64,000 nucleotides of DNA, from contig CACNFT010000003.1 of the NCBI GenBank assembly GCA_902619825.1, positions 10,473-74,472 on the forward strand, read 5' to 3'. The notes under the pieces are model-generated. The model was not told the origin of the DNA and ran no database searches. It saw nothing but the letters and a program-made list of their open reading frames with translations. The stretch is from an uncultured Candidatus Actinomarina sp. GTDB taxonomy: Bacteria; Actinomycetota; Acidimicrobiia; Actinomarinales; Actinomarinaceae. Within the stretch, counting starts at the first letter, position 1. Each line of letters opens with the position of its first letter. The translations under genes were made by a program, and so were the position numbers. This document shows, piece by piece, positions 1-64,000 of the stretch.

Positions 1-46
1 GTATTTTGGTTGAGGATTCCAAAGTCCAACTAAAACAAAGTTAGGT

Positions 47-736
47 TTATTCTCCACTTTCTTCTGCTGGTTCTGCATCATCTGAGCCATCTTCAGATTC
101 TCCATCGCCTTCTCCAGCCTCTTCTTCGCCCTCTTCACCTTCAAGTTCTTCATCAACTACTTCTTCTTCCTCAATAGCGGCTCGAGGTATTGTTATTGTA
201 ACAAGGATTGAATCGTCATCTTCTGATGCCAACACTACTCCTTCAGGTAACTGAATATCTGTTGCGGTTACATTATCTCCAACATTTAATGGTGAGATAT
301 CTACATCCAATGATGATGGAATATTTGTAGGAAGTGCTGTAATAGAAATCGTATTATTGACTGTTTGAACAACTCCGCCTTCTTCTTTTACTCCTAGTGG
401 TGTTCCTATGAAGTTCACTTGTACATCTGCTTCAACAGTTTGAGATAGGTCAATTCTTACTAAATCAACATGGACTATCTCATCTTTATAGGCATGACGT
501 TGAATCTCTCTCGCAAGGGCTGGGAATGAATCTTTTCCTACGTTGACATTTAAAATAACATTTGATCCTGCTTCAGTTTTAAGTGCGTTATTAAATTCTC
601 TTGAATTTAATAACAATGATTGTGGTTCTGTTCCAAGACCGTACATAACAGCTGGGATTAATCCTGAAGATCGCAATCTTCTTGACTCTCCAGATCCTGT
701 TTTTTCCCTACTTGTTGCTTCTAATGTAATTTCCAT
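47..736 (-). CDS. rplY: 50S ribosomal protein L25 / general stress protein Ctc, with a long acidic (E/D/G-rich) C-terminal tail
   Basis: N-terminal region typical of the L25/Ctc family (RLRSSGLIPAVMYG...). The C-terminal ~50 aa are poly-acidic low complexity. Confidence 0.8.
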   Translation of the reverse strand: MEITLEATSREKTGSGESRRLRSSGLIPAVMYGLGTEPQSLLLNSREFNNALKTEAGSNVILNVNVGKDSFPALAREIQRHAYKDEIVHVDLVRIDLSQTVEADVQVNFIGTPLGVKEEGGVVQTVNNTISITALPTNIPSSLDVDISPLNVGDNVTATDIQLPEGVVLASEDDDSILVTITIPRAAIEEEEVVDEELEGEEGEEEAGEGDGESEDGSDDAEPAEESGE

Positions 737-791
737 GATTTCCTTAAGAATTATATAGAGTAGTTAATTTTATTTTCTATATAAAAAGTAT

Positions 792-1589
792 TTATGCTTT
801 TTCTGTTGCTTTCCTTGCTGATATTACTGCAAGAGTGAGGGTTATCACTGCAAACGAAGTTGCAGCTAGATAGCCTCTAAATAATATATCTAGTTCCCAA
901 CCTTGTACCATTACGGATCTCATTCCTTCAATTACGTAGGTTGTGGGGTTGTAGGCTGCTGCAGTTTCTAGCCATCCTTTTAATTGTTCTCTAGGTACAA
1001 AAGTAGGAGCTAAGAATATTGCAGGGAAAAATAAAAAAGTAGCTGCCTGTGCACCCTGAGATGATCCTGACTTTACTCCAGCAGCAACAGAATAACCAGC
1101 AAAACCCATCCCCCAAATAAAAGCGAGAGATAGGACGATAAAAAACCCTACATTACCGACTACAGGATCGGCTCCTATTAATTTTCCTATTAATAAAATC
1201 AATCCTGCTTGTAATAAAACTCTAAAAGCTCCAACATTCATCGGAGCCAAAATTATCGCCCATCTGGAGATTGGCATACTTTGATAACGTTTAAAGACAC
1301 CTGATTCAATATCTTCTACTAAATATATTCCAGAGGCAGCACCACTTAAAGAAGCGGAAACTATTGATACTGGGAGAATAAAATTTATAAAATTTCCATT
1401 TGCAAAATCAAAGGGCGTTCCACTTGCAGTTCCTCCAAAAACTCCTCCAAGAGCACCGTCATACACAAATAAGAAAAATGCTGAAATAATTAAATTGGGT
1501 AACTCCGCAAGAGGTCTTCTTATTACTCGTAAAACCATTCTTTTTGTTAAAACTTGTAGTTGTACAAAGGAAGATCTATTTGATTCCAT
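792..1589 (-). CDS. ABC-2 type transporter permease
   Basis: 265 aa with 6 predicted TM segments. Its start overlaps the upstream ATPase gene by 1 nt, a typical ABC-2 exporter pairing. Confidence 0.7.
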   Translation of the reverse strand: MESNRSSFVQLQVLTKRMVLRVIRRPLAELPNLIISAFFLFVYDGALGGVFGGTASGTPFDFANGNFINFILPVSIVSASLSGAASGIYLVEDIESGVFKRYQSMPISRWAIILAPMNVGAFRVLLQAGLILLIGKLIGADPVVGNVGFFIVLSLAFIWGMGFAGYSVAAGVKSGSSQGAQAATFLFFPAIFLAPTFVPREQLKGWLETAAAYNPTTYVIEGMRSVMVQGWELDILFRGYLAATSFAVITLTLAVISARKATEKA

Positions 1590-2560
1590 TACTTTTCTTC
1601 CAATTCATTTGATGAATCAGTTCCAGCTGATCCTTCAAGCCTATATCCTGTGACCTCAAGAAAAACATCATCAAGAGTTGGTTTGCTTGCTGAAACTGAA
1701 CTAACAATTATTCCATTTTTATTTAAGTCATTTATAAAACTTGGAATTTTTGCAGCACCATTTTCGACTGTAATTCTTAATTGGTCTTTATCTTCAATTG
1801 CATCATTTAAAACATTTTTTGCATTTTTTAAATCTGAATCATTTTTAAAAGAAAAGGTAATCACATCACCACCAATGCTTGCTTTTAATTCATCTGAAGT
1901 TCCCTCAGCTACGACAAGACCTTCATCTATAATTGCTAAACGATCTGCCAACTCATCGGCTTCTTCGAGATATTGTGTTGTAAGAATAATTGTTACTCCA
2001 TTATCACGAAGTCTTTTTATTTCCTCCCAAAGAACTCTTCTAGAACCAGGGTCTAACCCTGTTGTTGGCTCATCAAGAAAAAGAATATCTGGAGAATGAA
2101 CAAGACTTAATCCAAGATCAAGTCTTCTTTTCATTCCTCCAGAATAAGTTTTAACACGTCTATCCGCAGCTTCAGTTAAACCAACAAGTTCTAAAAGCTC
2201 TATAGTTCTTTTTTCTGAATCTTTTTTTGAATATCCCCAAAGTCTGCAGGTTGTAAAAAATAATTCTTTTCCTGTTAGCAAATTATCAATGCCAGTATCT
2301 TGAAGAGCTACACCAATTTTTTCTCTGACCTCTTTATCTTTGGTGACAATATCTAAACCTAAAATTGATGCTTCTCCTTTTGTAATACTTAAAAGTGTTG
2401 TAAGCATCAATATTGTTGTAGATTTACCTGCACCATTTGGACCAAGTAATCCGAATATCTCACCTTGCTCTACTTGGAAACTGACGTCTTTAACAGCCTC
2501 AACTGTCTCTTGTTTTGTAACAAAAGTTTTCTTTATATTTTTAACATCTACGGCAAGCAA
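1589..2560 (-). CDS. ABC transporter ATP-binding protein
   Basis: Walker A GPNGAGKST, ABC signature LSGGMKRRL and Walker B ILFLDEPTTGLD. Confidence 0.9.
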   Translation of the reverse strand: MLAVDVKNIKKTFVTKQETVEAVKDVSFQVEQGEIFGLLGPNGAGKSTTILMLTTLLSITKGEASILGLDIVTKDKEVREKIGVALQDTGIDNLLTGKELFFTTCRLWGYSKKDSEKRTIELLELVGLTEAADRRVKTYSGGMKRRLDLGLSLVHSPDILFLDEPTTGLDPGSRRVLWEEIKRLRDNGVTIILTTQYLEEADELADRLAIIDEGLVVAEGTSDELKASIGGDVITFSFKNDSDLKNAKNVLNDAIEDKDQLRITVENGAAKIPSFINDLNKNGIIVSSVSASKPTLDDVFLEVTGYRLEGSAGTDSSNELEEK

Positions 2561-2613
2561 GTTAATCCTTTTATAGGTAGTTATTTATGAAATTAGTTTA
2601 ACCTATTTTTTAT

Positions 2614-2688
2614 GGCCGCGTAGCTCAGGGGATAGAGCACAGGTTTCCTAAACCTGGTGTCGCAGGTTCGAATCCTGCCGTGGCCGCT
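2614..2688 (+). tRNA. tRNA-Arg (anticodon CCT)
   Basis: Cloverleaf readable: acceptor GGCCGCG/CGTGGCC, D-loop AGCTCAGGGGATAGAGC, anticodon loop TTCCTAA, T-loop GGTTCGAATCC. No encoded CCA. Confidence 0.85.
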
Positions 2689-2694
2689 AGAATG

Positions 2695-2892
2695 CTACTT
2701 TAAATTTTCTGCAGAAGTTTTACCGTTATTTTCTACAATTTCAAATTCAAGCTCTTGACCTTCTTCAAGGTCTTCCATTCCAGAATTTTTCACTGCAGAA
2801 ATATGAACAAAGACATCTTTATCGCCTTCTTCAGGTTCAATAAAACCATAACCTTTAGTTTTGTTGAACCATTTAACTTTACCTTTTGGCAT
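2695..2892 (-). CDS. cspA: cold-shock protein (CspA family)
   Basis: 65 aa with RNP motifs KGTVKWFN-like ([14 protein letters not shown]) and VFVHISA. Confidence 0.9.
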
Positions 2893-2960
2893 GTATTTCC
2901 TTTTGTAATATCTTTACGACAAAGTAACAGTAACGTGATTAATTTTTTAGTTTGCTTATT

Positions 2961-5054
2961 TTAAAAAATACTTTTTTGGGATCCAGAATTTAAATAATTT
3001 TGAGCATATATACCAGCTAATGATACGGATTTAATTTCTAACCAAGTAAACGGATTTGGTATTTCATTGTTGACATAACTAAAAAAGGTTTCAATTGTTT
3101 GTTTATGACCTTTACCATCAGAAAATACCTTGCTCTTGTCATCTGGTCCAATCAAATATCTCATTAGCTGAAAATCTTCAACAATAAATGAGTTATCATT
3201 TCCATGAATTTCAAGTCTTTCCTTCGATAAATTGTCGTTTGTGTCTGAAAAATATTGAATGGCAGCATGAGAACCGTTTGCATAATTTATATTGATGAAA
3301 ACTTGATTGTCGTAGACCTCACCTGAATCTTTATTTATTGGACTATATGAAGAAATACTTTGTGGAAGGGATTCAAAGAAATAAGTCCCAAGGTCAATTG
3401 CATGGATAGCTTCACCTACTATTCTTCCACCACCAATTTCCTTAATGTTTGTCCAATGATCTCTTTCGAGCTTTGGAACACTAAATCTAAAGTTGATTGC
3501 GTTTGCAGGGTATGTATTTAATTTTTCTTTTATAAATTGAGAAGCGTCGCTAAACCTTCTATTAAATCCCAGAAAAATTTTCGGATCTTCCGCATTATAC
3601 ATGGCTTCTTCAATTCTGGTTATTGAATCAACATCAATTGCTAAAGGTTTTTCAACATAAACAGCTTTACCAGCATTTATTGCTTTGATAACTAAATCTG
3701 CATGATTGAAATGTTGAGTAAGAACAAATACAGCATCTATTTCATCTGATTCAAATATTTCATCTTCAGTCGAGTACTTATTCTTAATTTTAAAGTTTTT
3801 TGCAAGTGTCTCAGAACTCAAACCTCCAGATGACGCAATTCCTAAAACTTGACAAGACTTTCTTAACTCCTTCAATAGAGGAATAATTGTTGTTGAGGCA
3901 AAGTTTCCAGCTCCTATAACCCCGACTTTAATTTTTTGATTATTTTCTGGAACAACATCATTTTTTTCAAATTGAATTTTTGGTTCAGTTTTTACATCGT
4001 ATCTGATTAAAACAGACAATGGTTTCTCCTCGGAATTGAATGAATTATATACCTCCGGAGATTCTTCAAAATCAATTTCGCTAGTTATCAAACCCTGAAT
4101 ACTTATTTGTCCCTGAGACAGTAATTTTAAAAATGCTTCAAAATTTCTATTCTCTGTCCAACGAACGTATTCTATAGGATAATCATTTCCAAGAACCTCA
4201 TACTGCTTGTCATATCTACCAGGTCCATAAGATTTTGATACAACCAGTTCAAGCTCCTTATAATAAAATTCATTTCTAGAAATATTTAATGGAATATCAC
4301 CAACAACAACAATTTTTGATTTATTCCTGGCAATTTTTGTTGCAGCCTCAATTGGTTCGTTGCTGTTTGAAGCAGCAGTAATAATAATGGAATCTACTTC
4401 ATCAACTGGTAAATCATCAATTGAAGGGAAAAAGTTTTTATTATCTTTTCTTCTTGTGACATCTGGATCAATTCCAAAAACTTCTGATCCTTGTGCTTCA
4501 GCTAATCTACAAACTAATTGGCCTAAAATACCTAAACCAACAACTACAATTTTTGAACCGAGAGAAGTTTCAGATAGGCGCAAACCATGCAAAGCTATGC
4601 TTCCAAGTACTGTATAAGCTGCATCTTTAGGGTTTGTTTCTTCAGGTATTCTTGAGCATAATTTTTGATTGACAACTACATACTCTGCATGATTACCGTT
4701 TGAAACAACCATATCACCTACATGAAAGTTTTTTACATCCCTGCCTACTTCTATAACTTTTCCTGAAGAACTATAACCAAGCTGGATAGGTGAAATATTT
4801 TTTGGAAATACAGCGTTCCAAACAGCCCTTACACCCTCCTTTTCCAAAAGTTCAAGACCTTTTTGAATGTTTGTAGAGTCTTGTAATTTATCGGTTACAG
4901 ACTTATTGGAAGACTCAATTGTTGCTATTTCAGTTCCAGTTGAAACTACTGAATAATGATTTTTAATTAATATCTCGCCAGGTCCAGGTTTTGGAATAGG
5001 AGTATCCCATAGAATTGGTTCGGGATTATTTATTTCAACAACTAATTGTTTCAT
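2961..5054 (-). CDS. bi-domain oxidoreductase: N-terminal MDR zinc-type alcohol dehydrogenase fused to C-terminal Gfo/Idh/MocA NAD(P) oxidoreductase
   Basis: The N-terminus has a GroES-like ADH fold and a Rossmann motif (VVVGLGILGQL). The C-terminus has GVIGAGNFA plus the VEKPLA (EKP) signature of Gfo/Idh/MocA. Confidence 0.75.
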   Translation of the reverse strand: MKQLVVEINNPEPILWDTPIPKPGPGEILIKNHYSVVSTGTEIATIESSNKSVTDKLQDSTNIQKGLELLEKEGVRAVWNAVFPKNISPIQLGYSSSGKVIEVGRDVKNFHVGDMVVSNGNHAEYVVVNQKLCSRIPEETNPKDAAYTVLGSIALHGLRLSETSLGSKIVVVGLGILGQLVCRLAEAQGSEVFGIDPDVTRRKDNKNFFPSIDDLPVDEVDSIIITAASNSNEPIEAATKIARNKSKIVVVGDIPLNISRNEFYYKELELVVSKSYGPGRYDKQYEVLGNDYPIEYVRWTENRNFEAFLKLLSQGQISIQGLITSEIDFEESPEVYNSFNSEEKPLSVLIRYDVKTEPKIQFEKNDVVPENNQKIKVGVIGAGNFASTTIIPLLKELRKSCQVLGIASSGGLSSETLAKNFKIKNKYSTEDEIFESDEIDAVFVLTQHFNHADLVIKAINAGKAVYVEKPLAIDVDSITRIEEAMYNAEDPKIFLGFNRRFSDASQFIKEKLNTYPANAINFRFSVPKLERDHWTNIKEIGGGRIVGEAIHAIDLGTYFFESLPQSISSYSPINKDSGEVYDNQVFININYANGSHAAIQYFSDTNDNLSKERLEIHGNDNSFIVEDFQLMRYLIGPDDKSKVFSDGKGHKQTIETFFSYVNNEIPNPFTWLEIKSVSLAGIYAQNYLNSGSQKSIF

Positions 5055-5079
5055 TTAACCTCTCAAGAATTAATGATAA

Positions 5080-5736
5080 CTATTTTATTTCGCTTATTAA
5101 GGGTGAGGTTAAATTTAATAATTCTCCTGATGGTGTTTCGATCATTAATGATCCGTCAGCATTTATGTCTTTTGCCCAACCTCTTCCTTCAGGATATTCA
5201 ACAAGCTTACCTAAGGTAGTGAGCTTCGATGTATAGTTTTCCAAACTGAAATCCTCATTTTTAATATAATTTAAAATTGTTTTACCCCATTCCTCAGCAT
5301 CTTGAAAAATTTTTTGATCATCTTGTTTTTCATCATATATTGCGCCAGCTCCAGGTAAAAAAGGGTTTTCCCAAAAATAATTTACTCCTAAACCAACGCA
5401 AACAAGTTCATTATTTTCTTCAACAAGGACTCCCCCAACTTTGTCATTTTTAAAGATTATGTCGTTAGGCCATTTTAATTTGAGGTTCTTATTTTTAAAT
5501 AGAGAAACATATGAGTAACCAGCCAATAGCGGGATAAGTGTTTTAGTAAAATTAATAATTTTTTTGTTAAACACTAATGAAGTGGCCAAACTTTGATCAG
5601 CATTTTGCCACTTATTTTGATTAGTACCACGACCAGACGTCTGTACTTTACTTACTATTAGGAGAGGCTCTTTTTTAAATTCATTTATAGCAAAGTCTTG
5701 AGTGTTATCAATTTCATCAAAAAAAATAGATTTCAT
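5080..5736 (-). CDS. birA: biotin--[acetyl-CoA-carboxylase] ligase, group I (no N-terminal HTH)
   Basis: BPL_LplA_LipB catalytic domain with a GRGTNQNKW motif (compare GRGRRGRKW). Only 218 aa, so no repressor domain. Adjacent to biotin-dependent carboxylase genes. Confidence 0.8.
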   Translation of the reverse strand: MKSIFFDEIDNTQDFAINEFKKEPLLIVSKVQTSGRGTNQNKWQNADQSLATSLVFNKKIINFTKTLIPLLAGYSYVSLFKNKNLKLKWPNDIIFKNDKVGGVLVEENNELVCVGLGVNYFWENPFLPGAGAIYDEKQDDQKIFQDAEEWGKTILNYIKNEDFSLENYTSKLTTLGKLVEYPEGRGWAKDINADGSLMIETPSGELLNLTSPLISEIK

Positions 5737-5800
5737 AGTGTTACTTCTTTACATATATATAGGTCAAATATATAGATTAATAATAATAAGAAAGTTGGGC

Positions 5801-7288
5801 ATGTCGGAAGAAAATTTAGCTGACGTACGTAATGAAAAAGCAAAAAAAATTCAGCATCCAAAAGGAAAATTAACCGCATATGAAAGGATTAATTTACTTT
5901 TAGATGAAGGTTCTTTTTCTGAAATAGATGAAAATGTAGTTTCAGAACAAAATCCTGATGGTGAAGCTGTAGTTACTGGTTCTGGGACAATTCACGGGAG
6001 GCCTGTTTTTGTTTTCTCTGAAGATTTTTCTGTAATGGGTGGGAGCCTTGGCGAAATAGTTGCAAAGAAAATTTTAAGAATAATGGATTTAGCTCTTGAA
6101 GCAAAAGCTCCAGTAATTGGTATTAAAGATTCAGGTGGAGCAAGGATTCAAGAAGGAATCTCATCTTTATATGGCTATGCTCAAATATTCAAAAAAAATG
6201 TAGAAGCTTCAGGAAAAATTCCACAAATATCTGTAATTGTAGGTCCATCAGCTGGTGGCGCAGTTTATAGTCCAGCATTGACTGATTTCATTTTTCAAGT
6301 TAAAGATATTGGTCAACTTTATGTAACCGGTCCTAATGTAGTAAAAACTGTTACAGGTGAAGATGTAACTTACGAAGAACTCGGCGGTGTTGAAGCGCAT
6401 GGAACCCAATCAGGAGTGAGTCATCAAGTTTGTGAAACAGAGGAGCAAGCTTTTGAGGAAGTAAGATACCTTCTTAGCTTTTTTCCACAATCATCTGATC
6501 AAAAGCCACCAAATTTTATTACGGAAGATGACCCATCAAGAAATGTTGACTCTTTAGAATCTTTAATTCCAAAACATAGAAATCAGCCATATGACATGAA
6601 TGAGGTTATAGATAAAATTGTCGATGATGGAGAGCAGTATCCAATACATGCAAACTATGCCTTAAATATCATTACTTCGTTTGTAAGAATAAATGGAAAT
6701 ACTGTTGGAGTTATTGCAAATCAACCAATGGAACTTGCTGGAGTTTTAGATATCAATTCATCCATTAAAGCATCACGATTTGTAAGATTTTGTGATGCAT
6801 TTAATATCCCTCTCCTAACTCTTGTTGATGTGCCTGGATTTTTGCCAGGTGTAGAGCAAGAACATGGAGGAATTATTAGGAGTGGGGCAAAACTTTTATA
6901 TGCATACTCAGAAGCTACTGTTCCAAGAGTCTGTGTAGTAATACGTAAGGCATATGGTGGGGCTTATATAGTTATGGATTCAATGGGTTTAGGAGCAGAC
7001 AAACTTTTTGCATGGCCTTCTGCAGAAATTGCAGTAATGGGTGCAGAGGGTGCAGTAGATGTAATTAATCGAAAAGAATTAAATGATAGTGATAATCCTG
7101 AAGAACTAAAACAAAAATTTGTAGATGAATACAATGAAAAGTTCAGTAATCCTGACATTGCGGCAAAACTTGGATTAGTAGATAAAATAATAAAACCAAG
7201 TGAAACTAGAAAAGTTGTTACTGAAGCATTTAAAGAGCTTGTAAATAAAACAAATGTAGGAGACAAACATGGAAACATTCCCCTCTAA
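5801..7288 (+). CDS. pccB: acyl-CoA carboxylase carboxyltransferase (beta) subunit, propionyl-CoA/acetyl-CoA carboxylase family
   Basis: Carboxyl_trans family over its full length. The ORF track starts at 5702, but the ATG at 5801 (MSEENLADV) avoids overlap with divergent birA and is the likelier start. Confidence 0.85.
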   Translation: MSEENLADVRNEKAKKIQHPKGKLTAYERINLLLDEGSFSEIDENVVSEQNPDGEAVVTGSGTIHGRPVFVFSEDFSVMGGSLGEIVAKKILRIMDLALEAKAPVIGIKDSGGARIQEGISSLYGYAQIFKKNVEASGKIPQISVIVGPSAGGAVYSPALTDFIFQVKDIGQLYVTGPNVVKTVTGEDVTYEELGGVEAHGTQSGVSHQVCETEEQAFEEVRYLLSFFPQSSDQKPPNFITEDDPSRNVDSLESLIPKHRNQPYDMNEVIDKIVDDGEQYPIHANYALNIITSFVRINGNTVGVIANQPMELAGVLDINSSIKASRFVRFCDAFNIPLLTLVDVPGFLPGVEQEHGGIIRSGAKLLYAYSEATVPRVCVVIRKAYGGAYIVMDSMGLGADKLFAWPSAEIAVMGAEGAVDVINRKELNDSDNPEELKQKFVDEYNEKFSNPDIAAKLGLVDKIIKPSETRKVVTEAFKELVNKTNVGDKHGNIPL

Positions 7289-7808
7289 AAATATATCAAT
7301 AGCTTGGGTTGAAAAAGGCTCATTGACAAGAAATTTATTTTTATCTTTTGGTTTTGCGATTTTAACTGCACTTAGTGCACAGATAAGATTTGAACTACCA
7401 TTTACTCCTGTACCTATAACAGCGCAGACTTTTGTCGTTATTTTATCAGGCTTACTTCTTGGAAGTAGGTTTGGTTCGTTCAGTATGATTTTATATTTAT
7501 TTACAGGTCTAGCAGGTTTTCCTTTTTTCTCAGGAAGTGTTGCTGGCTTAGCTATATTAAGAAGTCCAACAATTGGTTATATAATTGGTTTTTTTATTGC
7601 TGCACAAATAATAGGAAATATGTCACAAAAACCAACAGTGGGTATAGCCACTGGAACTCTAGCAATTTATATATGTGGAGTTCTGGGTTTGATGATTACA
7701 TTAAACATTTCCGTAGTTGAAGCTATCGGTATTGGTGTTGTTCCATTTATTTTTGGAGATTTAATTAAAGCAAGTTTAGCAATTGGAATTGCTCAAAAGT
7801 TAAAATAA
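7269..7808 (+). CDS. bioY: biotin transporter BioY (ECF S-component)
   Basis: 179 aa and 5-6 TM. BioY-like motifs (PITAQTFVVILSGLLLG ... GFPFFSG). Embedded between the two carboxylase subunits, overlapping pccB by 20 nt. Confidence 0.8.
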   Translation: METFPSKNISIAWVEKGSLTRNLFLSFGFAILTALSAQIRFELPFTPVPITAQTFVVILSGLLLGSRFGSFSMILYLFTGLAGFPFFSGSVAGLAILRSPTIGYIIGFFIAAQIIGNMSQKPTVGIATGTLAIYICGVLGLMITLNISVVEAIGIGVVPFIFGDLIKASLAIGIAQKLK

Positions 7809-7814
7809 ATTTTT

Positions 7815-9503
7815 ATGACTAAAAAAAGAGTACTAATTGCAAATCGTGGTGAGATTGCATTAAGAATAATCAGATCGGTTAAAGAAATGGACATGCACGC
7901 AATTGCTGTTTATTCAGATGTTGATGCTGATTCTTTGCATGTAAAACGTGCTGATGAATCATTTTACTTAGGAGGTTCACTTCCTGCTGATAGCTATAGA
8001 AACTTAAAAAATTTAATGAAAGCTGTAATTGAGACAAAAGCAGACATGGTTCATCCAGGGTATGGTTTTTTGGCCGAAAATGCTGATTTTGCAAAAGCAG
8101 TTCAAAAGAAAGATGTGATTTGGATTGGTCCAAATCCAGAAACAATCAAATCTATGGGAGACAAAATTGAATCAAGAAAATTAATTTCTAAAGCTGGCTT
8201 AATGCCTGTCCCTGGTCAATTGAAACCATCCAGAACAAAAAGAGAAGCAATGAAAGATGCCAATAACTTTGGCTACCCAGTTGCGCTAAAAGCAGCTCAT
8301 GGAGGTGGAGGAAAAGGTTTAAGAATTGTAAATAATGAGGAAGAATTAGATCAAAATTATGAGATTGTAAAACGTGAAAGCGAAGCATATTTTGGATCAG
8401 ATCAAATTTATGTTGAAAAATTTATAAAACCGGCAAGACATGTGGAAACTCAAATATTAAGTGATAAATATGGAAATCATGTTTATCTCGGTGAAAGAGA
8501 TTGTTCATTGCAAAGAAGGAACCAAAAACTAATAGAAGAAAGTCCTCCTGTATGGTTGTCTGAATTTGGAAAAGAAGAGTTAAAAAAAGCAACACTCATG
8601 ATTGCTAAGTCTTCAAATTACGTTAATGCAGGTACAGTAGAATTTTTAGCTGATAATGACGAAAACTTTTATTTTTTAGAAATGAATACAAGATTGCAAG
8701 TTGAGCATACGGTAACAGAAATGAGATATGGAATTGACCTAGTTAAAGAACAAATAAAAATAGCGCTTGGTAATTCTTTAGAAGATTTTGAAACAGAAGC
8801 AAGAGGACACAGCATAGAGTTTAGAATAAACGCAGAAGACCCTGCCAATAACTTTTTACCTACACCTGGAACAATTACCGAATACAGAGAACCAATGGGG
8901 AATGGTGTAAGGGTTGATGGGTGGGTAAAAACCGGTACGTCAATATCACATTTTTATGACAATCTAATTTCTAAATTAGTTGTTTGGGGAGTGTCTAGAG
9001 AAGAAGCTATTTCTAAAGGAAAAAGATGCTTAGATGAGTACATAATTGGTGGGATACCAACGACAATTTCTTTACTTTCACAAGTGATATCTACAAAAGA
9101 ATTTAAAGAAAGTCAGATACATGTAAAATTCTTGGAAGAAAATTTTAAAATCAAAGATATTTCTGAAGAAGAAACAATTAGTGATAGACCAAGTAAGGTT
9201 AATATTTCTCTTGACGATAATGAAAGTCAATCACTGGCACCCCAGAGACCTAAAAAAATTGGTATGGATCTAACCGGCAATATAAGAAATCCTGGGATTA
9301 TCAAAGCAGATATGCAAGGAACAATTATGGATACGATGACAAAGAAAGGAAAAAAAGTAAAAAAAGGAGATTCCTTGTTTGTTTTAGAAGCTATGAAAAT
9401 GGAAAATGTTGTTACTGCACCAATTGGTGGAGTTATTAAAGAATTTAATATAAAAAAAGGACAGCCTGTAAATAAGGGCGATATATTGGTTGAAATAGGA
9501 TAG
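7815..9503 (+). CDS. accA: acyl-CoA carboxylase alpha subunit: biotin carboxylase plus C-terminal biotin carboxyl carrier domain
   Basis: ATP-grasp biotin carboxylase (RGEIALRIIR, GGGGKG) and C-terminal biotinyl domain LEAMKMEN. Confidence 0.9.
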   Translation: MTKKRVLIANRGEIALRIIRSVKEMDMHAIAVYSDVDADSLHVKRADESFYLGGSLPADSYRNLKNLMKAVIETKADMVHPGYGFLAENADFAKAVQKKDVIWIGPNPETIKSMGDKIESRKLISKAGLMPVPGQLKPSRTKREAMKDANNFGYPVALKAAHGGGGKGLRIVNNEEELDQNYEIVKRESEAYFGSDQIYVEKFIKPARHVETQILSDKYGNHVYLGERDCSLQRRNQKLIEESPPVWLSEFGKEELKKATLMIAKSSNYVNAGTVEFLADNDENFYFLEMNTRLQVEHTVTEMRYGIDLVKEQIKIALGNSLEDFETEARGHSIEFRINAEDPANNFLPTPGTITEYREPMGNGVRVDGWVKTGTSISHFYDNLISKLVVWGVSREEAISKGKRCLDEYIIGGIPTTISLLSQVISTKEFKESQIHVKFLEENFKIKDISEEETISDRPSKVNISLDDNESQSLAPQRPKKIGMDLTGNIRNPGIIKADMQGTIMDTMTKKGKKVKKGDSLFVLEAMKMENVVTAPIGGVIKEFNIKKGQPVNKGDILVEIG

Positions 9504-9505
9504 GT

Positions 9506-9883
9506 ATGAGTATTTATGGCATTGGAGTAGACCAAGTTGATCTCAAAAGAGTAAAAAGATTATTGAATAAATCTGAAGATAAATTCTTGAAAAGATGTTT
9601 TACTGAACAAGAAATTAAATATGCAAAAAGATTTTCAGATCCATCAAAAAGACTAGGGGCAAGGTTTGCAGCAAAAGAAGCTGTTATGAAATCTTTAGGA
9701 AAAGGATGGAGAGAAATAAGTTGGAAAGAAATAGAAGTTACGGGTGGAGGTAAGCCAACAATTAACACCTTTGGTAGAGCATCAGCTACTGTAAAAGAAA
9801 AAAATATTACAAATATTCATATATCACTTTCACATGAGAATGAAAATGCAATAGCATTTGCTATCTCAGAAAAGGATAATTAG
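9506..9883 (+). CDS. acpS: holo-[acyl-carrier-protein] synthase
   Basis: 125 aa. The IYGIGVD start and ACPS fold are typical of AcpS, and the gene sits immediately upstream of the fab cluster. Confidence 0.8.
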   Translation: MSIYGIGVDQVDLKRVKRLLNKSEDKFLKRCFTEQEIKYAKRFSDPSKRLGARFAAKEAVMKSLGKGWREISWKEIEVTGGGKPTINTFGRASATVKEKNITNIHISLSHENENAIAFAISEKDN

Positions 9884-9885
9884 TC

Positions 9886-10791
9886 ATGCAGTGGGTCGGA
9901 ATGTTTCCAGGTCAAGGCTCTCAAGAAATAGGAATGGGTAGTGAGCTGCTTGAAACGTATGACGACCTATTAATAAATACTTTCGAAGAAACTTTAGGAT
10001 GGAGCCTAAAAGATATTATAAATTCAGAAGATCCTGAGATAATTAAAAAAACAAATATTGCTCAACCTTATATATTCTCAGTCTCTTATTGTTACGGAAT
10101 TGAAGCAATTAATAATTTAGGCAATCCTGCTGCGCTTATCGGGCATTCTTTAGGGGAATATACAGCTTTATGTCTATCAGGATATTTAGATTATAAAGAT
10201 GCATTAAAAGTAATAGCAGTAAGAGGCGAGGAGATGCATAAAGCTGTAGAAAATTCCAATACAACTATGGCAGCTGTTTTAACAGGTGATTTGGAAGCAA
10301 CAATTGAAGAAATAGAAAAATTAAATAATCAAGGAATTCAAATATGGATATCAAACTTCAATGATCCTTCACAAATAGTTATTAGTTCATACATTGATGA
10401 CATGAACTACTTAAAGTCTAACCCAAAAGCACTCGGCGCAAAAAGAGTAATTCCACTCGAAGTAGCAGGAGCATTTCATACTGAAATTGTAAGCTCTGCA
10501 AAAAAACCACTTGAGGATACATTAAATTCAATTGATATCTCTGAAGGAAAGATTCCTGTATATATGAACGTTGATGCAAAAAAAGTTGAAGTATCAACTT
10601 TGAAAGAAAGTCTTGTGAATCAGATAGATAATTCAGTTTTGTTTAACCAACAAATTGAGTTTGTTAACAATGATATAGATCCAGATTTATGGTGTCATAT
10701 CGGCCCTGGTAATGTAACTGCTGGAATGGTCCGAAAGTCTATATCATATAAGGATTTAAAGGTAATAAACTCTTTAGAATCATCAAAGTAA
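9886..10791 (+). CDS. fabD: malonyl CoA-ACP transacylase
   Basis: GHSLGEY active-site motif and acyl transferase fold. Confidence 0.9.
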   Translation: MQWVGMFPGQGSQEIGMGSELLETYDDLLINTFEETLGWSLKDIINSEDPEIIKKTNIAQPYIFSVSYCYGIEAINNLGNPAALIGHSLGEYTALCLSGYLDYKDALKVIAVRGEEMHKAVENSNTTMAAVLTGDLEATIEEIEKLNNQGIQIWISNFNDPSQIVISSYIDDMNYLKSNPKALGAKRVIPLEVAGAFHTEIVSSAKKPLEDTLNSIDISEGKIPVYMNVDAKKVEVSTLKESLVNQIDNSVLFNQQIEFVNNDIDPDLWCHIGPGNVTAGMVRKSISYKDLKVINSLESSK

Positions 10792-10800
10792 GGGGAAATT

Positions 10801-11895
10801 TTGAAATCAGCAATAACAGGTTGGGGTAAATGCACGCCCGATAACATTATGACTAACGATGATTTATCAAAATTTGTTGATACTTCTGATGAGTGGATTC
10901 AACAAAGAACAGGTGTAAAAGAACGAAGATTTAGCCATGTAAACACATCAGATATGGCTGAAATTGCTGGTAAACATGCAACAGCCTGTGCAGGTTTAAA
11001 TCCAGAAGATATTGATGTCGTAATCTTGGCTACATGTACTCCAGATAGCATTGTTCCCTCTGCAGCAGCTCATGTTCAAAAAAAACTTGGTGCTGTAAAT
11101 GCTTCTGTTTATGACGTAAATGCTGCTTGTGCAGGTTTTCTATATGCACTTGAGCAAGGAAAAGCATTCGTTGAAAGTAGTCTTTATAAAAGAGCTTTGG
11201 TAATAGGGGCAGAGCATATTACTTGGTTGCTTGATTGGTCTGATAGAAATACCGCAGTGCTTTTTGGTGATGGTGCAGGAGCAGTGGTTATTGAAGAAAG
11301 TAAAAATAAATCAGATGGTGAAATATATTCTTTCTCAAATGGCTTAAGTTCGGACAATTTAGAAATCTTAGAAATTCCTAATTTTGGTTCAGCAATGGAT
11401 AGGTTTAATCCTGACGAAGCAGCCAGAGTGCGTTGGACTTTTGATGGACAGGAAATATTTAAATCTGGTGTTAGAGCAATGGCACAAGCATCAGCAGAAG
11501 CTATTGAAAAATCAGGATTGTCAAAAGAAGACGTAGACATTTTTATTCCACATCAAGCAAATATTAGGATAGTTGAAGCACTTGAGAAAAAACTTGGACT
11601 TCCTAATGCAACTACTATCAAAAAAGTTCATCGATACGGAAATACCTCGGCAGCCTCTATACCAACAGCATTTGTAGATGCTCTTGAAGAGGGTGAGATA
11701 AAAGGTGGAGAAATTGCAGTCTTTACGGCCGTCGGAGCTGGTCTTGCCTGGGGAGCTTGTGCGGTTCGATTAGGAGATCGTGTAACTCCAATAAACAAAT
11801 CAGATGCAAAACTTCCAGATTTTGATGGAACTGCAACCGACACAATTAAAAGAGCAATTGAGTATCAAGTTCCAGATAAATTAGACAAAATATGA
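10801..11895 (+). CDS. fabH: 3-oxoacyl-ACP synthase III
   Basis: Thiolase-like fold with the FabH Cys-His-Asn arrangement (NAACAGF...HQAN...GNTSAAS). Apparent TTG start at 10801, preceded by an AAGGGGA RBS. Confidence 0.85.
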   Translation: MKSAITGWGKCTPDNIMTNDDLSKFVDTSDEWIQQRTGVKERRFSHVNTSDMAEIAGKHATACAGLNPEDIDVVILATCTPDSIVPSAAAHVQKKLGAVNASVYDVNAACAGFLYALEQGKAFVESSLYKRALVIGAEHITWLLDWSDRNTAVLFGDGAGAVVIEESKNKSDGEIYSFSNGLSSDNLEILEIPNFGSAMDRFNPDEAARVRWTFDGQEIFKSGVRAMAQASAEAIEKSGLSKEDVDIFIPHQANIRIVEALEKKLGLPNATTIKKVHRYGNTSAASIPTAFVDALEEGEIKGGEIAVFTAVGAGLAWGACAVRLGDRVTPINKSDAKLPDFDGTATDTIKRAIEYQVPDKLDKI

Positions 11896-12620
11896 AAACA
11901 GTTTTTGTAACAGGTGCTTCAAGAGGTATTGGAAAATCTATAGCTTTGGAGCTTGGAAAAGATTATCAAGTTATTGTAGGATTCGGAAATTCTAAAGATA
12001 AGGCTGAAGAAGTCGTAGAAGAAATAAAAAAATTAGGTGGTGAAAGTCTTGCTGTTCAATTAAATATTGCAGATAGAAATTCAGTTGATGAGGCGTTTAA
12101 CTTAATAGAAAAAACATATAAAAATGTTGATATTTTGGTAAATAATGCAGGAATTACAAAAGACAATATATTACCAAGAATGAAGGATGATGAGTGGAAT
12201 GATGTTATTCAAACAAACCTAACTGGCAATTTCTATACATCTCAAAGAGCCATAAAAAAAATGATTAAAAACAAATGGGGAAGGTTAATTTTTATATCTT
12301 CTGTTGTGGGGATATCTGGTAATCAAGGCCAAGCAAATTATGCTGCGTCCAAGGCAGGTTTGATTGGGTTATCAAAATCAATTAGTAAAGAAGTAGGTAG
12401 CAGAAATATTACGTCAAATGTTGTAGCCCCAGGATATATAGAAACAGACATGACATCATTTATTAATGATGAAAATAAAGAAAATATTATAGAACAACTT
12501 TCAATAAAACGCATGGGTATGCCAGAAGATATTGCAAACATGGTATCTTTTTTATGCAAAGATGAGTCAGAATATATAACAGGGCAAGTAATACCTATAG
12601 ATGGTGGACTTACAACTTAG
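11892..12620 (+). CDS. fabG: 3-oxoacyl-ACP reductase
   Basis: SDR with TGASRGIGKSIA and YAASKAG motifs. Its ATGA overlaps the fabH stop. Confidence 0.9.
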   Translation: MKTVFVTGASRGIGKSIALELGKDYQVIVGFGNSKDKAEEVVEEIKKLGGESLAVQLNIADRNSVDEAFNLIEKTYKNVDILVNNAGITKDNILPRMKDDEWNDVIQTNLTGNFYTSQRAIKKMIKNKWGRLIFISSVVGISGNQGQANYAASKAGLIGLSKSISKEVGSRNITSNVVAPGYIETDMTSFINDENKENIIEQLSIKRMGMPEDIANMVSFLCKDESEYITGQVIPIDGGLTT

Positions 12621-12871
12621 TGGGAGTAAATATGGAAGTAAATGAAGTTTTTGAGAAGGTAAAAACCCTTTTTGAAGAAGAATTAGGTATCGATTCTGAA
12701 AAAATCAATATGGATGCAAAATTAGAAGAGGATCTAGAAATTGACTCACTAGGCATCGTTGAAGTTGTAATGGCATTTGAAGATGAGTTTGAGATTGAAA
12801 TTGACGACGAAGAGCTCACAGATGTTGGGACTGTTGGTCAAGCAGTAAACTTGTTGCACTCAAAACTTTAA
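12620..12871 (+). CDS. acpP: acyl carrier protein
   Basis: DSLGIVEVVMAFEDEF phosphopantetheine-attachment motif. An alternative start at 12632 (MEVNEV) is possible. Confidence 0.85.
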   Translation: MGVNMEVNEVFEKVKTLFEEELGIDSEKINMDAKLEEDLEIDSLGIVEVVMAFEDEFEIEIDDEELTDVGTVGQAVNLLHSKL

Positions 12872-12874
12872 ACC

Positions 12875-14113
12875 ATGACAAAACAACGAGTGGTTGTAAC
12901 AGGTCTTGGAACAATTAATCCACTTGGAAACAATGTAATTGATACGTGGAATAACTTAACTAGTGGAGTTTCTGGAATAGATCACATTACTTTATTTGAT
13001 GCTTCTGATTTACCTGTGACGTTTGCAGGAGAAGTTAAAAACTTTGATGCAAATGAATATATGGGAAAACAAAATGCAAGAAAGCTGGATCGGTCTGGCC
13101 ATTTATCTATTTTTGCTGCAGAAGAGGCAATTCAAGATGCTGGATTTGATTTAAGTAAACCGCTTGGTGAAGATTTTGGTATTGTATTTGGGACTGGCAT
13201 TGGTGGAATAGGAGCAACGGAAGATGCCGTTAGAGTTTACGATGAAAGAGGATCAACAAGAATAAGTCCCCTAGCAATTACACAATTAATGCCCAATTCA
13301 AGTACAGGTCAAGTTGCAATTAAATACGGAATACAAGGTCCTTCGTTAACGATTACAACTGCTTGCGCAGCTTCTGCAAATGCAATTGGAGAAGCTAAGA
13401 GGATGATTGAACAAAATATTGTTGACAAAGTTCTTGTTGGAGGAACAGAATCTGGTACAACTTCAATGACAATCGGAGCTTTTGCACAAATAAAAGCACT
13501 TTCCAAACAGAATGATGAGCCTCAAAAAGCATGTAAACCTTTTGATAAAAATAGAGATGGATTTGTTATGGCAGAAGGATCTACAGTTTTAATACTCGAA
13601 AGTGAAAGTTCAGCAAAAGATAGGGATGCAAAAATTTACGGATATATCTCTGGATATGGATCCTCAACAGATGCTTACCATATAACTGCTCCGTCAGAGG
13701 GTGGAGTTGGTGCTTTAAGAGCAATGGAACAGGCAATCTCAAACGCTGATATTAGCAAGGAAAAGATTGATTATATCAACGCACACGGAACATCAACGCC
13801 AGCTAATGATTTAAATGAAACACTTGCGATTAAATCACTTATGAACGACTACGCATATGAAGTTAATATCTCTTCAACCAAATCAATGACAGGACACTTA
13901 CTTGGAGGAGGTGGAGCTTTTGAGGCAATGGCATCATTATTATCAATGAAGAATAGTCTCATTCCTCCAACAATAAATCTAAATGATTCAGATGAGGATT
14001 GTGATTTAAATTACACAGCTAATCATTCAATAGAAAAAAATATAGACCATTCAATGTCTAATTCATTTGGTTTTGGTGGTCATAATGCTGTTTTAATATT
14101 CAGTAAACAATAA
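12875..14113 (+). CDS. fabF: 3-oxoacyl-ACP synthase II
   Basis: KAS I/II family with Cys (TACAASANAIG), a His-His pair (NAHGTSTP ... GHLLGGGG) and the SNSFGFGGHNA C-terminus. Confidence 0.9.
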   Translation: MTKQRVVVTGLGTINPLGNNVIDTWNNLTSGVSGIDHITLFDASDLPVTFAGEVKNFDANEYMGKQNARKLDRSGHLSIFAAEEAIQDAGFDLSKPLGEDFGIVFGTGIGGIGATEDAVRVYDERGSTRISPLAITQLMPNSSTGQVAIKYGIQGPSLTITTACAASANAIGEAKRMIEQNIVDKVLVGGTESGTTSMTIGAFAQIKALSKQNDEPQKACKPFDKNRDGFVMAEGSTVLILESESSAKDRDAKIYGYISGYGSSTDAYHITAPSEGGVGALRAMEQAISNADISKEKIDYINAHGTSTPANDLNETLAIKSLMNDYAYEVNISSTKSMTGHLLGGGGAFEAMASLLSMKNSLIPPTINLNDSDEDCDLNYTANHSIEKNIDHSMSNSFGFGGHNAVLIFSKQ

Positions 14114-14116
14114 AAA

Positions 14117-14896
14117 TTAATCAGGCAACATAGAGCCACCAATAGCATGAGCTCCACCATCAACATGGATTATCTCACCAGTAATGGCTTCGGAGTAATC
14201 TGATAATAAAAAATTGATGACTTTAGCTACTGGTTCAGCATTTTTTGTATCCCACCCTAGAGGTGCTCTTTCATTCCATTCATCATTCATTGCTGAAAAT
14301 CCAGGAATATTTTTTGCTGCGGTTGTGGAAAGAGGGCCAGAGGCAACTGCATTTACCCTAACCTTATTTTTACCAACATAAAATGCAAGATATCTAACAA
14401 TCGATTGTAACGATGACTTTGCAACACCCTGCCAGTCATAACCCGGCCATGCCTGGGAGTTGTCAAAATCGACTGCTACTATCGATGCCCCTTCTTTCAA
14501 TATTGGTAAAAATTCATTGGTTAAAGTTTTTAGTGAAAAAGCTGAAACTTCAAATGATTTAATTGCATCTTCAACATTTGTATTTAAAAAATTCCCACCC
14601 ATTGCCTCAGTTGGAGAAAATGCAATTGCATGAAGAGCACCATCTATGCTTTCATGTTTATCTTTAATTTGATTTACTACTTCTTGTACTTGAACAGTAT
14701 TTTCAATATCCATCTCTAATACATCAATTTCAGCATCAAGTCTTTTTACAGCACGTTTTGTTATGCGAAGTCCGTCTCCAAAACCTGTGGCAATAATTTT
14801 TGCACCATTATCAATTGCAATTTTTGCAGCAGCAAAAGCTATGCTCTTATCAGTCAATATGCCAGTAATTACAAAGGTTTTATCTTTTAAAATCAT
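14117..14896 (-). CDS. fabI: enoyl-ACP reductase (NADH), FabI
   Basis: FabI-type SDR (FVITGILTDKSIAFAAAK ... Y-x6-K). Convergent with fabF. Confidence 0.85.
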   Translation of the reverse strand: MILKDKTFVITGILTDKSIAFAAAKIAIDNGAKIIATGFGDGLRITKRAVKRLDAEIDVLEMDIENTVQVQEVVNQIKDKHESIDGALHAIAFSPTEAMGGNFLNTNVEDAIKSFEVSAFSLKTLTNEFLPILKEGASIVAVDFDNSQAWPGYDWQGVAKSSLQSIVRYLAFYVGKNKVRVNAVASGPLSTTAAKNIPGFSAMNDEWNERAPLGWDTKNAEPVAKVINFLLSDYSEAITGEIIHVDGGAHAIGGSMLPD

Positions 14897-14938
14897 AAGT
14901 TAATGTTAATGATTGCTAAATTACTTGAAATAACTTTT

Positions 14939-15352
14939 TTAATCTTCGACGTTTGGGGTGTAACTCTCACTGCCAGACGATGGTCTTAATTGTCTTCCTG
15001 TGTACAGAGCGAGCGCAATTTCTGTAACACCAAAAATTAAAAATCCATTAAAGTTTGTAAACACAGCAAATCCTATCAAAAGTAACCCTCCAACATAACG
15101 AACGCTATTAATTTGTTTTGCATTTTCCTCTTCCCCACCTAGCAAAAAAATTAAAAGCGCTGCAAATATAACTCCAACACCATTGGCTCGGACAATAGTT
15201 GCCTCAGTAGATGATAAAACTGCATCAGGATTCAAAAGAAACAATTTATAAATTTGCTCCGGAATAACAAATCCAACAATAGATAGTATCAAATAAAGAG
15301 TTGGATCAACTCTATTTATAATTTTATAACTCATAAATGCAATTATATCCAA
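14939..15352 (-). CDS. hypothetical membrane protein
   Basis: 137 aa with 4 predicted TM helices and no recognisable motif. Confidence 0.4.
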   Translation of the reverse strand: MDIIAFMSYKIINRVDPTLYLILSIVGFVIPEQIYKLFLLNPDAVLSSTEATIVRANGVGVIFAALLIFLLGGEEENAKQINSVRYVGGLLLIGFAVFTNFNGFLIFGVTEIALALYTGRQLRPSSGSESYTPNVED

Positions 15353-15380
15353 AGATAATCATCTTTGTAATCAATTAAGT

Positions 15381-18026
15381 TTAAGATATTTCTGCTTGTG
15401 CAGCAGCTAATCTTGCAGTTGGAATTCTAAAAGGTGAACAAGAAATATAATCAATATCCAATGTATTGAGAAATTTGATTGATTTTGGATCTCCCGCATG
15501 TTCACCACAAACACCTATTTTGATATCTTTATTTACTTTTTTTCCAGCTACTATAGATGAAGCGACTAAATTTCCCACAGTATTTTCATCAATTGTAATA
15601 AAAGGATCAACGTCAAAAATATTTTTTTCTACATATTCGTTTAAAAATTTAGATGCGTCATCCCTTGATAAACCAAGAGTTGTTTGAGTTAAATCATTTG
15701 TTCCATATGAAAAAAAATCTGCGTGTTCTCCAATTTCTGATGAATTCAGGGCAGCACTTGGTAACTCAATCATAGTTCCTATGAAATATTCAAAATTGAA
15801 GTCTGATTCTTTCTTCAAGCTTTCAATTTTTTTGGTTATAATTTTTTTCATTTTTGTAAATTCACTTGCATTCATTATTAAAGGAATCATTATTTCAGGT
15901 TTGATTGTGATCTTTTCTTTTTGATGAATTTCATAACTAGCTTTAAAAATTGCCTCAACTTGCATCTTATAGATTTCTGGATAGCTTAAACCTAAACGTA
16001 CACCTCGATGACCCAACATTGGGTTACTTTCACTAATCCTCGATAAAACTTCTGAAACATATGCTGGTGAAACTCTCAAAGAATTAGCTAACTCAGAAAT
16101 TTCAATATCACTTTTTGGTAAAAATTCATGCATTGGTGGATCAAGTAGCCGAACAGTTATAGGTTTATCTTTTAAAAGCTTAAATATTTCAACAAAATCA
16201 TTTATTTGAAAATCAATAATTTTATTTAATGCTCTCTTTCTACCTTGCTTATTGTTTGCCATAATCATCTCTCTCATAGGAAGTATTCTTTCACCCTCAA
16301 AAAACATATGTTCTGTTCTGCATAAACCAATTCCATCAGCACCAAACTCTAAAGACTTGGTTGTGTCATTTACTGTTTCTGCATTTGCTCTAATTGAAAG
16401 TTTTTTAAAATCATCACACCATGCCATCAAAATATTGAATTCGTCCGTTAATTTAGGAGACTCTAACTCAACTTCCCCAAGAAAAATCTCACCAGTAGAT
16501 CCGTCTAATGAAATTAAATCACCTTCTTCGATAGTTATTTGATCATTTGATATTTTTCTTTCATCTTTGTCAATTTTCAGATTTTCTGCTCCAACTATGC
16601 ATGGTTTGCCCATTCCTCTCGCAACAACGGCTGCATGGCTTGTCATACCACCTTTTGTTGTCAATATTCCTACTGATGCAAACATTCCACTTATATCCTC
16701 TGGACTTGTTTCATCTCTAACTAAAATGACTTTTTTTCCCCTTGCAGCTTCAATCTCCGCTTTTTCTGGATCAAAAACTATTTCACCTACAGCAGCTCCG
16801 GGTGAGGCATTTAAACCTTTTTCAAACAATTTTTTACTAGCTGAGTCTACAAACTGGGGGTGGAGAACTGAGGTAATCTGATCTGCATCAATCATATTGA
16901 TTGCTTCTTGTTTACTTAGTATTTTTTCATTATGCATATCAACTGCAATTTTTACACTTGCTTGGGCTGTTCTTTTTGCATTTCTAGTTTGAAGAATAAA
17001 TAATTCTCCATCTTCAATTGTAAACTCAATATCTTGTGCATCTTTATAGTGAGTTTCTAATTTATCTCCAATAGATTTTATTTCATTAAATAGAGCTGGG
17101 TTTTCTTCTTCAAGGGAGGGTTGAGTGTTCTTTTCATGTTTTCCTATAGGATAAGGTGTTCTTATTCCTGCAACAACATCTTCTCCTTGAGCATTCATTA
17201 AATACTCTCCGTACAATTTGTTTTTTCCTGTAGACGGAAACCTCGTAAAAGCAACACCCGTTCCTGAGGATTCATTTAAATTTCCAAAAACCATAGATTG
17301 AATAGTTGTTCCAGTACCCCAATTGTTGGGTATATTATTAATTTTTCGATAAGCAACAGCTCGTTTGTTTAGCCAGCTTTTAAATACCGCCTCAATTGCC
17401 CCTTTGAGTTGAGTGACAGGGTCTTGTGGAAAAGGATTTCCAGCAAATCTTTCAACAGTGGTTTTAAAAGCATCAATAATCCAACTCAATTGTTCGGAAT
17501 CAAAATCATTATCTTTTTCAACTCCATCGATCCTTTTTTTATTATCAATAATGGCTTCAAACCTATCCATATCAATTTCTAGAACAACATTTGCATACAT
17601 TTGAATTAAGCGACGATATGAATCAAGCGCAAATCTTTCATCATTAAAATTAGATGCCAAAGCATCTACATTTTTGTCATTAATTCCAATATTTAAAATA
17701 GAATCCATCATTCCTGGCATTGATACTTTTCCTCCCGATCTAACAGATAATAAGAGAGGCGTTTTATCATCATTAAATTTCTTTTTTGTTATTTTTTCTA
17801 AGTTAGCTAATGCTTTTTTTAATTCACTATCAAATTTATCTGGAAAAGACTTGTTCTCTATAAAATAATTACAAACCTCTGTTGTTACTGTAAACCCAGG
17901 CGGGACATTAATTCCTAGGGTTGACATCTCTGCTAAATTTGCTCCTTTACCTCCAAGTAAATCCAGCATGGATTTGTCACCTTCAGTTTTGGTGGAGGAA
18001 AATTGGTAAATGAGTTTTTTATTCAT
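15381..18026 (-). CDS. ppdK: pyruvate, phosphate dikinase
   Basis: 881 aa. PPDK N-terminal ATP-grasp (GGKGANLAEM), central phospho-His domain (GGMTSHAAVVARGMGKPCIVG) and C-terminal PEP-utilising TIM barrel. Confidence 0.92.
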   Translation of the reverse strand: MNKKLIYQFSSTKTEGDKSMLDLLGGKGANLAEMSTLGINVPPGFTVTTEVCNYFIENKSFPDKFDSELKKALANLEKITKKKFNDDKTPLLLSVRSGGKVSMPGMMDSILNIGINDKNVDALASNFNDERFALDSYRRLIQMYANVVLEIDMDRFEAIIDNKKRIDGVEKDNDFDSEQLSWIIDAFKTTVERFAGNPFPQDPVTQLKGAIEAVFKSWLNKRAVAYRKINNIPNNWGTGTTIQSMVFGNLNESSGTGVAFTRFPSTGKNKLYGEYLMNAQGEDVVAGIRTPYPIGKHEKNTQPSLEEENPALFNEIKSIGDKLETHYKDAQDIEFTIEDGELFILQTRNAKRTAQASVKIAVDMHNEKILSKQEAINMIDADQITSVLHPQFVDSASKKLFEKGLNASPGAAVGEIVFDPEKAEIEAARGKKVILVRDETSPEDISGMFASVGILTTKGGMTSHAAVVARGMGKPCIVGAENLKIDKDERKISNDQITIEEGDLISLDGSTGEIFLGEVELESPKLTDEFNILMAWCDDFKKLSIRANAETVNDTTKSLEFGADGIGLCRTEHMFFEGERILPMREMIMANNKQGRKRALNKIIDFQINDFVEIFKLLKDKPITVRLLDPPMHEFLPKSDIEISELANSLRVSPAYVSEVLSRISESNPMLGHRGVRLGLSYPEIYKMQVEAIFKASYEIHQKEKITIKPEIMIPLIMNASEFTKMKKIITKKIESLKKESDFNFEYFIGTMIELPSAALNSSEIGEHADFFSYGTNDLTQTTLGLSRDDASKFLNEYVEKNIFDVDPFITIDENTVGNLVASSIVAGKKVNKDIKIGVCGEHAGDPKSIKFLNTLDIDYISCSPFRIPTARLAAAQAEIS

Positions 18027-18053
18027 GAGGTTTGATATTCTTATCTTAATATA

Positions 18054-19097
18054 GTGATGAAAAATATATTAATCGTCGGTACAGGAACAATTGGTGAGCC
18101 GCTAATTGGTCTTCTTGCGCAACATAAGAAAGAACTAGGAATCGATAATGTCTCATTTTTCAAAAGAACTCCACTATCAGATGAAAAAGGGAAAGTAGAA
18201 GCTTTAATTAGAAAAGGTGCAAAACTTGTTGCCACTTCGGAAGCAAAAAATGATTTTGTATCAATGGGCTTCAGTGTTGAACAATTAGAGAAGAGTTATG
18301 AAGAAAACCAAGTAATTATTGACTGTACTCCATCTGGCAATAAAAACTGGGATGAAATTTATTCAAATTTAGACAAAGATAAACGATATTTGGCACAGGG
18401 ATCGGAACATGGATTTGGTCCTTTCTTTGCATGGGGCATAAATAATGATTCTTTGAATCAAGAACAGAATAAATATCTAATAGCATCTTGTAATACTCAC
18501 AATATTGCATCAATAGTAAAAACATTTTCCTTAGATAAGGAGAGAAATCTTAGCGAAGGACGTTTTGTCTGTTTAAGAAGAGCTAATGATGTTTCCCAAA
18601 ATGATTCATTTTCACCTTCTCCAACAATTACAAAACATGACAATCAGGAATTTGGAACTCATCATGCAAGAGATGTTTTTGAATTATTTCAACAAGAAGG
18701 AAAAGATTTAAATCTATTTTCTTCAGCAATCAAGTTACCAACTCAATACATGCACACTTTATGGTTTAATTTATCATTTGAAGAAAATATTGATCTAGAA
18801 AATATTTCAGATGACTTAAAAAATAGTGAATTTTTAATGTCCACTGAAAAACTTTCCTCAAATAAAGTTTTTTCATTTGGTAGAGATCATGGTTATCATG
18901 GAAGACTTTTATCACATGGAATTATTGCAAAGGAATCTCTACATGTAAAAAATAACAATTTAACAGGGTATTGTTTTACTCCCCAAGATGGAAACGCATT
19001 ATTATCCTCTGTTGCAGCATCAGTAAATTATTTTTATAAGGATAGCTGGATAGATAAAATGAGTGTATTCGATAAATACATATTCAAAAACATTTAA
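18054..19097 (+). CDS. type II (archaeal-type) glyceraldehyde-3-phosphate dehydrogenase-like NAD(P) oxidoreductase
   Basis: Rossmann start IVGTGTIGEPL, CTPSGN and a catalytic-Cys motif ASCNTHNIA (compare archaeal VSCNTTGL). Downstream RRANDV and THHARDV segments align with the archaeal GAPDH layout. Confidence 0.5.
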   Translation: MMKNILIVGTGTIGEPLIGLLAQHKKELGIDNVSFFKRTPLSDEKGKVEALIRKGAKLVATSEAKNDFVSMGFSVEQLEKSYEENQVIIDCTPSGNKNWDEIYSNLDKDKRYLAQGSEHGFGPFFAWGINNDSLNQEQNKYLIASCNTHNIASIVKTFSLDKERNLSEGRFVCLRRANDVSQNDSFSPSPTITKHDNQEFGTHHARDVFELFQQEGKDLNLFSSAIKLPTQYMHTLWFNLSFEENIDLENISDDLKNSEFLMSTEKLSSNKVFSFGRDHGYHGRLLSHGIIAKESLHVKNNNLTGYCFTPQDGNALLSSVAASVNYFYKDSWIDKMSVFDKYIFKNI

Positions 19098-19102
19098 TTT
19101 TC

Positions 19103-19618
19103 ATGGAAGAAACCCTCACACTAATAACTATTATCACAGTTGTATTAGCGCCAATTATATGGTTGATTGTTACGTTAAATAAAAAAATAAATAAAGCATT
19201 GGAAAAAGCATCAGAAGTTTTGAATTTCCAGATTGATATTCCAGGAAATATCTTTAGAAAGAAAAAAATATTTGGAGAGATAGACGGATATAGATGTGAA
19301 ATAGAAGTTTTTACAAGAAGTCATGGTCGTTCCTCAACAACGTATGTTTCTTTCTATGCATTTTTTCCTCAAAGCTTAGATATGGGTATCAAAATAAATT
19401 GGAAAGGTGAAATTGACGGTGATGACGAGCATCTCACAGAATTATTTATAGAAAGAAATGATTCAAAAATTGAAGAGGCACAAAAAACTCTAAGAAGATT
19501 GAGAGTTTCTGATACTGTTGTAAATTCCAGGAAAATATTATTTATAAAATATTACAAACCAGAAGAAATTGTAAATACTATGCATGAAGTACTAAATCTT
19601 GCTAAATCTTTAAAGTAA
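19103..19618 (+). CDS. hypothetical protein with an N-terminal TM anchor
   Basis: 171 aa with one N-terminal TM and no recognisable motif. Confidence 0.4.
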   Translation: MEETLTLITIITVVLAPIIWLIVTLNKKINKALEKASEVLNFQIDIPGNIFRKKKIFGEIDGYRCEIEVFTRSHGRSSTTYVSFYAFFPQSLDMGIKINWKGEIDGDDEHLTELFIERNDSKIEEAQKTLRRLRVSDTVVNSRKILFIKYYKPEEIVNTMHEVLNLAKSLK

Positions 19619-19619
19619 A

Positions 19620-20186
19620 TTATTTTATCTTGAAGATTTCTTCTGTTTTTTTATAAACTTTATTTTCAATCGTTTCTAAATTAGATAAAATTTCAGAATC
19701 TATTTTTTCTTTCTCTTTCCATATTGGAACCATAGCGTCCCATACCCCCTCGCCTTTCAATCGTGAATAAATGGAAGCAACTATATGTATGCCGATCAAT
19801 GCATAACTAAGGAATGCTGAAAATTCATGAATTGCAACCGCAAAGTTAATGCCAGGAAGACTGTATGCAAATAAAGCAGCAATAATCAAACCTGTAGTTG
19901 GCAATAAAATTAAAGTTAAATAAACAAGCCTATGGATTGTTTTAGCAATGAATAAATGTCCTTTTGGTATTTCAACTTTGGCACCTAACAAAGTATCAAC
20001 ATCTTTCATATAGAAATATCTAATAAAAACAATCCCCAAAAATATTCCAGCAAAGACAATTTCAACCATGAGTATTGACGGATTATTCAATTGATCTAAT
20101 TCTTCTACTTGTTTAAATATTCCATAGGCATATAACAAAGAAAATGTCCAGTGTATAAACTTAGATGTTTTGGTATGGGTTTTCAC
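19620..20186 (-). CDS. cytochrome b561 family protein
   Basis: 188 aa and 4 TM. His residues positioned as in bacterial cyt b561/CybB (FIHWTFSLLYAYG; IHRLVY; AIHEFSAF...GIHIV). Confidence 0.55.
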   Translation of the reverse strand: MKTHTKTSKFIHWTFSLLYAYGIFKQVEELDQLNNPSILMVEIVFAGIFLGIVFIRYFYMKDVDTLLGAKVEIPKGHLFIAKTIHRLVYLTLILLPTTGLIIAALFAYSLPGINFAVAIHEFSAFLSYALIGIHIVASIYSRLKGEGVWDAMVPIWKEKEKIDSEILSNLETIENKVYKKTEEIFKIK

Positions 20187-20207
20187 AATCTCATTTATTG
20201 TAATTTA

Positions 20208-21539
20208 TTACACTAGCTCAAAAGATTTGATTATATTTTCTAAACCTTCTTTTGCATCGGTAAAGAGCATCTTTGCATTATCGTTAATAAACAGTGGATT
20301 TGCAATACCTGCGTAACCAGGTGACATAGATCTTTTTATAACAATTACTTGTCTTGCAAGGTCTACATCCAGTATTGGCATTCCATAGATTGGAGAATCT
20401 TCATCAGTTCTAGCCAATGGATTAACAACATCGTTTGCTCCCAAAACTAGCACAACATCCGTTGATGAAAAATCAGAATTTATATCTTCTAAAGTAAACA
20501 TATCTTCATAATCAATGTCTACCTCGGCTAAAAGAACATTCATATGCCCAGGCATTCTTCCGGCTACTGGATGTATAGCGAACTTAACTTCAATATTTTT
20601 ATCTTTCAAAGTATTTGTTAATTCTTTGACAGCTGCTTGAGCTTGTGCAACTGCCATTCCGTATCCAGGAACAATAACTACAGATTCTGCATAGCTTAAT
20701 TGAATTGCAACATCTTCTGGAGAGGTGCTAAATGGATCTTTTTCATATTCATTATTAATCGTTGTATTACCAAAACCACCTTTAAGAACATCTAAAAGTG
20801 TACGATTCATTGCAGCACACATGAGGAGTGTAAGAATTATTCCAGATGCACCTACCAAAGCACCAGCTACGATCAAGATAATACTATTTACTATAAATCC
20901 AGCTGACATGGCTGCTATTCCAGAAAGTGAGTTGAGAAAAGCAATCACTACAGGCATGTCTGCACCACCAATTACAGCAACTCGAATAATTCCAGTAATT
21001 AGTGCAACTAGGATAATAAATTCAATTACAAAATTGTCAATTTCCAAAACTGCTGGAATAAAGATAATGACAGGTAGAAATACTGAAAATATATTGGCAA
21101 ATTTTGAACTAAAGTTATTTAATTTTCCACGGAGTTTCATAACTGCAACAAGACTTCCTGAAAAAGTAAACATTCCAATAACCATTGAAAATATTGCTAC
21201 AAAATAATCATTAAAATGTAAGGAGCTATTAGATAACTCAACATATGCGATTGCACCAGAAGCGCCTCCGCCAAAACCATTAAACAAACCAACAAGTTCA
21301 GGCATTTGTGTCATTTGAACTCGTTTTGATATTAAAACTCCAAGAAGTCCTGAAATAACAATTGTGATGTAAAAAGTAGAATCATATTTTGAAAAATCAA
21401 AGTTAAAGGCACTAAATACAGCTAATGCCATAGCTAGCATTGCAAATAAATTTGCTCTATGTGCCGTTGATGGTCTTCCAAAAAGCTTTAAGGCGAATAT
21501 AAACAATACAGCAGAGATCAATAATATTATTTCAATCAT
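20208..21539 (-). CDS. pntB: NAD(P) transhydrogenase subunit beta
   Basis: N-terminal multi-TM domain plus C-terminal NADP(H)-binding domain III (GYGMAVAQAQ ... GANDVVNP). Confidence 0.9.
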   Translation of the reverse strand: MIEIILLISAVLFIFALKLFGRPSTAHRANLFAMLAMALAVFSAFNFDFSKYDSTFYITIVISGLLGVLISKRVQMTQMPELVGLFNGFGGGASGAIAYVELSNSSLHFNDYFVAIFSMVIGMFTFSGSLVAVMKLRGKLNNFSSKFANIFSVFLPVIIFIPAVLEIDNFVIEFIILVALITGIIRVAVIGGADMPVVIAFLNSLSGIAAMSAGFIVNSIILIVAGALVGASGIILTLLMCAAMNRTLLDVLKGGFGNTTINNEYEKDPFSTSPEDVAIQLSYAESVVIVPGYGMAVAQAQAAVKELTNTLKDKNIEVKFAIHPVAGRMPGHMNVLLAEVDIDYEDMFTLEDINSDFSSTDVVLVLGANDVVNPLARTDEDSPIYGMPILDVDLARQVIVIKRSMSPGYAGIANPLFINDNAKMLFTDAKEGLENIIKSFELV

Positions 21540-21819
21540 TTTTCTTAAACATTTCTAGTATTCGGCCAGTTACTGAAAACCCTCCAACAATATTGAGGGT
21601 TGCAAATGATATTGCAATTAAAACGATAATTTGAAGTATTTGAGATTCTCTTACTTCTGGGTATATCAGAATTGCTGCAATTAATGTAATTCCTGAAATA
21701 GCATTTGAACCAGACATAAGTGGTGTGTGTAGTGTCTGAGGAATTTTAGATATAAGTTCGTACCCAATAAAGCTTGCTAAAAAAGTTATTAACAATGTAA
21801 GTAAGAAAGTTGCTTCCAT
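21532..21819 (-). CDS. pntAB: NAD(P) transhydrogenase subunit alpha part 2 (membrane)
   Basis: 95 aa with 3 TM, lying between pntAA and pntB as in split-alpha Pnt operons. Confidence 0.8.
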   Translation of the reverse strand: MEATFLLTLLITFLASFIGYELISKIPQTLHTPLMSGSNAISGITLIAAILIYPEVRESQILQIIVLIAISFATLNIVGGFSVTGRILEMFKKND

Positions 21820-22832
21820 TATGAACTCATCTCTGTAAAAATCTCATCATCACTGTTCTCTATGTATAGTTCGATTAAATTTCTAACATTCTCCGAATAA
21901 AGCTTTGTTGCTGCATGTTTTACGGAATTTAGAATGTCTGTTTCACCAACTATTTTTACACCATTTAATTCAACAACTTTATTCACCACAGTACCTTCAC
22001 AGTTTCCACCTGTACCGGCTGCTAAATCGATAATCACAGAATTCTTTTTCATCTTTTCAATGGTTGACTTTTCGATTAAGACAGGTGCTTTTTTTCCTGG
22101 TATTTGAGCAAATGTTAAAACAATATCACTATCAATTACTTGTTTCTTTAATGCTTCTTGAATTTTCTGATTTTCTTCTTCAGAGACCTCTTGCGCATAA
22201 ACACTGTCTTGTGCTTCAGTGTTGGCTTCTACAAATTTAGCACCCAGAGATTCCACTTGATCCTTGGCTTCTTTTCTAATATCGAAAGCCCAAACTCTAG
22301 CACCAAGTCTTTTTGCAGTTGCAATTGCTTGAAGGCCTGCAACCCCAACTCCTAAAATCAGGACCTTGGAAGGTTGAATATTTCCTGCAGCAGTTGTCAT
22401 CATTGGTACTACATCAGATGTCTCTTTTGCAGCTCTTAAAACTGATGCGTATCCAAGCAAGTTAGCTTGAGAAGATAGAGCATCTAAATTTTGAGCTCGT
22501 GAAATTCTAGGTAGTTTGAAGAAACTCAATATCTTGATATCAGGTCTTAATTTTTTAATTTCTTCGATCTTTTCGAAATCAAATATGCCAATAAGGACTG
22601 CTCCTTCCTTCAAACCCTTAATTGTTTTATTTTCAATATTTTCTACGCAGGCGATAACATCTAAATCACTTAATTTAGAAATAGTCTTTACATTTTCTTG
22701 TTTAGAATCTGGATAATTAAGGTAATCAAATATATTTTTTTCTAAATGCAGGTCCATAGAATATTTCTCAAAAGATTCAGGGTGTATTGGAGCCCTATAT
22801 CCATCAACATCTGTTAAAAACCCAATATTCAT
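21819..22832 (-). CDS. pntAA: NAD(P) transhydrogenase subunit alpha part 1 (alanine dehydrogenase-like dI)
   Basis: AlaDh_PNT N- and C-terminal domains with the Rossmann motif VLILGVGVAGLQAIATAKRLGA. Confidence 0.9.
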   Translation of the reverse strand: MNIGFLTDVDGYRAPIHPESFEKYSMDLHLEKNIFDYLNYPDSKQENVKTISKLSDLDVIACVENIENKTIKGLKEGAVLIGIFDFEKIEEIKKLRPDIKILSFFKLPRISRAQNLDALSSQANLLGYASVLRAAKETSDVVPMMTTAAGNIQPSKVLILGVGVAGLQAIATAKRLGARVWAFDIRKEAKDQVESLGAKFVEANTEAQDSVYAQEVSEEENQKIQEALKKQVIDSDIVLTFAQIPGKKAPVLIEKSTIEKMKKNSVIIDLAAGTGGNCEGTVVNKVVELNGVKIVGETDILNSVKHAATKLYSENVRNLIELYIENSDDEIFTEMSS

Positions 22833-22880
22833 TATTTTATTTTATTCCTATTAAGAGTTATATATAAATAAACTTAAAAG

Positions 22881-23921
22881 ATGAGAATTGCTGTATTTGC
22901 TGATAAATTTTCTGGAACACTTACATCCGATGAAGTTATTGGTGAGATAAAAAAGATATTTAAATATAACAATATTAAATCATCATTCTTTCCAGTTACA
23001 GATGGTGGTGAGAACTCAACAGAGATATTTAAAGAATATGGTTTTGAAACACAACAGATGTCTATGAAACAAGATTTTTCTGGCAAATGGTTGCCTGTCG
23101 AGACTTTAAAAGTAAATAAAAATATATACATTGAAACCTCTCAGCTAATAGGTATAAAAAATACAAATGATTTATCTTTAGATCTAAATACATCATGCCT
23201 TGCAAAAATAATTGAGGATGTAGATATTTTATCAATGGGAGGCTCTAGAACAAATGACGCTGGAATAGGTTTACTCAGCAAAATGGGAATTGATTTTCTA
23301 AATAATAAAGATGTAATAGAAGATCCAAAGCCAAAAGATTTCAAATTAATAAACAATATAAAAATTAATGAGAGTTTTAAAAAACTTAATAAAAAAGTTT
23401 TAATCGATACAAATATTCCACTACTTGGTAACAACAATGCTTTTAAAGTATTTGGACCTCAAAAAGGGTTGGCAAATAGTGAAATTAAATTTTTGGAAAA
23501 AAATGTTGAGAGAATTTTGAATTTACTTTCTAATGAAATGGATAGTTCATTAGATCCATTTAAAGAAGGGACTGGTGCCTCTGGTGGTTTAAGTTTTGCA
23601 TTGGGTGAGGTACTTGGATGTGAAATAATCTCAGGTCCTCAATTCTTTTTAAATGAGACAAAACTATTAAGTAAAATAAATGATTTTGAAATTGCGATCT
23701 TATGTGAAGGAAAATTTGATTTTTCATCTATGAATGGAAAAGTTCTTGGAGAGATTTTAAAGCTTCATACTGGGCAGACTTATTTTTTAGGTGGCAAGTT
23801 TGACTACAATGATGAAAGTATCTTTACAGATACATTTGAATTAGGTAATAAAGGTATGAAAAATTCAAAAAAAGCATTAAGAGATTCGGCATATACATTG
23901 GCTAAAAAGATAGGTAAATAG
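22881..23921 (+). CDS. glxK: glycerate kinase
   Basis: Glycerate kinase I family pattern: M+IA...DKF.G.L.s, DGGE and GASGGLSFALG. Confidence 0.65.
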   Translation: MRIAVFADKFSGTLTSDEVIGEIKKIFKYNNIKSSFFPVTDGGENSTEIFKEYGFETQQMSMKQDFSGKWLPVETLKVNKNIYIETSQLIGIKNTNDLSLDLNTSCLAKIIEDVDILSMGGSRTNDAGIGLLSKMGIDFLNNKDVIEDPKPKDFKLINNIKINESFKKLNKKVLIDTNIPLLGNNNAFKVFGPQKGLANSEIKFLEKNVERILNLLSNEMDSSLDPFKEGTGASGGLSFALGEVLGCEIISGPQFFLNETKLLSKINDFEIAILCEGKFDFSSMNGKVLGEILKLHTGQTYFLGGKFDYNDESIFTDTFELGNKGMKNSKKALRDSAYTLAKKIGK

Positions 23922-23922
23922 G

Positions 23923-24171
23923 ATGACTATTACCTCTCCCTGTATAAATGTTTGTGTGACTGATCCAGATACTGATTTGTGTTACGGGTGTTCAAGAACA
24001 TCAAAAGAAATTAAAGAATGGTCAAAATATAACGATGAAGAACAATTAAAAGTTATTGAAATAAGTCGTAACAGAATGGATGGGTGGCAACGTAAAGCAT
24101 TTGATAAAGCATATAAAGAAAAAGTTGAGACCGGAACAAGTCCTTTAAAAAAACAGAAATTACAGGATTAG
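23923..24171 (+). CDS. DUF1289 family Fe-S/Cys-cluster protein
   Basis: [27 protein letters not shown] matches the DUF1289 (YdhL-like) motif. Confidence 0.7.
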
Positions 24172-25877
24172 AAACCTGGTTCTTCCAAACCAAGACTTAG
24201 GTAGACCATCCTTAACAAGTCTTTAAATGCTTGGTCAAAATAGTAATCAACTGTAGAGTCTTGGTCTAATCCATACCACCAAAACCAGTCTGAGCCTTCG
24301 GCTAACAACATGTATTCGTACGCTTGGTTTATTTGTTCATCAGAGTAATCTCCTGATTTTTTTGCCTCTTCAAAATCTATTCTGGTTTGATAAAGAAGAT
24401 CCCAAGCCTGATTTTCATCAGTCTCACCAATCCAGGTTGCAAAATTTGGTTGGAACCAAGATGAAGGATAAAGTTCATCGATCGTATCAAGACTGTCACC
24501 ATACATTTTCAAATAATCACTAGGAGTTATAGTCTCTAACCAATCATATTTTGTAAGGACTGTATACATTCCATTTAAAAAGTCGATGCCATCATTTGGA
24601 TAGTTCTCCCAAAAATTTTCACCATCAGCAATTATTGAAACAACTGGAACAAAATCTAACTCAGAAGTTTTTTCACGTAATTTTAAAATCGTATTTTCAA
24701 ATTCTTTAACAGAGAGGTCTGACCTTTTTTCTGAGTAATCAAACATTTTGTCAGATAGATAATTATCTCTAAAAAATATTGGTATTTTTTCACCATTAGA
24801 CAGTACTGTGTTCCAGGGTCGATATAATAATTCTGGCTTAGAAGCTACTCCCCCAACCCATCTTTGAATTTTTACATCTAGTGATTTCTCTAAAGGGTTT
24901 TGTCCAGTTGCTATCCAAGAAATATCTTCATCGTTGAAATATTGAAGGACTTCCTGGGCAACTGCACCTTCAGCTGGCCACATGCCATTGGGATAAAATC
25001 CAAAATTTTCAAAGAAGATATCTTTTCCCTTCTTAACATGGGCTCTCGCATCATCTTCAAAATTAAAAGTATTATTTGGAAAATCTGATACTGTATCTCC
25101 TTTTTTTCCCAAATCTGAGTTATGTATTAAGGGTAAAATAGGATGTGCAAATGGTGTTGTAATCAGCTCTATGTGATTATTTTTATATGCATAAAGATGT
25201 TCAGGTATAACTTTATCAATGAGTTCATTGTGAATTTCAAGAATTATTTTTTTATCTGCTTCAGAAAAATTACTACCTTTTTCTACAATCTTATTCAATG
25301 GATCTAATGATAGATATTTTGGATCAGTCCATCCAAGATTAAATAGAACTTGAAGATCAATATAGTCCTGTGTGGTCCAGTCTTGAGGATTTTGTCTAAG
25401 GTTTCTGAGTTCAACAAAGCGAGGATATGTATTAATGATTCTTGAGTTGATATCAAAAAATCTGTCTCTTAGAAAATCTTTTTGTTCGTCTGTAAGCTTG
25501 TCAGCTTCAACCTCTGTATGAACCCAATAGATATCTCTAGATCCATTTGAGAGCTCATTTAATTGATTCATTAATGTTGGTGTCAAATTAAACGTAACCC
25601 GAAGTCCTTCAAAATCTTGGACCATTTCAACCATATCAAGATAATCTTTTGTTGCGTGAAGTCGGACCCATGGCTTTGAAAAATTTCCATCAGTGTCTTT
25701 AGGATAATAGGGCTGATGCTGATGCCACAGTAACATCACATAAAGCTCTGGGGAGTCTTTTGTTTCTTCAATTATTAACTCTGTTGTTGGGGTAATTACT
25801 TCTTCTACCGTTTCATTACTTGAAGTTTGAGAACAAAAAGTAAAAAAGAGTATCAACAATATTGAATACTTTTTCAT
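24168..25877 (-). CDS. glycoside hydrolase family 57 (alpha-glucan-active) lipoprotein
   Basis: N-terminal signal/lipobox ([10 protein letters not shown]). GH57 region I WHQHQPYY, and [14 protein letters not shown] with [12 protein letters not shown] typical of GH57. Confidence 0.6.
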
Positions 25878-25899
25878 TTGGCAATTATAAAATAATTAT

Positions 25900-26862
25900 T
25901 TAAGAGAATAAAGATTTAAGCAATTCTTTGTCAGGAATTGTAAAGATTTTTTCAATAGTGTTAACATACAATTCAAAAGCTAAGGGTAGTTCTGATCTAA
26001 CTTCGTTTATTGTGCTGATTTCAAATTCACCATGAGGTAAATCAAATATATCACCATAACCCCAAGAGGTAACTATTACCCAAAAAGAAAATTCTTGAAC
26101 AGTAACTCTGTTATATCCCTCTATGTCTCCATTGTTTTTTATTTCTTCATAAGTAGAAATATCATAGATATTTTTTTCAACAGCTTCATTCATTGCCTTA
26201 TGAATCTTAGAATTTGTATCTTCCCAGCTCCATTCAGGAAACTCTAGGAGCAATCCTGCACCTGTAATTGTATGTAGTAAATGCTCGACAACTTCTCCAA
26301 CTGTACCAATTGTATTTGCATCTTTATATTCCCAAATAAAATCTGTGTGGTTATCTTCATACCCATTACCCGGACAGCAGTCTACAGATGGATTTGGCGA
26401 ATCAAAATTATAATATTCTGGGCCTTCAAAACCAACTCTCTGAAAAACCTTTTCATTATCAACAGAATTTAAATATCTTGATCTAAGGCTGTTGTCTATA
26501 TTATCTCCTTGTTGTAACATTTGAAAATATGTTTCTGCAACTTTATACATATATTCATCGGAAACTTCAGGAAGAGCAAAAATTCTTAATCCCGCGACAT
26601 CAACATATTTTTGATAATCCCTAAATGATGTGTCAATTACTATTTCACCAATTGAAATTACATTTTCAGAACTGTAATCTTCACTCTCTTCATTAACTTC
26701 TTCAATTGTTGTTGTTGTAGAATCATCATTTTCTTTTTGTTGTTCAGTAGTTGTTGTTGGTTCATCTGAGTTACTGCTTGTATTTTCGGTAACTTCAACA
26801 TCTCCTTCACCTGCTCCACAAGCTATAAAAAAGATTAAAAATAAAATTGTCTTGAGCTTCAT
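25900..26862 (-). CDS. secreted lipoprotein of unknown function with a Thr/Glu-rich linker
   Basis: The likely start is MKLKTILFLIFFIACGA (lipobox Cys), not the upstream Met in the ORF track. Low-complexity TTTTEQQ...TTTTIEE region. Confidence 0.5.
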   Translation of the reverse strand: MKLKTILFLIFFIACGAGEGDVEVTENTSSNSDEPTTTTEQQKENDDSTTTTIEEVNEESEDYSSENVISIGEIVIDTSFRDYQKYVDVAGLRIFALPEVSDEYMYKVAETYFQMLQQGDNIDNSLRSRYLNSVDNEKVFQRVGFEGPEYYNFDSPNPSVDCCPGNGYEDNHTDFIWEYKDANTIGTVGEVVEHLLHTITGAGLLLEFPEWSWEDTNSKIHKAMNEAVEKNIYDISTYEEIKNNGDIEGYNRVTVQEFSFWVIVTSWGYGDIFDLPHGEFEISTINEVRSELPLAFELYVNTIEKIFTIPDKELLKSLFS

Positions 26863-26904
26863 ACAAAGATTGTAACTAGCTTTAATAACGATATCATTGT
26901 CTTT

Positions 26905-27396
26905 ATGATTGAAATACATAAAACAATTGAAAAAATATTTGAAAGCAATAAAGACAAGCTAGATGCTTTTGAATGTAAGGACGAATTTTCTGATACACAA
27001 AGTTTTTGTGACCATTATGGATTTAAAATTGAAGATTCTTGTAATGCAATATTACTCAAATCAAAAAAACCAGAAGAATTTTATGGGTTGTTTTGTGTTT
27101 TAGGATCAGACAGATTGGATGTCAATCATAAAGCTAAAAGCTTATTAGGTGCAAAAAAAGTAAGTTTTGCTTCAAGAGAAGAAGCTGAGATAATTACTAA
27201 TCAAATTTACGGAGGTATAAGTCCTCTCGGCTTACCAGAGGAAATAAAGGTATATATTGATGAGAATGTAATGTTGAGAAATAAAGTCTTTATCGGTGGT
27301 GGTAATAGGATAAGTAAATTTTTTCTTAAGCCTTCTGATTTAAAAGATTTAACTAATGGAGAGGTTGCAGAGCTAACTCAATCCATCTCTACATAA
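26905..27396 (+). CDS. YbaK/ProX-type aminoacyl-tRNA deacylase domain protein
   Basis: 163 aa with YbaK-like GGISPLG and GGG motifs. Confidence 0.55.
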   Translation: MIEIHKTIEKIFESNKDKLDAFECKDEFSDTQSFCDHYGFKIEDSCNAILLKSKKPEEFYGLFCVLGSDRLDVNHKAKSLLGAKKVSFASREEAEIITNQIYGGISPLGLPEEIKVYIDENVMLRNKVFIGGGNRISKFFLKPSDLKDLTNGEVAELTQSIST

Positions 27397-27810
27397 ACTT
27401 GCTGCTTGAGGAGAGAAAGCTTTACCGTTCAAACCAGGAAATCTACCAGCCTGTAAATAATATTTTAAGAAAGTTCTAACATTTCTAAAATCATCATTTG
27501 AAATCTCCTGAGGTGTTGTCAAAACATTTAATGGATTTGGTAAATTCCTCTCTAAAAAAGATTTTTGTTCACTATCCAACTTTTCAACATATTCAGAAAG
27601 TAGAGATATTGTTACTTCATAGTCTTCAATTACATTAATACAGTTTTCATATTCATTGGCAGAAAGAGGGCTAACATCGACATCATAGTCTGCCCTATAT
27701 TGAAAAAATAAAACTATAACGACAAACAATATCAAAGTGTAGAAAAATATTTTAATTGGAAAAAAAATTACTTTTCTAATTGGCCAAAGAATTGCTTTGA
27801 TTATCCTCAC
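27373..27810 (-). CDS. hypothetical membrane-anchored protein
   Basis: 145 aa with a single N-terminal TM. Confidence 0.35.
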   Translation of the reverse strand: MRIIKAILWPIRKVIFFPIKIFFYTLILFVVIVLFFQYRADYDVDVSPLSANEYENCINVIEDYEVTISLLSEYVEKLDSEQKSFLERNLPNPLNVLTTPQEISNDDFRNVRTFLKYYLQAGRFPGLNGKAFSPQAASLCRDGLS

Positions 27811-27814
27811 AAAT

Positions 27815-28615
27815 TTATTGTAATGTAATTACAAGACACTGACACGCACCACCAGATTTAAGAAATTCTGAAACATTTGATATCTCAATATTGCATCCTA
27901 AATCAGCGACAGTTTCAATAATGTCTATATCATCAGATGGAAAGATTACAGATTCATTTATTACAAAACTGTTACAGGCAAGTTTATTTGCATCGTTTTC
28001 ACCTACTGGAATTAAATTAAATAAATCTGAAAATTCACTTAAAGAAGAATCCTCAAATGCTTCCGGATAAAAAATTGCGTCGTTATTATTTGTTGGAAGG
28101 TTCTGAAAACAAGTATCAAGATGATAAAATTTTTCATCAACTAACTTTACAATTTTTGGTTTAAGCTCAAATTGTTCTGCTATGTAAATTAAAGCCTCTT
28201 TATCACTTCTAACACCATATGATCCGATTAAATATTCACCATAAACAAAAGCATCCCCACGCCCTTCAAATTTATACTCTGAAGGAATACGGGCGACATC
28301 ATAACCATTTTTTTTGAACCAGTTCTCATAAATGATTTCTTCTCCCCGTCTTTCTTGAAATTTAAAGTTTGATATAAGAACTGACTTGTCTTTTATAATG
28401 CCTGAGTTTGCCGTAAAGACTAAGTCTGGATAAACAGTATTTCCTGGAATAACTTTAACTTCAGCTCCACACTTTTCAATAGTTGATTTAAGTCCACTCC
28501 ATTGGTCTTTTGCTAGCTCTAGATTGACCTCTACACCTTCAATCATCCATGGGTTAATTGAATACTCTAGTCTAAAATACTCTGGGGAACTCATTAAAAC
28601 AGCGCTATTTTGCAT
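27815..28615 (-). CDS. amidinotransferase / DDAH-fold (guanidino-group modifying) enzyme
   Basis: 266 aa. C-terminal catalytic-Cys motif SGGACQCL resembles the GGGxxRC(M) of DDAH/arginine deiminase-fold enzymes. Confidence 0.5.
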   Translation of the reverse strand: MQNSAVLMSSPEYFRLEYSINPWMIEGVEVNLELAKDQWSGLKSTIEKCGAEVKVIPGNTVYPDLVFTANSGIIKDKSVLISNFKFQERRGEEIIYENWFKKNGYDVARIPSEYKFEGRGDAFVYGEYLIGSYGVRSDKEALIYIAEQFELKPKIVKLVDEKFYHLDTCFQNLPTNNNDAIFYPEAFEDSSLSEFSDLFNLIPVGENDANKLACNSFVINESVIFPSDDIDIIETVADLGCNIEISNVSEFLKSGGACQCLVITLQ

Positions 28616-28659
28616 GTAAACAGTTTACAATTTTATACATTAAATGTATATTTTCATAC

Positions 28660-29175
28660 ATGGATAACATCAAGCTTTTACCTATTGATAATTCAAATCT
28701 TGAGATTTGTCATACTATAAACCAAGACAATGTACCCAATGTAGGAACAACAACTTTTGAAGAGTTTGAAGCATTGGTAGAAAACTCTGACTTTCAAAGA
28801 TGTATCATTCATGAAAACAAAGTTGTTGGATTTATTATTTGTTTTCAGGATTCATCAAAAACAAAATCATTCATGTATAACCTAAAACATAAAAATTTTA
28901 ATGAATTTAGAAATCGTTTAAAAAATTTTATGTACATCGATCGAGTTGCAGTTGATATTGAATTTAGAAAAATTGGAATAGCATCATCAATGTATGAAAA
29001 ACTTCTTGAGTTTTGTTTAGAATCTAATATCGAAAATTTGACTGCAGAAATAAATATACTTCCTTCAAGAAATGAAGTATCTTTTAGTTTTCATGAAAAA
29101 TTTGATTTCGTTGAGATTGATACGAAAAAGTACTCCGATGATTATGAAGTTTCATTACAAAAGAGAATTCTTTAA
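28660..29175 (+). CDS. GNAT family N-acetyltransferase
   Basis: Motif A-like RVAVDIEFRKIGIASSMYEKLLEF. Confidence 0.6.
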   Translation: MDNIKLLPIDNSNLEICHTINQDNVPNVGTTTFEEFEALVENSDFQRCIIHENKVVGFIICFQDSSKTKSFMYNLKHKNFNEFRNRLKNFMYIDRVAVDIEFRKIGIASSMYEKLLEFCLESNIENLTAEINILPSRNEVSFSFHEKFDFVEIDTKKYSDDYEVSLQKRIL

Positions 29176-29195
29176 GTATTAAGATATAAATATTA

Positions 29196-29474
29196 ATGAA
29201 ATTTAAATTACCTCGTAGACAAAGAAAAAGTTTTGAAACAATATCTGGAAAGCCTATAGACACTAACTTAAATAAAAAAGAAGCTCTTGAGATTTTTGAA
29301 ATGGTAAAAAATACTTACTCTATGGCTCCAAATACTTTTGGTTCTGCCAAAGGAAAAAAAGAAGAAGCATTAGAAATGTTAATGATAATAAGTGATCAAA
29401 TTTCAAAGGAGTATAAAGATTGTGAAGTTATTTGGAGGCAAGGTGTCCCAGAAATTACTAAGGTAAAAGATTAA
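29196..29474 (+). CDS. hypothetical protein
   Basis: 92 aa hydrophilic protein. The next gene shares one base with its stop. Confidence 0.35.
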   Translation: MKFKLPRRQRKSFETISGKPIDTNLNKKEALEIFEMVKNTYSMAPNTFGSAKGKKEEALEMLMIISDQISKEYKDCEVIWRQGVPEITKVKD

Positions 29475-30460
29475 TGAAAAAAGTTATTATCGATGCCGAT
29501 ACTGGGTCAGATGATGCTGTTGCCTTATTAATGGCATACAGAAACTTAGCAAAAGAGAATATATTAGGAGTTACACTCGTCTCAGGAAACGTTCCTCTTG
29601 ATCAGGCTGTTTTAAATACCATTTATGTCAATGAATTATGTGAAGTCGACATACCTATTTATAAAGGTGCTAACAAGCCATTAAATAGAGAATATCTAGA
29701 GGTTTTTGATTCAGAAACTGCAACAAACATTGCTCTAAGTTATACAAATGAGTCAACCTCAGCTCAGCACGTGCATGGTATTGATGGTCTCGGTGATATT
29801 GGGTTAACTCCTATAAATAAGGAAGTAGAAAGCAAAACTGCGGCTGAATTTTATAAAGAGGTTTTGGAAAACGAAACTGATTTAGAAATAGTAACTTTAG
29901 GTCCGTTAACAAATATTGCGAATATGATTGAAAAAAATAAAGAAAGTCTAGATTCAATAAAACATATTTACATAATGGGTGGAAGTTCAAATGCATTGGG
30001 TAATGTTACAAAATTTGCGGAATATAACTTTTGGGTTGATCCAGAAGCAGCAGATATAGTTCTCAATGCGGGAATACCTACAACAATGATTGGCTGGGAT
30101 CCTTCTTTATACGATGCAATGATTGACATAAATAAGATAAATGAAATTGAATCTTTAAATACAAAATTTTCTAAGTTTACAAATGATATTCAAGTTGTTT
30201 TAAGAGAAATGATGAAAGAATTGCTTAATCAGGATGCATATGATCTTCCTGATCCATTAGCTATGTCTGTATTTTTAGATGAAACGATAATTAGCCAATC
30301 AGCAGAAGCAAATGTAAGAGTTGATTTTCGTGATGGAATGACCAGAGGAGGATGTGTTATAGACTACATGAACATTGAGCCTGAAACACACAAGACAAGA
30401 ATTGTACAAAGGTGTAATCCTGATAAGTTTTTTGAATTATTAAAAAGCAGCTTAGTCTAG
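29474..30460 (+). CDS. iunH: nucleoside hydrolase (inosine-uridine preferring family)
   Basis: N-terminal aspartate cluster IIDADTGSDDAVALLMA (the DxDxxxDD motif of the IU-NH family). Confidence 0.85.
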   Translation: MKKVIIDADTGSDDAVALLMAYRNLAKENILGVTLVSGNVPLDQAVLNTIYVNELCEVDIPIYKGANKPLNREYLEVFDSETATNIALSYTNESTSAQHVHGIDGLGDIGLTPINKEVESKTAAEFYKEVLENETDLEIVTLGPLTNIANMIEKNKESLDSIKHIYIMGGSSNALGNVTKFAEYNFWVDPEAADIVLNAGIPTTMIGWDPSLYDAMIDINKINEIESLNTKFSKFTNDIQVVLREMMKELLNQDAYDLPDPLAMSVFLDETIISQSAEANVRVDFRDGMTRGGCVIDYMNIEPETHKTRIVQRCNPDKFFELLKSSLV

Positions 30461-30464
30461 TCTA

Positions 30465-31412
30465 TTATTCTTCTTTATCTTCAGATTCAGTCGAATCTTT
30501 GTTTTCATCCTTGAACAATTCTGAAATTGCTCCAATACTGCCCAAAGTTGCAGATAGATCTGCTGGCAAAAATATTTTTGTAGCATTTCCATCAGCAACT
30601 TTTTCAAGAGATTCTAGATATTTTATTGCTATCAAATCGTTTGAAGGATCACCTTCATGAATTGCATTGAAAACTTTTAATATAGCCTCAGCTTCACCTT
30701 CTGCTGTAACTACTCTTTCATACTTTTCAGCATCAGCAACTTGTTTTAATGCTTCAGCTTCACCTTGAGCACTTAAAATTTGTGACTCTCTTTCACCTTC
30801 TGCTGTCAAAATTGCAGCTCTTTTTTCACCTTCAGCTTCGGTAACAGCAGCTCTTCTATCCCTTTCAGCTTTCATAACTTTGTTCATTGCATCTTGAACA
30901 TCTTGAGGTGGATCAATTCTTTGAATTTCAACACGAACAACTCTAGTACCCCACTTATCTGTTGCTTCGTCAAGGATCAATTTTAAAGATGTATTAATAG
31001 TCTCTCTTGAAGTTAAAGCAGCATCTAATTCAAGATCACCAACGACATTTCTTAGGTTGGTTTGTGCTAATTTTGTTGCTGCAGTGATAAAATCTCCGAC
31101 GTTATATACAAGTTTTTTAGGATCAGTTGGTTCATAATAAATGACTGCATCAACAGTAATCGTTACATTGTCTTTTGTAATAACTTCTTGTGGTGGAACA
31201 TCGATAACTTGTTCCCTCATGTCTACAATGATTAATTTTTCAATCCCAGGAATTACAATGTTGAGTCCTGCGGTTGCCTCTCGATTATACTTACCAAATC
31301 TTTCAACTAATCCTTTCTCGAATGGTCTTAGAATTCTAAATATTCTGAATGCAATAAAGATTACAAGACCAAATAATATTACGCTTCTTACAATTGATAA
31401 TATAAATTCCAT
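30465..31412 (-). CDS. SPFH/band 7 (stomatin-prohibitin-like) membrane protein
   Basis: N-terminal TM followed by an SPFH domain and a coiled-coil Ala/Glu-rich region. Confidence 0.8.
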   Translation of the reverse strand: MEFILSIVRSVILFGLVIFIAFRIFRILRPFEKGLVERFGKYNREATAGLNIVIPGIEKLIIVDMREQVIDVPPQEVITKDNVTITVDAVIYYEPTDPKKLVYNVGDFITAATKLAQTNLRNVVGDLELDAALTSRETINTSLKLILDEATDKWGTRVVRVEIQRIDPPQDVQDAMNKVMKAERDRRAAVTEAEGEKRAAILTAEGERESQILSAQGEAEALKQVADAEKYERVVTAEGEAEAILKVFNAIHEGDPSNDLIAIKYLESLEKVADGNATKIFLPADLSATLGSIGAISELFKDENKDSTESEDKEE

Positions 31413-31453
31413 ACAACAATTCTATTCATGAAAGAGATATACGCTAATCGAGA

Positions 31454-31822
31454 TTAACTATTTGTTTCTTCTGTGTCTTTTTCTTCTTGTTCGTATCTAT
31501 TTAGAGCAAGCATAAACATAATAAAAAGTATTAAAGATCCGACAAAATAAGTAATTGGAATAATTCTTATTTCTAGAGCGTTTAGACCATCTATTGATGA
31601 TGGGGCTGGGCCCCTAGGAGCATAAAGTATAAACAGAAATGAATTAATAACTAGCCAACCAAAAGTTGCAGCTCCAACAACAAGGAAGCCAAGTCTTCTA
31701 CCTAAGTTTGTTGCGTTCAAAATAAAAGTTGATCCAAAAAATGAGAGAACAAAAAAAACAAAAAGAAAAATTCCTGTAAATGTCAAATTAGATGACAACA
31801 GGGTTCTCATTATTTCACGCAT
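31454..31822 (-). CDS. small membrane protein (3 TM), possible accessory subunit of the respiratory complex
   Basis: 122 aa. Its start overlaps the stop of the cytochrome c gene by 8 nt, suggesting translational coupling. Confidence 0.4.
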   Translation of the reverse strand: MREIMRTLLSSNLTFTGIFLFVFFVLSFFGSTFILNATNLGRRLGFLVVGAATFGWLVINSFLFILYAPRGPAPSSIDGLNALEIRIIPITYFVGSLILFIMFMLALNRYEQEEKDTEETNS

Positions 31823-33239
31823 CAGGTGTCATTCCTCTCAAATAATCTATAACCAATTCTATATCTGACTGTGGAAGTACCGCACCAAATCCTGGCATTT
31901 TTCCACCACCAACTCCATTAACTCCATAACCTTTACCATTGACAGAACCATTAATAATAAAATCGATAAAGTCATCTCTCTCTTTAAACTGAATGTTTAC
32001 TCGTCCACCTTTTAATGCAGGGCCTAAACCTCCAGAGCCAATTGTTTTTGTATATGCAGCTCCTGCAGAGTATCCAGCAGTGTGACATCTCGCACAATAT
32101 GCATTAAATATTCCTACTGCTCTTGTTGCTTTGTCATAATCTCCATCAAAAGTTGAATCTGCAATATCTTGAAAATCAATAAGCCATAATTTTTGTTCGT
32201 AGGCATTTTCAAGAAATGCTAAACCTTTTTCTGCTTCCTGCATAAATTTGTCATAACCATCAGTAAGTATTCCTAGATTAATAACACTCGTTTCGAGATC
32301 AGAAAGATATCCTCTAACAACTGATGCATCTTTTCTTCCTGGAGTTGATTCTTCTTCATCTGGGTTTAGATTTAAAATTGCAGTACCCAAAATATCTGCA
32401 ATACTTTCACTGTAAACTGATATATCTGTTTCTACTGAATCAAAAAGTCCATCTTCATCGGTATCGATTCCGTTCTGCCTTGCTAGGATGGCAGAAACAA
32501 TTTCAACAGCTTCAATTGCAACAGGTAATCTTTCCGGAGCCAACATTATGTTATTGATAAGTTCATTTTGTTTGTTTATCTCACTTTCAACTTGTAAATC
32601 GGAGTTTTCAATGCGTAACAAAGATGAATTTATATTTTGTTCAATTTGTTGAAGTTCCTCACTTTGTGGAATTTGAAAATAATGCAAATACTCTATCAAA
32701 TCGTCAAGCTGTCCATCATTCATTGGACCTCCACCTTTAAGACCCCAAGCTGGCATAGGTGAGTTTGCTCTACCGTATATAAGCCAATACCTAACTTCAT
32801 CATCATCATATCTATAAAATACATTGTTTATTGCAGGGGCTACCCATGTAACACTTACACCACTTCTTTTTTCAACATATGAAGCTGCTCCTCCACTACC
32901 ATCTACTCCATGGCAGTTTCCGCAGCCAAACTCTTCATAAAGATGATGTCCTCTTTCAACTGAAACATCGTCAAACTCTTCTACAAAACTCTCTTGTCGA
33001 GCTGGTTCACCGAGATAATAAAGTGGGATCATAATTGTAAGTAAAGAAGCTAGGACAACTGCTATTGATAATGTTTTATCAAGATGAGTGGTCTCTAATT
33101 CATCATCTGGAAGATATTTTTGTAAATTTCTTGGTACTTTTTTGATTTTTCCTGCACCACGAAAACCAACTGCGGAAAAATAAGCTATTGCCCCAACAAC
33201 AGCTAAGGCAATTAATGTTATGAAAAATGAGCTGTTCAC
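31815..33239 (-). CDS. membrane-anchored diheme cytochrome c (QcrC-like)
   Basis: Two CxxCH sites (CGNCHG and CARCHT). N-terminal TM. Lies directly downstream of the Rieske gene. Confidence 0.75.
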   Translation of the reverse strand: MNSSFFITLIALAVVGAIAYFSAVGFRGAGKIKKVPRNLQKYLPDDELETTHLDKTLSIAVVLASLLTIMIPLYYLGEPARQESFVEEFDDVSVERGHHLYEEFGCGNCHGVDGSGGAASYVEKRSGVSVTWVAPAINNVFYRYDDDEVRYWLIYGRANSPMPAWGLKGGGPMNDGQLDDLIEYLHYFQIPQSEELQQIEQNINSSLLRIENSDLQVESEINKQNELINNIMLAPERLPVAIEAVEIVSAILARQNGIDTDEDGLFDSVETDISVYSESIADILGTAILNLNPDEEESTPGRKDASVVRGYLSDLETSVINLGILTDGYDKFMQEAEKGLAFLENAYEQKLWLIDFQDIADSTFDGDYDKATRAVGIFNAYCARCHTAGYSAGAAYTKTIGSGGLGPALKGGRVNIQFKERDDFIDFIINGSVNGKGYGVNGVGGGKMPGFGAVLPQSDIELVIDYLRGMTPDA

Positions 33240-33241
33240 TT

Positions 33242-34120
33242 TTATTCCTCAGTCTCTGCAATCGTAATACACGAAAGTCCTTGTGGATATTTCACAGACA
33301 TACCACCAGCACGTGGTGATTCGATGACTGATCCAGTGTCAATAATTAATTTTCCACCCGAAACACTTACAATAAATCTATCTAAGTTTCTTGGAGCGGG
33401 GCCTGCATAATACTCCCCAACCATGTTGTATTTCGAACCATGACATGGACATTCAAATCCTTGAGAAGTGTTACACCATGGAACACGACAGCCTAAATGA
33501 ACACATCTTTGATAAACAGCAACTAAACCTTCTGCAATGGTTCCACTATCAGAAAACTGAGAGTTACCATTATCATCAAATGGTAAGACGTAAGCTCTTG
33601 CTTCTGGAATGAATGCAGGAATAACTGAACCATCTGATTGAAAAATTTGGTTTTTAAGATCATCAACTCTTCCAGCATCTATTTTAGATCCAAAACCTCC
33701 GGAAACTTTTGGATAAAAGAATCCAAGCCAAGAAATTAATTGGATACCAGCAAATGCTCCAAACGTTATTCCAAGAGCTTTACCCAAAAATTGTCTGCGA
33801 GTCATTCCAGCTTCTTCCTCTGAAATTTCTTCATAAATAATTTCTTCTTTTATAGCAATGGATCCATCGGTTTGAATTTCTTCTTCCTCTTGTTCATCAT
33901 CTTCGGATACGTTTTCTTCTTCAAAATCTGGTTCATCTGGAGCTAAAAAATTTGTTTGAGATTTATCAACTTTTAAAGCTTTTTTGTCTAAATTCTTTTT
34001 CCAATTTAATCTTTTTGTTACAGCCTTTGGGGTTCTTCCAGTTACTACAGCTGCAATTCCAATTACACCAAATACACCAATAAATGCGATTGCAATAAAT
34101 GAAAGCTCAACAAGAGTCAT
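33242..34120 (-). CDS. Rieske [2Fe-2S] iron-sulfur subunit with N-terminal TM, acidic linker and internal twin-arginine motif
   Basis: Rieske boxes CVHLGC and CPCHGS. TRRQFLGKALG Tat motif around residue 107, preceded by an extra TM helix and an E/D-rich segment. Confidence 0.85.
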   Translation of the reverse strand: MTLVELSFIAIAFIGVFGVIGIAAVVTGRTPKAVTKRLNWKKNLDKKALKVDKSQTNFLAPDEPDFEEENVSEDDEQEEEEIQTDGSIAIKEEIIYEEISEEEAGMTRRQFLGKALGITFGAFAGIQLISWLGFFYPKVSGGFGSKIDAGRVDDLKNQIFQSDGSVIPAFIPEARAYVLPFDDNGNSQFSDSGTIAEGLVAVYQRCVHLGCRVPWCNTSQGFECPCHGSKYNMVGEYYAGPAPRNLDRFIVSVSGGKLIIDTGSVIESPRAGGMSVKYPQGLSCITIAETEE

Positions 34121-35031
34121 TCGAAATGGACCCAGTCAAGTAAGTCATCGAACCATACACCATCAATCCATGGATAAGTCCAGTTCCAACCTGGGCCTCT
34201 AAATAAAATACCTATAAGACTTAATGTTCCAGCACCTGCAAGAAAAAAGGTCCACAACATTATTGCATACTTTCTTTTTGAAGGCTTATTTTCTTTATTT
34301 CGATCAATATATGGAATTGCCATAAATGCTGCAACACCAATTAGAAGAGGTATCATCACACCTGCGATCTGTGGATCCCAATAGGAGAGTAATTCTTGTA
34401 ATCCTAAAAAGTACCATGGTGCTTTTGCAGGGTTTGGTGTAATATTTGGATTTGCTTCTTCTAATAAAGGAGCTTGCAAAATTGCACTTATAAAAATCAA
34501 AAACGCTGTCATTGCCATTAATGAAATAAACTCTGGCAACATTAGATGAGGCCATGTGTTTACTTTATCAACTGGTTCAGAAGTTGGTTTTTGTATTGGC
34601 TTTGCTTTGACTACTGTAAGCAACCTTTGTGTTACTTTTGTCTCAGGAGCAAAATCTACTTCGGTAGGTACCTGTCCATTTGATTTTTCAGGTGCAGGAG
34701 CTGGTGCTTCTTTGACTGCAGACGCTGCTGCTGGTGTTTCTTTGACCTCAGCTGCTGGTGGCGCTGTTTCTTTGACTTCAGCTGCTGGTGGTGGTGTTTC
34801 TTTGACTTCAACTGCTGGTGGCGCTGTTTCTTTGACCTCAGCTGCTGGTGGCGGTGTTTCTTTGACTTCTACTTCAATTGGAGTAACTTCAATTACATCT
34901 GGTTCTTTCTCAATTTTGGTAGGTTGTACTTCACCTCTCATTTCAGCCAGAGCTTGTTCAACTGAAATACCTAAGGCCTTGGCTCTTGCTTCTGCAGTTT
35001 TTAATAATAAATGTTCTGGAATATCAACCAT
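34117..35031 (-). CDS. cytochrome b C-terminal half (b6f subunit IV-like) with N-terminal helical module and a Pro/Ala-rich repeat linker
   Basis: C-terminal NPNITPNPAKAPWYFLGLQELL matches the conserved P-E-W-Y region of cytochrome b / SUIV. The N-terminal ~40 aa (LLLKTAEARAKALGISVEQALAEM) are hydrophilic. Contains 5x AEVKETPPPA repeats. Confidence 0.75.
   Translation of the reverse strand: MVDIPEHLLLKTAEARAKALGISVEQALAEMRGEVQPTKIEKEPDVIEVTPIEVEVKETPPPAAEVKETAPPAVEVKETPPPAAEVKETAPPAAEVKETPAAASAVKEAPAPAPEKSNGQVPTEVDFAPETKVTQRLLTVVKAKPIQKPTSEPVDKVNTWPHLMLPEFISLMAMTAFLIFISAILQAPLLEEANPNITPNPAKAPWYFLGLQELLSYWDPQIAGVMIPLLIGVAAFMAIPYIDRNKENKPSKRKYAIMLWTFFLAGAGTLSLIGILFRGPGWNWTYPWIDGVWFDDLLDWVHFE
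34711..34870 (-). repeat. about 5 tandem copies of a 30-bp repeat encoding AEVKETPPPA inside the SUIV-like gene
   Basis: The unit TTTGAC(C/T)TCAGCTGCTGGTGG(C/T)G(C/G)TGTTTC recurs at 30-bp periodicity. Confidence 0.85.
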
Positions 35032-35037
35032 ACATAT

Positions 35038-35817
35038 CTATAGAGGACCTGAGATCCCTCCATCCTTTCTTACTCGCCAGAAATGAATTGCCATAAAAAT
35101 TACAATGATGAAAGGAAAAAATAGAACATGTAAAACATAAAATCTAAGAAGTGTTGCTTCAGTAGCTTCTAGTCCTGCAAATAAGGCAAACTTTACTTGA
35201 GCACCAAAAACAGGAGTGTATCCTGCCATATTTCCACCAACTGTCACAGCCCAAATTGCTAACTGATCCCATGGAAGTAAATAGCCAGTGAATGAAAGTA
35301 AGAGTGTAAGAATTAATAATATAACTCCAATCACCCAGTTAAACTCTCTAGGTGCTTTGTACGCCCCATGATAAAAAACTCGAGACATGTGAAGAAATAC
35401 TACTAACACCATGATATGGGCCGCCCATCTGTGCATATTTCTAACAAGTGATCCAAATGCAATACTTGTCTGTAAAGATTGGATATCAACATACGCCATT
35501 TCTGTAGGCCTAAAGTAAAACATTAACCAAATACCAGTTATGGTCAAAACAATAAAAGTAAAGAAACTTAATCCTCCAAGACAAAGGGTGTATGATAACC
35601 TCACGCCATGTCTTTTTACTTTTACTGGGTGAAGGTGATATAAAACATTGTTCATAACAACATAAGATCTGTTTCTTGGGCTATCGGAATAGCCTTTCCT
35701 AAATGGAGAACCAGGTCTAAAAATACTTCCCCAAAGCGTGCTTTCTTTAAGCGAATCACCAAGACCAGAACTTATGTCTTTTAATCTATCTTTAAATTTA
35801 ATTTTTTCGTTTTTCAT
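35038..35817 (-). CDS. cytochrome b N-terminal half (b6-like), heme-binding
   Basis: 4 TM with His pairs as in cytochrome b (VRNMHRWAAHIMVLVVFLHM ... HFWRV). Confidence 0.8.
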   Translation of the reverse strand: MKNEKIKFKDRLKDISSGLGDSLKESTLWGSIFRPGSPFRKGYSDSPRNRSYVVMNNVLYHLHPVKVKRHGVRLSYTLCLGGLSFFTFIVLTITGIWLMFYFRPTEMAYVDIQSLQTSIAFGSLVRNMHRWAAHIMVLVVFLHMSRVFYHGAYKAPREFNWVIGVILLILTLLLSFTGYLLPWDQLAIWAVTVGGNMAGYTPVFGAQVKFALFAGLEATEATLLRFYVLHVLFFPFIIVIFMAIHFWRVRKDGGISGPL

Positions 35818-36272
35818 TAAAGTCTTCCATATATATAGCCATGACGGTCACTTCTCTCTCCAGAGTCTTCATCCCATGGAGATTCATAAACACCATTCTT
35901 TATTGCTGCATCTGCTAAAGATCCAGCAAACTTACCAAGCGATATAACCCCTGTTGGGCACCTATCAACACATAATGCACATCTTGTACAAGCTTCTTCA
36001 TCTACAACAAAGAATCCCGTTTCATTATCTTCCATGTTAGGAGCTTCCACATTTATAGAGTCTTCTATAGCGTCTGTTGATAAGTAATGTATGCACTTCC
36101 ATGGACAGATATCTACACATCCTTCACATAAAATGCACTCTGCCTCATCAATATGTAAAAACTGTTTTGGCCTTACTCTTGAAGAAACCTTTTCCGCGTC
36201 TACCATCGCTAAATTGTATTTTTTTTCAAATTCAGGCATTTCAATAAGTACTTCTGATTTAGCCATCAGCAC
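35817..36272 (-). CDS. 2[4Fe-4S] dicluster ferredoxin-domain protein encoded within the Rieske/cytochrome b operon
   Basis: CILCEGCVDICP and CTRCALCVDRCP motifs. Its stop overlaps the cytochrome b6-like start codon. Confidence 0.75.
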   Translation of the reverse strand: MLMAKSEVLIEMPEFEKKYNLAMVDAEKVSSRVRPKQFLHIDEAECILCEGCVDICPWKCIHYLSTDAIEDSINVEAPNMEDNETGFFVVDEEACTRCALCVDRCPTGVISLGKFAGSLADAAIKNGVYESPWDEDSGERSDRHGYIYGRL

Positions 36273-36852
36273 CTACCTTCACGACTTGTTTTCCATAATC
36301 AGAAACTCTAGTTTTTCCTCTTTCTTTTGCTTCGTTGATATCTTGAATTAGATACCCTACTACAAAAGCTGTCACTAATGCTCCACCTGATATACCAAGT
36401 TGAATAATGTCTTTCAGAGCTCCGAGGCTCATTCCTATTTCGTTACCTAAAAATAAAATTGGAGGAAAGTTGATAAACTCTCTTTGATTTGTCCATTCAA
36501 GAGGTCCTTGAGAAAGGTTTAACCACTCTGAAGGCAATACACCAAATATAAGTGCAAATTGTATCCAACTAAGAAATGCGAGATATGTTGCTCTGGCCCA
36601 AGTTAATTCAGAATCTTGCCATGCAAGCATTGCCATTCCGATCAATAGAAATTGACCTGCACCAAAAGCAATGAGTTGCCCGATGGTTTGCATTAGCCAT
36701 CCCCTAGGCATCCAATTAAAATAATCGATTACTTCGCCTTCTGGAAATCCAGCGAAATGTGCAATAATTACTCCAATTGTTATGCCACCTACTCCAGCAA
36801 AAATTAAAGCAACTCCGATTTTGTATCGGTTAATAAATATAAAATTTAACAA
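36259..36852 (-). CDS. hypothetical integral membrane protein, first gene of the Rieske/cytochrome b operon
   Basis: 197 aa with ~5 TM. Overlaps the ferredoxin gene by 14 nt. Confidence 0.45.
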   Translation of the reverse strand: MLNFIFINRYKIGVALIFAGVGGITIGVIIAHFAGFPEGEVIDYFNWMPRGWLMQTIGQLIAFGAGQFLLIGMAMLAWQDSELTWARATYLAFLSWIQFALIFGVLPSEWLNLSQGPLEWTNQREFINFPPILFLGNEIGMSLGALKDIIQLGISGGALVTAFVVGYLIQDINEAKERGKTRVSDYGKQVVKVGADG

Positions 36853-37021
36853 GTTTCCCTCAACACGTTATATACTCAAAACCTTCAATATCTATTCTAT
36901 CAAGGATTACCTAGATATTATAAATTTTATAACCCAACTTTTTCAAAAAATTACTAATTTTATTGGAGTAATTTCTATGGTTTAATAGTAAAGTCAAATT
37001 GAGTACTTACTTTTTAAATTA

Positions 37022-38425
37022 ATGAGAATAAAAATTTTTCCAAAAAATGAACAAGCGTTTTCAAAATTTTTTATTGTTTTAACTCCACTTTTTTTGCTTC
37101 TTTTAGGAACTATTGCATTAACGAAAGAGGCTTATTTCATTTTTGCAGCCATACTCCCTCAAAATAGTTTTCTCAATAGTGGATATTTAGAAAAACTAAA
37201 TAACCATATAACTTACAATTTGATGCTTTCATTTTTAATTGTGTTTTTGACTGTTTACTTATTACCAAAAACACTTGGAAGAAAATTAATAATATTCCCA
37301 ATTTTTTTTCTAACTTCATTAGGAGTTATTGGATTGGAGTCACTTGATCTATTATTAGGAATATTATTTCCTAATAGTTTTTTGTTCTTTGGAAATACTA
37401 GTTATACATTAATTTTTAAAATTTTAATATTTTTTGCCTTTGTTGGACTCATTATTTTAAATATATTGGCCAAAAAAGAAGCTTCTCTGTTTGTTAGTAG
37501 TCAGTATCTTTTTGGTGCAAGTATTTTTTATTTGATATCACTTCTAATTTATAGGGCTGATTTTGTTGTATTTAGCGACAATTTTTTCATTAATTCAATG
37601 TATGTTTCAACACATATATATGTCGGATATTCGTTCGTATTTCTATCATTACTTCATTTCATGATTACAAAAGGTATAAATGCTACGTTATACAGTAAAA
37701 CATTAGGATCTATTGGATTTTGGGGATTCTTGTTTCTTATTCCTTGGTCAAATTTTAAATTTTACTTTGGTTCTGTATTGCCAAATTGGATAGAAAATAT
37801 ATCTCTTTATTTGTCTATGAGTTTGTCTCTCCCACTGCTTGCTATAGCTGTAAATTTCTTCAGAACGGTTTCAACGAGAATTGAGGAAAATAAAGTAATT
37901 TATAGTCTTATAAGTTTCTCGTTTGGGATATTTGTTATAACAAATATCTTTCAAATTGTGTCCTCGCTCTCAAATATCATTCCCATATTGAGTCTTACAA
38001 ATTTTGAGATAGCAATTAGATATGGATATGTTTTCAGTGCAATATTAATTACAATCTCGTTTGTTTATTATCTGATTCCTAAAATCTTTGGAAGAGAAGT
38101 CAAATTTTCAAGGCTTGAATCTTTAACTAGTTTTCTATTAAAACTTGTGGTGTCTTTAACATTATTTTCTAATGCTTTAATCGGAATTATTTCTGGTTAC
38201 TCATGGAATGCTGGTGCCAATGCAGGAAACCCAACAATCTATGGTGAAGGGTTCAGTTTATTGTGGTCACTAATCAGTACTCCTTTAACGCTAAATATGT
38301 TTTTATCTTTGACATTACTTCTGCCATTTCTGTTGTTTTTCATTTCAGTCGTCAAGGCTGTAGTAAATGGAGAAATTACAGAAGCAGAAACAATTGAACT
38401 TACTGAAGAGGAGCTTCCAGTATGA
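37022..38425 (+). CDS. polytopic membrane protein (about 12 TM) of unknown function, first gene of a cytochrome c operon
   Basis: 467 aa. Overlaps the next gene by 4 nt. One segment (VYYLIPKIFGREVKFSRL) vaguely recalls a cbb3 CcoN helix, but the His metal ligands are absent. Confidence 0.45.
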   Translation: MRIKIFPKNEQAFSKFFIVLTPLFLLLLGTIALTKEAYFIFAAILPQNSFLNSGYLEKLNNHITYNLMLSFLIVFLTVYLLPKTLGRKLIIFPIFFLTSLGVIGLESLDLLLGILFPNSFLFFGNTSYTLIFKILIFFAFVGLIILNILAKKEASLFVSSQYLFGASIFYLISLLIYRADFVVFSDNFFINSMYVSTHIYVGYSFVFLSLLHFMITKGINATLYSKTLGSIGFWGFLFLIPWSNFKFYFGSVLPNWIENISLYLSMSLSLPLLAIAVNFFRTVSTRIEENKVIYSLISFSFGIFVITNIFQIVSSLSNIIPILSLTNFEIAIRYGYVFSAILITISFVYYLIPKIFGREVKFSRLESLTSFLLKLVVSLTLFSNALIGIISGYSWNAGANAGNPTIYGEGFSLLWSLISTPLTLNMFLSLTLLLPFLLFFISVVKAVVNGEITEAETIELTEEELPV

Positions 38426-38620
38426 GTGAACTCTTAAGTAAAGTTGCTGAATTATTAAACGCGCCAGAATCATTGGTGCAACGATCTGCTGAAGCAAGAG
38501 CAGAGGCCTCTGGAAGAACTGTAGATGAAGTTTTACAATCCTGGGCTGGAGGAGAGTCTGTGGCTGCTGCAGAAAAACCTGTCGAAGAAACACCTCCTGT
38601 GGAAGAAGTGGCACAACCTA
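38422..38620 (+). repeat. 199-bp perfect direct repeat, copy 1 (5' end of the first cytochrome c gene)
   Basis: Identical to 39236-39434. The antisense shadow ORFs 38345-38614 and 39210-39428 encode the same peptide, which confirms the identity. Confidence 0.9.
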
Positions 38621-39243
38621 TAGAGAAACCTGTAGAAACATCAGAAGAGGAAAAAGATGAAGAACAAGAATCAACTGAAGAATCATCAATTGTTTTTGAT
38701 GAAAATGTTTCTGAATTGATTACGGAGGTATTAATAGAAGAAGAAAATGTTGCAGTAAAAAAAGAAAGTTCGATTGGATTTATTGCCGGTGTAATTGGAG
38801 TAGTTGTCTTTACATACCTATTTGCTTTCTCAATACCAAAACAACAAAGCGAGGAATTAGTCAGACAATCTTTAAATAATTCAATTCAAGTTAGTGATGA
38901 TATATTAAAAGGAGCAATTGTGTATAACCAATTAAATTGTCAATCATGTCATACACAAAATGTAAGAATACTTATTCCTGATTCACAAAATGGAAAAATA
39001 CTAAAAAATCAACTTGCAGATAAAAATATTATAGAAAATACTGGGTTACTTAGATTAGCTACTGACCTATCAACATTTGGAAATAGGGAGCCAATAAACC
39101 AAAAAGCATGGCTACAAAGATATTTAACTCAACCTTCCTCTGTAAGAGAAGAAATACCCCATCCATCAGTAAATTTCCTTACCGATCAAGATTTAGATTA
39201 TTTGATAACTTATTTATTATCTTTAGGAAGTACAAATGAGTGA
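38422..39243 (+). CDS. membrane-anchored mono-heme cytochrome c with N-terminal cytoplasmic helical module
   Basis: CQSCHT heme site, one TM (IGFIAGVIGVVVFTYLFAF), and an N-terminal 66 aa identical to the next gene. Confidence 0.7.
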   Translation: MSELLSKVAELLNAPESLVQRSAEARAEASGRTVDEVLQSWAGGESVAAAEKPVEETPPVEEVAQPIEKPVETSEEEKDEEQESTEESSIVFDENVSELITEVLIEEENVAVKKESSIGFIAGVIGVVVFTYLFAFSIPKQQSEELVRQSLNNSIQVSDDILKGAIVYNQLNCQSCHTQNVRILIPDSQNGKILKNQLADKNIIENTGLLRLATDLSTFGNREPINQKAWLQRYLTQPSSVREEIPHPSVNFLTDQDLDYLITYLLSLGSTNE

Positions 39244-39434
39244 ACTCTTAAGTAAAGTTGCTGAATTATTAAACGCGCCAGAATCATTGGTGCAACGATC
39301 TGCTGAAGCAAGAGCAGAGGCCTCTGGAAGAACTGTAGATGAAGTTTTACAATCCTGGGCTGGAGGAGAGTCTGTGGCTGCTGCAGAAAAACCTGTCGAA
39401 GAAACACCTCCTGTGGAAGAAGTGGCACAACCAG
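39236..39434 (+). repeat. 199-bp perfect direct repeat, copy 2 (5' end of the second cytochrome c gene)
   Basis: See copy 1. Confidence 0.9.
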
Positions 39435-40186
39435 TTGATGAAAAAAAAGATGTAGAGGAACCCAAAGAAGAGTCTGTAGAAATAATCAAGAATGAGAGCG
39501 AAAAATTACCAACTGTATCTTCTCAAACAAATATAAAAAAAGTTATACAAAAAGTATCTTTTGCAAATAAGACATTGGATATAAAGGTAAATGCGGAAAC
39601 ATCTTTGCCGAGATGGCTAAATTTTAGTTTTGTATTTATTCCTCTCTTTATTGTTATTGGGATAATCAATACATCATCGACACAAGAATGTGGGGAGAAT
39701 GGAATTTTAGATGTTGATCGAAAAACTCAATTAACTGTGAATTGTGATGGATCGCCATTTGAAGGTAAAGGTGTTGGATCTGCAAGCTCAATAAACTATA
39801 TCGCACTTGGACAACAAGTTTATTCTGGCGCTGCTGCTTGTGCTGGTTGTCATGGAGTAAATGGTGGCGGCGGGGTAGGTCCTGCATTTACAGGTGGAGA
39901 GCTTTATACAACTTTTCCAACTTGTAGTGATCATGCATTGTGGATTGAACTTGGTTCTGCAGGTTGGCAGGCTGAAATTGGACCCGCATATGGAGCAGAG
40001 AATAAAGTATCAATCGGCGGAATGCCCGGATTTGTAGGAAAACTTACTGAAGATGAGATTTACGCAGTTGTGGTTTTTGAAAGAGTAGTATTTGGTGGTG
40101 GAAATACTGACGAAGTACTCGAAGACTGTGGACTTCTTGAAACAGATGAGGAAATCACTACAGAAGCTATTGAGCCAACTGGTTAA
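39236..40186 (+). CDS. membrane-anchored mono-heme cytochrome c, paralog of the upstream gene
   Basis: CAGCHG heme site, one TM, and the same N-terminal 66 aa module as the previous gene. Confidence 0.7.
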   Translation: MSELLSKVAELLNAPESLVQRSAEARAEASGRTVDEVLQSWAGGESVAAAEKPVEETPPVEEVAQPVDEKKDVEEPKEESVEIIKNESEKLPTVSSQTNIKKVIQKVSFANKTLDIKVNAETSLPRWLNFSFVFIPLFIVIGIINTSSTQECGENGILDVDRKTQLTVNCDGSPFEGKGVGSASSINYIALGQQVYSGAAACAGCHGVNGGGGVGPAFTGGELYTTFPTCSDHALWIELGSAGWQAEIGPAYGAENKVSIGGMPGFVGKLTEDEIYAVVVFERVVFGGGNTDEVLEDCGLLETDEEITTEAIEPTG

Positions 40187-40314
40187 ATAATCACAAAAAA
40201 TCAAGTTGATTGTTATAAGATTCAAACTATTATTTTTTTATGTTACCTGCAATATATATTCATATATTTTTAATCGCTTTTAGCATTGTTCTCTTTTACG
40301 TTGTTTTATAAATT

Positions 40315-40761
40315 ATGGCGAAAAAGAAACGAGAGAAAAAAGTTGTTGGCTGGAAAGAACAAGTTGCTTTACCTGATTTAAAAATAAAAAGTGTAATTGC
40401 AAAAATTGATACTGGAGCAAATTTAGCAACAATTGATGCTGCTGATATTAAGTTTGTTACGAGAAAAGATGTAAAGTACGTAAAATTTACTGTTAAAAAA
40501 AGAAACAACACCGTTAGAAAAACTTCCGCTCCCCTTGCAGGATTTAAAAGAATAAGAAGTTCCAACGGAGATGTTGAAAAAAGACCGTATATAAAAACTG
40601 ATATCTTAATGGATGGAATTACCAAAAATATTGAATTGACTCTTACTGACAGAGGCCCCATGGATTACACAATGTTAATTGGAAGAAAAGCTTTGGGAAG
40701 AAGATGGATTGTAAATCCCTCAATTAGCTTTTTGACAAAACCCAAAAGAAATACAAAATGA
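40315..40761 (+). CDS. RimK-associated retropepsin-like aspartic peptidase (ATP-dependent zinc protease/DUF785 family)
   Basis: KIDTGANLATIDA aspartyl-protease D-T-G-A motif. Overlaps rimK by 4 nt, the conserved pairing. Confidence 0.65.
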   Translation: MAKKKREKKVVGWKEQVALPDLKIKSVIAKIDTGANLATIDAADIKFVTRKDVKYVKFTVKKRNNTVRKTSAPLAGFKRIRSSNGDVEKRPYIKTDILMDGITKNIELTLTDRGPMDYTMLIGRKALGRRWIVNPSISFLTKPKRNTK

Positions 40762-41660
40762 AGATAGGAATATTATCACAAGACATAAGGTTATATTCAA
40801 CAAAACGTCTTTACGATACGGCAATTAATAGAGGTCATGATACTGAGGTTGTAAGTTATTTAAGATGTTACATGAATATTGCAAAAGCAAAGCCAAGAAT
40901 ATTCTCTGCTGGTCGTGAATTAAATTATGATTCTGTAATACCAAGAATTGCTGCAACGTGGACATTTTATGGTGCGGCTGTTGTAAGACAGTTTGAACTA
41001 ATGGGTTCTGTTTCAGCTAATTCATCAGCCGGAATTAGTAGATCTAGAGATAAATTAAGAGCCTTACAGCTAATTGGAAATACAGGTGTAGAGATGCCAA
41101 TAACTGGTTATGTTCATTTTTCAAGAGATGTTGAAGCTGTTTTAAAAAGTGTAGGGGAACCACCATTTGTTATTAAGTTACTTGAGGGAACTCAAGGAAG
41201 AGGTGTTGTCTTAACTGAAACAATGGATGCTGCAATAAGTGTGATTGAGACAATGAAAAAAATCGATGCAAACATTCTTGTTCAGGAGTTTATCAGTGAG
41301 TCTAAAGGTGAAGATATAAGAGCAATCGTTGTAGGAGATAAAGTAGTTGCCTCAATGAAACGAATTGCAAAACCTGGAGAATTTAGATCAAATGTACACT
41401 TAGGTGGAAGAGTTGATAATTATGATATATCTCCTGAAGAGGAAGAGAGTGCAGTTAAAGCAGCAAAGATTCTTAAACTTGATGTTGCAGGAGTTGATCT
41501 AATTCAATCAAACAGAGGTCCTTTGGTACTTGAAGTAAATTCTTCTCCCGGATTAGAAGGAATCGAAACTGCAACAGATATTGATGTTGCAGATGAAATT
41601 ATTTCATTTTTAGAAGATAAAGTAGAAAACACTGACAAATCAAAACCAATAGATATATAG
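40758..41660 (+). CDS. rimK: RimK-family ATP-grasp alpha-L-glutamate ligase
   Basis: ATP-grasp fold with the same length and layout as RimK (VIKLLEGTQGRGVVL ... EVNSSPGLEGIE). Confidence 0.8.
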   Translation: MKIGILSQDIRLYSTKRLYDTAINRGHDTEVVSYLRCYMNIAKAKPRIFSAGRELNYDSVIPRIAATWTFYGAAVVRQFELMGSVSANSSAGISRSRDKLRALQLIGNTGVEMPITGYVHFSRDVEAVLKSVGEPPFVIKLLEGTQGRGVVLTETMDAAISVIETMKKIDANILVQEFISESKGEDIRAIVVGDKVVASMKRIAKPGEFRSNVHLGGRVDNYDISPEEEESAVKAAKILKLDVAGVDLIQSNRGPLVLEVNSSPGLEGIETATDIDVADEIISFLEDKVENTDKSKPIDI

Positions 41661-41664
41661 TTTT

Positions 41665-41955
41665 TTAAATATCCATATTTAATAAGATTTTAAGAATATT
41701 GTATTTTAGAAAATTTTTCACAATATTGAATTGACTCAAGATTCCCTCATCTAAAACTTTTTTACCATATAAAACCACGGGTACTCTCAATAAAAATTCT
41801 TCATAACCATCTTCAACATCAACTTTTTGAATAGTAAAAAGGTTTTTTAAATAACCAAGACTTTTTAAACCTTTATCACATAACTCACAATTTTCTGTTA
41901 CGACAATACGTATAGTGGGCATATCTCTAATATAGTCAAATGAGACCCTGGACAT
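41665..41955 (-). CDS. glutaredoxin-like thioredoxin-fold protein
   Basis: 96 aa with a CELC (CxxC) motif in a short thioredoxin-like frame. Confidence 0.45.
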   Translation of the reverse strand: MSRVSFDYIRDMPTIRIVVTENCELCDKGLKSLGYLKNLFTIQKVDVEDGYEEFLLRVPVVLYGKKVLDEGILSQFNIVKNFLKYNILKILLNMDI

Positions 41956-42015
41956 TAATATTTATAGTTTTGTTAGCTGTCATTATTTTTGTCTCAGGTG
42001 CAATTGTCTTGAATA

Positions 42016-42819
42016 TTATTTCTTGATATCTATTTTTTCGCCATCAACAACACTTATTATTTTTGAGGCATTATTGTTTTTTGCAAAAATTGAAATCATA
42101 CCCCACGAATCAGTGATCAATCCTACTTGATTTACTCCATCGCTTTGATATGTTTCAGACCAGGTCATTTTAATCTCTTGATTTTGAATAATAACACTTA
42201 AGACATCTCCAATACCTTTTCCAAGATCAGTTAATTCATCCGGTGAAATGTTAGTCTGACAATTACCATAATGATCCACCCATAAAACCTCACCCTTTAC
42301 TTCATCATCTTTCTTTTCTGTCAATGGAATCAAATATTGTTGAAGATTCATAAGATCAACTTCCTCACCACAATCTTTGATATCAAGTTGACCTGAGGCA
42401 ATTCCAGCTGCAAAAGGAGAAAATACATCTCTAGCATGAAAGGTGTTCCCGTCACTGGGGATAATCCAATTTTCATTTTCAAGGAGATAAGCTCTTTTTG
42501 CTCCCCCGACAGTTGCACATGCAAGATTTAGTAATCCATTATCAGGTCCTATCATCACTCCCCAATCAGTTTCAATAGCAACAGGTTTTCTTTCCGTCCC
42601 CACGCCTGGATCAACAACCGCCAAAAGAACACCCTGTGGAATGTACTGAATAGCCCTCATCAATAACAAACTTCCATACTTTATATTTTGTGCTGGAATA
42701 CCATGAGAAATGTCGTTGATTTTTAACTCTGAATCAATTCTATTGATCACACCTTTTACAACACCGACGGAACCATCTGATAAACCAAAATCAGATGCAA
42801 ACGATATGATTTTTTTCAT
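42016..42819 (-). CDS. SAM hydroxide adenosyltransferase (DUF62; fluorinase/chlorinase-like SAM hydrolase family)
   Basis: The N-terminus ISFASDFGLSDGSVGVVKGVI...DISHGIP matches the DUF62 signature (TDFG..D.YVG.MKGVI...DI.H). Confidence 0.75.
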   Translation of the reverse strand: MKKIISFASDFGLSDGSVGVVKGVINRIDSELKINDISHGIPAQNIKYGSLLLMRAIQYIPQGVLLAVVDPGVGTERKPVAIETDWGVMIGPDNGLLNLACATVGGAKRAYLLENENWIIPSDGNTFHARDVFSPFAAGIASGQLDIKDCGEEVDLMNLQQYLIPLTEKKDDEVKGEVLWVDHYGNCQTNISPDELTDLGKGIGDVLSVIIQNQEIKMTWSETYQSDGVNQVGLITDSWGMISIFAKNNNASKIISVVDGEKIDIKK

Positions 42820-42885
42820 TATTTAATTATAAGTAATCTACTGAACTTAATAAATACTTAATATTTTACGAAGATACATCAAGTA

Positions 42886-43866
42886 GTGTATTCTGAAATA
42901 ATATTAACAATGAAAAAAGCACTAATAGTCATATTGTTACTTGTACTTGTAGGGGGATATTTCTTTGCTGGTTACAACGTTTACACTCAAGCTACTTTAG
43001 TTGAATGTGCAGTACCTGAAGTAGATCAAAACAATAGACCAGATAATTTTTCTCTTTCCGATAAAGATGTTTTTTGGGATCCTTCAGAATATTTTGTTAA
43101 TGATTATGAAGTTGTAAATATTGAACTTTCAGATGAAAACATAGCCTTAAATTCTTGGTGGTTAGATGCACAAAACAACAATGGCCCTACAGTTTTAGTT
43201 CTGCATGGACTAGGTAGCGGTAAGCACTCTCCGGATATGTTGCTGACTGCAGGAATGCTTTACAAAAATGGATTTAATGTTCTTGCTATCGATTTTAGAG
43301 ACCATGGAGAAAGCACTTGTGAAGACGGATTCCATTCAGCTGGACAAAAAGAATCTGATGATGTTGTTGCGTCTTTAGATTGGATAGTAAATGAAAAAGG
43401 TATTTCAGCAGATAACATTGGTATTTATGGCTCATCTTTGGGTGCATTAGTAGGTTTATTAACTCCCTCAAAATCAAACAATTTCTCAGCACTAGCTGTA
43501 TTGGATGCTCCATTTGATTTTGAAACCCTAGTAAGAGAAGAATTAATCTACCAAGGATTTTCAGAGTTGTTGTGGACACCTCTTTATCATTATGTTTTAA
43601 TCTTCGAGGGTATAAATTTATTAGCAAACAATCCAGAAGACTCTTTGAAAGCAGGAAATAAACAACCAATATTAATATTTAATGGTATGGATAACGATAG
43701 AGTGCTTCCACACCATACTGATGATTTAATTGATTCAGCAACTGAAATTGGAATCGAATTAGAAATTAATCGTTATGAAGAACTTGGTCATACTAGGGTG
43801 TTATATGATTATCCTAAAGAATTTTCTATAAAACTTGTACAGTTCTTTTCAAGGCATCTTAACTAA
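42886..43866 (+). CDS. membrane-anchored alpha/beta hydrolase
   Basis: N-terminal TM, LHGLGSGKHSP, nucleophile elbow GSSLGA and a C-terminal His. Confidence 0.6.
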   Translation: MYSEIILTMKKALIVILLLVLVGGYFFAGYNVYTQATLVECAVPEVDQNNRPDNFSLSDKDVFWDPSEYFVNDYEVVNIELSDENIALNSWWLDAQNNNGPTVLVLHGLGSGKHSPDMLLTAGMLYKNGFNVLAIDFRDHGESTCEDGFHSAGQKESDDVVASLDWIVNEKGISADNIGIYGSSLGALVGLLTPSKSNNFSALAVLDAPFDFETLVREELIYQGFSELLWTPLYHYVLIFEGINLLANNPEDSLKAGNKQPILIFNGMDNDRVLPHHTDDLIDSATEIGIELEINRYEELGHTRVLYDYPKEFSIKLVQFFSRHLN

Positions 43867-45080
43867 TGAAAAAAGTAATAACCGGTATAGGTATTTTGGT
43901 ATTGCTGGGGATTTTAGGTGGAGGATGGTTTTTTTCTGGTGTTACTTATGAAGTTGGTTTAAATCCTGAATTTGAAAACACAAGTGAAGTAGGAGTGGCA
44001 GAAGATAGAGTAACAATTGAGAATATCACGCAGGGAACAATCTCACTCAATGTCGAAGAGGAAATGTGGGGTGTCATGTTAGAAGATGGGGTTTATGGTG
44101 TTCTTGGAGCAAATGGAAGTGCCGTTGTAAACAAAATTATTTCTCTCGAAGGCGACATAATTACAAGAGAAATTCTTCAACTTAACGGAAAATTAGAAAT
44201 TGGTGAAAGAGTTGCGTCTTCCGCTCTGTTAAAAATTGAGGATGGAGTTTATAGCATTCTTGGAACAGACGATTATGAAGGAATTGATGAGAGTGGAAAG
44301 TACACTCCTAAATCAGTCTCAAACACTAACTATGAATATATTGAGTATGAATCAGATCTTGGAATGTTTCCAGCATATTTAACCTCTAAAGGTGATACCG
44401 GGGTTGTTATATTTGTTCATGGTTTTAGAGGAGCGTTTGAGAGAGACTTTACGGCTATGCTTCGTGCACCAGATTTTGAAAGTCTTGGTTTTAGATCAAT
44501 GATTATATCTTATAGAAATGATGCTAACGCACCAAAAGATCCCTCTGGTCTATATCAATATGGAGTGACAGAATGGATAGATCTTGATAATGCTATTAAA
44601 TATGTTGAAGAAAATATTAATCCCGAAAAAATAGTGTTGTGGGGAACAAGTGGTGGTGGCGGACCGGTAACAAGTTGGCTCCAAAATAATCCCAATTCAG
44701 ATAGAGTAGATGGAATTATCTTTGAAGCTCCTGTTATAAGTTTTTGGGAAAGTGTTGAAGTTAATGGAAAAGCTAGATATCCATTCATTCCAGAATTATT
44801 TTTTCCTTATATAAAACTTTTCACTGAGATTAGGTATGGTGTAGATTTTGACACCATGGATTTTAGAGATGCATTAGTTAAATCAGAGGTTCCTGTTCTA
44901 CTTTTTCATGGAGATGATGATGAATGGGTACCGGTAGATATGTCAGATTACATTGCTGCAAACAGAAGAACAAATTTTACTTATATAAGAATGTCTAACG
45001 TCGGTCATGTCACATCATGGAATGCTGATCCAGTCAGATATATTTTTGAGATTAAAAAATTTCTTGAATCTTTAAACTAG
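43866..45080 (+). CDS. membrane-anchored alpha/beta hydrolase (paralog of the upstream gene)
   Basis: N-terminal TM, VHGFRGA, nucleophile GTSGGGG and HGDDDEWVP. Its ATG shares one base with the previous stop. Confidence 0.6.
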   Translation: MKKVITGIGILVLLGILGGGWFFSGVTYEVGLNPEFENTSEVGVAEDRVTIENITQGTISLNVEEEMWGVMLEDGVYGVLGANGSAVVNKIISLEGDIITREILQLNGKLEIGERVASSALLKIEDGVYSILGTDDYEGIDESGKYTPKSVSNTNYEYIEYESDLGMFPAYLTSKGDTGVVIFVHGFRGAFERDFTAMLRAPDFESLGFRSMIISYRNDANAPKDPSGLYQYGVTEWIDLDNAIKYVEENINPEKIVLWGTSGGGGPVTSWLQNNPNSDRVDGIIFEAPVISFWESVEVNGKARYPFIPELFFPYIKLFTEIRYGVDFDTMDFRDALVKSEVPVLLFHGDDDEWVPVDMSDYIAANRRTNFTYIRMSNVGHVTSWNADPVRYIFEIKKFLESLN

Positions 45081-46205
45081 ACTTTCATATATTTTATTTA
45101 AATTTTTTGAAGTAATCTCCCAATCGTATTGTTTTGATTTCTCTATACAAGCTGATTCAATTTCTTTAAATTTTTTCTTATCATTAAGCAAATTGTTTAC
45201 AAAATTGTTAACATTTCCATCTAATAAATTTTCTGATAAGTAACCATTTTTATTATTTTCAATAACTTCCATCAGAGATCCATTATTTACCGAGAGTACA
45301 GGAACGCCCATCGAGTTAGCTTCAATTGCAACAAGTCCAAAAGTCTCATATTGTGATGTATGTATTAATAATTTTGCTTTATTAAGTAACTCTATAATTT
45401 CTTCTTGAGAAAGGCTGTTTAAAAACTCAACATGTGTTTCTAATTTAAAATTTATTACACTTTCTTTCAGTTCTTGTAAATATTCATTTCCTTTTTTTCC
45501 ACTTGGACCACCAATAAAATAACATTTAAAATTATTTTCTATCTTTCTAAAGCTATTTAGAAATTGAAGAGTTTTTAGTTGTCCTTTTTGTTCTTGTATT
45601 CTTCCTATTGATAAAAAAATATTTTCTTTTTCAACAGATGAATCCGGAGAAAATATTTTTTTATCAACTCCAGGAATAATTTTTTTAATTTTATTTTCGT
45701 CAACATTGTATGTTTCACAAATCAGCATATTTTCAAATTCTGAAGAAGCAGTAACTAAATCAGCTGAGGTCATTACAATTTTTTCACAATCAACTCTTTC
45801 TTTGTTGTAACCATCTAGAAAAACTCCCAAACTATGTGATGTAAAAATTAAAGGTATGTTTAATTGATTTGAGATCTCTTTTGCAACAAGACCTGACAAC
45901 CAGTAGTGTGCATGAATTACGTCAAAACTTTTTAGGTCTAAAGATTCTTCAAGCTTATTTTTAAATTCTTGTAAAAAAACTTCTTTATCTTCGACATTAA
46001 GATCGGATTCAAAAATGTTCAGCGAAATAAATTCAAGATTGTTATCTTTAAAGCTTTCTGCTTTTTCACCTGTTACAACAGTTACATTGTGATTGTCTGA
46101 TAAATGTCTTGAAATTTGTTGAACATAAATACTCATACCTCCGCCATCATTCTTTCCTACTTCATTAAAAGGAGAGGTGTGAAATGCAAGCTGAAGAATA
46201 TTCAT
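45072..46205 (-). CDS. GT4 family glycosyltransferase, MshA-like
   Basis: N-terminal HTSPFNEVGKNDGGGMSIYV resembles the MshA motif HTSP..PG.GD.GGMNVY. The C-terminus has the GT4 EX7E region. Confidence 0.6.
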   Translation of the reverse strand: MNILQLAFHTSPFNEVGKNDGGGMSIYVQQISRHLSDNHNVTVVTGEKAESFKDNNLEFISLNIFESDLNVEDKEVFLQEFKNKLEESLDLKSFDVIHAHYWLSGLVAKEISNQLNIPLIFTSHSLGVFLDGYNKERVDCEKIVMTSADLVTASSEFENMLICETYNVDENKIKKIIPGVDKKIFSPDSSVEKENIFLSIGRIQEQKGQLKTLQFLNSFRKIENNFKCYFIGGPSGKKGNEYLQELKESVINFKLETHVEFLNSLSQEEIIELLNKAKLLIHTSQYETFGLVAIEANSMGVPVLSVNNGSLMEVIENNKNGYLSENLLDGNVNNFVNNLLNDKKKFKEIESACIEKSKQYDWEITSKNLNKIYESLV

Positions 46206-47023
46206 ACTTTAATTTTTAGATCATATAATTGATGTACTTGACCACCGAAATTAAATTTATATTTTTCCTCACCCTTTAAATAATCGAAATATCTTTTTTT
46301 ATTATTGATACTGTTTTGCAATAACTGATCATTCAAATAAGTCCCCGTATTAAATTCTTCTAAAGAATGATCTCTGCATGAGTTATAAAGATAATCTACG
46401 ATTTCTGACTCGTATACAAAAGCTGAGGAAATCATAGAATCGTTGTAATCAATATAATAAATGTACCAATTTTCCTGTTCAATTAGTGATCTATAGAAAT
46501 TCTCAACTGTTTCAGTCATGTACTTCCCTTTTGCACCTGTGGACTTCTTGTGTAATCTTACAAATTCATCAAAAATATCACTATTTTTACTTTTTTGAAA
46601 AGAGATATCTCCAAATTTATCATTGAATATTCTTTTCTTTCTCTTTAGCTCATGTCTATTTTTTTTAGATAGAGCACTTAGGTATATTTCATAACTTTCA
46701 GGAAGCTCAAGGTATACAGATATATCACTTTTGACAATTTCAATAGAATTAAAAGTGTTTTGGTTTAAGAATTGAGAAATCTGAAAGTAACTAAGCGAAT
46801 CAAATTGAAAATACTCTATTTTCAAGTCCTTGATTTGGTCCTCAGAAAAATAGGGTGTAATTCGATAGTCAGTAAAATCCCTATCAATTTGAAATTCAAG
46901 AGTGTATGACTCTAACTTGTAGTAATCAAAAATAGCTTCTGATTTTGAATTGTTTAATTTTGCACCAGATTGTGTGAACCCGATATCAATAAATGGAGAG
47001 TTTGCTACTAAGTCTTTAACCAC
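46202..47023 (-). CDS. GNAT-fold acetyltransferase of the CelD/BcsL (Acetyltransf_6, FemAB-like) family
   Basis: C-terminal FDYLKGEEKYKFNFGG matches the family FDFLRGDE.YK..WG motif. Confidence 0.55.
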   Translation of the reverse strand: MVKDLVANSPFIDIGFTQSGAKLNNSKSEAIFDYYKLESYTLEFQIDRDFTDYRITPYFSEDQIKDLKIEYFQFDSLSYFQISQFLNQNTFNSIEIVKSDISVYLELPESYEIYLSALSKKNRHELKRKKRIFNDKFGDISFQKSKNSDIFDEFVRLHKKSTGAKGKYMTETVENFYRSLIEQENWYIYYIDYNDSMISSAFVYESEIVDYLYNSCRDHSLEEFNTGTYLNDQLLQNSINNKKRYFDYLKGEEKYKFNFGGQVHQLYDLKIKV

Positions 47024-47028
47024 AAATT

Positions 47029-47772
47029 CTAGAATAATCCATTAATGAGATTTAATACATCTACAAAATACAAAGCAAATAAAAAAGAAACTAAATAATC
47101 ATAAAGATAGATTTGGGTCGTGAGTGTTGAAAAATATTTATATTCTCTTCTGTTTCTCTGAAAGAGAAAATTCATTATCACTGTAAAAATTGATATTAAT
47201 CCTGCTGCAATCAAAACATATTGTATGGTGAAGCCAGAGAACAAACTAACTGTTGAAACAACAAAAAACGATGCAAAAAAATTAAAGAAATATTGATAAT
47301 TGCTAAATTGTATATTGAAAAAAGTTGCCAAAGTTTTTATAAAAAAAAGTATTAGAAACAAAAAAGTTAGAAAATCTAAATTTTCACTAAATGTTTTTGA
47401 AACAAAAAAAGACACTAGAAAAAAAGAAATAAATGTCACTAAATAAGCATTTCCGAATGTAGAAATACTTATATCTTTAAAAGTAAGATAAAAAATACCT
47501 ATCAGGATCGAAATCAAAAAGATCATATTCTTTATTTCGCTAATTTCAATAAATATTGTTGCGACAGGGGAAAAAGAGGTTATGAGTAGTAGAAGAATTA
47601 GTATAAATTCATTATTGGTTGTCCGTAACTCACATGCAAGTAGCTCTAATTGCCAAGCTAGTATTAATCCAACAAAACAAGAGATAATTAAATTTTCGTT
47701 GTTTAAAAAAATTGTTATAAAAATTCCAAAAGTAAGAACTGTCTGGATGTATCTAAGTTGGGTTTGTAACAT
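47029..47772 (-). CDS. hypothetical polytopic membrane protein
   Basis: 247 aa with about 7 TM and an extremely I/F/L-rich composition. Confidence 0.4.
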   Translation of the reverse strand: MLQTQLRYIQTVLTFGIFITIFLNNENLIISCFVGLILAWQLELLACELRTTNNEFILILLLLITSFSPVATIFIEISEIKNMIFLISILIGIFYLTFKDISISTFGNAYLVTFISFFLVSFFVSKTFSENLDFLTFLFLILFFIKTLATFFNIQFSNYQYFFNFFASFFVVSTVSLFSGFTIQYVLIAAGLISIFTVIMNFLFQRNRREYKYFSTLTTQIYLYDYLVSFLFALYFVDVLNLINGLF

Positions 47773-47836
47773 TATCCTCGCGAAAATTTTACCTAGATAT
47801 GCTTGAAAACTAAAGCGATTTGTATATAATTAAAAA

Positions 47837-47883
47837 ACACTACATTTAGTGTCAAAAACAGTGGCATATACTACATTTAGTTA
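47837..47883 (+). promoter_or_regulatory. tandem NrdR boxes upstream of nrdJ
   Basis: Two 16-bp palindrome-like sites, ACACTACATTTAGTGT (47837-47852) and ATACTACATTTAGTTA (47868-47883), 31 bp start-to-start, match the NrdR-box consensus acaCwAtATaTwGtgt. An AAAGGAG RBS at 47886 precedes the GTG start. Confidence 0.7.
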
Positions 47884-47898
47884 TAAAAAGGAGATATT

Positions 47899-50800
47899 GT
47901 GGCAAAAAATACAGGGCTTAAGATAAATAGGAAATATACCTCACCTGGTGATCCTTACAAAGATATAGTTTGGGAAAAGAGAAGTTCAAGGATAACAAAC
48001 CCAGACGGCTCAGTAGTTTTCGAAATGAATAATGTTGAGATCCCTTCAACCTGGTCTCAAGTAGCTACTGACATAATGGTTTCAAAGTATTTTAGAAAAG
48101 CTGGTGTTCCTCAGACAGATGAAAATGGAAATGAACTTAAAGATGATAATGGTAATGCAGTTCTAGGACCTGAAACATCTTCAAAGCAAGTATTCAACCG
48201 ACTTGCAGAGACATGGAGACACTGGGGTGAAGAAACTGGATATTTTGCATCAACAGAAGACGCTCAGGCTTTTGAAGATGAATTAAAGTATATGCTTGCA
48301 ACCCAGATGGCAGCTCCAAACAGTCCACAATGGTTTAACACAGGTCTAAATTACAAATATGGATTGACTGGGAAACCACAAGGATTTTGGTATGTTGATC
48401 CGAGTACAGGTGAATTAACAGCAGGAGAAGACTCTTACTCAAGACCACAACCGCACGCTTGTTTCATTCAATCTATTGATGATGATCTTGTCAACGAAGG
48501 TGGAATTATGGACCTTTGGGTAAAAGAAGCAAGATTATTTAAGTTTGGATCCGGGACGGGAACAAACTTTTCAAACCTAAGAGGTGAGGGAGAAAAACTT
48601 TCTGGGGGAGGTGTCTCTTCAGGTGTTATGTCATTTCTAAAAATTGGCGATAGAGCAGCAGGTGCAATTAAATCAGGTGGTACAACAAGAAGAGCTGCGA
48701 AAATGGTTATTCTTGATCTTGACCATCCAGATATTGAAGATTTCATTGAGTGGAAAGCTATTGAAGAAGATAAGGCAAGAGCACTAATCAATGCTGGGTA
48801 TCCATCAGACTATAACGGCGAAGCATATGCTACTGTGTCTGGTCAAAACTCAAACAACTCTGTAAGAGTACCAAATGAATTTATAAAAGCACTCGAGACA
48901 GATGGAGATTGGGAACTTACAGCTAGAACTGATGGTTCAACAATGAAAACTGTAAAAGCAAGAGAATTATGGAACAAAATAGCAGATGCTGCTTGGAGAT
49001 GTGCAGACCCTGGTGTTCAATTCAACACAACCATCAATGAGTGGCACACTTCCCCAGCAGGTGGACAAATTAGAGCATCAAATCCATGCTCTGAATACTT
49101 ATTTTTAGACAATACTGCCTGTAACTTAGCAAGTTTGAACTTAGTTAAGTTTTATGATGATGATAACCAAGTATTTGATGTTGCATCATATAAGCATGCA
49201 CTAAGAATTTGGACTGTTGTCCTTGAAATATCCGTTGAAATGGCCCAGTTTCCATCAAAAGAAATTGCTCAAGGATCTTATGACTATAGAACACTTGGTT
49301 TGGGATATGCAAACCTTGGATCCCTATTGATGAGAAAAGGTATTGCGTATGACTCAGAATTAGGTAGAGCTATTGCAGGTGCTTTGACAGCAATGCTGAC
49401 TGGTGAAGCATATAAAGCTTCAGCAGAAATGGCAAGCATAGTGGGACCATTTCCAAAATATTCAGAAAACAAAGAAAATATGCTTCGTGTTATGGGGAAC
49501 CACAGAAAAGCAGCTTATGATTCTGGTGATTATGTTGGAATCAGTCATGATTTATTAGCAATAGATCAAGACTTGTGTCCTGATGATTTACTAAAAGGTG
49601 CACAAGAGTCATGGGATGGTGCCCTTGAACTTGGTGAGGAACATGGATATAGAAATGCACAAGCTACCGTACTGGCTCCAACCGGAACAATTGGTTTACT
49701 CATGGATTGTGATACCACAGGTGTAGAACCAGACTTTGCTTTAATGAAATTTAAGAAACTAGCTGGTGGTGGTTATATGAAGATAGCAAACCAGTCAATT
49801 GGTCCAGCATTGAATGCACTCGGTTACACTAATCAACAAACTGAGGAAATAATTCAATATGTCATTGGATCAATGTCACTAGATGGTGCTCCATTTATTA
49901 ATAAAGAAACACTAATAGATAAAGGTTTGAATGATCAAGACATTGAAAATATTGAAAATTCATTACCTGGTGCATTTGAAATACAACATGCATTTAACGT
50001 TTTTGTTGTTGGTGAAGAAACAATGCAAAGGCTAAATATACAAGAAGAAGAATATACATCTTTTGATTTCAATCTTTTAGAAAAACTAGGATTTACAAAG
50101 ACTGAAATAGCAGAAGCAAACAAATTTATTTGTGGAACTCAAACAATCGAGGGAGCTCTCCATCTAAAAGATGAGGATCTTAGCGTCTTTGATTGTGCTA
50201 ACAAATGTGGAAAAGATGGTGAGAGATTTATTCATTATATGGGCCACGTAAGAATGATGGCAGCAGCGCAACCGTTTATTTCTGGTGCGATTTCAAAAAC
50301 TGTAAATATGCCCAATGAAGCAACAATAGAAGATATTGAAAACTGCTATTTCGAATCTGCAGGTCTTGGTATTAAAGCAATTGCAATTTATCGAGATGGA
50401 TCAAAAGCATCTCAACCATTGTCTGCATCTTCTGATGATGGTGAATCAGAAGAAACTGATCCTCAAGTCTCAGAGATAATTGAAAACGAATCAATGCTAA
50501 TGCACGGAAACTATCCTGCTGGAACAAGTCCAACAAAAGCCTACGCTGGAACGACAAGACCAAGGTTCTTGTTGCCTGAAAGAAGAGAGGGATGGACTCA
50601 AGAAGCAAAAATAGCTGGCCATAAAGTATATCTAAGAACTGGAGAATATCCAGATGGAACACTTGGTGAAGTTTTCATAGATATAGCAAAGGAGGGTGCG
50701 ACACTGAAAGGGGTTCTGGGATGTTTTGCTATTGCAGTATCTAAGGGTCTTCAATATGGTGTTCCACTTGAAGAGTTTGTAGACACTTTCACTTTTCAGA

Positions 50801-51288
50801 CATTTGAACCACGAGGAATGGTTGAAGGACATGAAAATATAAAAATGAGTAATTCCATTGTTGATTATGTCTTTAGAGCTTTGGGCTTAGAATATTTGAA
50901 TAGAACAGATATTGTACAAAACCCACCTGAGGAATCTGCTTCAGCTCCTGTTGAGGAAGCTACTTCAGCTCCTGTTGAGGAAGCTACTTCAGCTCCTGTT
51001 GAGGAAGCTGAACCAGTAGTTGAGGTAAAAGAATCAGATCCTCCGAGCAGTTCTAAAGCGACAGAAGTTTCAAATGAAGTACAAGAAGTACAGTTTGTTA
51101 CAAAAGTTAAAGAGGTAGAAGCTTTAGACACAACTGAGGCTACTTCAAATTCAGTCACTACAGTACAAGAAGTTCTTGGTGATATGATGGGTGATGCCCC
51201 TGCATGTCCTGATTGTGGTCACATAACAATAAGAAATGGTTCTTGTTACAAATGTCTTAATTGTGGAAACTCTTTGGGTTGCAGCTAA
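47899..51288 (+). CDS. nrdJ: class II (adenosylcobalamin-dependent) ribonucleotide reductase with C-terminal zinc ribbon
   Basis: 1129 aa with N-terminal NrdJ conservation and a GTG start. C-terminal CPDCG...CYKCLNCG zinc ribbon preceded by SAPVEEAT x3 repeats. Confidence 0.9.
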   Translation: MAKNTGLKINRKYTSPGDPYKDIVWEKRSSRITNPDGSVVFEMNNVEIPSTWSQVATDIMVSKYFRKAGVPQTDENGNELKDDNGNAVLGPETSSKQVFNRLAETWRHWGEETGYFASTEDAQAFEDELKYMLATQMAAPNSPQWFNTGLNYKYGLTGKPQGFWYVDPSTGELTAGEDSYSRPQPHACFIQSIDDDLVNEGGIMDLWVKEARLFKFGSGTGTNFSNLRGEGEKLSGGGVSSGVMSFLKIGDRAAGAIKSGGTTRRAAKMVILDLDHPDIEDFIEWKAIEEDKARALINAGYPSDYNGEAYATVSGQNSNNSVRVPNEFIKALETDGDWELTARTDGSTMKTVKARELWNKIADAAWRCADPGVQFNTTINEWHTSPAGGQIRASNPCSEYLFLDNTACNLASLNLVKFYDDDNQVFDVASYKHALRIWTVVLEISVEMAQFPSKEIAQGSYDYRTLGLGYANLGSLLMRKGIAYDSELGRAIAGALTAMLTGEAYKASAEMASIVGPFPKYSENKENMLRVMGNHRKAAYDSGDYVGISHDLLAIDQDLCPDDLLKGAQESWDGALELGEEHGYRNAQATVLAPTGTIGLLMDCDTTGVEPDFALMKFKKLAGGGYMKIANQSIGPALNALGYTNQQTEEIIQYVIGSMSLDGAPFINKETLIDKGLNDQDIENIENSLPGAFEIQHAFNVFVVGEETMQRLNIQEEEYTSFDFNLLEKLGFTKTEIAEANKFICGTQTIEGALHLKDEDLSVFDCANKCGKDGERFIHYMGHVRMMAAAQPFISGAISKTVNMPNEATIEDIENCYFESAGLGIKAIAIYRDGSKASQPLSASSDDGESEETDPQVSEIIENESMLMHGNYPAGTSPTKAYAGTTRPRFLLPERREGWTQEAKIAGHKVYLRTGEYPDGTLGEVFIDIAKEGATLKGVLGCFAIAVSKGLQYGVPLEEFVDTFTFQTFEPRGMVEGHENIKMSNSIVDYVFRALGLEYLNRTDIVQNPPEESASAPVEEATSAPVEEATSAPVEEAEPVVEVKESDPPSSSKATEVSNEVQEVQFVTKVKEVEALDTTEATSNSVTTVQEVLGDMMGDAPACPDCGHITIRNGSCYKCLNCGNSLGCS
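50938..51010 (+). repeat. 27-bp tandem repeat (about 2.7 copies) encoding ASAPVEEAT in the nrdJ C-terminal linker
   Basis: GCTTCAGCTCCTGTTGAGGAAGCTACT is repeated head to tail. Confidence 0.85.
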
Positions 51289-52613
51289 AAAAACTAAAAA
51301 TAATTTATAACCTACAAATATTTAAAATATCAGTAATTTTACTTGTATCCATGATTGGATATTATTTTTTTGAATTTTATATAAGAGAAAACAATCCAAG
51401 TTTACATTTTTGGTGTATTCAAATAAGTAACGATTTTAATTTTGGTCCATTTAATAGGGTGTCTCTTCCAATACACTGTGATGAGGGTCCATATAGACTT
51501 TCATCACAATCACTTGAGCAATTTTTTAGTAAAAACAATCCATATCAAACCCGACCATTGTATGTATTTTTAATTTATGCTTTAAGCAATTTAATTGATT
51601 TTTTTACCTTTTATAATTTGACTGAATATCAAAATTTTCGATTTTCAATAATTGTTCTACAAATTTTAATTATGACTCCAATTATTTACTTATTTATTTC
51701 TTTATTAAATATTAAATTTAAATCTTTCAAAGATTTTTTTATAATTGTCCTTTTAATAGGAATACCTGGAATAAGGTGGAATATTTTTTTTCCGTCTGCA
51801 GGAAATTTAACACTACTATTTTTTCTAATAGTTTTAAATCTGATAGTTAAGAAAGAGAAGTTTAAAAATGATAAAAAGTCTATTTATTTATTACTAAGTG
51901 TTTTATCTTTGGCACACCTCTCTTCTATTGTTTATGGTTTAATTATTGAATTAGTAGATCTTTTTAATACCAAAAAAATTAATCTTTTAAATAGGATTTT
52001 AGATCTAGGAATACTTGTTATTTTTCCCTTGATATATAGATTTATCGTTCATCTCTCACCATACGAGTTTTATGATTGGCATACAGGTGTTTATAGTCAA
52101 TTCTCTTGGATAATTTATGAGTTACAAAATGGAACATTTTTTAATTTTGAAACCCTTAATACCCATATCATTACCTATATTGAGATTACATCTAATTATT
52201 TAGGATACTTTTTTATTCTTTTATCTTATTTTTTTGCACTACTGTTACTCCTAAAATACAAGAAAAAAGAGATACCAATAAAAGTAAAGTACGCTTTTTT
52301 TATAAATTTAATCATTTTTATATTTTGGGGACTACAAGGTTTATATGAATCATTCAGATTTACTAATTACAGCATCGGCTACTTTTTGTTCATTGCAATA
52401 TTTATATTATTAGTTGAAAGTTTTGAAAAAGATATATATTTGATTACAGCTATCTTTTTCTATATTTTATCTGTTGGTTATATTGAACCTTACAATGAAG
52501 CATTAAATTATCCTCAACTAAATTATTTAACTTTTTTATCGTCCTTCTTATTTTTTGTTTTTATATCTAAAGAGATAAGATTAGATAAAGAAAGTTTAAG
52601 TTATGAATCATAA
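51261..52613 (+). CDS. large polytopic membrane protein, candidate GT-C-fold glycosyltransferase
   Basis: About 12 TM with very low-GC I/F/L/N/K-rich composition. The likely start is internal (about 51351, MIGYYFF), which avoids overlap with nrdJ. Confidence 0.4.
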   Translation: MWKLFGLQLKKLKIIYNLQIFKISVILLVSMIGYYFFEFYIRENNPSLHFWCIQISNDFNFGPFNRVSLPIHCDEGPYRLSSQSLEQFFSKNNPYQTRPLYVFLIYALSNLIDFFTFYNLTEYQNFRFSIIVLQILIMTPIIYLFISLLNIKFKSFKDFFIIVLLIGIPGIRWNIFFPSAGNLTLLFFLIVLNLIVKKEKFKNDKKSIYLLLSVLSLAHLSSIVYGLIIELVDLFNTKKINLLNRILDLGILVIFPLIYRFIVHLSPYEFYDWHTGVYSQFSWIIYELQNGTFFNFETLNTHIITYIEITSNYLGYFFILLSYFFALLLLLKYKKKEIPIKVKYAFFINLIIFIFWGLQGLYESFRFTNYSIGYFLFIAIFILLVESFEKDIYLITAIFFYILSVGYIEPYNEALNYPQLNYLTFLSSFLFFVFISKEIRLDKESLSYES

Positions 52614-54033
52614 AATTCTCATTATTGGAGCAGGGCCTGCTGGCTTAACTGCTGCATGGGAGGCTGAGAAATTAGGCATCAAAACACTTGTTTTAGAAGG
52701 TGATAAAGAGGTCGGTGGAATAAGTAGGACAGTCGAACGAAATGGATGGAGATTTGATATTGGAGGTCATAGATTTTTTACAAAAGTTGATGAGGTTTAT
52801 AAAATTTGGGATGAAATATTGGGCAGCGATGATTTTTTATTACGTCCAAGAATGAGTCGAATATATTACAAACAAAAATTTTATGATTATCCTCTCAAAG
52901 CATCAAATGCTTTATTCAATCTTGGTATTTTTGAAGCAATTAGGTGTGTTCTTTCCTATTTCTATGTAAGAATCAGGCCCCCTAAGAATCAGGACAATTT
53001 TGAAAATTGGGTTGCTGCAAGATTTGGGTGGAGACTATACAACATCTTTTTTAAAACTTATACAGAAAAAGTATGGGGAGTTGATGCAACAAAAATTGGT
53101 TCTGATTGGGCGAGTCAAAGAATAAAAAACCTATCATTAATGAAAGCCATACTTAACGCATTTCAAATAAATAAATCCGGAGAAATTATTACAACACTAA
53201 TTGATAAATTCAAATATCCAAAGTATGGGCCTGGAATGATGTGGGAAACAGCTTATAAAAAATTGCTCGATAAAGGTCATGAAATAAAACTAAATAAAAG
53301 AATCGTTGAGATATCAAAAGAAGATGATCATTATTTAGTTACTACAAAAGATGGGGAACAATTCAAAGCAGATAATATTTTAAGTAGTATGCCACTTGCA
53401 CATCTTCCTAAAACTATAAAGCCCTCTCCTAGTAAGGAAGTATTAAATTCTGGAGAAAATCTTAAATTCAGAGATTTCCTTTCAGTTGCACTAGTCATTA
53501 ATGAAGAAGATGCTTTCCCAGATAATTGGATTTATATTCATGAGCCTGGAGTGAAAGTCGGACGAGTACAAAATTATGGTAGTTGGTCTCCATTTATGGT
53601 CAAGGAGGGGAAAACCTGTTTAGGCCTTGAATATTTTGTAAATATTGGTGATGAACTCTGGAGTATGGAAGATGAAAAGCTTATTGCACTTGCAACTCAT
53701 GAACTTGAGAAACTGTCATTGATTAAAAAAGATTCATCTCTAGAAGGATATGTAGTCAGGATGCCAAAAGCTTATCCAGTATATGATTTAAACTACTCTA
53801 AAAACATAGAAAATATAGCTGATTGGTTATCTAAAGAACATAAAGGCATACATCCAATTGGAAGAAATGGAATGCATAGATATAACAATCAAGATCACTC
53901 AATGATGACTGCAGTTAAAAGTGTAAGAAATATTGTTCTAAATGAAGTTAATGATATTTGGAAAATTAATGTGGAAGAGGATTATCACGAAGAAATTAGC
54001 ACAGGAAGATCAGCTCCGGTACAAAAAGACTAA
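52603..54033 (+). CDS. FAD-dependent oxidoreductase (amine oxidase / UDP-galactopyranose-mutase-like fold)
   Basis: N-terminal dinucleotide motif ILIIGAGPAGLTAAWEA, then VGGISRT and IGGHRFF (compare UGM GAHIFHT). Confidence 0.55.
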   Translation: MNHKILIIGAGPAGLTAAWEAEKLGIKTLVLEGDKEVGGISRTVERNGWRFDIGGHRFFTKVDEVYKIWDEILGSDDFLLRPRMSRIYYKQKFYDYPLKASNALFNLGIFEAIRCVLSYFYVRIRPPKNQDNFENWVAARFGWRLYNIFFKTYTEKVWGVDATKIGSDWASQRIKNLSLMKAILNAFQINKSGEIITTLIDKFKYPKYGPGMMWETAYKKLLDKGHEIKLNKRIVEISKEDDHYLVTTKDGEQFKADNILSSMPLAHLPKTIKPSPSKEVLNSGENLKFRDFLSVALVINEEDAFPDNWIYIHEPGVKVGRVQNYGSWSPFMVKEGKTCLGLEYFVNIGDELWSMEDEKLIALATHELEKLSLIKKDSSLEGYVVRMPKAYPVYDLNYSKNIENIADWLSKEHKGIHPIGRNGMHRYNNQDHSMMTAVKSVRNIVLNEVNDIWKINVEEDYHEEISTGRSAPVQKD

Positions 54034-54078
54034 TTATCTTTAACTTAATATTTTTACTTTGAATATAATTATTTTTTA

Positions 54079-54152
54079 GGGCGCTTAGCTCAGTCCGGCA
54101 GAGCGCTTCCCTTACAAGGAAGAAGTCACAGGTTCAAATCCTGTAGCGCCCA
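54079..54152 (+). tRNA. tRNA-Val (anticodon TAC)
   Basis: Acceptor GGGCGCT/AGCGCCC, D-loop AGCTCAGTCCGGCAGAGC, anticodon loop CTTACAA and T-loop GGTTCAAATCC. No encoded CCA. Confidence 0.85.
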
Positions 54153-54247
54153 CAAGGGTTTTTCAGAAATCTTTACATATATATACTCAAAAGACACCTA
54201 AAAGACACCGCTTCTGTAGAGTTTCATTTGGTAACATACATTTAGTT

Positions 54248-54769
54248 ATGGAATTAGATTTTGAATTTGAGTTAAGCAAAGGAAAACAGAACTCACTTGG
54301 AGAGACATTAAAAGTAGTAGAACATATTCAAAACAATATAAAAGAAATTGATAAATTATTCTTATGTTTTTTTTCTAACAATTCTTTAGTTGCAATGAGA
54401 GCTATGAATGCAACAAAAAGAATAATAAAAGGTGATAATCATATTTTTGTTGAAAATAAAAAAAGATTCATAGATGAGTTTTCAGAGTCTGAACATAATG
54501 TAGTCAAACTTGGGCTTATTACAATTTATTATGATTTCATTTCATATTTTGACGATAAAGAATACAAAGTTATTAGTAAAAATGCAATGAGTTGGGTGGA
54601 AAATAGTAAAGACTGGATGATACTTGCTCAAGGTTTAAAACTTCTAGAAAAATTATCCAATTCAGACGAAATATTGAAGTCAAATGTTATAAGTATCGCA
54701 AGACAGTTAAAGAATGATGAAAGAAAAGCTGTTAGATCTCAGGCACAAAAAATTTTAAAAGACACCTAA
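54248..54769 (+). CDS. hypothetical all-alpha (HEAT-like) protein inside the tRNA-Val-flanked cassette
   Basis: 173 aa hydrophilic protein. It is bracketed by AAAAGACACCTAAAAGACACC direct repeats, and its stop codon lies inside the downstream copy. Confidence 0.45.
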   Translation: MELDFEFELSKGKQNSLGETLKVVEHIQNNIKEIDKLFLCFFSNNSLVAMRAMNATKRIIKGDNHIFVENKKRFIDEFSESEHNVVKLGLITIYYDFISYFDDKEYKVISKNAMSWVENSKDWMILAQGLKLLEKLSNSDEILKSNVISIARQLKNDERKAVRSQAQKILKDT

Positions 54770-54892
54770 AAGACACCAAAATTTTCTAAAACTGTAGATA
54801 CTCTCTGATAACCTCTGATATCTTTCTGAAAAAGCTTACGTTCGTTGACTCTATAAATTGATACTCTCTGATATTACCAAGTATTTAATGGC

Positions 54893-54950
54893 TCTTTCCT
54901 TACAAGGAAGAAGTCACAGGTTCAAATCCTGTAGCGCCCACTAGGGTTTT
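54893..54950 (+). repeat. duplicated 3' fragment of tRNA-Val (anticodon stem to acceptor end) plus about 35 bp of flank
   Basis: TTCCTTACAAGGAAGAAGTCACAGGTTCAAATCCTGTAGCGCCCA is identical to the 3' part of the tRNA at 54079-54152. The flanks GGGTTTTTCAGAAATCTTTA(C/T)ATATATAT are also conserved. Confidence 0.8.
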
Positions 54951-55259
54951 TCAGAAATCTTTATATATATATGTGCCTCAACCCCACATTTTGCTTAAAT
55001 TTTTGTAAACTTTAAATTATGAAATACAAAAAAAACTTAGGTGCTTTATTAGTTTTTTTAGCTTTAACCGGGCAAGCATTTGGCTCTCTTAACTCTAGCT
55101 ACACTCCAACTCAAGCAATTCTTGTTGTTCTGTTTGCGTATCTTGGAATTCAATTAACTTACTTCGTTTATTTTAAAAATAACTAAGACGAGTGCGAAAA
55201 AATTAATTTAAACCCCTTGAATTTATAAATTCACAGAATTTTGGAATTATAATACTTCT

Positions 55260-55973
55260 ATGGATTTTGACTATGAAAATATTCCTATAGGTTATTATGA
55301 CAAAGTTTTGACAGAAGGATTAAAGAAAAAAAGAGGCCTTCAATCAAGTTGGCACAACTTAAAATTTTGTACTGTTAAAGAAAATCTATATGAATATGAT
55401 TCTCACCTAGATATAGCTTGCGGTCCTGGAACCTTTATAGGTAATTATTTGGACAATAGGTCATTTGGAATTGATATTTCAAATAAACAAATTGATTATG
55501 CAAAGAATACTTATCCTGAGCTCAAAGATAATTTTATGGTTTCTGATATTAGATATGAAGCAGTCGATAAAAATGATTTTGATGTAATTACCGTTCTTGA
55601 GCTGATTGAGCACTTTCAACCTAACGAAGTTAATGAGCTAGTAAATTTGCTTATGAGCAAGTTAGGGGAAAATGGTAAATTGATCTTAACCACACCAAAT
55701 TATTCTGGCATATGGTTATTTCTTGAGAAAATAGTCTCTATTGTTGGTCCAGTAAATTACAAATATCAACATATAAATAGATATACAAAAAATAGAATAT
55801 TAAAACAATTTACAGAGTACAGAGTTGAAGTAAAAAAATATATTAATTTTGGAATTTTCTTTTCAATATTTAGTACAGATTTAGGTATATTTATGAATAA
55901 GTTAATATCCAAAATATTTTTTAATTTTTTTGGTTACTCGTTAATAATTACGATATACAAATCTAAAAAATGA
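55260..55973 (+). CDS. class I SAM-dependent methyltransferase
   Basis: Motif I LDIACGPGTF, then motif II/III (DVITVLELIEH). Confidence 0.7.
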   Translation: MDFDYENIPIGYYDKVLTEGLKKKRGLQSSWHNLKFCTVKENLYEYDSHLDIACGPGTFIGNYLDNRSFGIDISNKQIDYAKNTYPELKDNFMVSDIRYEAVDKNDFDVITVLELIEHFQPNEVNELVNLLMSKLGENGKLILTTPNYSGIWLFLEKIVSIVGPVNYKYQHINRYTKNRILKQFTEYRVEVKKYINFGIFFSIFSTDLGIFMNKLISKIFFNFFGYSLIITIYKSKK

Positions 55974-56686
55974 ATCCTGCCAAAGAATATGTCGTAATAA
56001 TCCCTACATATAACGAGGCAAGCAATATCACTGAGTTACTTGATAACTTACTAGATGAGAATTTGCACATACTTGTTGTAGATGATGGTTCTCCAGATGG
56101 TACATCAAAGATAGTTGAAAATAATTCATTTTATAACCAAAGAACTTTTTTAATTAATCGTGGGTCAAAAAAAGGATATGCAAGTGCCTGTATAGAAGGA
56201 TTTGAATGGAGTATAAATAATAAATATGATTTTGTTATCCAAATGGATGCAGATTTTTCACACTCAATAAAAGACTTGAAAAATATGTTACGTTATTCTG
56301 AAGAATACGATTTAGTTTTGGGAAGTAGATACATTCCGGGTGGTGAAATAATCGGCTGGGGATTATTAAGACAAATATTATCAAAATATGCCAATATTGT
56401 CGCAAGAATTATGACTAGATCAAAATTAAAAGATCTGACAACCGGGTTTAGAATTTATGATATCAAGCTATTAAAAAATATTAATCTTAAAGGTTTAGAG
56501 TCTGAAGGGTACGGTTTTTTAGTTGAAATCCTCAATTTAATTATTAAAAAAAATAAAAATATAAAGGAAATACCGATTACTTTTAATGATAGAAAACTTG
56601 GGGAGTCAAAAATGTCCTTTAATGTAATTCTTGACGCTATGAAAACAACTTTAAAAATTGGATTTATTAATTACATTAAAAATTAA
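55970..56686 (+). CDS. GT2 family glycosyltransferase, polyprenol-phosphate mannose synthase (Ppm1/DPM1)-like
   Basis: IIPTYNEASNI ... VVDDGSPDGT ... DADFSH motifs and a ~240 aa size typical of DPM1-like GT2. Overlaps the methyltransferase gene by 4 nt. Confidence 0.7.
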   Translation: MNPAKEYVVIIPTYNEASNITELLDNLLDENLHILVVDDGSPDGTSKIVENNSFYNQRTFLINRGSKKGYASACIEGFEWSINNKYDFVIQMDADFSHSIKDLKNMLRYSEEYDLVLGSRYIPGGEIIGWGLLRQILSKYANIVARIMTRSKLKDLTTGFRIYDIKLLKNINLKGLESEGYGFLVEILNLIIKKNKNIKEIPITFNDRKLGESKMSFNVILDAMKTTLKIGFINYIKN

Positions 56687-56691
56687 ATATT

Positions 56692-58638
56692 TTAAGAATG
56701 GAATTTATAAATATTTACATTACCTTTTGAAAAAATTAGACTACCACAATCACTATCTTTATCTATTACTACAAAAAAAATATTAGAAAAGTTTGCAAAT
56801 TCTGCACAGTCCCCACCATAGAAGTTTCTTAGTTTGTCAATTCTTTCTCTCCAAATTGATATATCTCGGATGTTATAAGCATTGAATTTCCATGTAGCGT
56901 AGGTTGGCACCTGAGTTTCGTATTCAATAAAATTAAGTGTGCTTTTCATAGATGCACTATCGTATAAAGGCAATAGTAAAATATCAATCTCATTTTCTGA
57001 TACAAAATCAAGTATTTCTGAGTCAATTTTTGTATTTAACTCGTCGAAATAATAATCATTTTGAACATTAGTGAATCCTTGTAGAAAAACAAAAAGTGAA
57101 ATTACTATTGAAACAAAATTTAATACGGGTATATTTTCATTTGAAATATATGAACAAATAAAAAGATAAAAGAAGATTAAGAAAACAGATCCAATTCTAA
57201 AAGGAAATAGCATAGTAAATTGGCTAAATGGAAAAATAAATACAATTAACAAATAAATCCAAAAAATAATTGAAATAAAAATAGAAATATCTAATAGTTC
57301 ATTCTGAGTATTTAGTTTTAAACGAAAATAAAACAGAAAAAAAAGAATTGAAGCCATCACTGCAATTCCAAAAATCCACTGATCATTAATAGTAATGAGA
57401 TTATCTGAATACTTATCAAATGGATAAAGATGATGTGGGGCTCTTACTTTAATCATATTTATTAGATTTGAATTAATTAAATCTGAGTCAATGGACATAT
57501 TTGAAAATAAGTTTTGTCTCATTAGATTAATTATTAAAGGTAAAGAGAGTAAAAAAGAAACAAAGTTAAAGGTTAAAATATTTTTTAATTCAAATTTTTT
57601 CAGTTGTATATAAATATATACAGGGAAAGTAACAATCGCCACAGATGCATGAAAATAAAGGGTGAGTAAGTAAAAAAAACAGGACCATAAAAGATTTCTT
57701 TTATAACCAAATATAAAAGAAGTAAGCAAAGATAAGTAAGCAAATACTTTACCTTCAACAGAACCAAAATAAAATTCTCCACTTAGAATTGATTGCTGCC
57801 CAATTAACAATATAATTAAAAAAATTGATGCACCTAAATTAATTTTAAAATTATATGTAAATTCTCGAACAAGAATGGCAAACCAAACACAAATAATAAT
57901 CTCTAATATAATTTTGAAGCTATCACCAAACAAAAGGTTTGAATATTTAACGATAATATTGAACAAATATAAATGTGAATCACCAATATATGCTGAGTAG
58001 GGAGAGTTGTCTACAATTGCATGACCAAAATAAGTTAGTTCGTTAAGTGTAATATTTTGATTTAGTACATCTGATAAAACACCAGCAACTAATAAATAGA
58101 AAATAATACTTAAACTCTTTGATTCTGATAATGCAGAAAAAATATAATAAATAATAATTACTTTAAGTAAGAGCCAAAGTAAACCATTCCACGTAAAAAA
58201 GTAATAGTCATATATAAGCGATAAAAGTATTGAATTAATTGAAATCAAAAAAATTAGCCTAGACTTTTTAATATTATTTATATTTAGATAAATCAAAGTA
58301 AAAATTAGTGTGTTTGTTAGCACCTCAAATCTTTTGCTAGAGCTGGTTTCAACTATTATTCTTTTTTCCTCAACAACTAAATTATTTATTGTTCCCAAGC
58401 AAAAGAAATTGCTTACGTTTGGAAAAACGCTTATTGGTTTATTTACGATTTGAATAAATTCTTCTGGATAAAGATTTTTATATGAAACTACATCATGTAT
58501 ACATCGATCTTGTGTTTCAAATTTAAAATTGACATCGTTATTGAAGTTTGTATTTTGAATTTTCGTAAATGTTAAAACAATCAAAAAAATAACGCATATA
58601 TAAAGTAGTATTTCGTTAGATTTTTTGTTTATCAACAT
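56692..58638 (-). CDS. large integral membrane protein with a C-terminal soluble domain, candidate GT-C glycosyltransferase
   Basis: 648 aa with about 14 TM followed by a ~150 aa hydrophilic C-terminal domain. Confidence 0.4.
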   Translation of the reverse strand: MLINKKSNEILLYICVIFLIVLTFTKIQNTNFNNDVNFKFETQDRCIHDVVSYKNLYPEEFIQIVNKPISVFPNVSNFFCLGTINNLVVEEKRIIVETSSSKRFEVLTNTLIFTLIYLNINNIKKSRLIFLISINSILLSLIYDYYFFTWNGLLWLLLKVIIIYYIFSALSESKSLSIIFYLLVAGVLSDVLNQNITLNELTYFGHAIVDNSPYSAYIGDSHLYLFNIIVKYSNLLFGDSFKIILEIIICVWFAILVREFTYNFKINLGASIFLIILLIGQQSILSGEFYFGSVEGKVFAYLSLLTSFIFGYKRNLLWSCFFYLLTLYFHASVAIVTFPVYIYIQLKKFELKNILTFNFVSFLLSLPLIINLMRQNLFSNMSIDSDLINSNLINMIKVRAPHHLYPFDKYSDNLITINDQWIFGIAVMASILFFLFYFRLKLNTQNELLDISIFISIIFWIYLLIVFIFPFSQFTMLFPFRIGSVFLIFFYLFICSYISNENIPVLNFVSIVISLFVFLQGFTNVQNDYYFDELNTKIDSEILDFVSENEIDILLLPLYDSASMKSTLNFIEYETQVPTYATWKFNAYNIRDISIWRERIDKLRNFYGGDCAEFANFSNIFFVVIDKDSDCGSLIFSKGNVNIYKFHS

Positions 58639-58785
58639 AAAAAAGCTTTTGTAAATAGCCTAGTAATAAAATCCAAATAGTTTTAGCAAGTAATAAATAG
58701 TTAAATTCACTCTTAAATTTTTTGTAAATGCTATTTAGTTAATAAAGAATTTATTTTTTAAAGTGTAATTATAATTATCGAAGTA

Positions 58786-60213
58786 ATGAGAATTGTAAAC
58801 CTGTTTAAGAGTAATTTATTAATTATCCTTATATTTTTGCCACTTCTAGCAAATTTGTTGAATAATATTTTTCAAGATAGTGATATTATCAGCAATTTAT
58901 CATATGTAAATTTAGTCAACTTTTTATCAGTATGTTTGGGTTCTGTTTTTTATTTAAATTTATTTATGAAAATAAATAAATATTTGAAAATTCAGTCAAT
59001 TACGTTGACTTCCTTATTTTTTTTAATAAGCTATTTTTTATTCGACTCAATTTTTGTTTTTCTTTCTAAAAATTTCTCGTTTTCAATTAGTTATTTAATA
59101 GTCAGTTCTTTATGGTTACTAATTCTGATTTTTAAGAAAATTAAAATACTTGATATAAGTAGCATTGGTCTGACATATTTTCTATTTCGATATTTTAATC
59201 ATAAATATTTTGATATCTTATCAAATAATTTAAAATATCAAGAGCTTAACTCAGATGTCCCTTATCAATGGAATCAAATTGTTAGTATGATTTACAATGA
59301 AAATTATTTTTATTCATTAACAAATAATCCTATTAGCGGTCAAGGTTTACTTCTTAGTCATATTCAGGCTTTGTTGTTGAAGATAAACTTTGATACTGAA
59401 AATTTTATTTTTATCAAAAGTAACTATAATTTAATAATTTTTTTCAGTCTTTTATTTATTTTTGATCTTGACATAAAGAAAAAAAATAAAGTAATTTGTT
59501 GCTTGTCTTTTATATTGATTCTCATTAATAATGACTGGCTTTATTATCTTATAACAAATTCTCTTATGTTGGAGGGCCTTGCCAGTCTTCTGTTCGCAGT
59601 ATTTACCTATTATTTCCTTCAATTTTTAACAACTAAAAATAGGGCATCTAAATTCTTCTTTTTATGTTTTGGAAGCCTTGTACTTTCAAAAAATTTTATA
59701 ACTTTAATTGTGTTTTTTTTAATGTTGACGTCTTTATTTTTTTTAAAGAAAAATAAAGACGTAATATATGCTTTTATACCCTATATTTTTTATTTGACAT
59801 ATCAAAGAATATATTCAGCAGAGGTTCAAACTTTTGCATATACAAACGAAATAGATTTTAATAAATTATTATTGGATCTTTTTTATCTTCGCAATCTTGA
59901 ACTTCAAAATATTCTAAATATTTTAAAACAATTTTTAATAGATAAACCAACTAGTTATTTATTTATATTATTTTTCTTAACTAGTGTTTATTACATTTCA
60001 AAATCATCAAAAAGATTTAGTTTCATACAATTAAGCTTCATAATCGTCATATTAAATTACTTACTAGTAAATATACTTTACGTGTCCTATTGGCAAAATG
60101 TAGAATACGAATCTTCATATCGATACATAATAAATACTTTTCATTTAGTTTTTATAACGTTATGTATAAATTTAAATTATTTTGAAGTGTTATCTAAAAA
60201 TAAACGAATTTAA
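58786..60213 (+). CDS. large integral membrane protein of unknown function
   Basis: 475 aa with about 12 TM and extreme AT-driven composition. Confidence 0.4.
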   Translation: MRIVNLFKSNLLIILIFLPLLANLLNNIFQDSDIISNLSYVNLVNFLSVCLGSVFYLNLFMKINKYLKIQSITLTSLFFLISYFLFDSIFVFLSKNFSFSISYLIVSSLWLLILIFKKIKILDISSIGLTYFLFRYFNHKYFDILSNNLKYQELNSDVPYQWNQIVSMIYNENYFYSLTNNPISGQGLLLSHIQALLLKINFDTENFIFIKSNYNLIIFFSLLFIFDLDIKKKNKVICCLSFILILINNDWLYYLITNSLMLEGLASLLFAVFTYYFLQFLTTKNRASKFFFLCFGSLVLSKNFITLIVFFLMLTSLFFLKKNKDVIYAFIPYIFYLTYQRIYSAEVQTFAYTNEIDFNKLLLDLFYLRNLELQNILNILKQFLIDKPTSYLFILFFLTSVYYISKSSKRFSFIQLSFIIVILNYLLVNILYVSYWQNVEYESSYRYIINTFHLVFITLCINLNYFEVLSKNKRI

Positions 60214-61526
60214 TTTTTAGATTGAATCAATTTTTCAATATTGAAAACCAATATAAGAAAAGTAAAAGTCAAAAAACAATAATATAAAGTTTTACTTAGA
60301 AAGAATAAAAAAAGTTCAACAATATTATTTTCAAGCGACGTGCCTACAAAGTATTGAAGAGGAATTACCGCAAAGGTAATTAAAAATAGTAAAGTCATAT
60401 TTTTATTCAAGAATTTAAATACTGCTAAAAATAATAAAATGTTTAAAGAGAATTTATAGCCATAATTAGAGTAGGAATTTATAAAAATTGAAAGAAATGA
60501 AAATATTATTATCAATAGTGAGTCTTGAGTCTTCCACTCTTTAATTTGAATCTTGAATATAGATGAATACAATTTTTGTCTTAAGATAAATAATGAAATT
60601 AAAAATATGGACAAAGAGGTAATAAATATATATAAATACACTGTATTTATCGACTCTAAAAGAGTGAGGTCGTGGAAGAGACCAAATGTATTAACTTTTG
60701 ATATTGGACTAGGAACTGAAATATTGAGTGAGTTGTAATACCACAAAAGTACAACCGTATTAATTAAAGATACAATTGTAATTTTTTTTATATTTTCATA
60801 ATCTTTGCTTATCAATTTATAGACTATTACACCAAATAAGATAAAAATTGGATAAATTTTAAATAGTGTAAGCAAAGTCAAGAAAAACATATATAAATTG
60901 CTAGCTAAAAATTTTTCGTTTTTGAATAAAATCAAGAAATAAAAAATAAAAATAATGTCATGATTTAATGTTTGAAATAAAAATAGGAATGGTGGAAAGG
61001 TAATCAATAAATTTAAGAATAAAAAATTGTTATTTTTTTGTTTATAAATTAAGTAAATCATAGTTGAGAAAGTAATAACAAATATAAAGATAGATGATGT
61101 CCATGGATTTAATGTAATATTAAATTGCCTTGCAAAAGGGCCGTAAATGTATTCTGAAAACGGACCAAAGCCCAATGAAATACATTCCATTTTTTCAGTA
61201 GTAAATTTATAGGTGTAATGTAGGCTCCAATCAACCTGGCAATTTAACTTAAATAAAAATAGTTGCATATCCCAAAAAATTGACTTATTTTGATGTATAA
61301 AAATTGTGATGATTCTTAGTAAATAAAAAAATATTGGAAAAAATTTTAATAAGTTTACATTAGTTTTAGTCAACCAATTTTTATTTTTAGAGTTAAATAA
61401 GTAAATAAAAAATAATATCGATATCAAAATGAAATACTCATAAAAAAAATTACTGAGTAAATACAGACAAGCAATAAAAACCGTAGCTACCGTACTCAAT
61501 TTGAAAATTTTTAACTCATTAATCAT
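60210..61526 (-). CDS. large integral membrane protein (O-antigen ligase/polymerase-like topology)
   Basis: 438 aa with about 11 TM. Convergent 4-nt overlap with the previous gene. Confidence 0.4.
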   Translation of the reverse strand: MINELKIFKLSTVATVFIACLYLLSNFFYEYFILISILFFIYLFNSKNKNWLTKTNVNLLKFFPIFFYLLRIITIFIHQNKSIFWDMQLFLFKLNCQVDWSLHYTYKFTTEKMECISLGFGPFSEYIYGPFARQFNITLNPWTSSIFIFVITFSTMIYLIYKQKNNNFLFLNLLITFPPFLFLFQTLNHDIIFIFYFLILFKNEKFLASNLYMFFLTLLTLFKIYPIFILFGVIVYKLISKDYENIKKITIVSLINTVVLLWYYNSLNISVPSPISKVNTFGLFHDLTLLESINTVYLYIFITSLSIFLISLFILRQKLYSSIFKIQIKEWKTQDSLLIIIFSFLSIFINSYSNYGYKFSLNILLFLAVFKFLNKNMTLLFLITFAVIPLQYFVGTSLENNIVELFLFFLSKTLYYCFLTFTFLILVFNIEKLIQSKN

Positions 61527-61667
61527 GTGTTCATTGTAATTTTATTTTTTTAATTTATTGGACTTACTTTTATTTCTATTTGAATAAATAAATGATGAGT
61601 TAACAAAAATTTAATTTATGACTTTCTTATTTGATATGAATAACTAGACAATGTGTAATATGGTTGT

Positions 61668-62654
61668 ATGAAAACTGCACTAGTCCTCGGAGGTGGTGGT
61701 TTTATTGGAAGCCACATGGTAACTCAATTAAAAAATGAAGGTTATTTTGTAAGAGCCTTAGATGTTAAGTTACCAGAATTTTCAACAACTAGCGCTGATG
61801 AATTCGAAGTCTATGACCTTACTAACCCAGAAAAATATGAAGACTTTTTTACAATAAATAACTCTTGTTTTGATGAAATCTATCAGTATGCAGCAGATAT
61901 GGGAGGAGCAGGTTATATATTTAGTGGTGAAAATGACTCTAGTGTTATGACAAACTCATCATTGGTCAACCTAAATACTCTCAAAACTATAGTGACATTG
62001 AATAATAAATATGAAACAAATAAAAGTAGAGTTTTCTACGCAAGTTCAGCTTGTATTTATCCTGAGCATAATCAATTAGACCCTGAGAATCCAAATTGCT
62101 CAGAAGATTCAGCATATCCGGCTATGCCAGATTCTGAATACGGATGGGAAAAACTTTTTTCTGAAAGACTTTATCTCAGTTATGCAAGAAATTTTTCCAT
62201 AAATGTAAGGATTGCTAGATTTCATAACATATTTGGCCCTGAAGGTACATATGATGGTGGAAAAGAAAAAGTACCTGCTGCAATTTGTAGAAAAGTTGCT
62301 TTATCAAATGGTGAAATAGAAGTTTGGGGTGATGGAAAACAAACAAGATCTTTTCTTTTTATTGATGAGTGTATAAATGCTACAAGAAAATTAATGCTAT
62401 CAAATGAGACTGGCCCTTTTAATATCGGATCAGAAGAAATGGTGTCAATAAACGAATTAGTTGATATCGTCGCCGATGTTGCTGGCAAGAATATAACAAT
62501 AAAACATATTGATGGACCATTAGGTGTTAGAGGTAGAAACTCAGACAATAAATTAATAAAAGAGAAATTAAATTGGGATTATAAAATGTCATTAAAGGAC
62601 GGAATCAAAATAACTTATGACTGGATAGAGAAACAGCTTTTAAATATTGAGTAA
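61668..62654 (+). CDS. NAD-dependent sugar-nucleotide epimerase/dehydratase (extended SDR)
   Basis: LVLGGGGFIGSHMV Rossmann motif and the YxxxK catalytic region of the extended SDR family. Confidence 0.7.
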   Translation: MKTALVLGGGGFIGSHMVTQLKNEGYFVRALDVKLPEFSTTSADEFEVYDLTNPEKYEDFFTINNSCFDEIYQYAADMGGAGYIFSGENDSSVMTNSSLVNLNTLKTIVTLNNKYETNKSRVFYASSACIYPEHNQLDPENPNCSEDSAYPAMPDSEYGWEKLFSERLYLSYARNFSINVRIARFHNIFGPEGTYDGGKEKVPAAICRKVALSNGEIEVWGDGKQTRSFLFIDECINATRKLMLSNETGPFNIGSEEMVSINELVDIVADVAGKNITIKHIDGPLGVRGRNSDNKLIKEKLNWDYKMSLKDGIKITYDWIEKQLLNIE

Positions 62655-63531
62655 ATTTTTAGTTATTTTAACTGGCTCTCCAAGAGGAGGTCTTAAAACC
62701 TGGAATAGTCTATTCAAAAATATTATTGATCCATTGAATGCGGATTTAGCTATATGTTTTGGCAACAAATTTTTGGAAAAAGATAACTCATTATTGGTTA
62801 AAAAAGCTACTCACGATTGGACTTTTGAGGAACCAAATAATTGGTCAACATATTATCAAGATAATTATTCAAAAAAAGCTATAGATTTTCTAATATCTGG
62901 TTCAGATTATGGAATGGCAGGTGGAATAGACGACAACACTGGTTCAGGAGCTATCGTTAGTGCATTAAAAGATATAATATATAAAAATCATATCAAAATA
63001 GTAGAAGATTACGATTTTGTAATTCATACAAGAGCTGATCAATATTACGTGGATAAATTACCAGAAATAAAAGATAATGAAATCCTTATTCCAAGTGGTG
63101 AAGACTATTTTGGAATTTGTGACAGGTTTATATTATTTCATAGTAAATTTGCAAAAAATTATTTCAGCTTATGTAATTTCTTAGAAAATGCACAAGATAA
63201 GAATTTAGCGCCAGATTTTGTGACACCAGAAAGTGTCCTACTTTCCCACCTTAAAAATGAAAATTTGTATTCAAATGTAAAAAGAATAGACCGATTTAAT
63301 TTTACAGTTACATTAAAAAACGAACACACCCGCTGGAGAGTTGCAAAATATAATTTATACCTAAAAAATCTTATGATAAAGTATCCTGATGAGTTTTTAG
63401 ACTCGATGGAAAATTTACGAAAAAAATATGGTTTTTATAGATTCTTATTAAAAGATATTGTTTTAGCTTTAAATTTTTACTACCTTGTCTTACGTAAAGT
63501 TCTTGGCAAACTTAAGAAACTATTTTCTTAA
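62647..63531 (+). CDS. hypothetical protein
   Basis: 294 aa soluble ORF overlapping the epimerase by 8 nt, with no recognisable motif. Confidence 0.35.
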   Translation: MSKFLVILTGSPRGGLKTWNSLFKNIIDPLNADLAICFGNKFLEKDNSLLVKKATHDWTFEEPNNWSTYYQDNYSKKAIDFLISGSDYGMAGGIDDNTGSGAIVSALKDIIYKNHIKIVEDYDFVIHTRADQYYVDKLPEIKDNEILIPSGEDYFGICDRFILFHSKFAKNYFSLCNFLENAQDKNLAPDFVTPESVLLSHLKNENLYSNVKRIDRFNFTVTLKNEHTRWRVAKYNLYLKNLMIKYPDEFLDSMENLRKKYGFYRFLLKDIVLALNFYYLVLRKVLGKLKKLFS

Positions 63532-64000
63532 TAGCGTTATTGGATTTGTATAGTCTATGTTTAAATCTTGTTCTTCAATTTTGAAATTGTGAGTTTCAGC
63601 AAGATTTAAAAAATTTTTTATTCCTACCCAATACCATCTTCCTGGAAAGGGTTTGCCATTACTGTCTTTTAAAGCATCTTTAATTAACTTATTGTTTGAG
63701 AGTTTGTAAATAAATTTTTTTTCTGGCAGATATTGGATTACATGGTTCCTATTTTCAGGTTCGCTATTTATATATTTAGCAGGATCAGCATACATTATCA
63801 AAAGTTTTGATCCAGGTTTGCATTTTTTATTTAAAGATTTTAAATAAGCTTCAACTCCAGATTGAGATATATGACAGAAAACATCATAACTAAATACAAA
63901 GTCTATTGAGTTGTTTTCAATGTGATCTAAGGAAAAATCTAAGTTTTGTTTATATTTAACTTTTTTTTTGCTTTCTTCTCCCATATATTCCCAAAAACTA
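63520..64000 (-). CDS. class I SAM-dependent methyltransferase, 5'-truncated by the window edge
   Basis: Post-motif-I region SIDFVFSYDVFCHIS. The reading frame stays open upstream of the annotated Met through position 64000. Confidence 0.5.
   Translation of the reverse strand, partial: SFWEYMGEESKKKVKYKQNLDFSLDHIENNSIDFVFSYDVFCHISQSGVEAYLKSLNKKCKPGSKLLIMYADPAKYINSEPENRNHVIQYLPEKKFIYKLSNNKLIKDALKDSNGKPFPGRWYWVGIKNFLNLAETHNFKIEEQDLNIDYTNPITLLRK

Follow-up and report, generated by a model that had tools for sequence, protein, structure and literature searches.

The seven-gene operon described here, from the marine actinobacterium Candidatus Actinomarina (Acidimicrobiia), is shown by its gene content and conserved residues to encode the predicted standard complex III of the Acidimicrobiia, a b6-type quinol:cytochrome c oxidoreductase of the APWY clade. 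This complex has the ligands of two b hemes, a predicted covalent heme ci and, as further subunits, Rieske and diheme cytochrome c proteins. We infer both the subunit status of an additional ferredoxin-type protein and the direction of its electron flow: with a probability of about 0.55, the complex has a stable 2x[4Fe-4S] subunit on the cytoplasmic (n) side that would link heme bH/ci to cytoplasmic carriers, with a lean toward inward flow.

Results

Operon organization and transcription signals

The operon occupies positions 31454-36852 on the minus strand of the window, which is the whole 64,000-nucleotide stretch that was analyzed (GCA_902619825.1, CACNFT010000003.1:10473-74472). The features are given below in gene order, followed by the promoter candidate.

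36259..36852, minus strand: M197, a 4-TM protein of no known family (ORF and TM prediction)
35817..36272, minus strand: 2x[4Fe-4S] ferredoxin-type protein without signal peptide (Fer4 families; two CxxCxxCxxxCP motifs)
35038..35817, minus strand: cytochrome b6, the 4-helix half (PF00033, 2.3e-42)
34117..35031, minus strand: subunit IV, 3 TM (PF00032, 5.8e-07; ExtQ, 6.5e-14)
33242..34120, minus strand: Rieske [2Fe-2S] protein (PF00355, 1.6e-07; PetC-type NCBIfam, 5e-22)
31815..33239, minus strand: membrane-anchored diheme cytochrome c (PF13442 and PF00034)
31454..31822, minus strand: M122, a 3-TM protein of no known family, the last gene of the operon (ORF and TM prediction)
36917..36946, minus strand: sigma-70-like promoter candidate TTGAAA-18-TATAAT (consensus match in the 169-bp divergent intergenic region)

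All seven reading frames and the motifs called in the first-pass annotation are present at these coordinates on the minus strand, with matching domains. When each subunit was checked against Pfam and NCBIfam profiles, five of the seven were assigned to families, and the 197-aa and 122-aa proteins received none. The genes are packed tightly, as had been claimed; the statement that almost all junctions overlap was too strong. Overlaps occur at four of the six junctions (-14, -1, -4 and -8 nt), and the other two are short gaps (+6 and +2). The overlap is 1 nt between the ferredoxin stop codon and the start of cytochrome b6, and 4 nt between the subunit IV and Rieske genes. The promoter candidate has 11 of 12 consensus matches and is the best site within 30300-40400. 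A separate promoter or terminator for the ferredoxin gene was also looked for by sequence scan, and the operon was found to contain no convincing internal terminator and a single good promoter-like site, upstream of M197. No flavin domain, NAD(P) domain or soluble partner is encoded in the operon.

The catalytic subunits

Cytochrome b6 scored 287.9 bits against the NCBIfam ExtP profile (cutoff 290), with the match beginning at residue 54. The best relatives in the PDB are cyanobacterial b6 proteins (4e-45), and QcrB follows at 1e-24. The heme-b ligands H129, H143, H230 and H245, located in IHRW/LH motifs, are 100% conserved. The heme-ci cysteine C79 (TLCLGG) is 99% conserved and corresponds to Cys35 in the alignment to M. 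laminosus b6 (residues 76-259 of the query, 32-215 of the chain). This CxGG cysteine is predicted to bind a covalent heme ci at the quinone-reduction site. Outside the ExtP profile match, the protein carries a conserved cytoplasmic N-terminal extension of about 50 residues, and H61, H63 and H70 in its N-terminal segment are invariant (99-100% conserved).

Cytochrome b is split after helix D into b6 and a 3-TM subunit IV, as in b6f-type or "green clade" complexes. The Qo motif of subunit IV, KAPWYF (APWY), is invariant in 68 of 68 sequences. Its long cytoplasmic N-terminal extension consists of a conserved motif of about 30 aa and Pro/Ala-rich 30-nt tandem repeats (34657-34896), and the motif is common to two neighboring cytochromes c.

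The Rieske protein has an extra N-terminal TM helix and an acidic cytoplasmic linker, then an RRQF Tat-like motif (residue 108) before the second TM. Within CVHLGC...CPCHGSKY, all cluster and disulfide residues, as well as S229 and Y231, are invariant. The PDB matches were PetC (9e-15), 9rk4_A (1.8e-14) and 9rk3_A (1.6e-12); the latter two are presumably Kuenenia proteins. The diheme cytochrome c has its heme motifs at 106 (CGNCH) and 382 (CARCH), separated by a long insert between the heme domains, and returned no PDB match.

The ferredoxin and the two membrane proteins

The ferredoxin (151 aa as called) contains Fer4 domains only and is without a cytoplasmic FAD/NAD(P)-binding domain. Because the homologues point there, its start is probably ATG 36266, two codons downstream of the called start, which gives 149 aa. 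The CxxCxxCxxxCP motifs are located at C46 and C95. All nine cysteines and 66 of the 151 residues are at least 95% conserved, and the eight cysteines of the clusters, spaced in the classical two-cluster pattern, do not vary even between deeply diverged sequences. The monomer model was poor (pLDDT 49). The family-specific N- and C-terminal segments are conserved, yet disordered in the stand-alone model, a combination that would fit docking segments. An apparent M197-ferredoxin fusion at one locus (L025) was rejected as a frameshift artefact.

Among the relatives of the ferredoxin outside its own family is the C-terminal 2x4Fe-4S domain found in NAD(P) oxidoreductases of the GltD/NfnB-like kind (E 1e-10 to 1e-12). 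A weak partial Pfam match was obtained to Fer4_18, the domain of FixG/CcoG (20.4 bits, cutoff 27). NuoI/NdhI of complex I/NDH-1 share the 2x[4Fe-4S] fold class and the place of a peripheral subunit on a membrane complex. An identity as NuoI was nevertheless rejected: the TIGR01971 score was 45.2 bits against a cutoff of 113.05 (6e-12), the PDB match to NdhI was weak (2e-05), no nuo genes are near the ferredoxin gene, and the family-specific termini differ.

M197 (197 aa) starts with TTG behind a GAGGGA Shine-Dalgarno sequence and has no match in Pfam, NCBIfam or PDB. Distant Actinomycetota retain the C-terminal half of the protein, with its two TM helices (HMM E 1e-7 to 1e-11). By the positive-inside rule the C-terminal tail would be in the cytoplasm, and M197 is proposed as the anchor for the ferredoxin. 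M122 (122 aa) has no family match in Pfam or NCBIfam; its distant homologues are 255-332 aa long, with a periplasmic insert (HMM E about 1e-9).

Conservation of the seven-gene layout

Within the reach of each contig, 86 of 86 related loci carry the same seven genes in unchanged order, with M197 upstream of the ferredoxin in every one of them and M122 present in 66. An arrangement shared in this way is far beyond chance. The order is also kept in three distant Actinomycetota loci, where the ferredoxin is only about 27-42% identical. The ferredoxin family is directly upstream of such a cytochrome b6 in 89 of 89 loci (86 Acidimicrobiia-type and 3 distant), all of which were found via the ferredoxin. 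Across the class, the median junction gaps are -7, 14, 11, -4, 0 and 1 nt. Identity across the class is about 60% for the ferredoxin, 75% for cytochrome b6 and 46% for the Rieske protein, and by this sequence measure the conservation of the ferredoxin is on par with that of the catalytic subunits. The comparison of gene neighborhoods suggested earlier thus shows a standard layout for the whole class, and the arrangement is no oddity of one genome. No description of the seven-gene layout with its ferredoxin was found in the literature searched.

Comparison with known Rieske/cytochrome b complexes

The APWY clade of Rieske/cytochrome b complexes, including Geobacter ExtO/ExtP/ExtQ, has been published and is uncharacterized (Kao & Hunte 2014; PMC4122944). 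One Acidimicrobiia genome, Ilumatobacter, already figures there with those cytochromes b of actinobacteria that are split and fall in the APWY or PEWY-cyt c clades (PMC4122944). By its split b6 and subunit IV, its invariant APWY at the Qo motif and its CxGG cysteine, the cytochrome b of the window is assigned to the APWY clade, and the near-threshold ExtP match gives indirect support for this placement. The "unusual mix of lineage-specific features" seen in the first-pass annotation is accordingly the published APWY combination of split b, heme-ci cysteine and APWY motif (PMC4122944). That clade, however, is defined by cytochrome b alone, and neither a ferredoxin nor an M197 or M122 partner appears in PMC4122944. 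In Geobacter, the cluster differs in its multiheme cytochromes and its lack of a ferredoxin, and the b6 of the window has the extra N-terminal segment of about 50 residues.

For b6, subunit IV and the Rieske protein, the nearest solved structures come from complexes of the b6f type (cyanobacteria, chloroplasts) and from the Firmicute/heliobacterial b6c complexes, which share the split b and the heme ci/cn cysteine. At the Qo motif they have PEWY/PDWY, whereas the window has APWY. A diheme cytochrome c is present in the heliobacterial complex as well. The window lacks cytochrome f and PetG/L/M/N, and its c-type subunit belongs to the diheme class-I cytochromes. That heme cn of b6f receives electrons from ferredoxin, with soluble ferredoxin or FNR taking part, is a hypothesis long under debate; in the window, by contrast, the ferredoxin-type protein is encoded within the operon itself.

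The QcrCAB complexes of Mycobacterium and Corynebacterium come from the same phylum; they too have a diheme c, and their Rieske protein likewise combines extra TM helices with an internal Tat-like motif. They differ in an unsplit QcrB of about 540 aa, in gene order and in having no ferredoxin. An identity as actinobacterial QcrCAB was rejected (NCBIfam bits/cutoff: QcrB 116/500, QcrA 28/275, QcrC 24/200), and the "QcrC-like" label of the earlier interpretation falls with the last of these scores. The gene calls and the idea of an Fe-S port in that interpretation are retained, as is its observation that a ferredoxin gene in a bc-type operon is outside canonical bc1, b6f and QcrCAB.

By analogy, the closest precedent is provided by the NAD(P)-oxidoreductase-bearing Rieske/cytochrome b complexes proposed for the anammox bacterium Kuenenia stuttgartiensis, in which a cytoplasmic Fe-S flavoprotein co-migrates with the complex, and AlphaFold3 models place the flavoprotein clusters within transfer distance of heme cN (PMC12954380). 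These complexes, Kuste4569-4574 and Kustd1480-1485, share with the window a b6-like cytochrome b and subunit IV with heme cN, a Ser/Tyr Rieske, similar Rieske domains (9rk4_A), and a cytoplasmic Fe-S subunit with proposed electron exchange with the n-side hemes. In Kuenenia, the flavoprotein is large, of the FAD/NAD(P) type, and bears about four clusters, next to hexa-/octaheme cytochromes c and a 5-TM subunit IV. The window has a two-cluster protein of 150 aa and, encoded apart from it, the proposed membrane anchor; its cytochrome c is diheme and its subunit IV has 3 TM. For cytochrome b of the anammox complexes, an additional heme b at the dimer interface has been predicted, with an N-terminal histidine as its ligand.

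The divergent cbb3-like operon

Divergent from the seven genes lies a second conserved operon, absent from the first-pass annotation, that encodes a cbb3-like set of CcoN, CcoO and cytochrome c.

37022..38425, plus strand: CcoN-like 12-TM protein (PF00115, 7e-11)
38422..39243, plus strand: FixO/CcoO-like monoheme cytochrome c, carrying the common N-terminal cytoplasmic motif (domain matches)
39236..40186, plus strand: third monoheme cytochrome c (domain match)

In the alignment with P. stutzeri CcoN, the HH pair of the CcoN-like protein is replaced by KF and the GHVHAG histidines are gone. No histidine was found at the columns of P. stutzeri CcoN H257/H258 and H345/H347 in 54 homologues, and none of the three histidines of the protein in the window is conserved. 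Its identity as a true cbb3 CcoN was rejected, with a TIGR00780 score of 39 bits against 583 and the tested heme/CuB histidines absent class-wide. In 9 of 10 long homologues (637-747 aa), the FixO-like and CcoN-like proteins occur as one natural fusion. An exact direct repeat, 38422-38618 and 39236-39432, makes the first 197 nt of the FixO-like and third cytochrome c genes identical.

Discussion

In the preferred reading, the 2x[4Fe-4S] protein would be held on the n side by M197 and the N-terminal extension of cytochrome b6, and its two clusters would connect the low-potential end (heme bH/ci) to cytoplasmic redox carriers. With inward flow, reduced ferredoxin-type donors would pass electrons to menaquinone at the Qi site, and the complex would double as a ferredoxin:quinone reductase. 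The cytoplasmic Fe-S entry or exit point suggested earlier is strengthened by the 89/89 synteny, the tight junctions, the lack of an internal promoter or a convincing internal terminator, and the 66 near-invariant residues. The inward direction is leaned to because it needs no charge movement against the membrane potential, and because outward flow to a -400 mV acceptor would be energetically marginal.

A less probable but serious alternative keeps the same n-side port and differs only in direction. Quinol oxidation would be bifurcated, as proposed for anammox: the high-potential chain of Rieske protein and cytochrome c would take one electron, and the second would pass through the b hemes and the 4Fe-4S clusters to a low-potential cytoplasmic acceptor (ferredoxin, flavodoxin or NAD(P) reductase). 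The invariant CPCHGS(K/R)Y is consistent with it, since the Ser and Tyr signature is read as high potential (PMC3509893, PMC12954380). This Rieske signature with a presumed menaquinone is the argument made for outward bifurcation in Kuenenia (PMC12954380), and it therefore counts against the inward lean; the Kuenenia precedent and its energetic case also favor this alternative. The authors who described the APWY motif, which lacks a carboxylate, took it to indicate non-standard operation (PMC4122944); the GltD/NfnB-like relatives of the ferredoxin may point the same way. The cost is that an electron moved to the n side works against the membrane potential: a +300 mV Rieske and -74 mV menaquinone would leave about -300 mV, marginal for ferredoxin by an estimate from standard potentials. 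The near-invariant heme-ci cysteine and the rest of b6 fit a working Qi site, no FAD or NAD(P) domain is present, and the host is an aerobic heterotroph with a streamlined genome for which this is probably the only complex III.

The remaining alternatives concern the ferredoxin itself. It is unlikely, though worth weighing, that the ferredoxin and M197, perhaps with M122, serve biogenesis and are no subunits, for instance by supplying n-side reductant for covalent heme ci attachment or other cofactor insertion by analogy with the membrane polyferredoxin CcoG in cbb3 assembly. Strict co-occurrence with a heme-ci-type b6 agrees with this, as do the partial Fer4_18 match, the cytochrome c maturation genes beside the distant operons and the finding of no CCB-type heme-ci maturation genes among the loci read. 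Assembly factors, however, are usually less conserved and more loosely linked. Here conservation is higher in the ferredoxin than in the Rieske and cytochrome c subunits, the overlap of its stop with the b6 start suggests stoichiometric co-production, and M197 and M122 have no similarity to the CCB, YGGT or CcoG families. A bound ferredoxin that conducts no electrons, as a structural or regulatory subunit, is improbable. Such a subunit might be a redox/oxygen sensor that modulates the complex or tethers it to the neighboring cbb3-like module. Fe-S clusters can sense O2 or redox state, no partner enzyme is encoded nearby, and the motif common to subunit IV, the FixO-like protein and the third cytochrome c suggests a hub for assembly on the cytoplasmic side; the eight invariant cluster cysteines are, against this, in the arrangement typical of electron-transfer ferredoxins. 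Operons can hold unrelated genes, and nothing more specific suggests that the ferredoxin and M197 merely share a transcript with the bc-type complex. That reading is disfavored, with very little probability left to it by the adjacency in all 89 loci even at 27-42% ferredoxin identity, by the overlapping or tight junctions, and by the occurrence of the ferredoxin family in no other context among the loci read.

A more speculative extension, which we regard as a long shot, is that the b6c complex with its ferredoxin port and a dead cbb3-like scaffold may be tethered by the common N-terminal motif into a "III-pseudo-IV" supercomplex. If this is true, the scaffold carries two c hemes, the tether motif is on subunit IV and the CcoO-like and CcoP-like proteins, and the APWY/heme-ci b6c port injects ferredoxin electrons at Qi or drives quinol-dependent reduction of low-potential carriers. 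The Acidimicrobiia would then run a new type of respiratory assembly. The seven-gene layout is conserved across the whole class Acidimicrobiia and beyond, including one of the most abundant marine actinobacteria.

Organization of the operon

Seven consecutive open reading frames (ORFs) were read on the minus strand of the window at 31454-36852. In transcriptional order they are:

31454-36852 array, minus strand: M197, a membrane protein of 197 aa with a TTG start and four predicted transmembrane (TM) helices
same array, minus strand: ferredoxin, 151 aa, two CxxCxxCxxxCP motifs, Fer4 Pfam matches
same array, minus strand: cytochrome b6, 259 aa, PF00033 (2.3e-42)
same array, minus strand: subunit IV, 304 aa, PF00032 (5.8e-07)
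33242-34120, minus strand: Rieske protein, 292 aa, CVHLGC...CPCHGS
same array, minus strand: diheme cytochrome c, 474 aa, CGNCH and CARCH
same array, minus strand: M122, a membrane protein of 122 aa with three TM helices

No family match was returned for M197 in the Pfam/NCBIfam-type domain search or for M122 in the family search. The Rieske protein carries RRQF at residue 108, preceded by an N-terminal TM helix and an acidic linker. The six junctions are, in order, -14, -1, +6, -4, +2, and -8 nt. The top promoter-like site within 10 kb, with 11 of 12 matches to the consensus, lies just upstream of M197 at 36946-36917. The window scan found no convincing terminator inside the seven-gene array. 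That annotation had described a seven-gene bc-type operon in which almost all junctions overlap. The observation is correct apart from the junction wording; four of the six junctions overlap, and two (+6 and +2 nt) do not.

Two side observations concern individual subunits. The Pro/Ala-rich linker of subunit IV (EVKETPPPAA) is encoded by about six to eight 30-nt tandem repeats at 34657-34896, and subunit IV is the least conserved operon gene among close Actinomarina relatives (71-86% identity vs 96-99% for b6); the linker length therefore probably differs between strains. The Rieske protein also contains two invariant cysteines, C216 and C284, that belong neither to the cluster ligands nor to the customary disulfide pair; they may form a second disulfide.

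The complex has the traits of the APWY lineage

Judged by its motifs, the operon encodes a Rieske/cytochrome b complex of the b6 type. All ligands for the Rieske cluster, the two b hemes, and the two c hemes are present, and b6 also supplies a heme-ci cysteine. The b6 protein matches its cyanobacterial counterpart (4e-45) far better than actinobacterial QcrB (1e-24). It nearly reaches the Geobacter ExtP model (287.9 of 290 bits), and subunit IV matches ExtQ at 6.5e-14; unlike the window operon, the Geobacter ExtOPQ genes lie among multiheme cytochromes and are without a ferredoxin. A QcrCAB identity was rejected, as the NCBIfam Qcr models were missed by wide margins against their curated cutoffs. 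The diheme cytochrome c had been called QcrC-like; it reaches 24 of 200 bits against the NCBIfam QcrC model and has no PDB match, and the label was dropped. A NuoI identity of the ferredoxin was likewise rejected below the curated score cutoff.

KAPWYF is invariant in subunit IV, and TLCLGG is invariant in b6. In the APWY clade of Kao and Hunte, cytochrome b is split and has the CxGG heme-ci motif; its members are scattered among Deltaproteobacteria, Chloroflexi, Nitrospirales, Planctomycetes, some Firmicutes, and deep Actinobacteria (PMC4122944). Ilumatobacter is one of five split actinobacterial cytochromes b placed there in the APWY or PEWY-cyt c clade, and no APWY member had been characterised by then (PMC4122944). 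A related picture, "green clade plus groups A1/A2", has been published (PMC3509893). Because KAPWYF, TLCLGG, and the split b match the APWY traits exactly, what the first-pass annotation took for an unusual mix of lineage-specific features is a known cytochrome b lineage. By these sequence criteria, the operon is the APWY/heme-ci form of the Rieske/cytochrome b complex, present class-wide and more widely in Actinomycetota. The Actinomycetota APWY form would carry three conserved extra subunits, one of which is a two-cluster ferredoxin. In the open-access literature, no mention of ferredoxin, M197, or M122 as a partner of APWY-type complexes was found, nor any description of a ferredoxin subunit in bc-type operons of Acidimicrobiia or other Actinomycetota, an absence that is not proof.

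Distribution and conservation

Ferredoxin relatives with 81-97% identity were found in Candidatus Actinomarina/OCS155 single-cell genomes and metagenome-assembled genomes, and relatives with about 60% identity in Acidimicrobiia from soil, sediment, and sponges. Counted by species-representative genomes, relatives are present in at least 561. In a scan of 1.8 billion representative proteins, essentially the whole family fell into a single cluster at 50% identity, beside a few full-length groups that are more distant. A profile of these distant groups collected 2,820 proteins, and the few bearing names are "Actinomycetota/Actinobacteria bacterium".

Ten window proteins were compared by tblastn with 86 related Acidimicrobiia-type loci. 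The order M197-ferredoxin-b6-subunit IV-Rieske-diheme c-M122 was kept in all 86, as far as the contigs extend. The junctions are tight across the class in the loci compared. Outside Actinomarina, identity to the window is approximately 75% for b6, 60% for ferredoxin, 57% for M122, 46% for Rieske, 42% for cytochrome c, and 36% for M197. All nine ferredoxin cysteines, the four heme-b histidines, b6 C79, the Rieske ligands, and both CxxCH motifs are near-invariant.

Three contigs from the distant ferredoxin groups (L087-L089, GC 62-66%) have the layout of the window. They encode a 2-TM protein matching the C-terminal half of M197 (HMM E 1e-7 to 1e-11), ferredoxin, b6, subunit IV with APWY, Rieske, diheme c, and a 3-TM protein that matches M122 (E about 1e-9) but has a periplasmic insert; cytochrome c maturation genes flank these operons. 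Since these three repeat the layout of the 86 loci, b6 lies directly downstream of ferredoxin in 89 of 89 loci, a count that covers the ferredoxin-to-b6 direction only because all loci were collected through the ferredoxin. At the sequence level, the cytoplasmic two-cluster protein and the two membrane proteins are as tightly linked and conserved as the catalytic subunits.

One locus (L025, about 8400-9450) contains a 360-aa M197-ferredoxin fusion ORF. It is a frameshift, probably from a long-read indel, as the conserved M197 C-terminus runs on in another frame; it was therefore rejected as evidence of M197-ferredoxin association.

The divergent CcoN-like module

A second module lies on the opposite strand, separated from the operon by a 169-bp gap:

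37022-38425, plus strand: CcoN-like gene (cbb3 subunit I-like)
38422-39243, plus strand: FixO/CcoO-like monoheme cytochrome c
39236-40186, plus strand: third monoheme cytochrome c

The trio is found beside the operon in most loci, and the distant L088 has a CcoN-like/FixO pair. The window CcoN-like protein has three histidines only, none of them conserved. In the alignment with P. stutzeri CcoN, the CuB pair HH is replaced by K246/F247 and the GHVHAG histidines are lost, while the structural motifs FW, LPxW, PKxFGR, and GxxxGxxW are kept. None of 54 homologues has a histidine at the tested CcoN heme/CuB ligand columns. True cbb3 membership was rejected on a score below the curated cutoff and the missing ligands. 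The long homologues (637-747 aa), which have more histidines, were considered as real oxidases and also rejected; nine of the ten longest, with CxxCH near residue 540-650, are natural CcoN-like::FixO fusions, and a ligand-column histidine is present in 0 of 10. Because the tested metal-ligand histidines are absent, the sequence does not allow the protein to be a heme-copper oxidase in the usual sense. More probably it is a dead oxidase that serves, without catalysis, as a scaffold for c-type hemes. No description of a histidine-less CcoN was found in the open-access literature, a negative that falls short of proof.

Subunit IV, the FixO-like protein, and the third cytochrome c have in common a cytoplasmic N-terminal motif of about 30 residues, (I/V)PE.L..RSAEA(R/K)A.A.G..V(D/E)..L..(W/M).G in the Acidimicrobiia loci inspected:

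34930-35031, minus strand: motif in subunit IV
38422-38560, plus strand: motif in the FixO-like protein
39236-39375, plus strand: motif in the third cytochrome c

The motif has no Pfam match, and subunit IV of two loci (L023, L040) carries 2-3 copies of it in tandem. It may be a docking or assembly handle. A handle shared by subunits of each module would hint at joint assembly of the two modules or at a partner common to both. The two cytochrome c genes of the window start with the same 197 nt (perfect direct repeat, 38422-38618 = 39236-39432), and their proteins agree in the first 66 residues, which suggests recent gene conversion between the 5' ends of adjacent genes.

Only chance-level matches to a Rex operator were found in the divergent promoter region, and none in 36853-37021. 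In several lineages a gene for a Rex-like redox-sensing regulator (PF06971 and PF02629) lies beside the operon, as seen in L004-L006 (about 13.1-13.8 kb) and in L089 (13088-13732). Elsewhere in the window, a stretch of very low GC (22-26% vs about 33% elsewhere) at about 56700-61500 contains three large ORFs of 648, 475, and 438 aa, none with a Pfam match, and adjoins a gene for a sugar epimerase; this could be a variable island for cell-envelope or glycosylation functions.

Proposed role of the ferredoxin

In Kuenenia stuttgartiensis, two of the b6-like Rieske/cyt b complexes have a cytoplasmic NAD(P) oxidoreductase subunit with several Fe-S clusters, which co-migrates with the complex and is the proposed acceptor of the low-potential electron from quinol oxidation (PMC12954380). 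An extra heme b predicted by AlphaFold3, with an N-terminal histidine of cytochrome b as ligand, is proposed to help (PMC12954380). These complexes are the nearest concept to the ferredoxin-bearing complex of the window. The window Rieske domain matches PDB 9rk4_A (1.8e-14) and 9rk3_A (1.6e-12), presumably the Kuenenia Rieske proteins, level with PetC, and its invariant Ser and Tyr (CPCHGS[K/R]Y) are read as a high-potential signature. The b6 N-terminus contains the invariant NNVLYHLHPVKVKRHG with three histidines inside. The best solved relatives of the ferredoxin are FwdF/MvhB-type polyferredoxin modules, which belong to the fold class on which the Kuenenia subunit was modelled. Outside the family, the C-terminal two-cluster domain of GltD/NfnB-like flavoproteins of about 600 aa is among the relatives. 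A link between the ferredoxin and anammox-type NAD(P) oxidoreductases was sought through them; a metagenome scan (P0291) returned only generic GltD-like loci, in which no cytochrome b or Rieske gene was found.

Because the ferredoxin has no export signal and the basic C-terminal tail of M197 is predicted to be cytoplasmic, the ferredoxin is read as an M197-anchored subunit on the cytoplasmic (n) side. It would be held by M197 together with the N-terminal extension of b6, about 50 residues that fall outside the match to the ExtP profile, whose system is without a ferredoxin. The family-specific termini of the ferredoxin are conserved yet unstructured in the lone-chain model (pLDDT 49, too low for a structure search), as expected for docking segments. 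The M197 model (pLDDT 69) gave no significant Foldseek match in PDB. The first-pass annotation had placed the ferredoxin in the bc complex as a cytoplasmic Fe-S entry or exit point, and this central idea survives with the 89/89 adjacency, the tight junctions, and the conservation; that the ferredoxin is an unrelated passenger gene is very unlikely.

The ferredoxin would then serve as an electron port linking heme bH/ci and cytoplasmic carriers. We lean to inward flow, from reduced ferredoxin to menaquinone (presumably the quinone of this organism) at the quinone-reduction site Qi, since by standard potentials electrons run downhill this way and do not work against the membrane potential. Outward, Kuenenia-like flow through the ferredoxin is kept as the main rival because the Ser/Tyr high-potential Rieske argument speaks for it; it is judged unlikely, as little or no driving force is left for a -400 mV carrier once the membrane potential has been paid. 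A role in biogenesis, e.g. in attaching heme ci, is a genuine alternative of slightly lower probability; the analogy is CcoG, a polyferredoxin that acts in the assembly of cbb3.

Significance

Annotation routinely credits these organisms with a "complex III" and a "cbb3 oxidase", yet their complex III is atypical and their supposed oxidase is without the required metal ligands. Genome surveys that count annotated "cbb3 oxidase" in Acidimicrobiia may over-call.

Photosynthesis research has asked for decades whether the heme ci/cn of b6f-type complexes can exchange electrons with ferredoxin, and this question underlies the debate on cyclic electron flow. Rieske/cyt b bifurcation to low-potential cytoplasmic acceptors rests so far on anammox models. 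The window operon offers a natural case: a two-cluster ferredoxin-type protein is encoded as a fixed part of the operon for a heme-ci complex. The arrangement is conserved in 561 or more species-level genomes, and the literature names at least one cultured relative, Ilumatobacter. With an operon-encoded ferredoxin, wide conservation, and a cultured relative, both questions, whether ferredoxin and heme ci exchange electrons and whether electrons leave the low-potential chain, become tractable and directly testable by biochemistry and cryo-EM.

Follow-up and report, generated by a model that had tools for sequence, protein, structure and literature searches.

The window, by which we mean the whole 64-kb stretch of DNA that we analysed, contains two adjacent and divergently transcribed operons that share a short segment at the start of three of their proteins. 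One is a b6c-type operon that encodes a subunit-IV-like protein; the other begins with a CcoN-like gene and encodes a FixO-like and a FixP-like cytochrome c. The shared segment occurs as an S type on the subunit-IV-like protein and as a C type on the two cytochromes c. The features are as follows, with helices called H0, H1 and H2 and residues numbered within each protein.

31454 to 36852, minus strand: b6c-type operon with the S-type carrier, recognised from Pfam matches, transmembrane (TM) prediction and gene order
31454 to 31822, minus strand: 3-TM ORF of the b6c-type operon, with homologues in other lineages that carry 3 to 7 modules
34117 to 34635, minus strand: membrane core of the subunit-IV-like protein, a cytochrome b C-terminal/PetD domain with 3 TM helices and APWY at residue 204
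34636 to 34932, minus strand: subunit-IV-like linker, residues 34-132, predicted cytoplasmic, E/P/A/V-rich, net charge -11, with an (EVKETPAPAA)n repeat
34933 to 35031, minus strand: S-type module, residues 1-33 of the subunit-IV-like protein, a helix, a G-x-S turn and a helix, without H0
37022 to 38425, plus strand: CcoN-like 12-TM protein, first gene of the operon with both C-type carriers, most haem/copper ligands missing
38422 to 38553, plus strand: C-type module, residues 1-44 of the FixO-like cytochrome c, three helices H0, H1 and H2
38422 to 38618, plus strand: first copy of a 197-nt direct repeat without mismatches, spanning the module and the first 21 codons of the linker
38554 to 38772, plus strand: FixO-like linker, residues 45-117, predicted cytoplasmic and acidic (32% Glu, net charge -20)
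38773 to 39243, plus strand: FixO-like TM anchor (residues 118-136) and monohaem cytochrome c domain, CQSCH at residue 173
39236 to 39367, plus strand: C-type module, residues 1-44 of the cbb3-type/FixP-like cytochrome c, with the same sequence as at 38422-38553
39236 to 39432, plus strand: second copy of the 197-nt direct repeat, 100% identical to the first
39368 to 39616, plus strand: FixP-like linker, residues 45-127, predicted cytoplasmic
39617 to 40186, plus strand: FixP-like TM anchor (residues 128-146) and cbb3-type monohaem cytochrome c domain, CAGCH at residue 202

The b6c-type operon encodes, in order, a 4-TM protein, a 2x[4Fe-4S] ferredoxin-like protein, cytochrome b6 with a CLGG motif, subunit IV, a Rieske protein, a dihaem cytochrome c and the 3-TM ORF. 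By its sequence, the subunit-IV-like protein (34117-35031, minus strand) is a member of the cytochrome b6f subunit IV/cytochrome b C-terminal family: it matches Pfam PF00032 with 30.1 bits (cut-off 20.7), has three TM helices (residues 167-185, 222-240 and 259-277) and contains the P-x-W-Y Qo motif. The APWY clade of split b6/subunit-IV reductases has been described (PMC4122944). The linker of the window protein includes a 30-nt tandem repeat (34703-34869, 5.6 copies) whose repeat number varies among near-identical relatives (274-309 aa), and a word-indexed protein search with the full-length query returned only relatives that were at least 84% identical. The ferredoxin-like protein lacks a TM helix and is encoded in the window operon and in the 12 other loci that we tabulated. 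We take the CLGG cysteine of cytochrome b6 to be the haem ci ligand found on the n-side in b6f-type complexes. The two operons are syntenic in 12 of 12 tabulated loci; neither the SPFH/Band-7 gene downstream of the b6c-type operon nor the genes for RimK and a Zn-protease next to the cytochrome c operon are conserved neighbours in related loci. Viral contigs scanned with cytochrome b6 gave no match.

The CcoN-like protein is homologous to CcoN at E=1.3e-10 only. At the positions of H257, H258, H345 and H347 of 3mk7_A, which are metal/haem ligands of CcoN, it has K, F, a gap and R. It contains three His in total, none of them in a column conserved among 26 aligned sequences, and the one His column common to at least half of that alignment is occupied by F in the window protein. 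We considered whether it could be a cbb3-type catalytic subunit with six His ligands for haem b, haem b3 and CuB, and rejected this assignment because most of the ligands are missing. The FixO-like cytochrome c (38422-39243) scored 22.9 bits against FixO, below the Pfam cut-off of 29.6, and 23.1 bits against Cytochrom_C, above the cut-off of 21.3. The FixP-like cytochrome c (39236-40186) matched Cytochrome_CBB3 (PF13442) with 28.3 bits against a cut-off of 27.

The subunit-IV-like protein begins with MVDIPEHLLLKTAEARAKALGISVEQALAEMRG, its first 44 residues being encoded by 34900-35031, and both cytochromes c begin with MSELLSKVAELLNAPESLVQRSAEARAEASGRTVDEVLQSWAGG. A sequence-only reading of this DNA had quoted these peptides and taken them for one module shared by the three proteins. 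The peptides are present exactly as quoted in all three, and the homologous part is helical, 33-44 residues long and at the very start of each protein. BLASTP with compositional adjustment aligned the S- and C-type modules with 13 identities in 33 positions (E=2e-7), and none of 20,000 composition-preserving shuffles reached the observed score of 66 (shuffle mean 24, maximum 50). In the profile-profile comparison that had been proposed as a check, hhalign aligned the subunit-IV-type and cytochrome-c-type profiles with 98.6% probability (E=5.5e-16, 32 ungapped columns). A six-frame scan of the 64-kb window with a module HMM found exactly three sites, of 72-73 bits each, and no fourth module, the next match scoring less than 3 bits. 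Homology of the three segments thus stands, but they do not count as three observations. Because the first 197 nt of the two cytochrome c genes are 100% identical, this pair is one observation, and the window therefore contains two independent versions of the module, not three.

Could the resemblance have arisen by chance or from composition, as Ala/Glu-rich helices with generic capping or as part of a signal-anchor? The sequence is Ala-rich, and idealised helix-loop-helix junctions in designed repeat proteins match its G-[IV]-S-V-E-[EQ] part. Against this stand the shuffle and hhalign results, the size of the family (161 representatives at E<=1e-10 in a search of 1.84 billion proteins), position-specific invariants that are kept from genomes of 32% GC to genomes of 65% GC, and a location 73-133 residues upstream of the TM helix. 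The similarity is more than Ala/Glu-rich composition, and we regard the probability of a chance resemblance as negligible. An explanation at the RNA level was dropped because the only Rfam matches in the window were two tRNAs, with none at the module; the conservation of the peptide between 32% and 65% GC also argues against it.

Topology places all module copies in the window in the cytoplasm. Each cytochrome c has a single predicted TM helix (residues 118-136 in the FixO-like and 128-146 in the FixP-like protein) between the module and the CxxCH haem site (residues 173 and 202, respectively). Since the haem site, across this single helix, must be extracellular, the modules should be cytoplasmic. 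In the subunit-IV-like protein the APWY Qo motif (residue 204) lies between TM1 and TM2, so TM1 should run from inside to outside, which would leave the 166 N-terminal residues in the cytoplasm. The cytoplasmic placement that had been proposed for the module agrees with the TM prediction and with the positions of the haem sites and APWY. In the window carriers about 70-130 residues, spanned by an apparently disordered linker, separate the module from the TM helix, and we rejected the reading of the module as merely an uncleaved signal-anchor.

AlphaFold2 modelled the C-type module as helices at residues 3-11, 16-30 and 34-41, with pLDDT of about 90 in the core. Models of two different carriers gave the same three helices (pLDDT 80-90) followed by a linker with pLDDT below 30; in the model of a carrier from a caa3 oxidase operon, the TM domain (pLDDT about 40) was unusable. 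H1 and H2 are joined in the model by a tight 3-residue G-x-[S/T/P] turn. On these predictions, the module is most plausibly an independently folding cytoplasmic mini-domain consisting of a helix, a G-x-[S/T/P] turn and a helix, to which most copies add H0. C-type modules, found on the cytochromes c and the caa3-operon protein, have three helices and a W-A-G end. S-type modules, on subunit IV, lack H0 and are almost invariant; as 30-residue hairpins they are unlikely to be stable alone. The linkers (A 0.20-0.25, P 0.19-0.24, E 0.10-0.17, also V-rich; 39-199 residues in subunit IV) are apparently disordered. Across 392 distinct units the signature is P-E-x-L-[LV]-x-R-S-A-E-A-[RK]-A-x-A-x-G-x-x-V-[DE]-x-V-L-x-x-[MW]-x-G, with at least 85% conservation at nine positions. 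As A20 and A24 lie on a different face of H1 from A22, more than one face of this helix is constrained.

The sequence-only reading had assigned the module to a HeH/Rho_N-like fold, and this part did not hold. Like the HeH, SAP, LEM and Rho_N domains, the module is a small two-helix unit, often N-terminal and often followed by a flexible linker. None of these four gave a Pfam match in 19 diverse units at E<=10, in the three window proteins (E<=0.1) or in seven multi-copy carriers (E<=1). The two helices, at residues 16-30 and 34-41, are joined by the 3-residue turn rather than by an extended loop, and the second is acidic. We also rejected a ribbon-helix-helix (RHH) fold of the CopG/Arc/MetJ kind. 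The module pattern phi-P-E-x-L-L ... A-x-x-x-G-x-S-x-x-E-phi-L resembles helix A, turn and helix B of RHH proteins, whose obligate dimerisation would suit a docking role. The best matches are sub-threshold (CopG_antitoxin, E=0.032, 15.4 bits against a cut-off of 28; FitA-like_RHH, E=0.056; VAPB_antitox, E=0.13), the AlphaFold2 model shows no beta-strand, and in the monomer model the conserved Pro is preceded by helix H0 or by 4 residues. By our hand count against Arc and RHH_1 sequences, the Pro-to-Gly spacing is one residue longer than in RHH_1. A third likeness is to the Xre-type helix-turn-helix (HTH), which the H0-G-M-P-H1 part of some units resembles. One multi-copy protein, P0242, reached 39.5 bits against Xre-like HTH PF20432 (cut-off 25.8), summed over two units and through H0, turn and H1; no window protein and none of the 19 single units reached the threshold, and half of the putative HTH is missing from S-type units, which have no H0.

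These comparisons bear on whether the module could tether the carriers to nucleic acid, the nucleoid or ribosomes. Such a role would fit the P0242 score, the weak RHH matches and a net charge of +0.6 to +1.9 on H1. It is difficult to reconcile with the complete lack of HeH, SAP or Rho_N matches, with window proteins that match no HTH or RHH model, and with the absence of H0 from all N-terminal S-type units, so that an HTH-like helix pair is not a constant feature. The predicted charges of H2 (-1.4 to -2.0) and of the whole module (-0.4 to -1.4), together with strongly acidic linkers, argue against DNA or RNA binding. We consider a tether of this kind very improbable.

The module recurs widely. 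An exhaustive search of cluster representatives found 412 at E<=1e-3, many with 2-7 copies, a distribution that the word-indexed search did not show (with a 44-aa module profile it retrieved only fragments of up to 77 aa). Searching GTDB species genomes with a 7-sequence S-type alignment gave at least 414 confirmed loci, the best 80 of which are nearly all labelled Acidimicrobiia or Actinomycetota. Our survey of carriers covered the best 150 of the 412 representatives and the best 80 of the at least 414 loci, and non-respiratory or soluble carriers may exist beyond these. All carriers inspected have the module on the N-terminal side of a membrane anchor, as 1 to 7 tandem units separated by Ala/Pro/Glu-rich linkers. 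The 80 loci contain 191 module-bearing ORFs: 72 encode subunit IV, 48 FixP-like and 42 FixO-like proteins, and the remaining ones inspected were divergent FixO-like, frameshifted or truncated versions. In these loci, all carriers whose C-terminal part could be identified are respiratory membrane proteins. The module also occurs on homologues of the 3-TM ORF at 31454-31822, with 7 copies in P0241 and 3 in P0245, and on a family of roughly 7-TM proteins (P0344) encoded by the last gene of a caa3 oxidase operon on three contigs. The P0344 family proved on comparison not to be a paralogue of the neighbouring Caa3_CtaG. Carriers thus come from three respiratory gene clusters: the b6c-type reductase, the CcoN-like/FixO-like/FixP-like cluster and the caa3 oxidase operon.

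The recurrence on respiratory subunits of related genomes is wider than the sequence-only reading could know, and its central proposal is supported: unrelated redox subunits carry a grafted helical module that is discrete, homologous and cytoplasmic. That reading knew of no description of the arrangement. We likewise found no model for the module in Pfam or NCBIfam and no significant match in the PDB; the literature that we found on the APWY clade of split cytochrome b, including Ilumatobacter, makes no mention of an N-terminal module. Carriers are currently named 'hypothetical' or 'mono/diheme cytochrome c family protein', with unannotated N-termini. The module therefore appears to define a domain family that we found annotated nowhere, and those genomes with it that we inspected are labelled Acidimicrobiia or Actinomycetota only.

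One locus, L085, has a different arrangement. Its FixO-like domain is fused to the C terminus of the CcoN-like protein and has no module, while its FixP-like protein has five, indicating that the module needs a free cytoplasmic N-terminus and that the number per subunit is flexible. The missing module on the fusion would suit a device for biogenesis or topology, in which a fast-folding N-terminal domain holds the acidic N-tail inside and fixes an N-in signal-anchor or, in a variant, gives a targeting or assembly chaperone a hold while the protein is inserted. The position of the module, always N-terminal to the first TM helix, also fits, as do the TM flanks of both cytochromes c, which lack a positive-inside bias and follow tails of net charge -6 to -20. 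However, up to 7 tandem copies would be needless for a plug, and the charged residues R18, E21, R/K23 and K25 are conserved beyond the apparent need of folding. Moreover, use of the module is restricted to respiratory subunits despite the many N-in membrane proteins, and no other ORF in the 64-kb window matches it. We judge a biogenesis device unlikely.

By sequence comparison, conservation of the module equals or exceeds that of the redox domains to which it is attached, and the linkers vary in length. Identities between genomes are 0.62 for the module and 0.45 for the haem domain of FixO-like proteins, and 0.68 and 0.48, respectively, for FixP-like proteins. The S module of the window is identical to the high-GC consensus at 21 of 30 positions (70%, hand count), compared to 64-72% for the TM core. 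The conservation figure is 0.96 for the S type, inflated because the 80 loci were chosen by similarity to an S-type query, and 0.62-0.68 for the C type. Identity between S- and C-type modules is 0.39-0.41 within a genome and equal between genomes, which gives no sign that an S-C heteropair has co-evolved. Concerted evolution is seen in the two cytochrome c copies, whose identical tract in the window reaches 21 codons into the linker; neutral gene conversion between neighbouring paralogues could account for it.

The best explanation, to which we assign a probability of about 0.45, is that the module is a protein-protein docking handle on a flexible cytoplasmic leash that links respiratory complexes or recruits a shared partner. 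It would bind either other copies of the module on adjacent complexes or a single cytoplasmic partner common to them, and docking would hold the reductase, the oxidase and the membrane-anchored cytochromes c within mutual reach. Every cytochrome c that we examined in these clusters is membrane-anchored, and the organism is a monoderm. The composition of the leash, the variable copy number and the interchangeable carriers suggest that what counts is just the presentation of the module on the cytoplasmic side rather than an exact geometry. The list of carriers favours docking within the respiratory chain over the nucleoid or ribosome tethering that had been entertained.

More specifically, and only tentatively, the modules may act as a cytoplasmic 'velcro', those on the b6c-type reductase, the CcoN-like/cytochrome c complex and the caa3-operon protein binding one another to gather the quinol-to-oxygen branch into one supercomplex or membrane patch. 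S-type hairpins would then complete themselves against C-type three-helix units, and the degenerate cbb3-like complex would serve as a scaffold for electron-shuttling cytochromes c. Self-association of the modules is a conjecture. A possibility that we hold as loosely is recruitment of one shared soluble partner without module-module association, for example the 2x[4Fe-4S] ferredoxin-like protein of the operon, a dehydrogenase, a kinase or an assembly factor. Mechanistically the module would still be a docking handle, but with another partner and a different biology, that of electron input or of regulation on the n-side. The near-invariance of the S type fits a conserved partner that is not itself a module, and arrays of 2-7 copies suit avidity. 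The ferredoxin-like protein, being cytoplasmic and encoded in the same operon both here and in the tabulated loci, is a candidate, and the CLGG cysteine that cytochrome b6 retains, the ligand of n-side haem ci in b6f-type complexes, would be in keeping with it. On the other hand, both subunit IV and the FixP-like protein of L085 bear modules although the operon there has no ferredoxin gene, and there is no evident reason for extracellular cytochromes c and a protein of the caa3 operon to share one cytoplasmic partner.

As a sequence tag, the module connects three respiratory clusters that are encoded separately. Acidimicrobiia, among them Actinomarina, which is very abundant at the ocean surface, are almost uncultured, and to our knowledge the respiratory chain of Acidimicrobiia is known from gene lists only. 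If the module is a docking handle, supercomplexes would be built from the cytoplasmic side through tethered domains, and if modules do bind one another, respirasomes would here be assembled on a principle that no other organism is known to use. The 33-44 residue peptide offers an experimental handle for pulling the complexes and any partner from cells or metagenomic expression libraries. The module also draws attention to the CcoN-like protein without metal ligands and to the ferredoxin-like subunit of the b6c-type operon, and the family merits a profile model of its own.

Among known systems, the bcc-aa3 supercomplex of Actinomycetia (Mycobacterium, Corynebacterium) belongs to the same phylum and likewise serves monoderms without a freely diffusing periplasmic cytochrome c. 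That supercomplex is held together by direct transmembrane and periplasmic contacts and by the dihaem QcrC; it is not known to involve a tethered cytoplasmic module, whereas the reductase here is of the split b6/subunit-IV type of the APWY clade. In chloroplasts the n-side (stromal) N-terminus of PetD, the homologous subunit, is a docking and regulatory site that interacts with the Stt7/STN7 kinase. The PetD region is a short tail, not a folded and repeated domain on a 100-residue leash, and is not known to be common to other complexes. Dockerin-cohesin systems also use small docking modules with Pro/Thr/Ala-rich linkers, variable copy number and function independent of the carrier, but they are extracellular and calcium-dependent, and are unrelated to the module in fold and sequence. 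In architecture, the module is also analogous to the peripheral subunit-binding domain (PSBD, E3_binding) of 2-oxoacid dehydrogenase E2, a helical mini-domain of roughly 35 residues that lies between Ala/Pro-rich flexible linkers, N-terminal to the assembly core, and only docks proteins. Both have a Pro-initiated basic first helix with G-[VI] at its end. The module has a longer first helix, lacks the GTGxxGR loop and has no detectable sequence relationship to the PSBD, with no match to PF02817 in the window proteins, the multi-copy carriers or the 19 diverse units. PSBD carriers are soluble E2 cores and module carriers are membrane respiratory subunits, and we regard the likeness as an analogy of design rather than family membership.

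The genes that bear the module lie in two divergently transcribed operons, in a window of 32% G+C that the names of near-identical database proteins assign to Candidatus Actinomarina (class Acidimicrobiia):

36852 down to 31454, minus strand: quinol:cytochrome c reductase operon, seven genes
within 35817-36852, minus strand: 4-TM protein of no known family, first gene of the reductase operon
within 35817-36852, minus strand: soluble 2x[4Fe-4S] ferredoxin-like protein without a TM helix, second gene
35038-35817, minus strand: cytochrome b6, third gene
34117-35031, minus strand: subunit-IV-like protein, fourth gene, module carrier
33242-34120, minus strand: Rieske protein, fifth gene, without module
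sixth gene, minus strand: dihaem cytochrome c
31454-31822, minus strand: 3-TM ORF, last gene
37022-38425, plus strand: distant CcoN homologue (cbb3 subunit I-like), first gene of the cytochrome c operon
38422-39243, plus strand: FixO-like monohaem cytochrome c, module carrier
39236-40186, plus strand: cbb3-type (FixP-like) monohaem cytochrome c, module carrier

The ATGA-type and longer overlaps between the CcoN-like and FixO-like genes (4 nt, 38422-38425) and the FixO-like and FixP-like genes (8 nt, 39236-39243) suggest translational coupling of all three. The reductase operon is followed immediately downstream by an SPFH/Band-7 (stomatin-like) gene (30465-31412, minus strand), whose position next to it is not conserved in the related loci that we examined. 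tRNA genes at 2614-2686 and 54079-54152 (+) are the sole Rfam matches in the window.

The sequence-only reading proposed that the subunit-IV-like protein and both cytochromes c begin with a common module, and the peptides it quoted occur exactly as given in the window proteins. The similarity extends beyond composition. BLASTP with compositional adjustment aligned the subunit-IV-like and cytochrome c segments at E=2e-7, the observed local score was not reached in any of 20000 shuffled versions of the cytochrome c segment, and profile-profile comparison aligned 32 columns of the subunit-IV-type and cytochrome-c-type units without a gap, at a probability of 98.6% (E=5.5e-16). Searched against the six-frame translation of the window, the module HMM matched these three sites and no others. 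All three proteins carry the module as proposed, but the two cytochromes c count as a single observation, since the 5′ ends of their adjacent genes (38422-38618 and 39236-39432, 814 nt apart) are direct repeats of 197 nt that match perfectly.

A cytoplasmic location had also been proposed, and the predicted topology of all three window carriers agrees. Because one TM helix separates the module from the CxxCH site in each cytochrome c, and the loop that follows TM1 of the subunit-IV-like protein contains the APWY motif, each of the three N termini is placed in the cytoplasm. The linkers between module and membrane (73-99 residues) are enriched in Glu, Pro, Ala and Val and have net charges of -6 to -20. 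That of the subunit-IV-like protein includes a stretch encoded by 5.6 copies of a 30-nt tandem repeat (34703-34869, minus strand), which specifies (EVKETPAPAA)n. Repeat number varies among near-identical metagenomic relatives (274-309 aa), with lengths of 274, 284, 294 and 304 aa marking 10-aa steps; in natural populations, the number of copies is polymorphic. Across loci, subunit-IV linkers range from 39 to 199 residues.

AlphaFold2 predicted three helices in the cytochrome c module (residues 3-11, 16-30 and 34-41; core pLDDT ~90) and the same three in a different carrier (pLDDT ~80), followed by a linker below 30. The subunit-IV module begins four residues ahead of the conserved Pro, without the first helix. 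Foldseek returned no match at E<1, sequence profiles matched nothing in the PDB but designed repeat proteins, and Pfam and NCBIfam gave no family match beyond sub-threshold RHH and HTH matches and one summed Xre-like-HTH score from a single multi-copy relative. The suggested HeH/Rho_N-like identity is not supported, as HeH, SAP and Rho_N models matched none of the sequences searched. The profile hints of a nucleic-acid tether are weak and inconsistent and the charge distribution speaks against it; we consider this role very unlikely. The module is not described in Pfam, NCBIfam, solved structures or the searchable literature, and source databases name its carriers "hypothetical protein" or "mono/diheme cytochrome c family protein".

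Among 1.84 billion cluster representatives searched exhaustively with HMMER, 412 proteins matched at E<=1e-3, 161 of them at E<=1e-10, and a pattern scan that took one genome for each GTDB species yielded at least 414 tblastn-confirmed loci. We inspected the best 150 of the 412 representatives and the best 80 of the at least 414 loci; labels of these 80 were almost all Acidimicrobiia or Actinomycetota. The module does recur on respiratory subunits in related genomes: module-bearing ORFs in the best 80 loci comprised 72 subunits IV, 48 FixP-like and 42 FixO-like proteins, plus 27 unclassified ORFs, most of those inspected being divergent, frameshifted or truncated FixO-like versions. The ten-gene, two-operon layout is kept in 12 of 12 tabulated loci.

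Other carriers include a divergent subunit-IV-like group (representatives P0243 and P0290) and homologues of the window 3-TM ORF, with seven copies in P0241 and three in P0245. P0241 (L084:668-2524) has its membrane part after the seven modules; its gene directly follows that of a homologue of the operon's 4-TM protein, in an order unlike that of the window. In three Actinomarina-like contigs, a ~7-TM protein (371-377 aa; L081:5348-6472, L082:8001-9134, L083:8001-9134) with an N-terminal C-type module ends a caa3 operon (COX2-cytochrome c, COX1, COX3, COX4, CtaG, carrier). It has no Pfam or NCBIfam match, and its predicted membrane domain reaches a pLDDT of only ~40. Many high-GC relatives have 2-7 tandem modules with Pro/Ala-rich spacers, always upstream of the membrane domain. 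At locus L085, five copies sit on the FixP-like protein and one on subunit IV, and a FixO-like domain without module is fused behind the CcoN-like protein. Carrier subunits are interchangeable and drawn from three respiratory clusters, and flexible leashes carry the module in numbers that vary. All identifiable carriers among those inspected belong to the quinol-to-oxygen branch of respiration. This restriction, like the seven-fold arrays, does not fit a role in membrane topology or biogenesis, which the N-terminal position and acidic tails would suit and which we consider improbable.

Nine positions (P12, L15, R18, S19, A20, A22, A24, G28 and L35) show conservation of 85% or more among 392 distinct units. 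S-type units (subunit IV, 3-TM subunit) are nearly invariant and end in A-E-M-x-G; C-type units (cytochromes c, caa3-operon protein, divergent subunit-IV group) have an additional helix and W-A-G at the end. In comparisons between genomes, conservation of the modules exceeds that of the haem domains which follow them (FixO-like 0.62 versus 0.45, FixP-like 0.68 versus 0.48). The value of 0.96 for S-type units overstates their conservation, since loci were chosen by an S-type query; in the unselected comparison, that of the window S module with the high-GC consensus, 21 of 30 residues are identical by hand count, similar to the TM core (64-72%). The module forms a family of mini-domains that are folded, lie in the cytoplasm and are strongly conserved. 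In 39 Acidimicrobiia loci, FixO-like and FixP-like modules of the same genome resemble each other (mean 0.79, up to 1.0) more than orthologous cytochrome c modules do between genomes (0.61-0.67), revealing concerted evolution and indicating recurrent gene conversion. The 197-nt repeat is an extreme case. S-type and C-type units are 0.39-0.41 identical, both within and between genomes.

Cytochrome b6 has C-L-G-G at aa 79-82, the motif that supplies the haem ci-binding Cys in b6f and Firmicute bc complexes, and ends in ...GGISGPL, as in PetB. In the subunit-IV-like protein, APWY replaces the quinol-oxidation motif PEWY; by this motif, the reductase belongs to the "APWY clade" of split cytochromes b, whose members include Ilumatobacter (Kao and Hunte; PMC4122944). 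The Rieske protein has an additional N-terminal TM helix (aa 8-26), then a basic stretch, a very acidic loop (aa ~27-105) and a Tat-like RRQFLG anchor; this makes a hairpin anchor that brings a disordered cytoplasmic segment of its own. The CcoN-like protein contains only 3 His, and lacks the residues aligned with H257/H258 and H345/H347 of P. stutzeri CcoN, which are CuB and haem ligands, respectively. None of its three His columns is conserved when the window protein is aligned with 25 homologues from Acidimicrobiia (L002-L040 and L085:5015-6940). It has the look of a degenerate scaffold with few cofactors, not of an oxidase.

What is conserved is cytoplasmic display alone, not carrier identity or copy number; two faces of helix 1 are constrained by the small residues at A20/A24 and A22; and an S-type hairpin, with its 30 residues, would probably need a partner to be stable. 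For these reasons, we infer that the module probably serves in protein docking (probability roughly 0.7). Possibly, the partner is another module, in which case docking would link respiratory complexes into a supercomplex or patch; we hold this version tentatively. That the partner is instead a soluble protein common to the carriers, for example the ferredoxin-like subunit from the operon, seems less likely. The ferredoxin-like and 4-TM genes hold the same operon position in 12 of 12 tabulated loci; L085 has no ferredoxin gene.

We know of no precedent for a linker-borne docking mini-domain on the cytoplasmic face of several respiratory complexes, which, if the module is one, is what is new here. 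Docking is also suggested by a design that matches known docking modules. The peripheral-subunit-binding domain of E2 chains is a docking mini-domain on Ala/Pro-rich linkers, and the module, by analogy only, would be built in the same way.

Follow-up and report, generated by a model that had tools for sequence, protein, structure and literature searches.

A predicted cbb3-derived membrane complex with a probably inactive CcoN-like core, encoded opposite a Rieske/cytochrome b6 operon in Actinomarinales

Three consecutive genes in the 64-kb stretch of Actinomarina DNA that was analysed as a whole, referred to here as the window, probably encode a cbb3-derived, three-subunit membrane complex, the core subunit of which is most likely catalytically dead (Table 1). 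A broader reading of the locus is more tentative. It may represent an undescribed respiratory module of Acidimicrobiia, in which an ancient cbb3 oxidase devoid of heme and copper serves as the cytochrome c-bearing partner of a ferredoxin-containing Rieske/b6 complex, with three of the subunits joined or jointly regulated through a handle kept uniform by gene conversion. If this broader reading were true, the cbb3 oxidase annotations that are used to infer high-affinity O2 respiration in Acidimicrobiia would be wrong and the bc complex would have an unrecognised output or regulatory branch. The Actinomarinales are abundant at the ocean surface.

Table 1. Features of the cbb3-like operon, the facing bc-type operon and the region between them
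Feature	Position	Strand	Basis or remark
Diheme cytochrome c subunit of bc-type complex, 474 aa	31815..33239	-	Pfam Cytochrome_CBB3, two stretches
Rieske iron-sulfur subunit, 292 aa	33242..34120	-	Pfam Rieske
Cytochrome b6f-type subunit IV (PetD-like), 304 aa	34117..35031	-	Pfam Cytochrom_B_C, NCBIfam
Third, shorter module copy	34930..35031	-	Protein level only; N-terminus of bc subunit IV (MVDIPEHLLLKTAEARAKALGISVEQALAEMRGE)
Cytochrome b6-like subunit, 259 aa	35038..35817	-	Pfam Cytochrome_B, 145 bits
2x[4Fe-4S] ferredoxin-like protein, 151 aa, within bc operon	35817..36272	-	Pfam Fer4 families
Conserved 197-aa membrane protein, first gene of bc operon	36259..36852	-	Position conserved
Divergent intergenic region, bc-type versus cbb3-like operon	36853..37021	.	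169 bp
CcoN-like pseudo-catalytic subunit (heme-copper oxidase subunit I, C-family), 467 aa	37022..38425	+	Pfam COX1, phmmer, AF2/Foldseek
CcoO/FixO-like membrane-anchored monoheme cytochrome c, 273 aa	38422..39243	+	Pfam FixO weak, NCBIfam weak
Repeat copy 1	38422..38618	+	197-nt module, residues 1-66 of CcoO-like protein
CcoP-like membrane-anchored monoheme class-I cytochrome c, 316 aa	39236..40186	+	Pfam Cytochrome_CBB3, Cytochrom_C
Repeat copy 2	39236..39432	+	Same 197 nt, 5' end of CcoP-like gene

Identity and ligand sites of the CcoN-like protein

The first gene of the cbb3-like operon encodes a 467-aa protein that a preliminary description of this DNA had taken for an uncharacterised 12-TM protein without recognisable function. 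Instead, the protein scored 42.1 bits against Pfam COX1 (cut-off, 34.8) and matched CcoN by both sequence and fold. The phmmer E value against 3mk7_A was 1.3e-10, those against solved CcoN chains overall ranged from 1e-10 to 5e-7, and a canonical C-family HMM scored the protein at 90 bits (E 1.6e-28). An AF2 model, the alignment behind which included canonical CcoN sequences, had a pLDDT of 89.6 and a pTM of 0.91. When this model was compared to the PDB with Foldseek, the best 7 matches were all CcoN (TM 0.83 to 0.85 over 461 to 472 columns) and the supercomplexes 6XKW and 8SMR were among the best matches. The preliminary description had named a transporter family unrelated to respiration as the outcome that would speak against it; the Foldseek comparison gave CcoN instead. 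The CcoN structural motifs YY..PK, GFW, P.W and YY..P..GR are kept, and the relatives of the protein in NCBI and JGI carry the name cbb3 subunit I. By sequence and modelled fold, the 467-aa protein is a true CcoN homologue.

The protein has three His in total, and only one of the six canonical His ligands is left. This residue, H198 (37613-37615), aligns with the CuB ligand H207 of Pseudomonas stutzeri. The column of heme b ligand H60 holds N in the window protein, shows N/Q replacements and varies across the family; the nearby H62 is confined to the window's clade and is Q elsewhere. At the column of heme b ligand H347, R/S/K or a gap was found, depending on the alignment, and none of the 131 family members retains the proximal heme b3 ligand H345, which is deleted or has become I/V. 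Of the other CuB ligands, H257 has given way to K246, which is invariant, and H258 to F/Y, and the column of the active-site Y251, which is cross-linked to a CuB His, contains I/L/M. No new conserved His, Cys or Met was detected among the 131 family members. The alignments and the HMM therefore bear out the earlier remark that the heme/Cu His ligands are absent, five of the six His and the active-site Tyr being gone.

Despite these losses, the gene is not decaying. The CcoN-like proteins from 26 intact loci were 452 to 468 aa long, and 119 columns of the CcoN-like alignment were invariant. The dN/dS values were 0.07 to 0.10 for the CcoN-like gene, 0.12 to 0.23 for the CcoO-like gene and 0.06 to 0.14 for the CcoP-like gene. 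Judged by these ratios, all three genes are under purifying selection and the CcoN-like gene is not a pseudogene.

The two cytochromes and the facing bc-type operon

The genes of the operon are arranged in the order N-O-P, as in ccoN-ccoO-ccoP, and this order is unchanged in relatives. The ATGA overlap that had been claimed between the 467-aa gene and the first cytochrome gene was found at 38422-38425 (4 nt), and the two cytochrome genes overlap by 8 nt (39236-39243), so that start and stop codons overlap at both junctions and the genes are translationally coupled. With CcoN-like, CcoO-like and CcoP-like genes following one another, the cbb3-like layout that had been proposed is supported. No ccoQ-like ORF was seen near the operon, and no ccoGHIS genes were found in the window as far as its ORFs were scanned.

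In the CcoO-like protein, an acidic linker joins an N-terminal, predicted cytoplasmic module to a single TM helix, which is followed by the heme domain. The score of the protein against Pfam FixO was 22.9 bits, below the cut-off of 29.6, and that against Cytochrom_C was 23.1 bits; the NCBIfam models of cbb3 subunit II matched it weakly, and the precomputed Pfam FixO matches of its relatives are unmarked. Its heme motif, CQSCH (38938-38952), is invariant in the family. In an alignment to H. ganmani CcoO, an invariant IPHP replaced the CcoO Met-ligand motif SIMP, and no conserved Met was present in the heme domain in the family alignment. Three other loci (L030, L032 and L033) have VPHP or GGHP at this position, and SLMPSF is kept in L028 only. 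From these alignments, the CcoO-like heme appears to be His/His ligated in Actinomarinales, L030, L032 and L033, which would give it a lower potential and make it a poorer fit to a relay downstream of the bc complex.

The CcoP-like protein begins with a module identical to that of the CcoO-like protein, after which come a linker, a single TM helix and a heme domain with CAGCH (39839-39853), a GGMPGF Met ligand and four extra conserved Cys. It scored 28.3 bits against Pfam Cytochrome_CBB3, just above the cut-off of 27, and 33.6 bits against Cytochrom_C, and in all loci it has a single CXXCH (CAGCH), not the two of CcoP. Both of the differing heme motifs were located as the preliminary description had stated. 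Its view of the two cytochrome genes as tandem paralogs holds for the module and fails for the heme domains, one of which is FixO/CcoO-like and the other CcoP/class-I-like.

The operon on the opposite strand contains a split cytochrome b (b6 plus subunit IV), a Rieske protein and a c-type cytochrome, which is diheme and matched NCBIfam QcrC weakly. Subunit IV contains a 30-nt tandem repeat of 5.6 copies (34703-34869, detected by TRF) that forms a linker of the EVKETPPPAA type. The ferredoxin-like protein has no apparent TM segment, and a 149-aa gene lies at its position in L028, L032 and L033. Likewise, the 197-aa membrane protein, which had no family match in Pfam or NCBIfam, has counterparts of 200 to 214 aa at the same position in these three loci. 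The divergent spacer of 169 bp claimed earlier holds given the TTG start of the 197-aa ORF, and its minus strand bears a sigma-70-like site close to the consensus (36946-36917).

Of the loci that share a 10-gene layout with the facing Rieske/cytochrome b6 operon, 26 are from Actinomarinales and three, with the same 10 genes, are from distant high-GC Acidimicrobiia: L028 (60% GC), L032 (66% GC) and L033 (65% GC). All of the Actinomarinales loci that extend far enough have the subunit IV motif upstream on the opposite strand, and the divergent arrangement of the two operons is kept in the three distant loci; the pairing with the bc operon that had been pointed out earlier is conserved across the class. 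The identity of the CcoN-like protein to those of the distant Acidimicrobiia is approximately 20%, and both cytochrome genes there carry the module. Databases label the locus in these distant Acidimicrobiia as a cbb3 oxidase.

Proposed role of the complex and its alternatives

Judged from its ligand sites, the cbb3-derived operon is probably unable to reduce O2. Its most likely role, which we favour on the basis of gene adjacency, is to serve the bc complex as a cytochrome c scaffold or relay partner. We propose that the CcoN-derived complex would no longer reduce O2, that the ligand-less CcoN would act as a membrane scaffold holding two membrane-anchored c-type hemes beside the bc complex, and that these two hemes would provide an electron relay or docking platform toward the real terminal acceptor. 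Core proteins 1 and 2 of mitochondrial bc1 are peptidase-derived and inactive but are retained in a respiratory complex. The CcoN-like protein would resemble them as a former enzyme kept under selection as a structural part; it would differ in having once formed the catalytic core of a terminal oxidase.

Compared to the cbb3 oxidase (CcoNOP, P. stutzeri 3MK7), the complex shares the N-O-P order, the start/stop overlaps, the CcoN fold, a monoheme subunit that resembles CcoO and is anchored by an N-terminal TM helix, and a third subunit that is a membrane-anchored cytochrome c. Conversely, it lacks five of the six His ligands and the cross-linked Tyr, has IPHP in place of the CcoO Met motif and carries one heme in its third subunit, whereas CcoP carries two. 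In addition, its cytochromes have a cytoplasmic extension of approximately 110 to 140 residues that includes the module and is absent from canonical CcoO and CcoP, as the H. ganmani sequences illustrate. The bc1-cbb3 supercomplexes (Rhodobacter capsulatus 6XKW and Pseudomonas aeruginosa 8SMR) also combine a Rieske/cytochrome b complex with a CcoN-type complex, and their c-type subunits mediate electron hand-over. However, their CcoN is a working oxidase and their complexes are not encoded head-to-head, while the pairing described here is known from genes. The actinobacterial bcc-aa3 system (Mycobacterium smegmatis 6HWH and Corynebacterium glutamicum 7QHO) belongs to the same phylum and, like the operon described here, has a diheme cytochrome c; in that obligate supercomplex, the diheme cytochrome c of the bc-type complex replaces soluble cytochrome c. 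It is unlike the present system in that cytochrome b is here divided into b6 and subunit IV, the operon additionally encodes a ferredoxin-like protein and further membrane proteins, and the co-encoded partner is C-family-like, not aa3.

It is rather unlikely that the ligand-less CcoN-like protein has a role other than electron transfer, as an ion or proton conduit, in heme handling or uptake or as a sensor, the cytochromes then being accessories. Such a role would fit the strong purifying selection on a protein that has 12 membrane helices but no cofactor ligands, and also its long periplasmic loop, SGYSWNAGANAGNPTIYGEGF, which is invariant. Pairs of ligand-less CcoN and FixO also occur outside the bc-operon context, as in L031, where the pair has different surroundings with no bc operon, and heme auxotrophy has been reported for Actinomarinales sub-clades (bioRxiv 10.1101/2021.01.11.426183). 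However, no transporter family signature was found in the 467-aa protein, its Foldseek fold matches were exclusively respiratory HCO/NOR subunits, and its close association, throughout the class, with the bc operon and with two c-type cytochromes speaks for a place in the respiratory chain. The family extends to high-GC Acidimicrobiia, and heme biosynthesis has been reported in one Acidimicrobiales family, MedAcidi-G1 (PMC10205998).

We consider it quite improbable that the locus encodes a still working terminal oxidase or NO reductase with non-canonical ligands, such as H198, K246, E258 or tyrosines in Actinomarinales. H198, at the position of CuB ligand H207, is 98% conserved, and K246 (at H257) and E258 are invariant in Actinomarinales; the invariance of these residues near the former active site in that order hints at some retained chemistry. 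HCO variants with Lys or Met as a heme ligand, or with Asp for a CuB His, have been reported (PMC11214002). No other terminal oxidase was found within the window by ORF family searches; another Actinomarina terminal oxidase is implied by the flagging of Complex III alone as missing (PMC7771536). Against a working oxidase, the protein has lost the two axial ligands of heme b and also the proximal one of heme b3, with no conserved His, Met, Cys or Lys substitute in the heme ligand columns. Furthermore, the sites conserved in Actinomarinales are occupied by A/S/T/G/Q across the broader ligand-less family, and in P0242, the nearest outgroup, Q or S stands in for H198. The active-site Tyr is gone as well.

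The shared N-terminal module and gene conversion

The two repeat copies are 100% identical over 197 nt and encode 66 identical residues. The preliminary description had given 199 bp (38422-38620 and 39236-39434), which is 2 nt too long, and was right about the 66 residues. The first mismatch, T at 38619 versus A at 39433, is synonymous (CCT/CCA, Pro66). The identity begins precisely at the ATG, 5' of which the sequences of the copies differ, and the repeat is the longest exact one within the window; the GC content of copy 1 is 46%, versus 32% for the window. The module of copy 1 comprises a helix-loop-helix core (MSELLSKVAELLNAPESLVQRSAEARAEASGRTVDEVLQSWAGGE) and the beginning of the acidic linker. 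The core pattern L.xRSAEARAxAxGxxVxxxL is common to both cytochromes and bc subunit IV, and the tether is acidic and proline-rich. A motif scan detected the subunit IV module in every locus reaching that gene, and L028 subunit IV has two copies in tandem.

Given the established topology of cytochrome c maturation, we place the module in the cytoplasm, as neither cytochrome has a signal peptide and in each a lone TM helix precedes the c-type heme domain. The module could be a common handle of three subunits, the two cytochromes and bc subunit IV, that would either bind one cytoplasmic partner, for which the ferredoxin-like protein of the operon is a candidate, or allow the modules to bind each other, linking the complexes. 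This docking-handle role is conjectural because the module matched no known domain in domain and family searches.

Over 135 nt, 13 of 18 genomes had paralogous modules with an identity of 98.5% or more, and the best match to the modules of these 13 in another genome was 79 to 98%. In 11 of the 13, the copies had no synonymous or non-synonymous codon difference, whereas orthologous modules of different genomes differed on average by 16.3 synonymous and 7.6 non-synonymous codons of 44. The other five genomes had diverged copies, with 1 to 6 non-synonymous and 14 to 19 synonymous changes, so that the protein was kept and the DNA was not. The exact runs spanned 128 to 234 nt and ended inside the linker, with no upstream identity. 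On this comparison of copies across 18 genomes, the modules are undergoing concerted evolution by recurrent gene conversion atop protein-level selection, and both of the explanations that had been offered for their identity, conversion and selection, are supported.

An assembly artefact, either a collapsed or copy-pasted repeat or a strain chimera, is a very improbable source of the 197-nt identity. Assembly problems might be suspected because L006 and L012 are without the CcoO-like gene and L009 carries two, because many module fragments in databases stop at contig ends and because the window departs unusually far from its closest relatives between 38422 and about 39590. However, the two-gene, two-module arrangement was found in 18 independent public genomes, each with two different module-bearing genes, and these include single-cell genomes, MAGs on roughly 1-Mb contigs (L014 and L015) and assemblies with names suggesting long reads (L007 and L015). 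Each genome has its own module sequence, the two reading frames are intact, the heme domains differ, and the diverged segment spans both repeats with no switch inside them. A single, very recent duplication or domain transfer in the window's strain, with no ongoing conversion, is more improbable still: one genome alone cannot separate it from conversion, but both genes bear the module in every lineage, distant Acidimicrobiia included, many separate lineages combine identity within genomes with divergence between them, and some lineages show old, diverged copies in an orthologous pattern.

The tufA/tufB genes and the rRNA operons are duplicated bacterial genes that undergo concerted evolution by gene conversion. 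As in those cases, the paralogous segments described here match fully within a genome, synonymous sites included, and diverge between genomes. Unlike in those cases, the converted tract is only about 160 to 235 nt long, begins precisely at the ATG and is confined to one domain of two adjacent genes that are otherwise unrelated, and 0.8 kb separates the module copies within their common operon. The two module copies of L033 are 94% identical; the process therefore extends far outside the Actinomarinales.

The CcoN-like protein and its missing cofactor ligands

The 467-aa membrane protein, to which the preliminary description had assigned no recognisable function, matched Pfam COX1 over residues 15-399 with a score of 42.1 bits (cut-off, 34.8) and the solved CcoN chains of cbb3 oxidases with E values from 1e-10 to 5e-7. 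An HMM purpose-built from 12 canonical C-family sequences gave 90 bits (E = 1.6e-28). An AF2 prediction from a 37-sequence, Actinomarinales-only alignment of close relatives was poor and unusable (pLDDT 48.7), and a confident model (pLDDT 89.6, pTM 0.91) was obtained only with a wider, 73-sequence alignment that included distant relatives. When this model was used in a PDB fold search, the best seven matches were all CcoN (TM 0.83-0.85, 461-472 aligned columns), and CcoN ranked above NOR and the A- and B-type oxidases. These matches overturn the earlier functional verdict, and on the fold evidence a transporter family unrelated to respiration, the contrary case that had been raised, is rejected. 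As judged by sequence and predicted fold, the 467-aa protein is a genuine homologue of CcoN. Its homologues occur in Candidatus Actinomarina and the Actinomarinales (marine, low-GC Acidimicrobiia), where identity across the 26 related genome loci was 44-99%.

The ligand positions (P. stutzeri CcoN numbering) were checked by HMMER pairwise alignment, by MAFFT with the canonical Helicobacter ganmani CcoN (L027), and by hmmalign to the canonical HMM. Column by column, H60 (heme b) was N/Q or variable, Y251 was I/L/M, H257 was an invariant lysine (K246 in the window protein), H258 was F/Y, H345 (heme b3) was deleted or I/V, and H347 (heme b) was R/S/K or a gap. The heme and copper histidines are thus missing, as had been proposed; the sole residue on a canonical His position was H198 of the window protein, at CuB-H207, which was 98% conserved. 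Among 131 members of the CcoN-like family, there was no conserved His, Cys, or Met that could compensate for the loss. An exhaustive profile search for this family gave 282 representatives, and the majority of its approximately 75 full-length top matches did not have the canonical HHYHHHH pattern; the ligands were likewise absent from most of the full-length proteins nearest to it in the database. The invariance of H198, K246, and E258 in the Actinomarinales counts as a weak point of the view that this is a dead oxidase.

The genes for the CcoN-like protein and its two partners, the CcoO-like (273-aa) and CcoP-like (316-aa) proteins, were all intact in relatives. For the CcoN-like gene, dN/dS was 0.07-0.10; the CcoO-like gene gave 0.12-0.23 and the CcoP-like gene 0.06-0.14. 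The CcoN-like protein had 119 invariant columns. The pseudogene reading is ruled out by these ratios and by the intact ORFs. At the level of codon substitution, all three genes were shown to be under purifying selection, and the CcoN-like gene encodes a functioning protein and is not in decay.

Coordinates of the features discussed
Feature	Length	Positions	Orientation or note
CcoN-like ORF	467 aa	37022-38425	same direction as next two
CcoO-like ORF	273 aa	38422-39243	same direction as CcoN-like ORF
CcoP-like ORF	316 aa	39236-40186	same direction as CcoO-like ORF
Direct repeat	197 nt	38422-38618 and 39236-39432	100% identical
Candidate recombinant cassette		38422 to ~39590	both repeats and CcoO-like gene
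Rieske/cytochrome b6-type operon, complete		31454-36852	minus strand
30-nt tandem repeat in subunit IV gene	5.6 copies	34703-34869	minus strand
Antisense ORF	176 aa	34556-35086	plus strand
Zn_protease-RimK pair and SAM_HAT gene		40315-42819	L028, 11477-12283; L033, 11611-12063
Large ORFs	648, 475, 438, 450 aa	56692-61526 and 51261-52613
tRNA-Val		54079-54153
Repeated part of tRNA-Val region		54891-54972	95% identical
Region of tRNA-Val repeat copies		54079-54972	173-aa ORF between copies

Divergent pairing with a bc-type operon

The operon facing the three genes encodes a 197-aa membrane protein, a 2x[4Fe-4S] ferredoxin-like protein, cytochrome b6, subunit IV, a Rieske protein, a diheme cytochrome c, and a 122-aa ORF. 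Both the 169-bp divergent spacer and the ATGA overlap of the CcoN-like and CcoO-like genes were as first described; the CcoO-like and CcoP-like genes overlap by 8 nt. In three loci from distant high-GC Acidimicrobiia (L028, L032, and L033; 60-66% GC, with 32% in the window), the CcoN-like proteins were merely ~20% identical to that of the window, and ten genes were identical in kind and arrangement to the window's: orf~120, diheme c, Rieske, subunit IV, cytochrome b6, 2x[4Fe-4S] ferredoxin, and a ~200-aa membrane protein on the bc side, and CcoN-like, FixO-like, and cytochrome c genes on the facing side. The divergent pairing noted in the window is thus kept across the class. A soil relative (L031) had a ligand-less CcoN and a FixO-like gene in a different context. 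By sequence comparison, the ligand loss is therefore old and widespread, and the coupling to the bc-type operon is class-wide.

The window's complete divergent bc-type operon contradicts the main Actinomarinales genome paper, in which Complex III was given as missing (PMC7771536). Heme auxotrophy has been reported in parts of the Actinomarinales (bioRxiv 10.1101/2021.01.11.426183). No aa3 or bd oxidase was found among the larger ORFs of the window.

Several further features of this region were recorded. The ferredoxin-like gene of the bc operon is retained throughout the class. The high-GC relatives have a Rex-like regulator gene next to this operon, and the window has none there. Downstream of the locus lie a Zn_protease-RimK pair and a gene for SAM hydroxide adenosyltransferase (SAM_HAT); genes similar in sequence to the pair were again downstream in Actinomarinales loci, and SAM_HAT was also close by in distant Acidimicrobiia, a finding in favour of the region being orthologous as a whole. 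Two loci titled 'Gammaproteobacteria bacterium', L020 (JBJKYB010000001.1) and L025 (CBFIBF010000028.1), are probably from mis-binned or mislabelled MAGs, since both carry an Actinomarinales-type locus with the same synteny. A promoter scan gave fewer promoter-like sites than in shuffled sequence, with one near-consensus site noted, and the terminator-like matches of a terminator scan lay inside the direct repeat and on the wrong strand.

Partner cytochromes and their shared N-terminal module

The 273-aa protein was CcoO/FixO-like and kept its CXXCH motif. It had no conserved Met, and the SIMP ligand motif was replaced by an invariant IPHP, which suggests His/His ligation of its heme. The 316-aa protein was a monoheme class-I cytochrome c of the Pfam 'CBB3 subunit III' type; its Met ligand lies in GGMPGF, and four additional Cys are conserved. 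The heme motifs reported for the pair, CQSCH and CAGCH, were both present. The term 'tandem cytochrome c paralogs' therefore holds for the N-terminal module but not for the heme domains, which are of different subunit types.

In every lineage, both cytochromes started with this unit of ~45 residues, whose core is PExLVQRSAEARAxASGxxVxxVLxSWAGGE; an acidic linker rich in Pro, Glu, Val, and Ala leads from it to a single TM helix. A shorter relative, MVDIPEHLLxRSAEARAKALGISVEQALAEMKGE, was found at the start of bc subunit IV at all loci that extend to its gene, in two tandem copies at L028. Because the heme domains must be extracellular and there is no signal peptide, the module was shown to be cytoplasmic. 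The established b6f topology puts the N terminus of subunit IV on this side too. Searches of Pfam and PDB sequences gave no meaningful match to the module, only designed helical repeats and chance matches, and single-sequence and profile database searches gave only fragments of at most 116 aa from the same genes. The subunit IV gene also contains a 30-nt tandem repeat encoding an EVKETPPPAA-type linker, of which the 176-aa plus-strand ORF is an antisense by-product.

At the DNA level, the two modules formed the longest exact repeat within the 64-kb window. It was fully identical, as the preliminary description had stated, but 199 nt was two bases too long. Identity began at the first base of the ATG, with differing bases upstream, and the first mismatch after the repeat (CCT/CCA) was synonymous, so the reported 66 identical N-terminal residues hold despite the shorter length. 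Of 18 genomes having both genes, 13 had module copies at least 98.5% identical over their first 135 nt, with exact runs of 128-234 nt, and the nearest module in any other genome was merely 79-98% identical. There were no codon differences of either kind between a genome's own two copies in 11 of these 13; orthologous modules in different genomes had means of 16.3 synonymous and 7.6 non-synonymous codon differences of 44. In the remaining five genomes (L011, L019, L020, L021, and L024), the copies had diverged in the orthologous pattern, with 14-19 synonymous and only 1-6 non-synonymous differences. Copies in L033 were 94% identical, the same effect far outside the Actinomarinales. The lack of synonymous differences within genomes, together with the five diverged pairs that keep the peptide, indicates that selection preserves the peptide and recurrent gene conversion erases the synonymous differences; gene conversion and selection, offered as alternatives from the window, thus both act. 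The module repeat exemplifies cleanly how two adjacent, otherwise different genes undergo concerted evolution over the length of a single domain.

The two-gene, two-module arrangement was also present in single-cell genomes, as well as in MAGs that sit on ~1-Mb contigs or whose names are in long-read style; this recurrence argues against an assembly artefact in general. Three loci were anomalous: L006 (9401-10363) and L012 (9397-10338) were without the CcoO-like gene, the module being fused directly to the CcoP-like body, and L009 (3614-5349) had two near-identical CcoO-like genes with 8 nt differences, all within the first 70 nt. These reflect either repeat-mediated deletion or duplication, or assembly collapse or looping at the repeat. 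Many database entries were module fragments at contig ends; the practical consequence is that the module repeat breaks or collapses public assemblies. At L020, the CcoP-like gene was split into a 77-aa module-only ORF and a 204-aa ORF. The segment of the window holding both repeats and the CcoO-like gene was only 70-90% identical to its closest relatives (L001-L003), with flanks 94-100% identical, and dS was ~3 times higher for the CcoO-like than for the CcoN-like gene, which suggests a recombinant cassette; it looks like one from an unsampled lineage.

Possible role of the locus and other window features

The preliminary interpretation was right in part, and its underlying observation was confirmed. 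On sequence grounds, the locus is best described as a cbb3 derivative that is cofactor-less, is tied to a bc complex, and has one tract, the size of a domain, kept uniform by gene conversion. We propose that the predicted three-protein complex has lost O2 reduction and that the CcoN-like protein would serve as a scaffold for two membrane-anchored c-hemes, which may relay electrons for, or dock with, the putatively associated adjacent bc complex. The possible low-potential His/His heme of the CcoO-like protein is a weak point of the relay model. The shared module could be a common docking or assembly handle, whose partner might be a common cytoplasmic protein (e.g., the operon's ferredoxin-like protein) or the other modules.

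In NCBI and JGI records, Acidimicrobiia relatives bear the name 'cbb3-type cytochrome c oxidase subunit I', and metagenome studies have taken 'cbb3' labels to mean that an organism can respire oxygen with high affinity (e.g., PMC8357290). Because this family has no heme or copper ligands, it should not be counted as such. Ligand-less homologues of the C family go unmentioned in a recent survey of new HCO families (PMC11214002), and our literature search, mostly outside subscription journals, returned no description of a ligand-less C-family HCO or of an Acidimicrobiia bc/cbb3 link. A strongly conserved, cofactor-free HCO core that is locked to a bc complex prompts one to ask why a dead oxidase is kept, and the CcoN-like protein offers a natural 'scaffold-only' CcoN.

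Elsewhere in the window, four large ORFs had no Pfam match at E <= 1e-5. The 3' half of tRNA-Val and 31 downstream bases were repeated 788 nt on; the 173-aa ORF between the copies had no family match, and methyltransferase and glycosyltransferase genes adjoin it. This att-like duplication suggests a small insertion at tRNA-Val.
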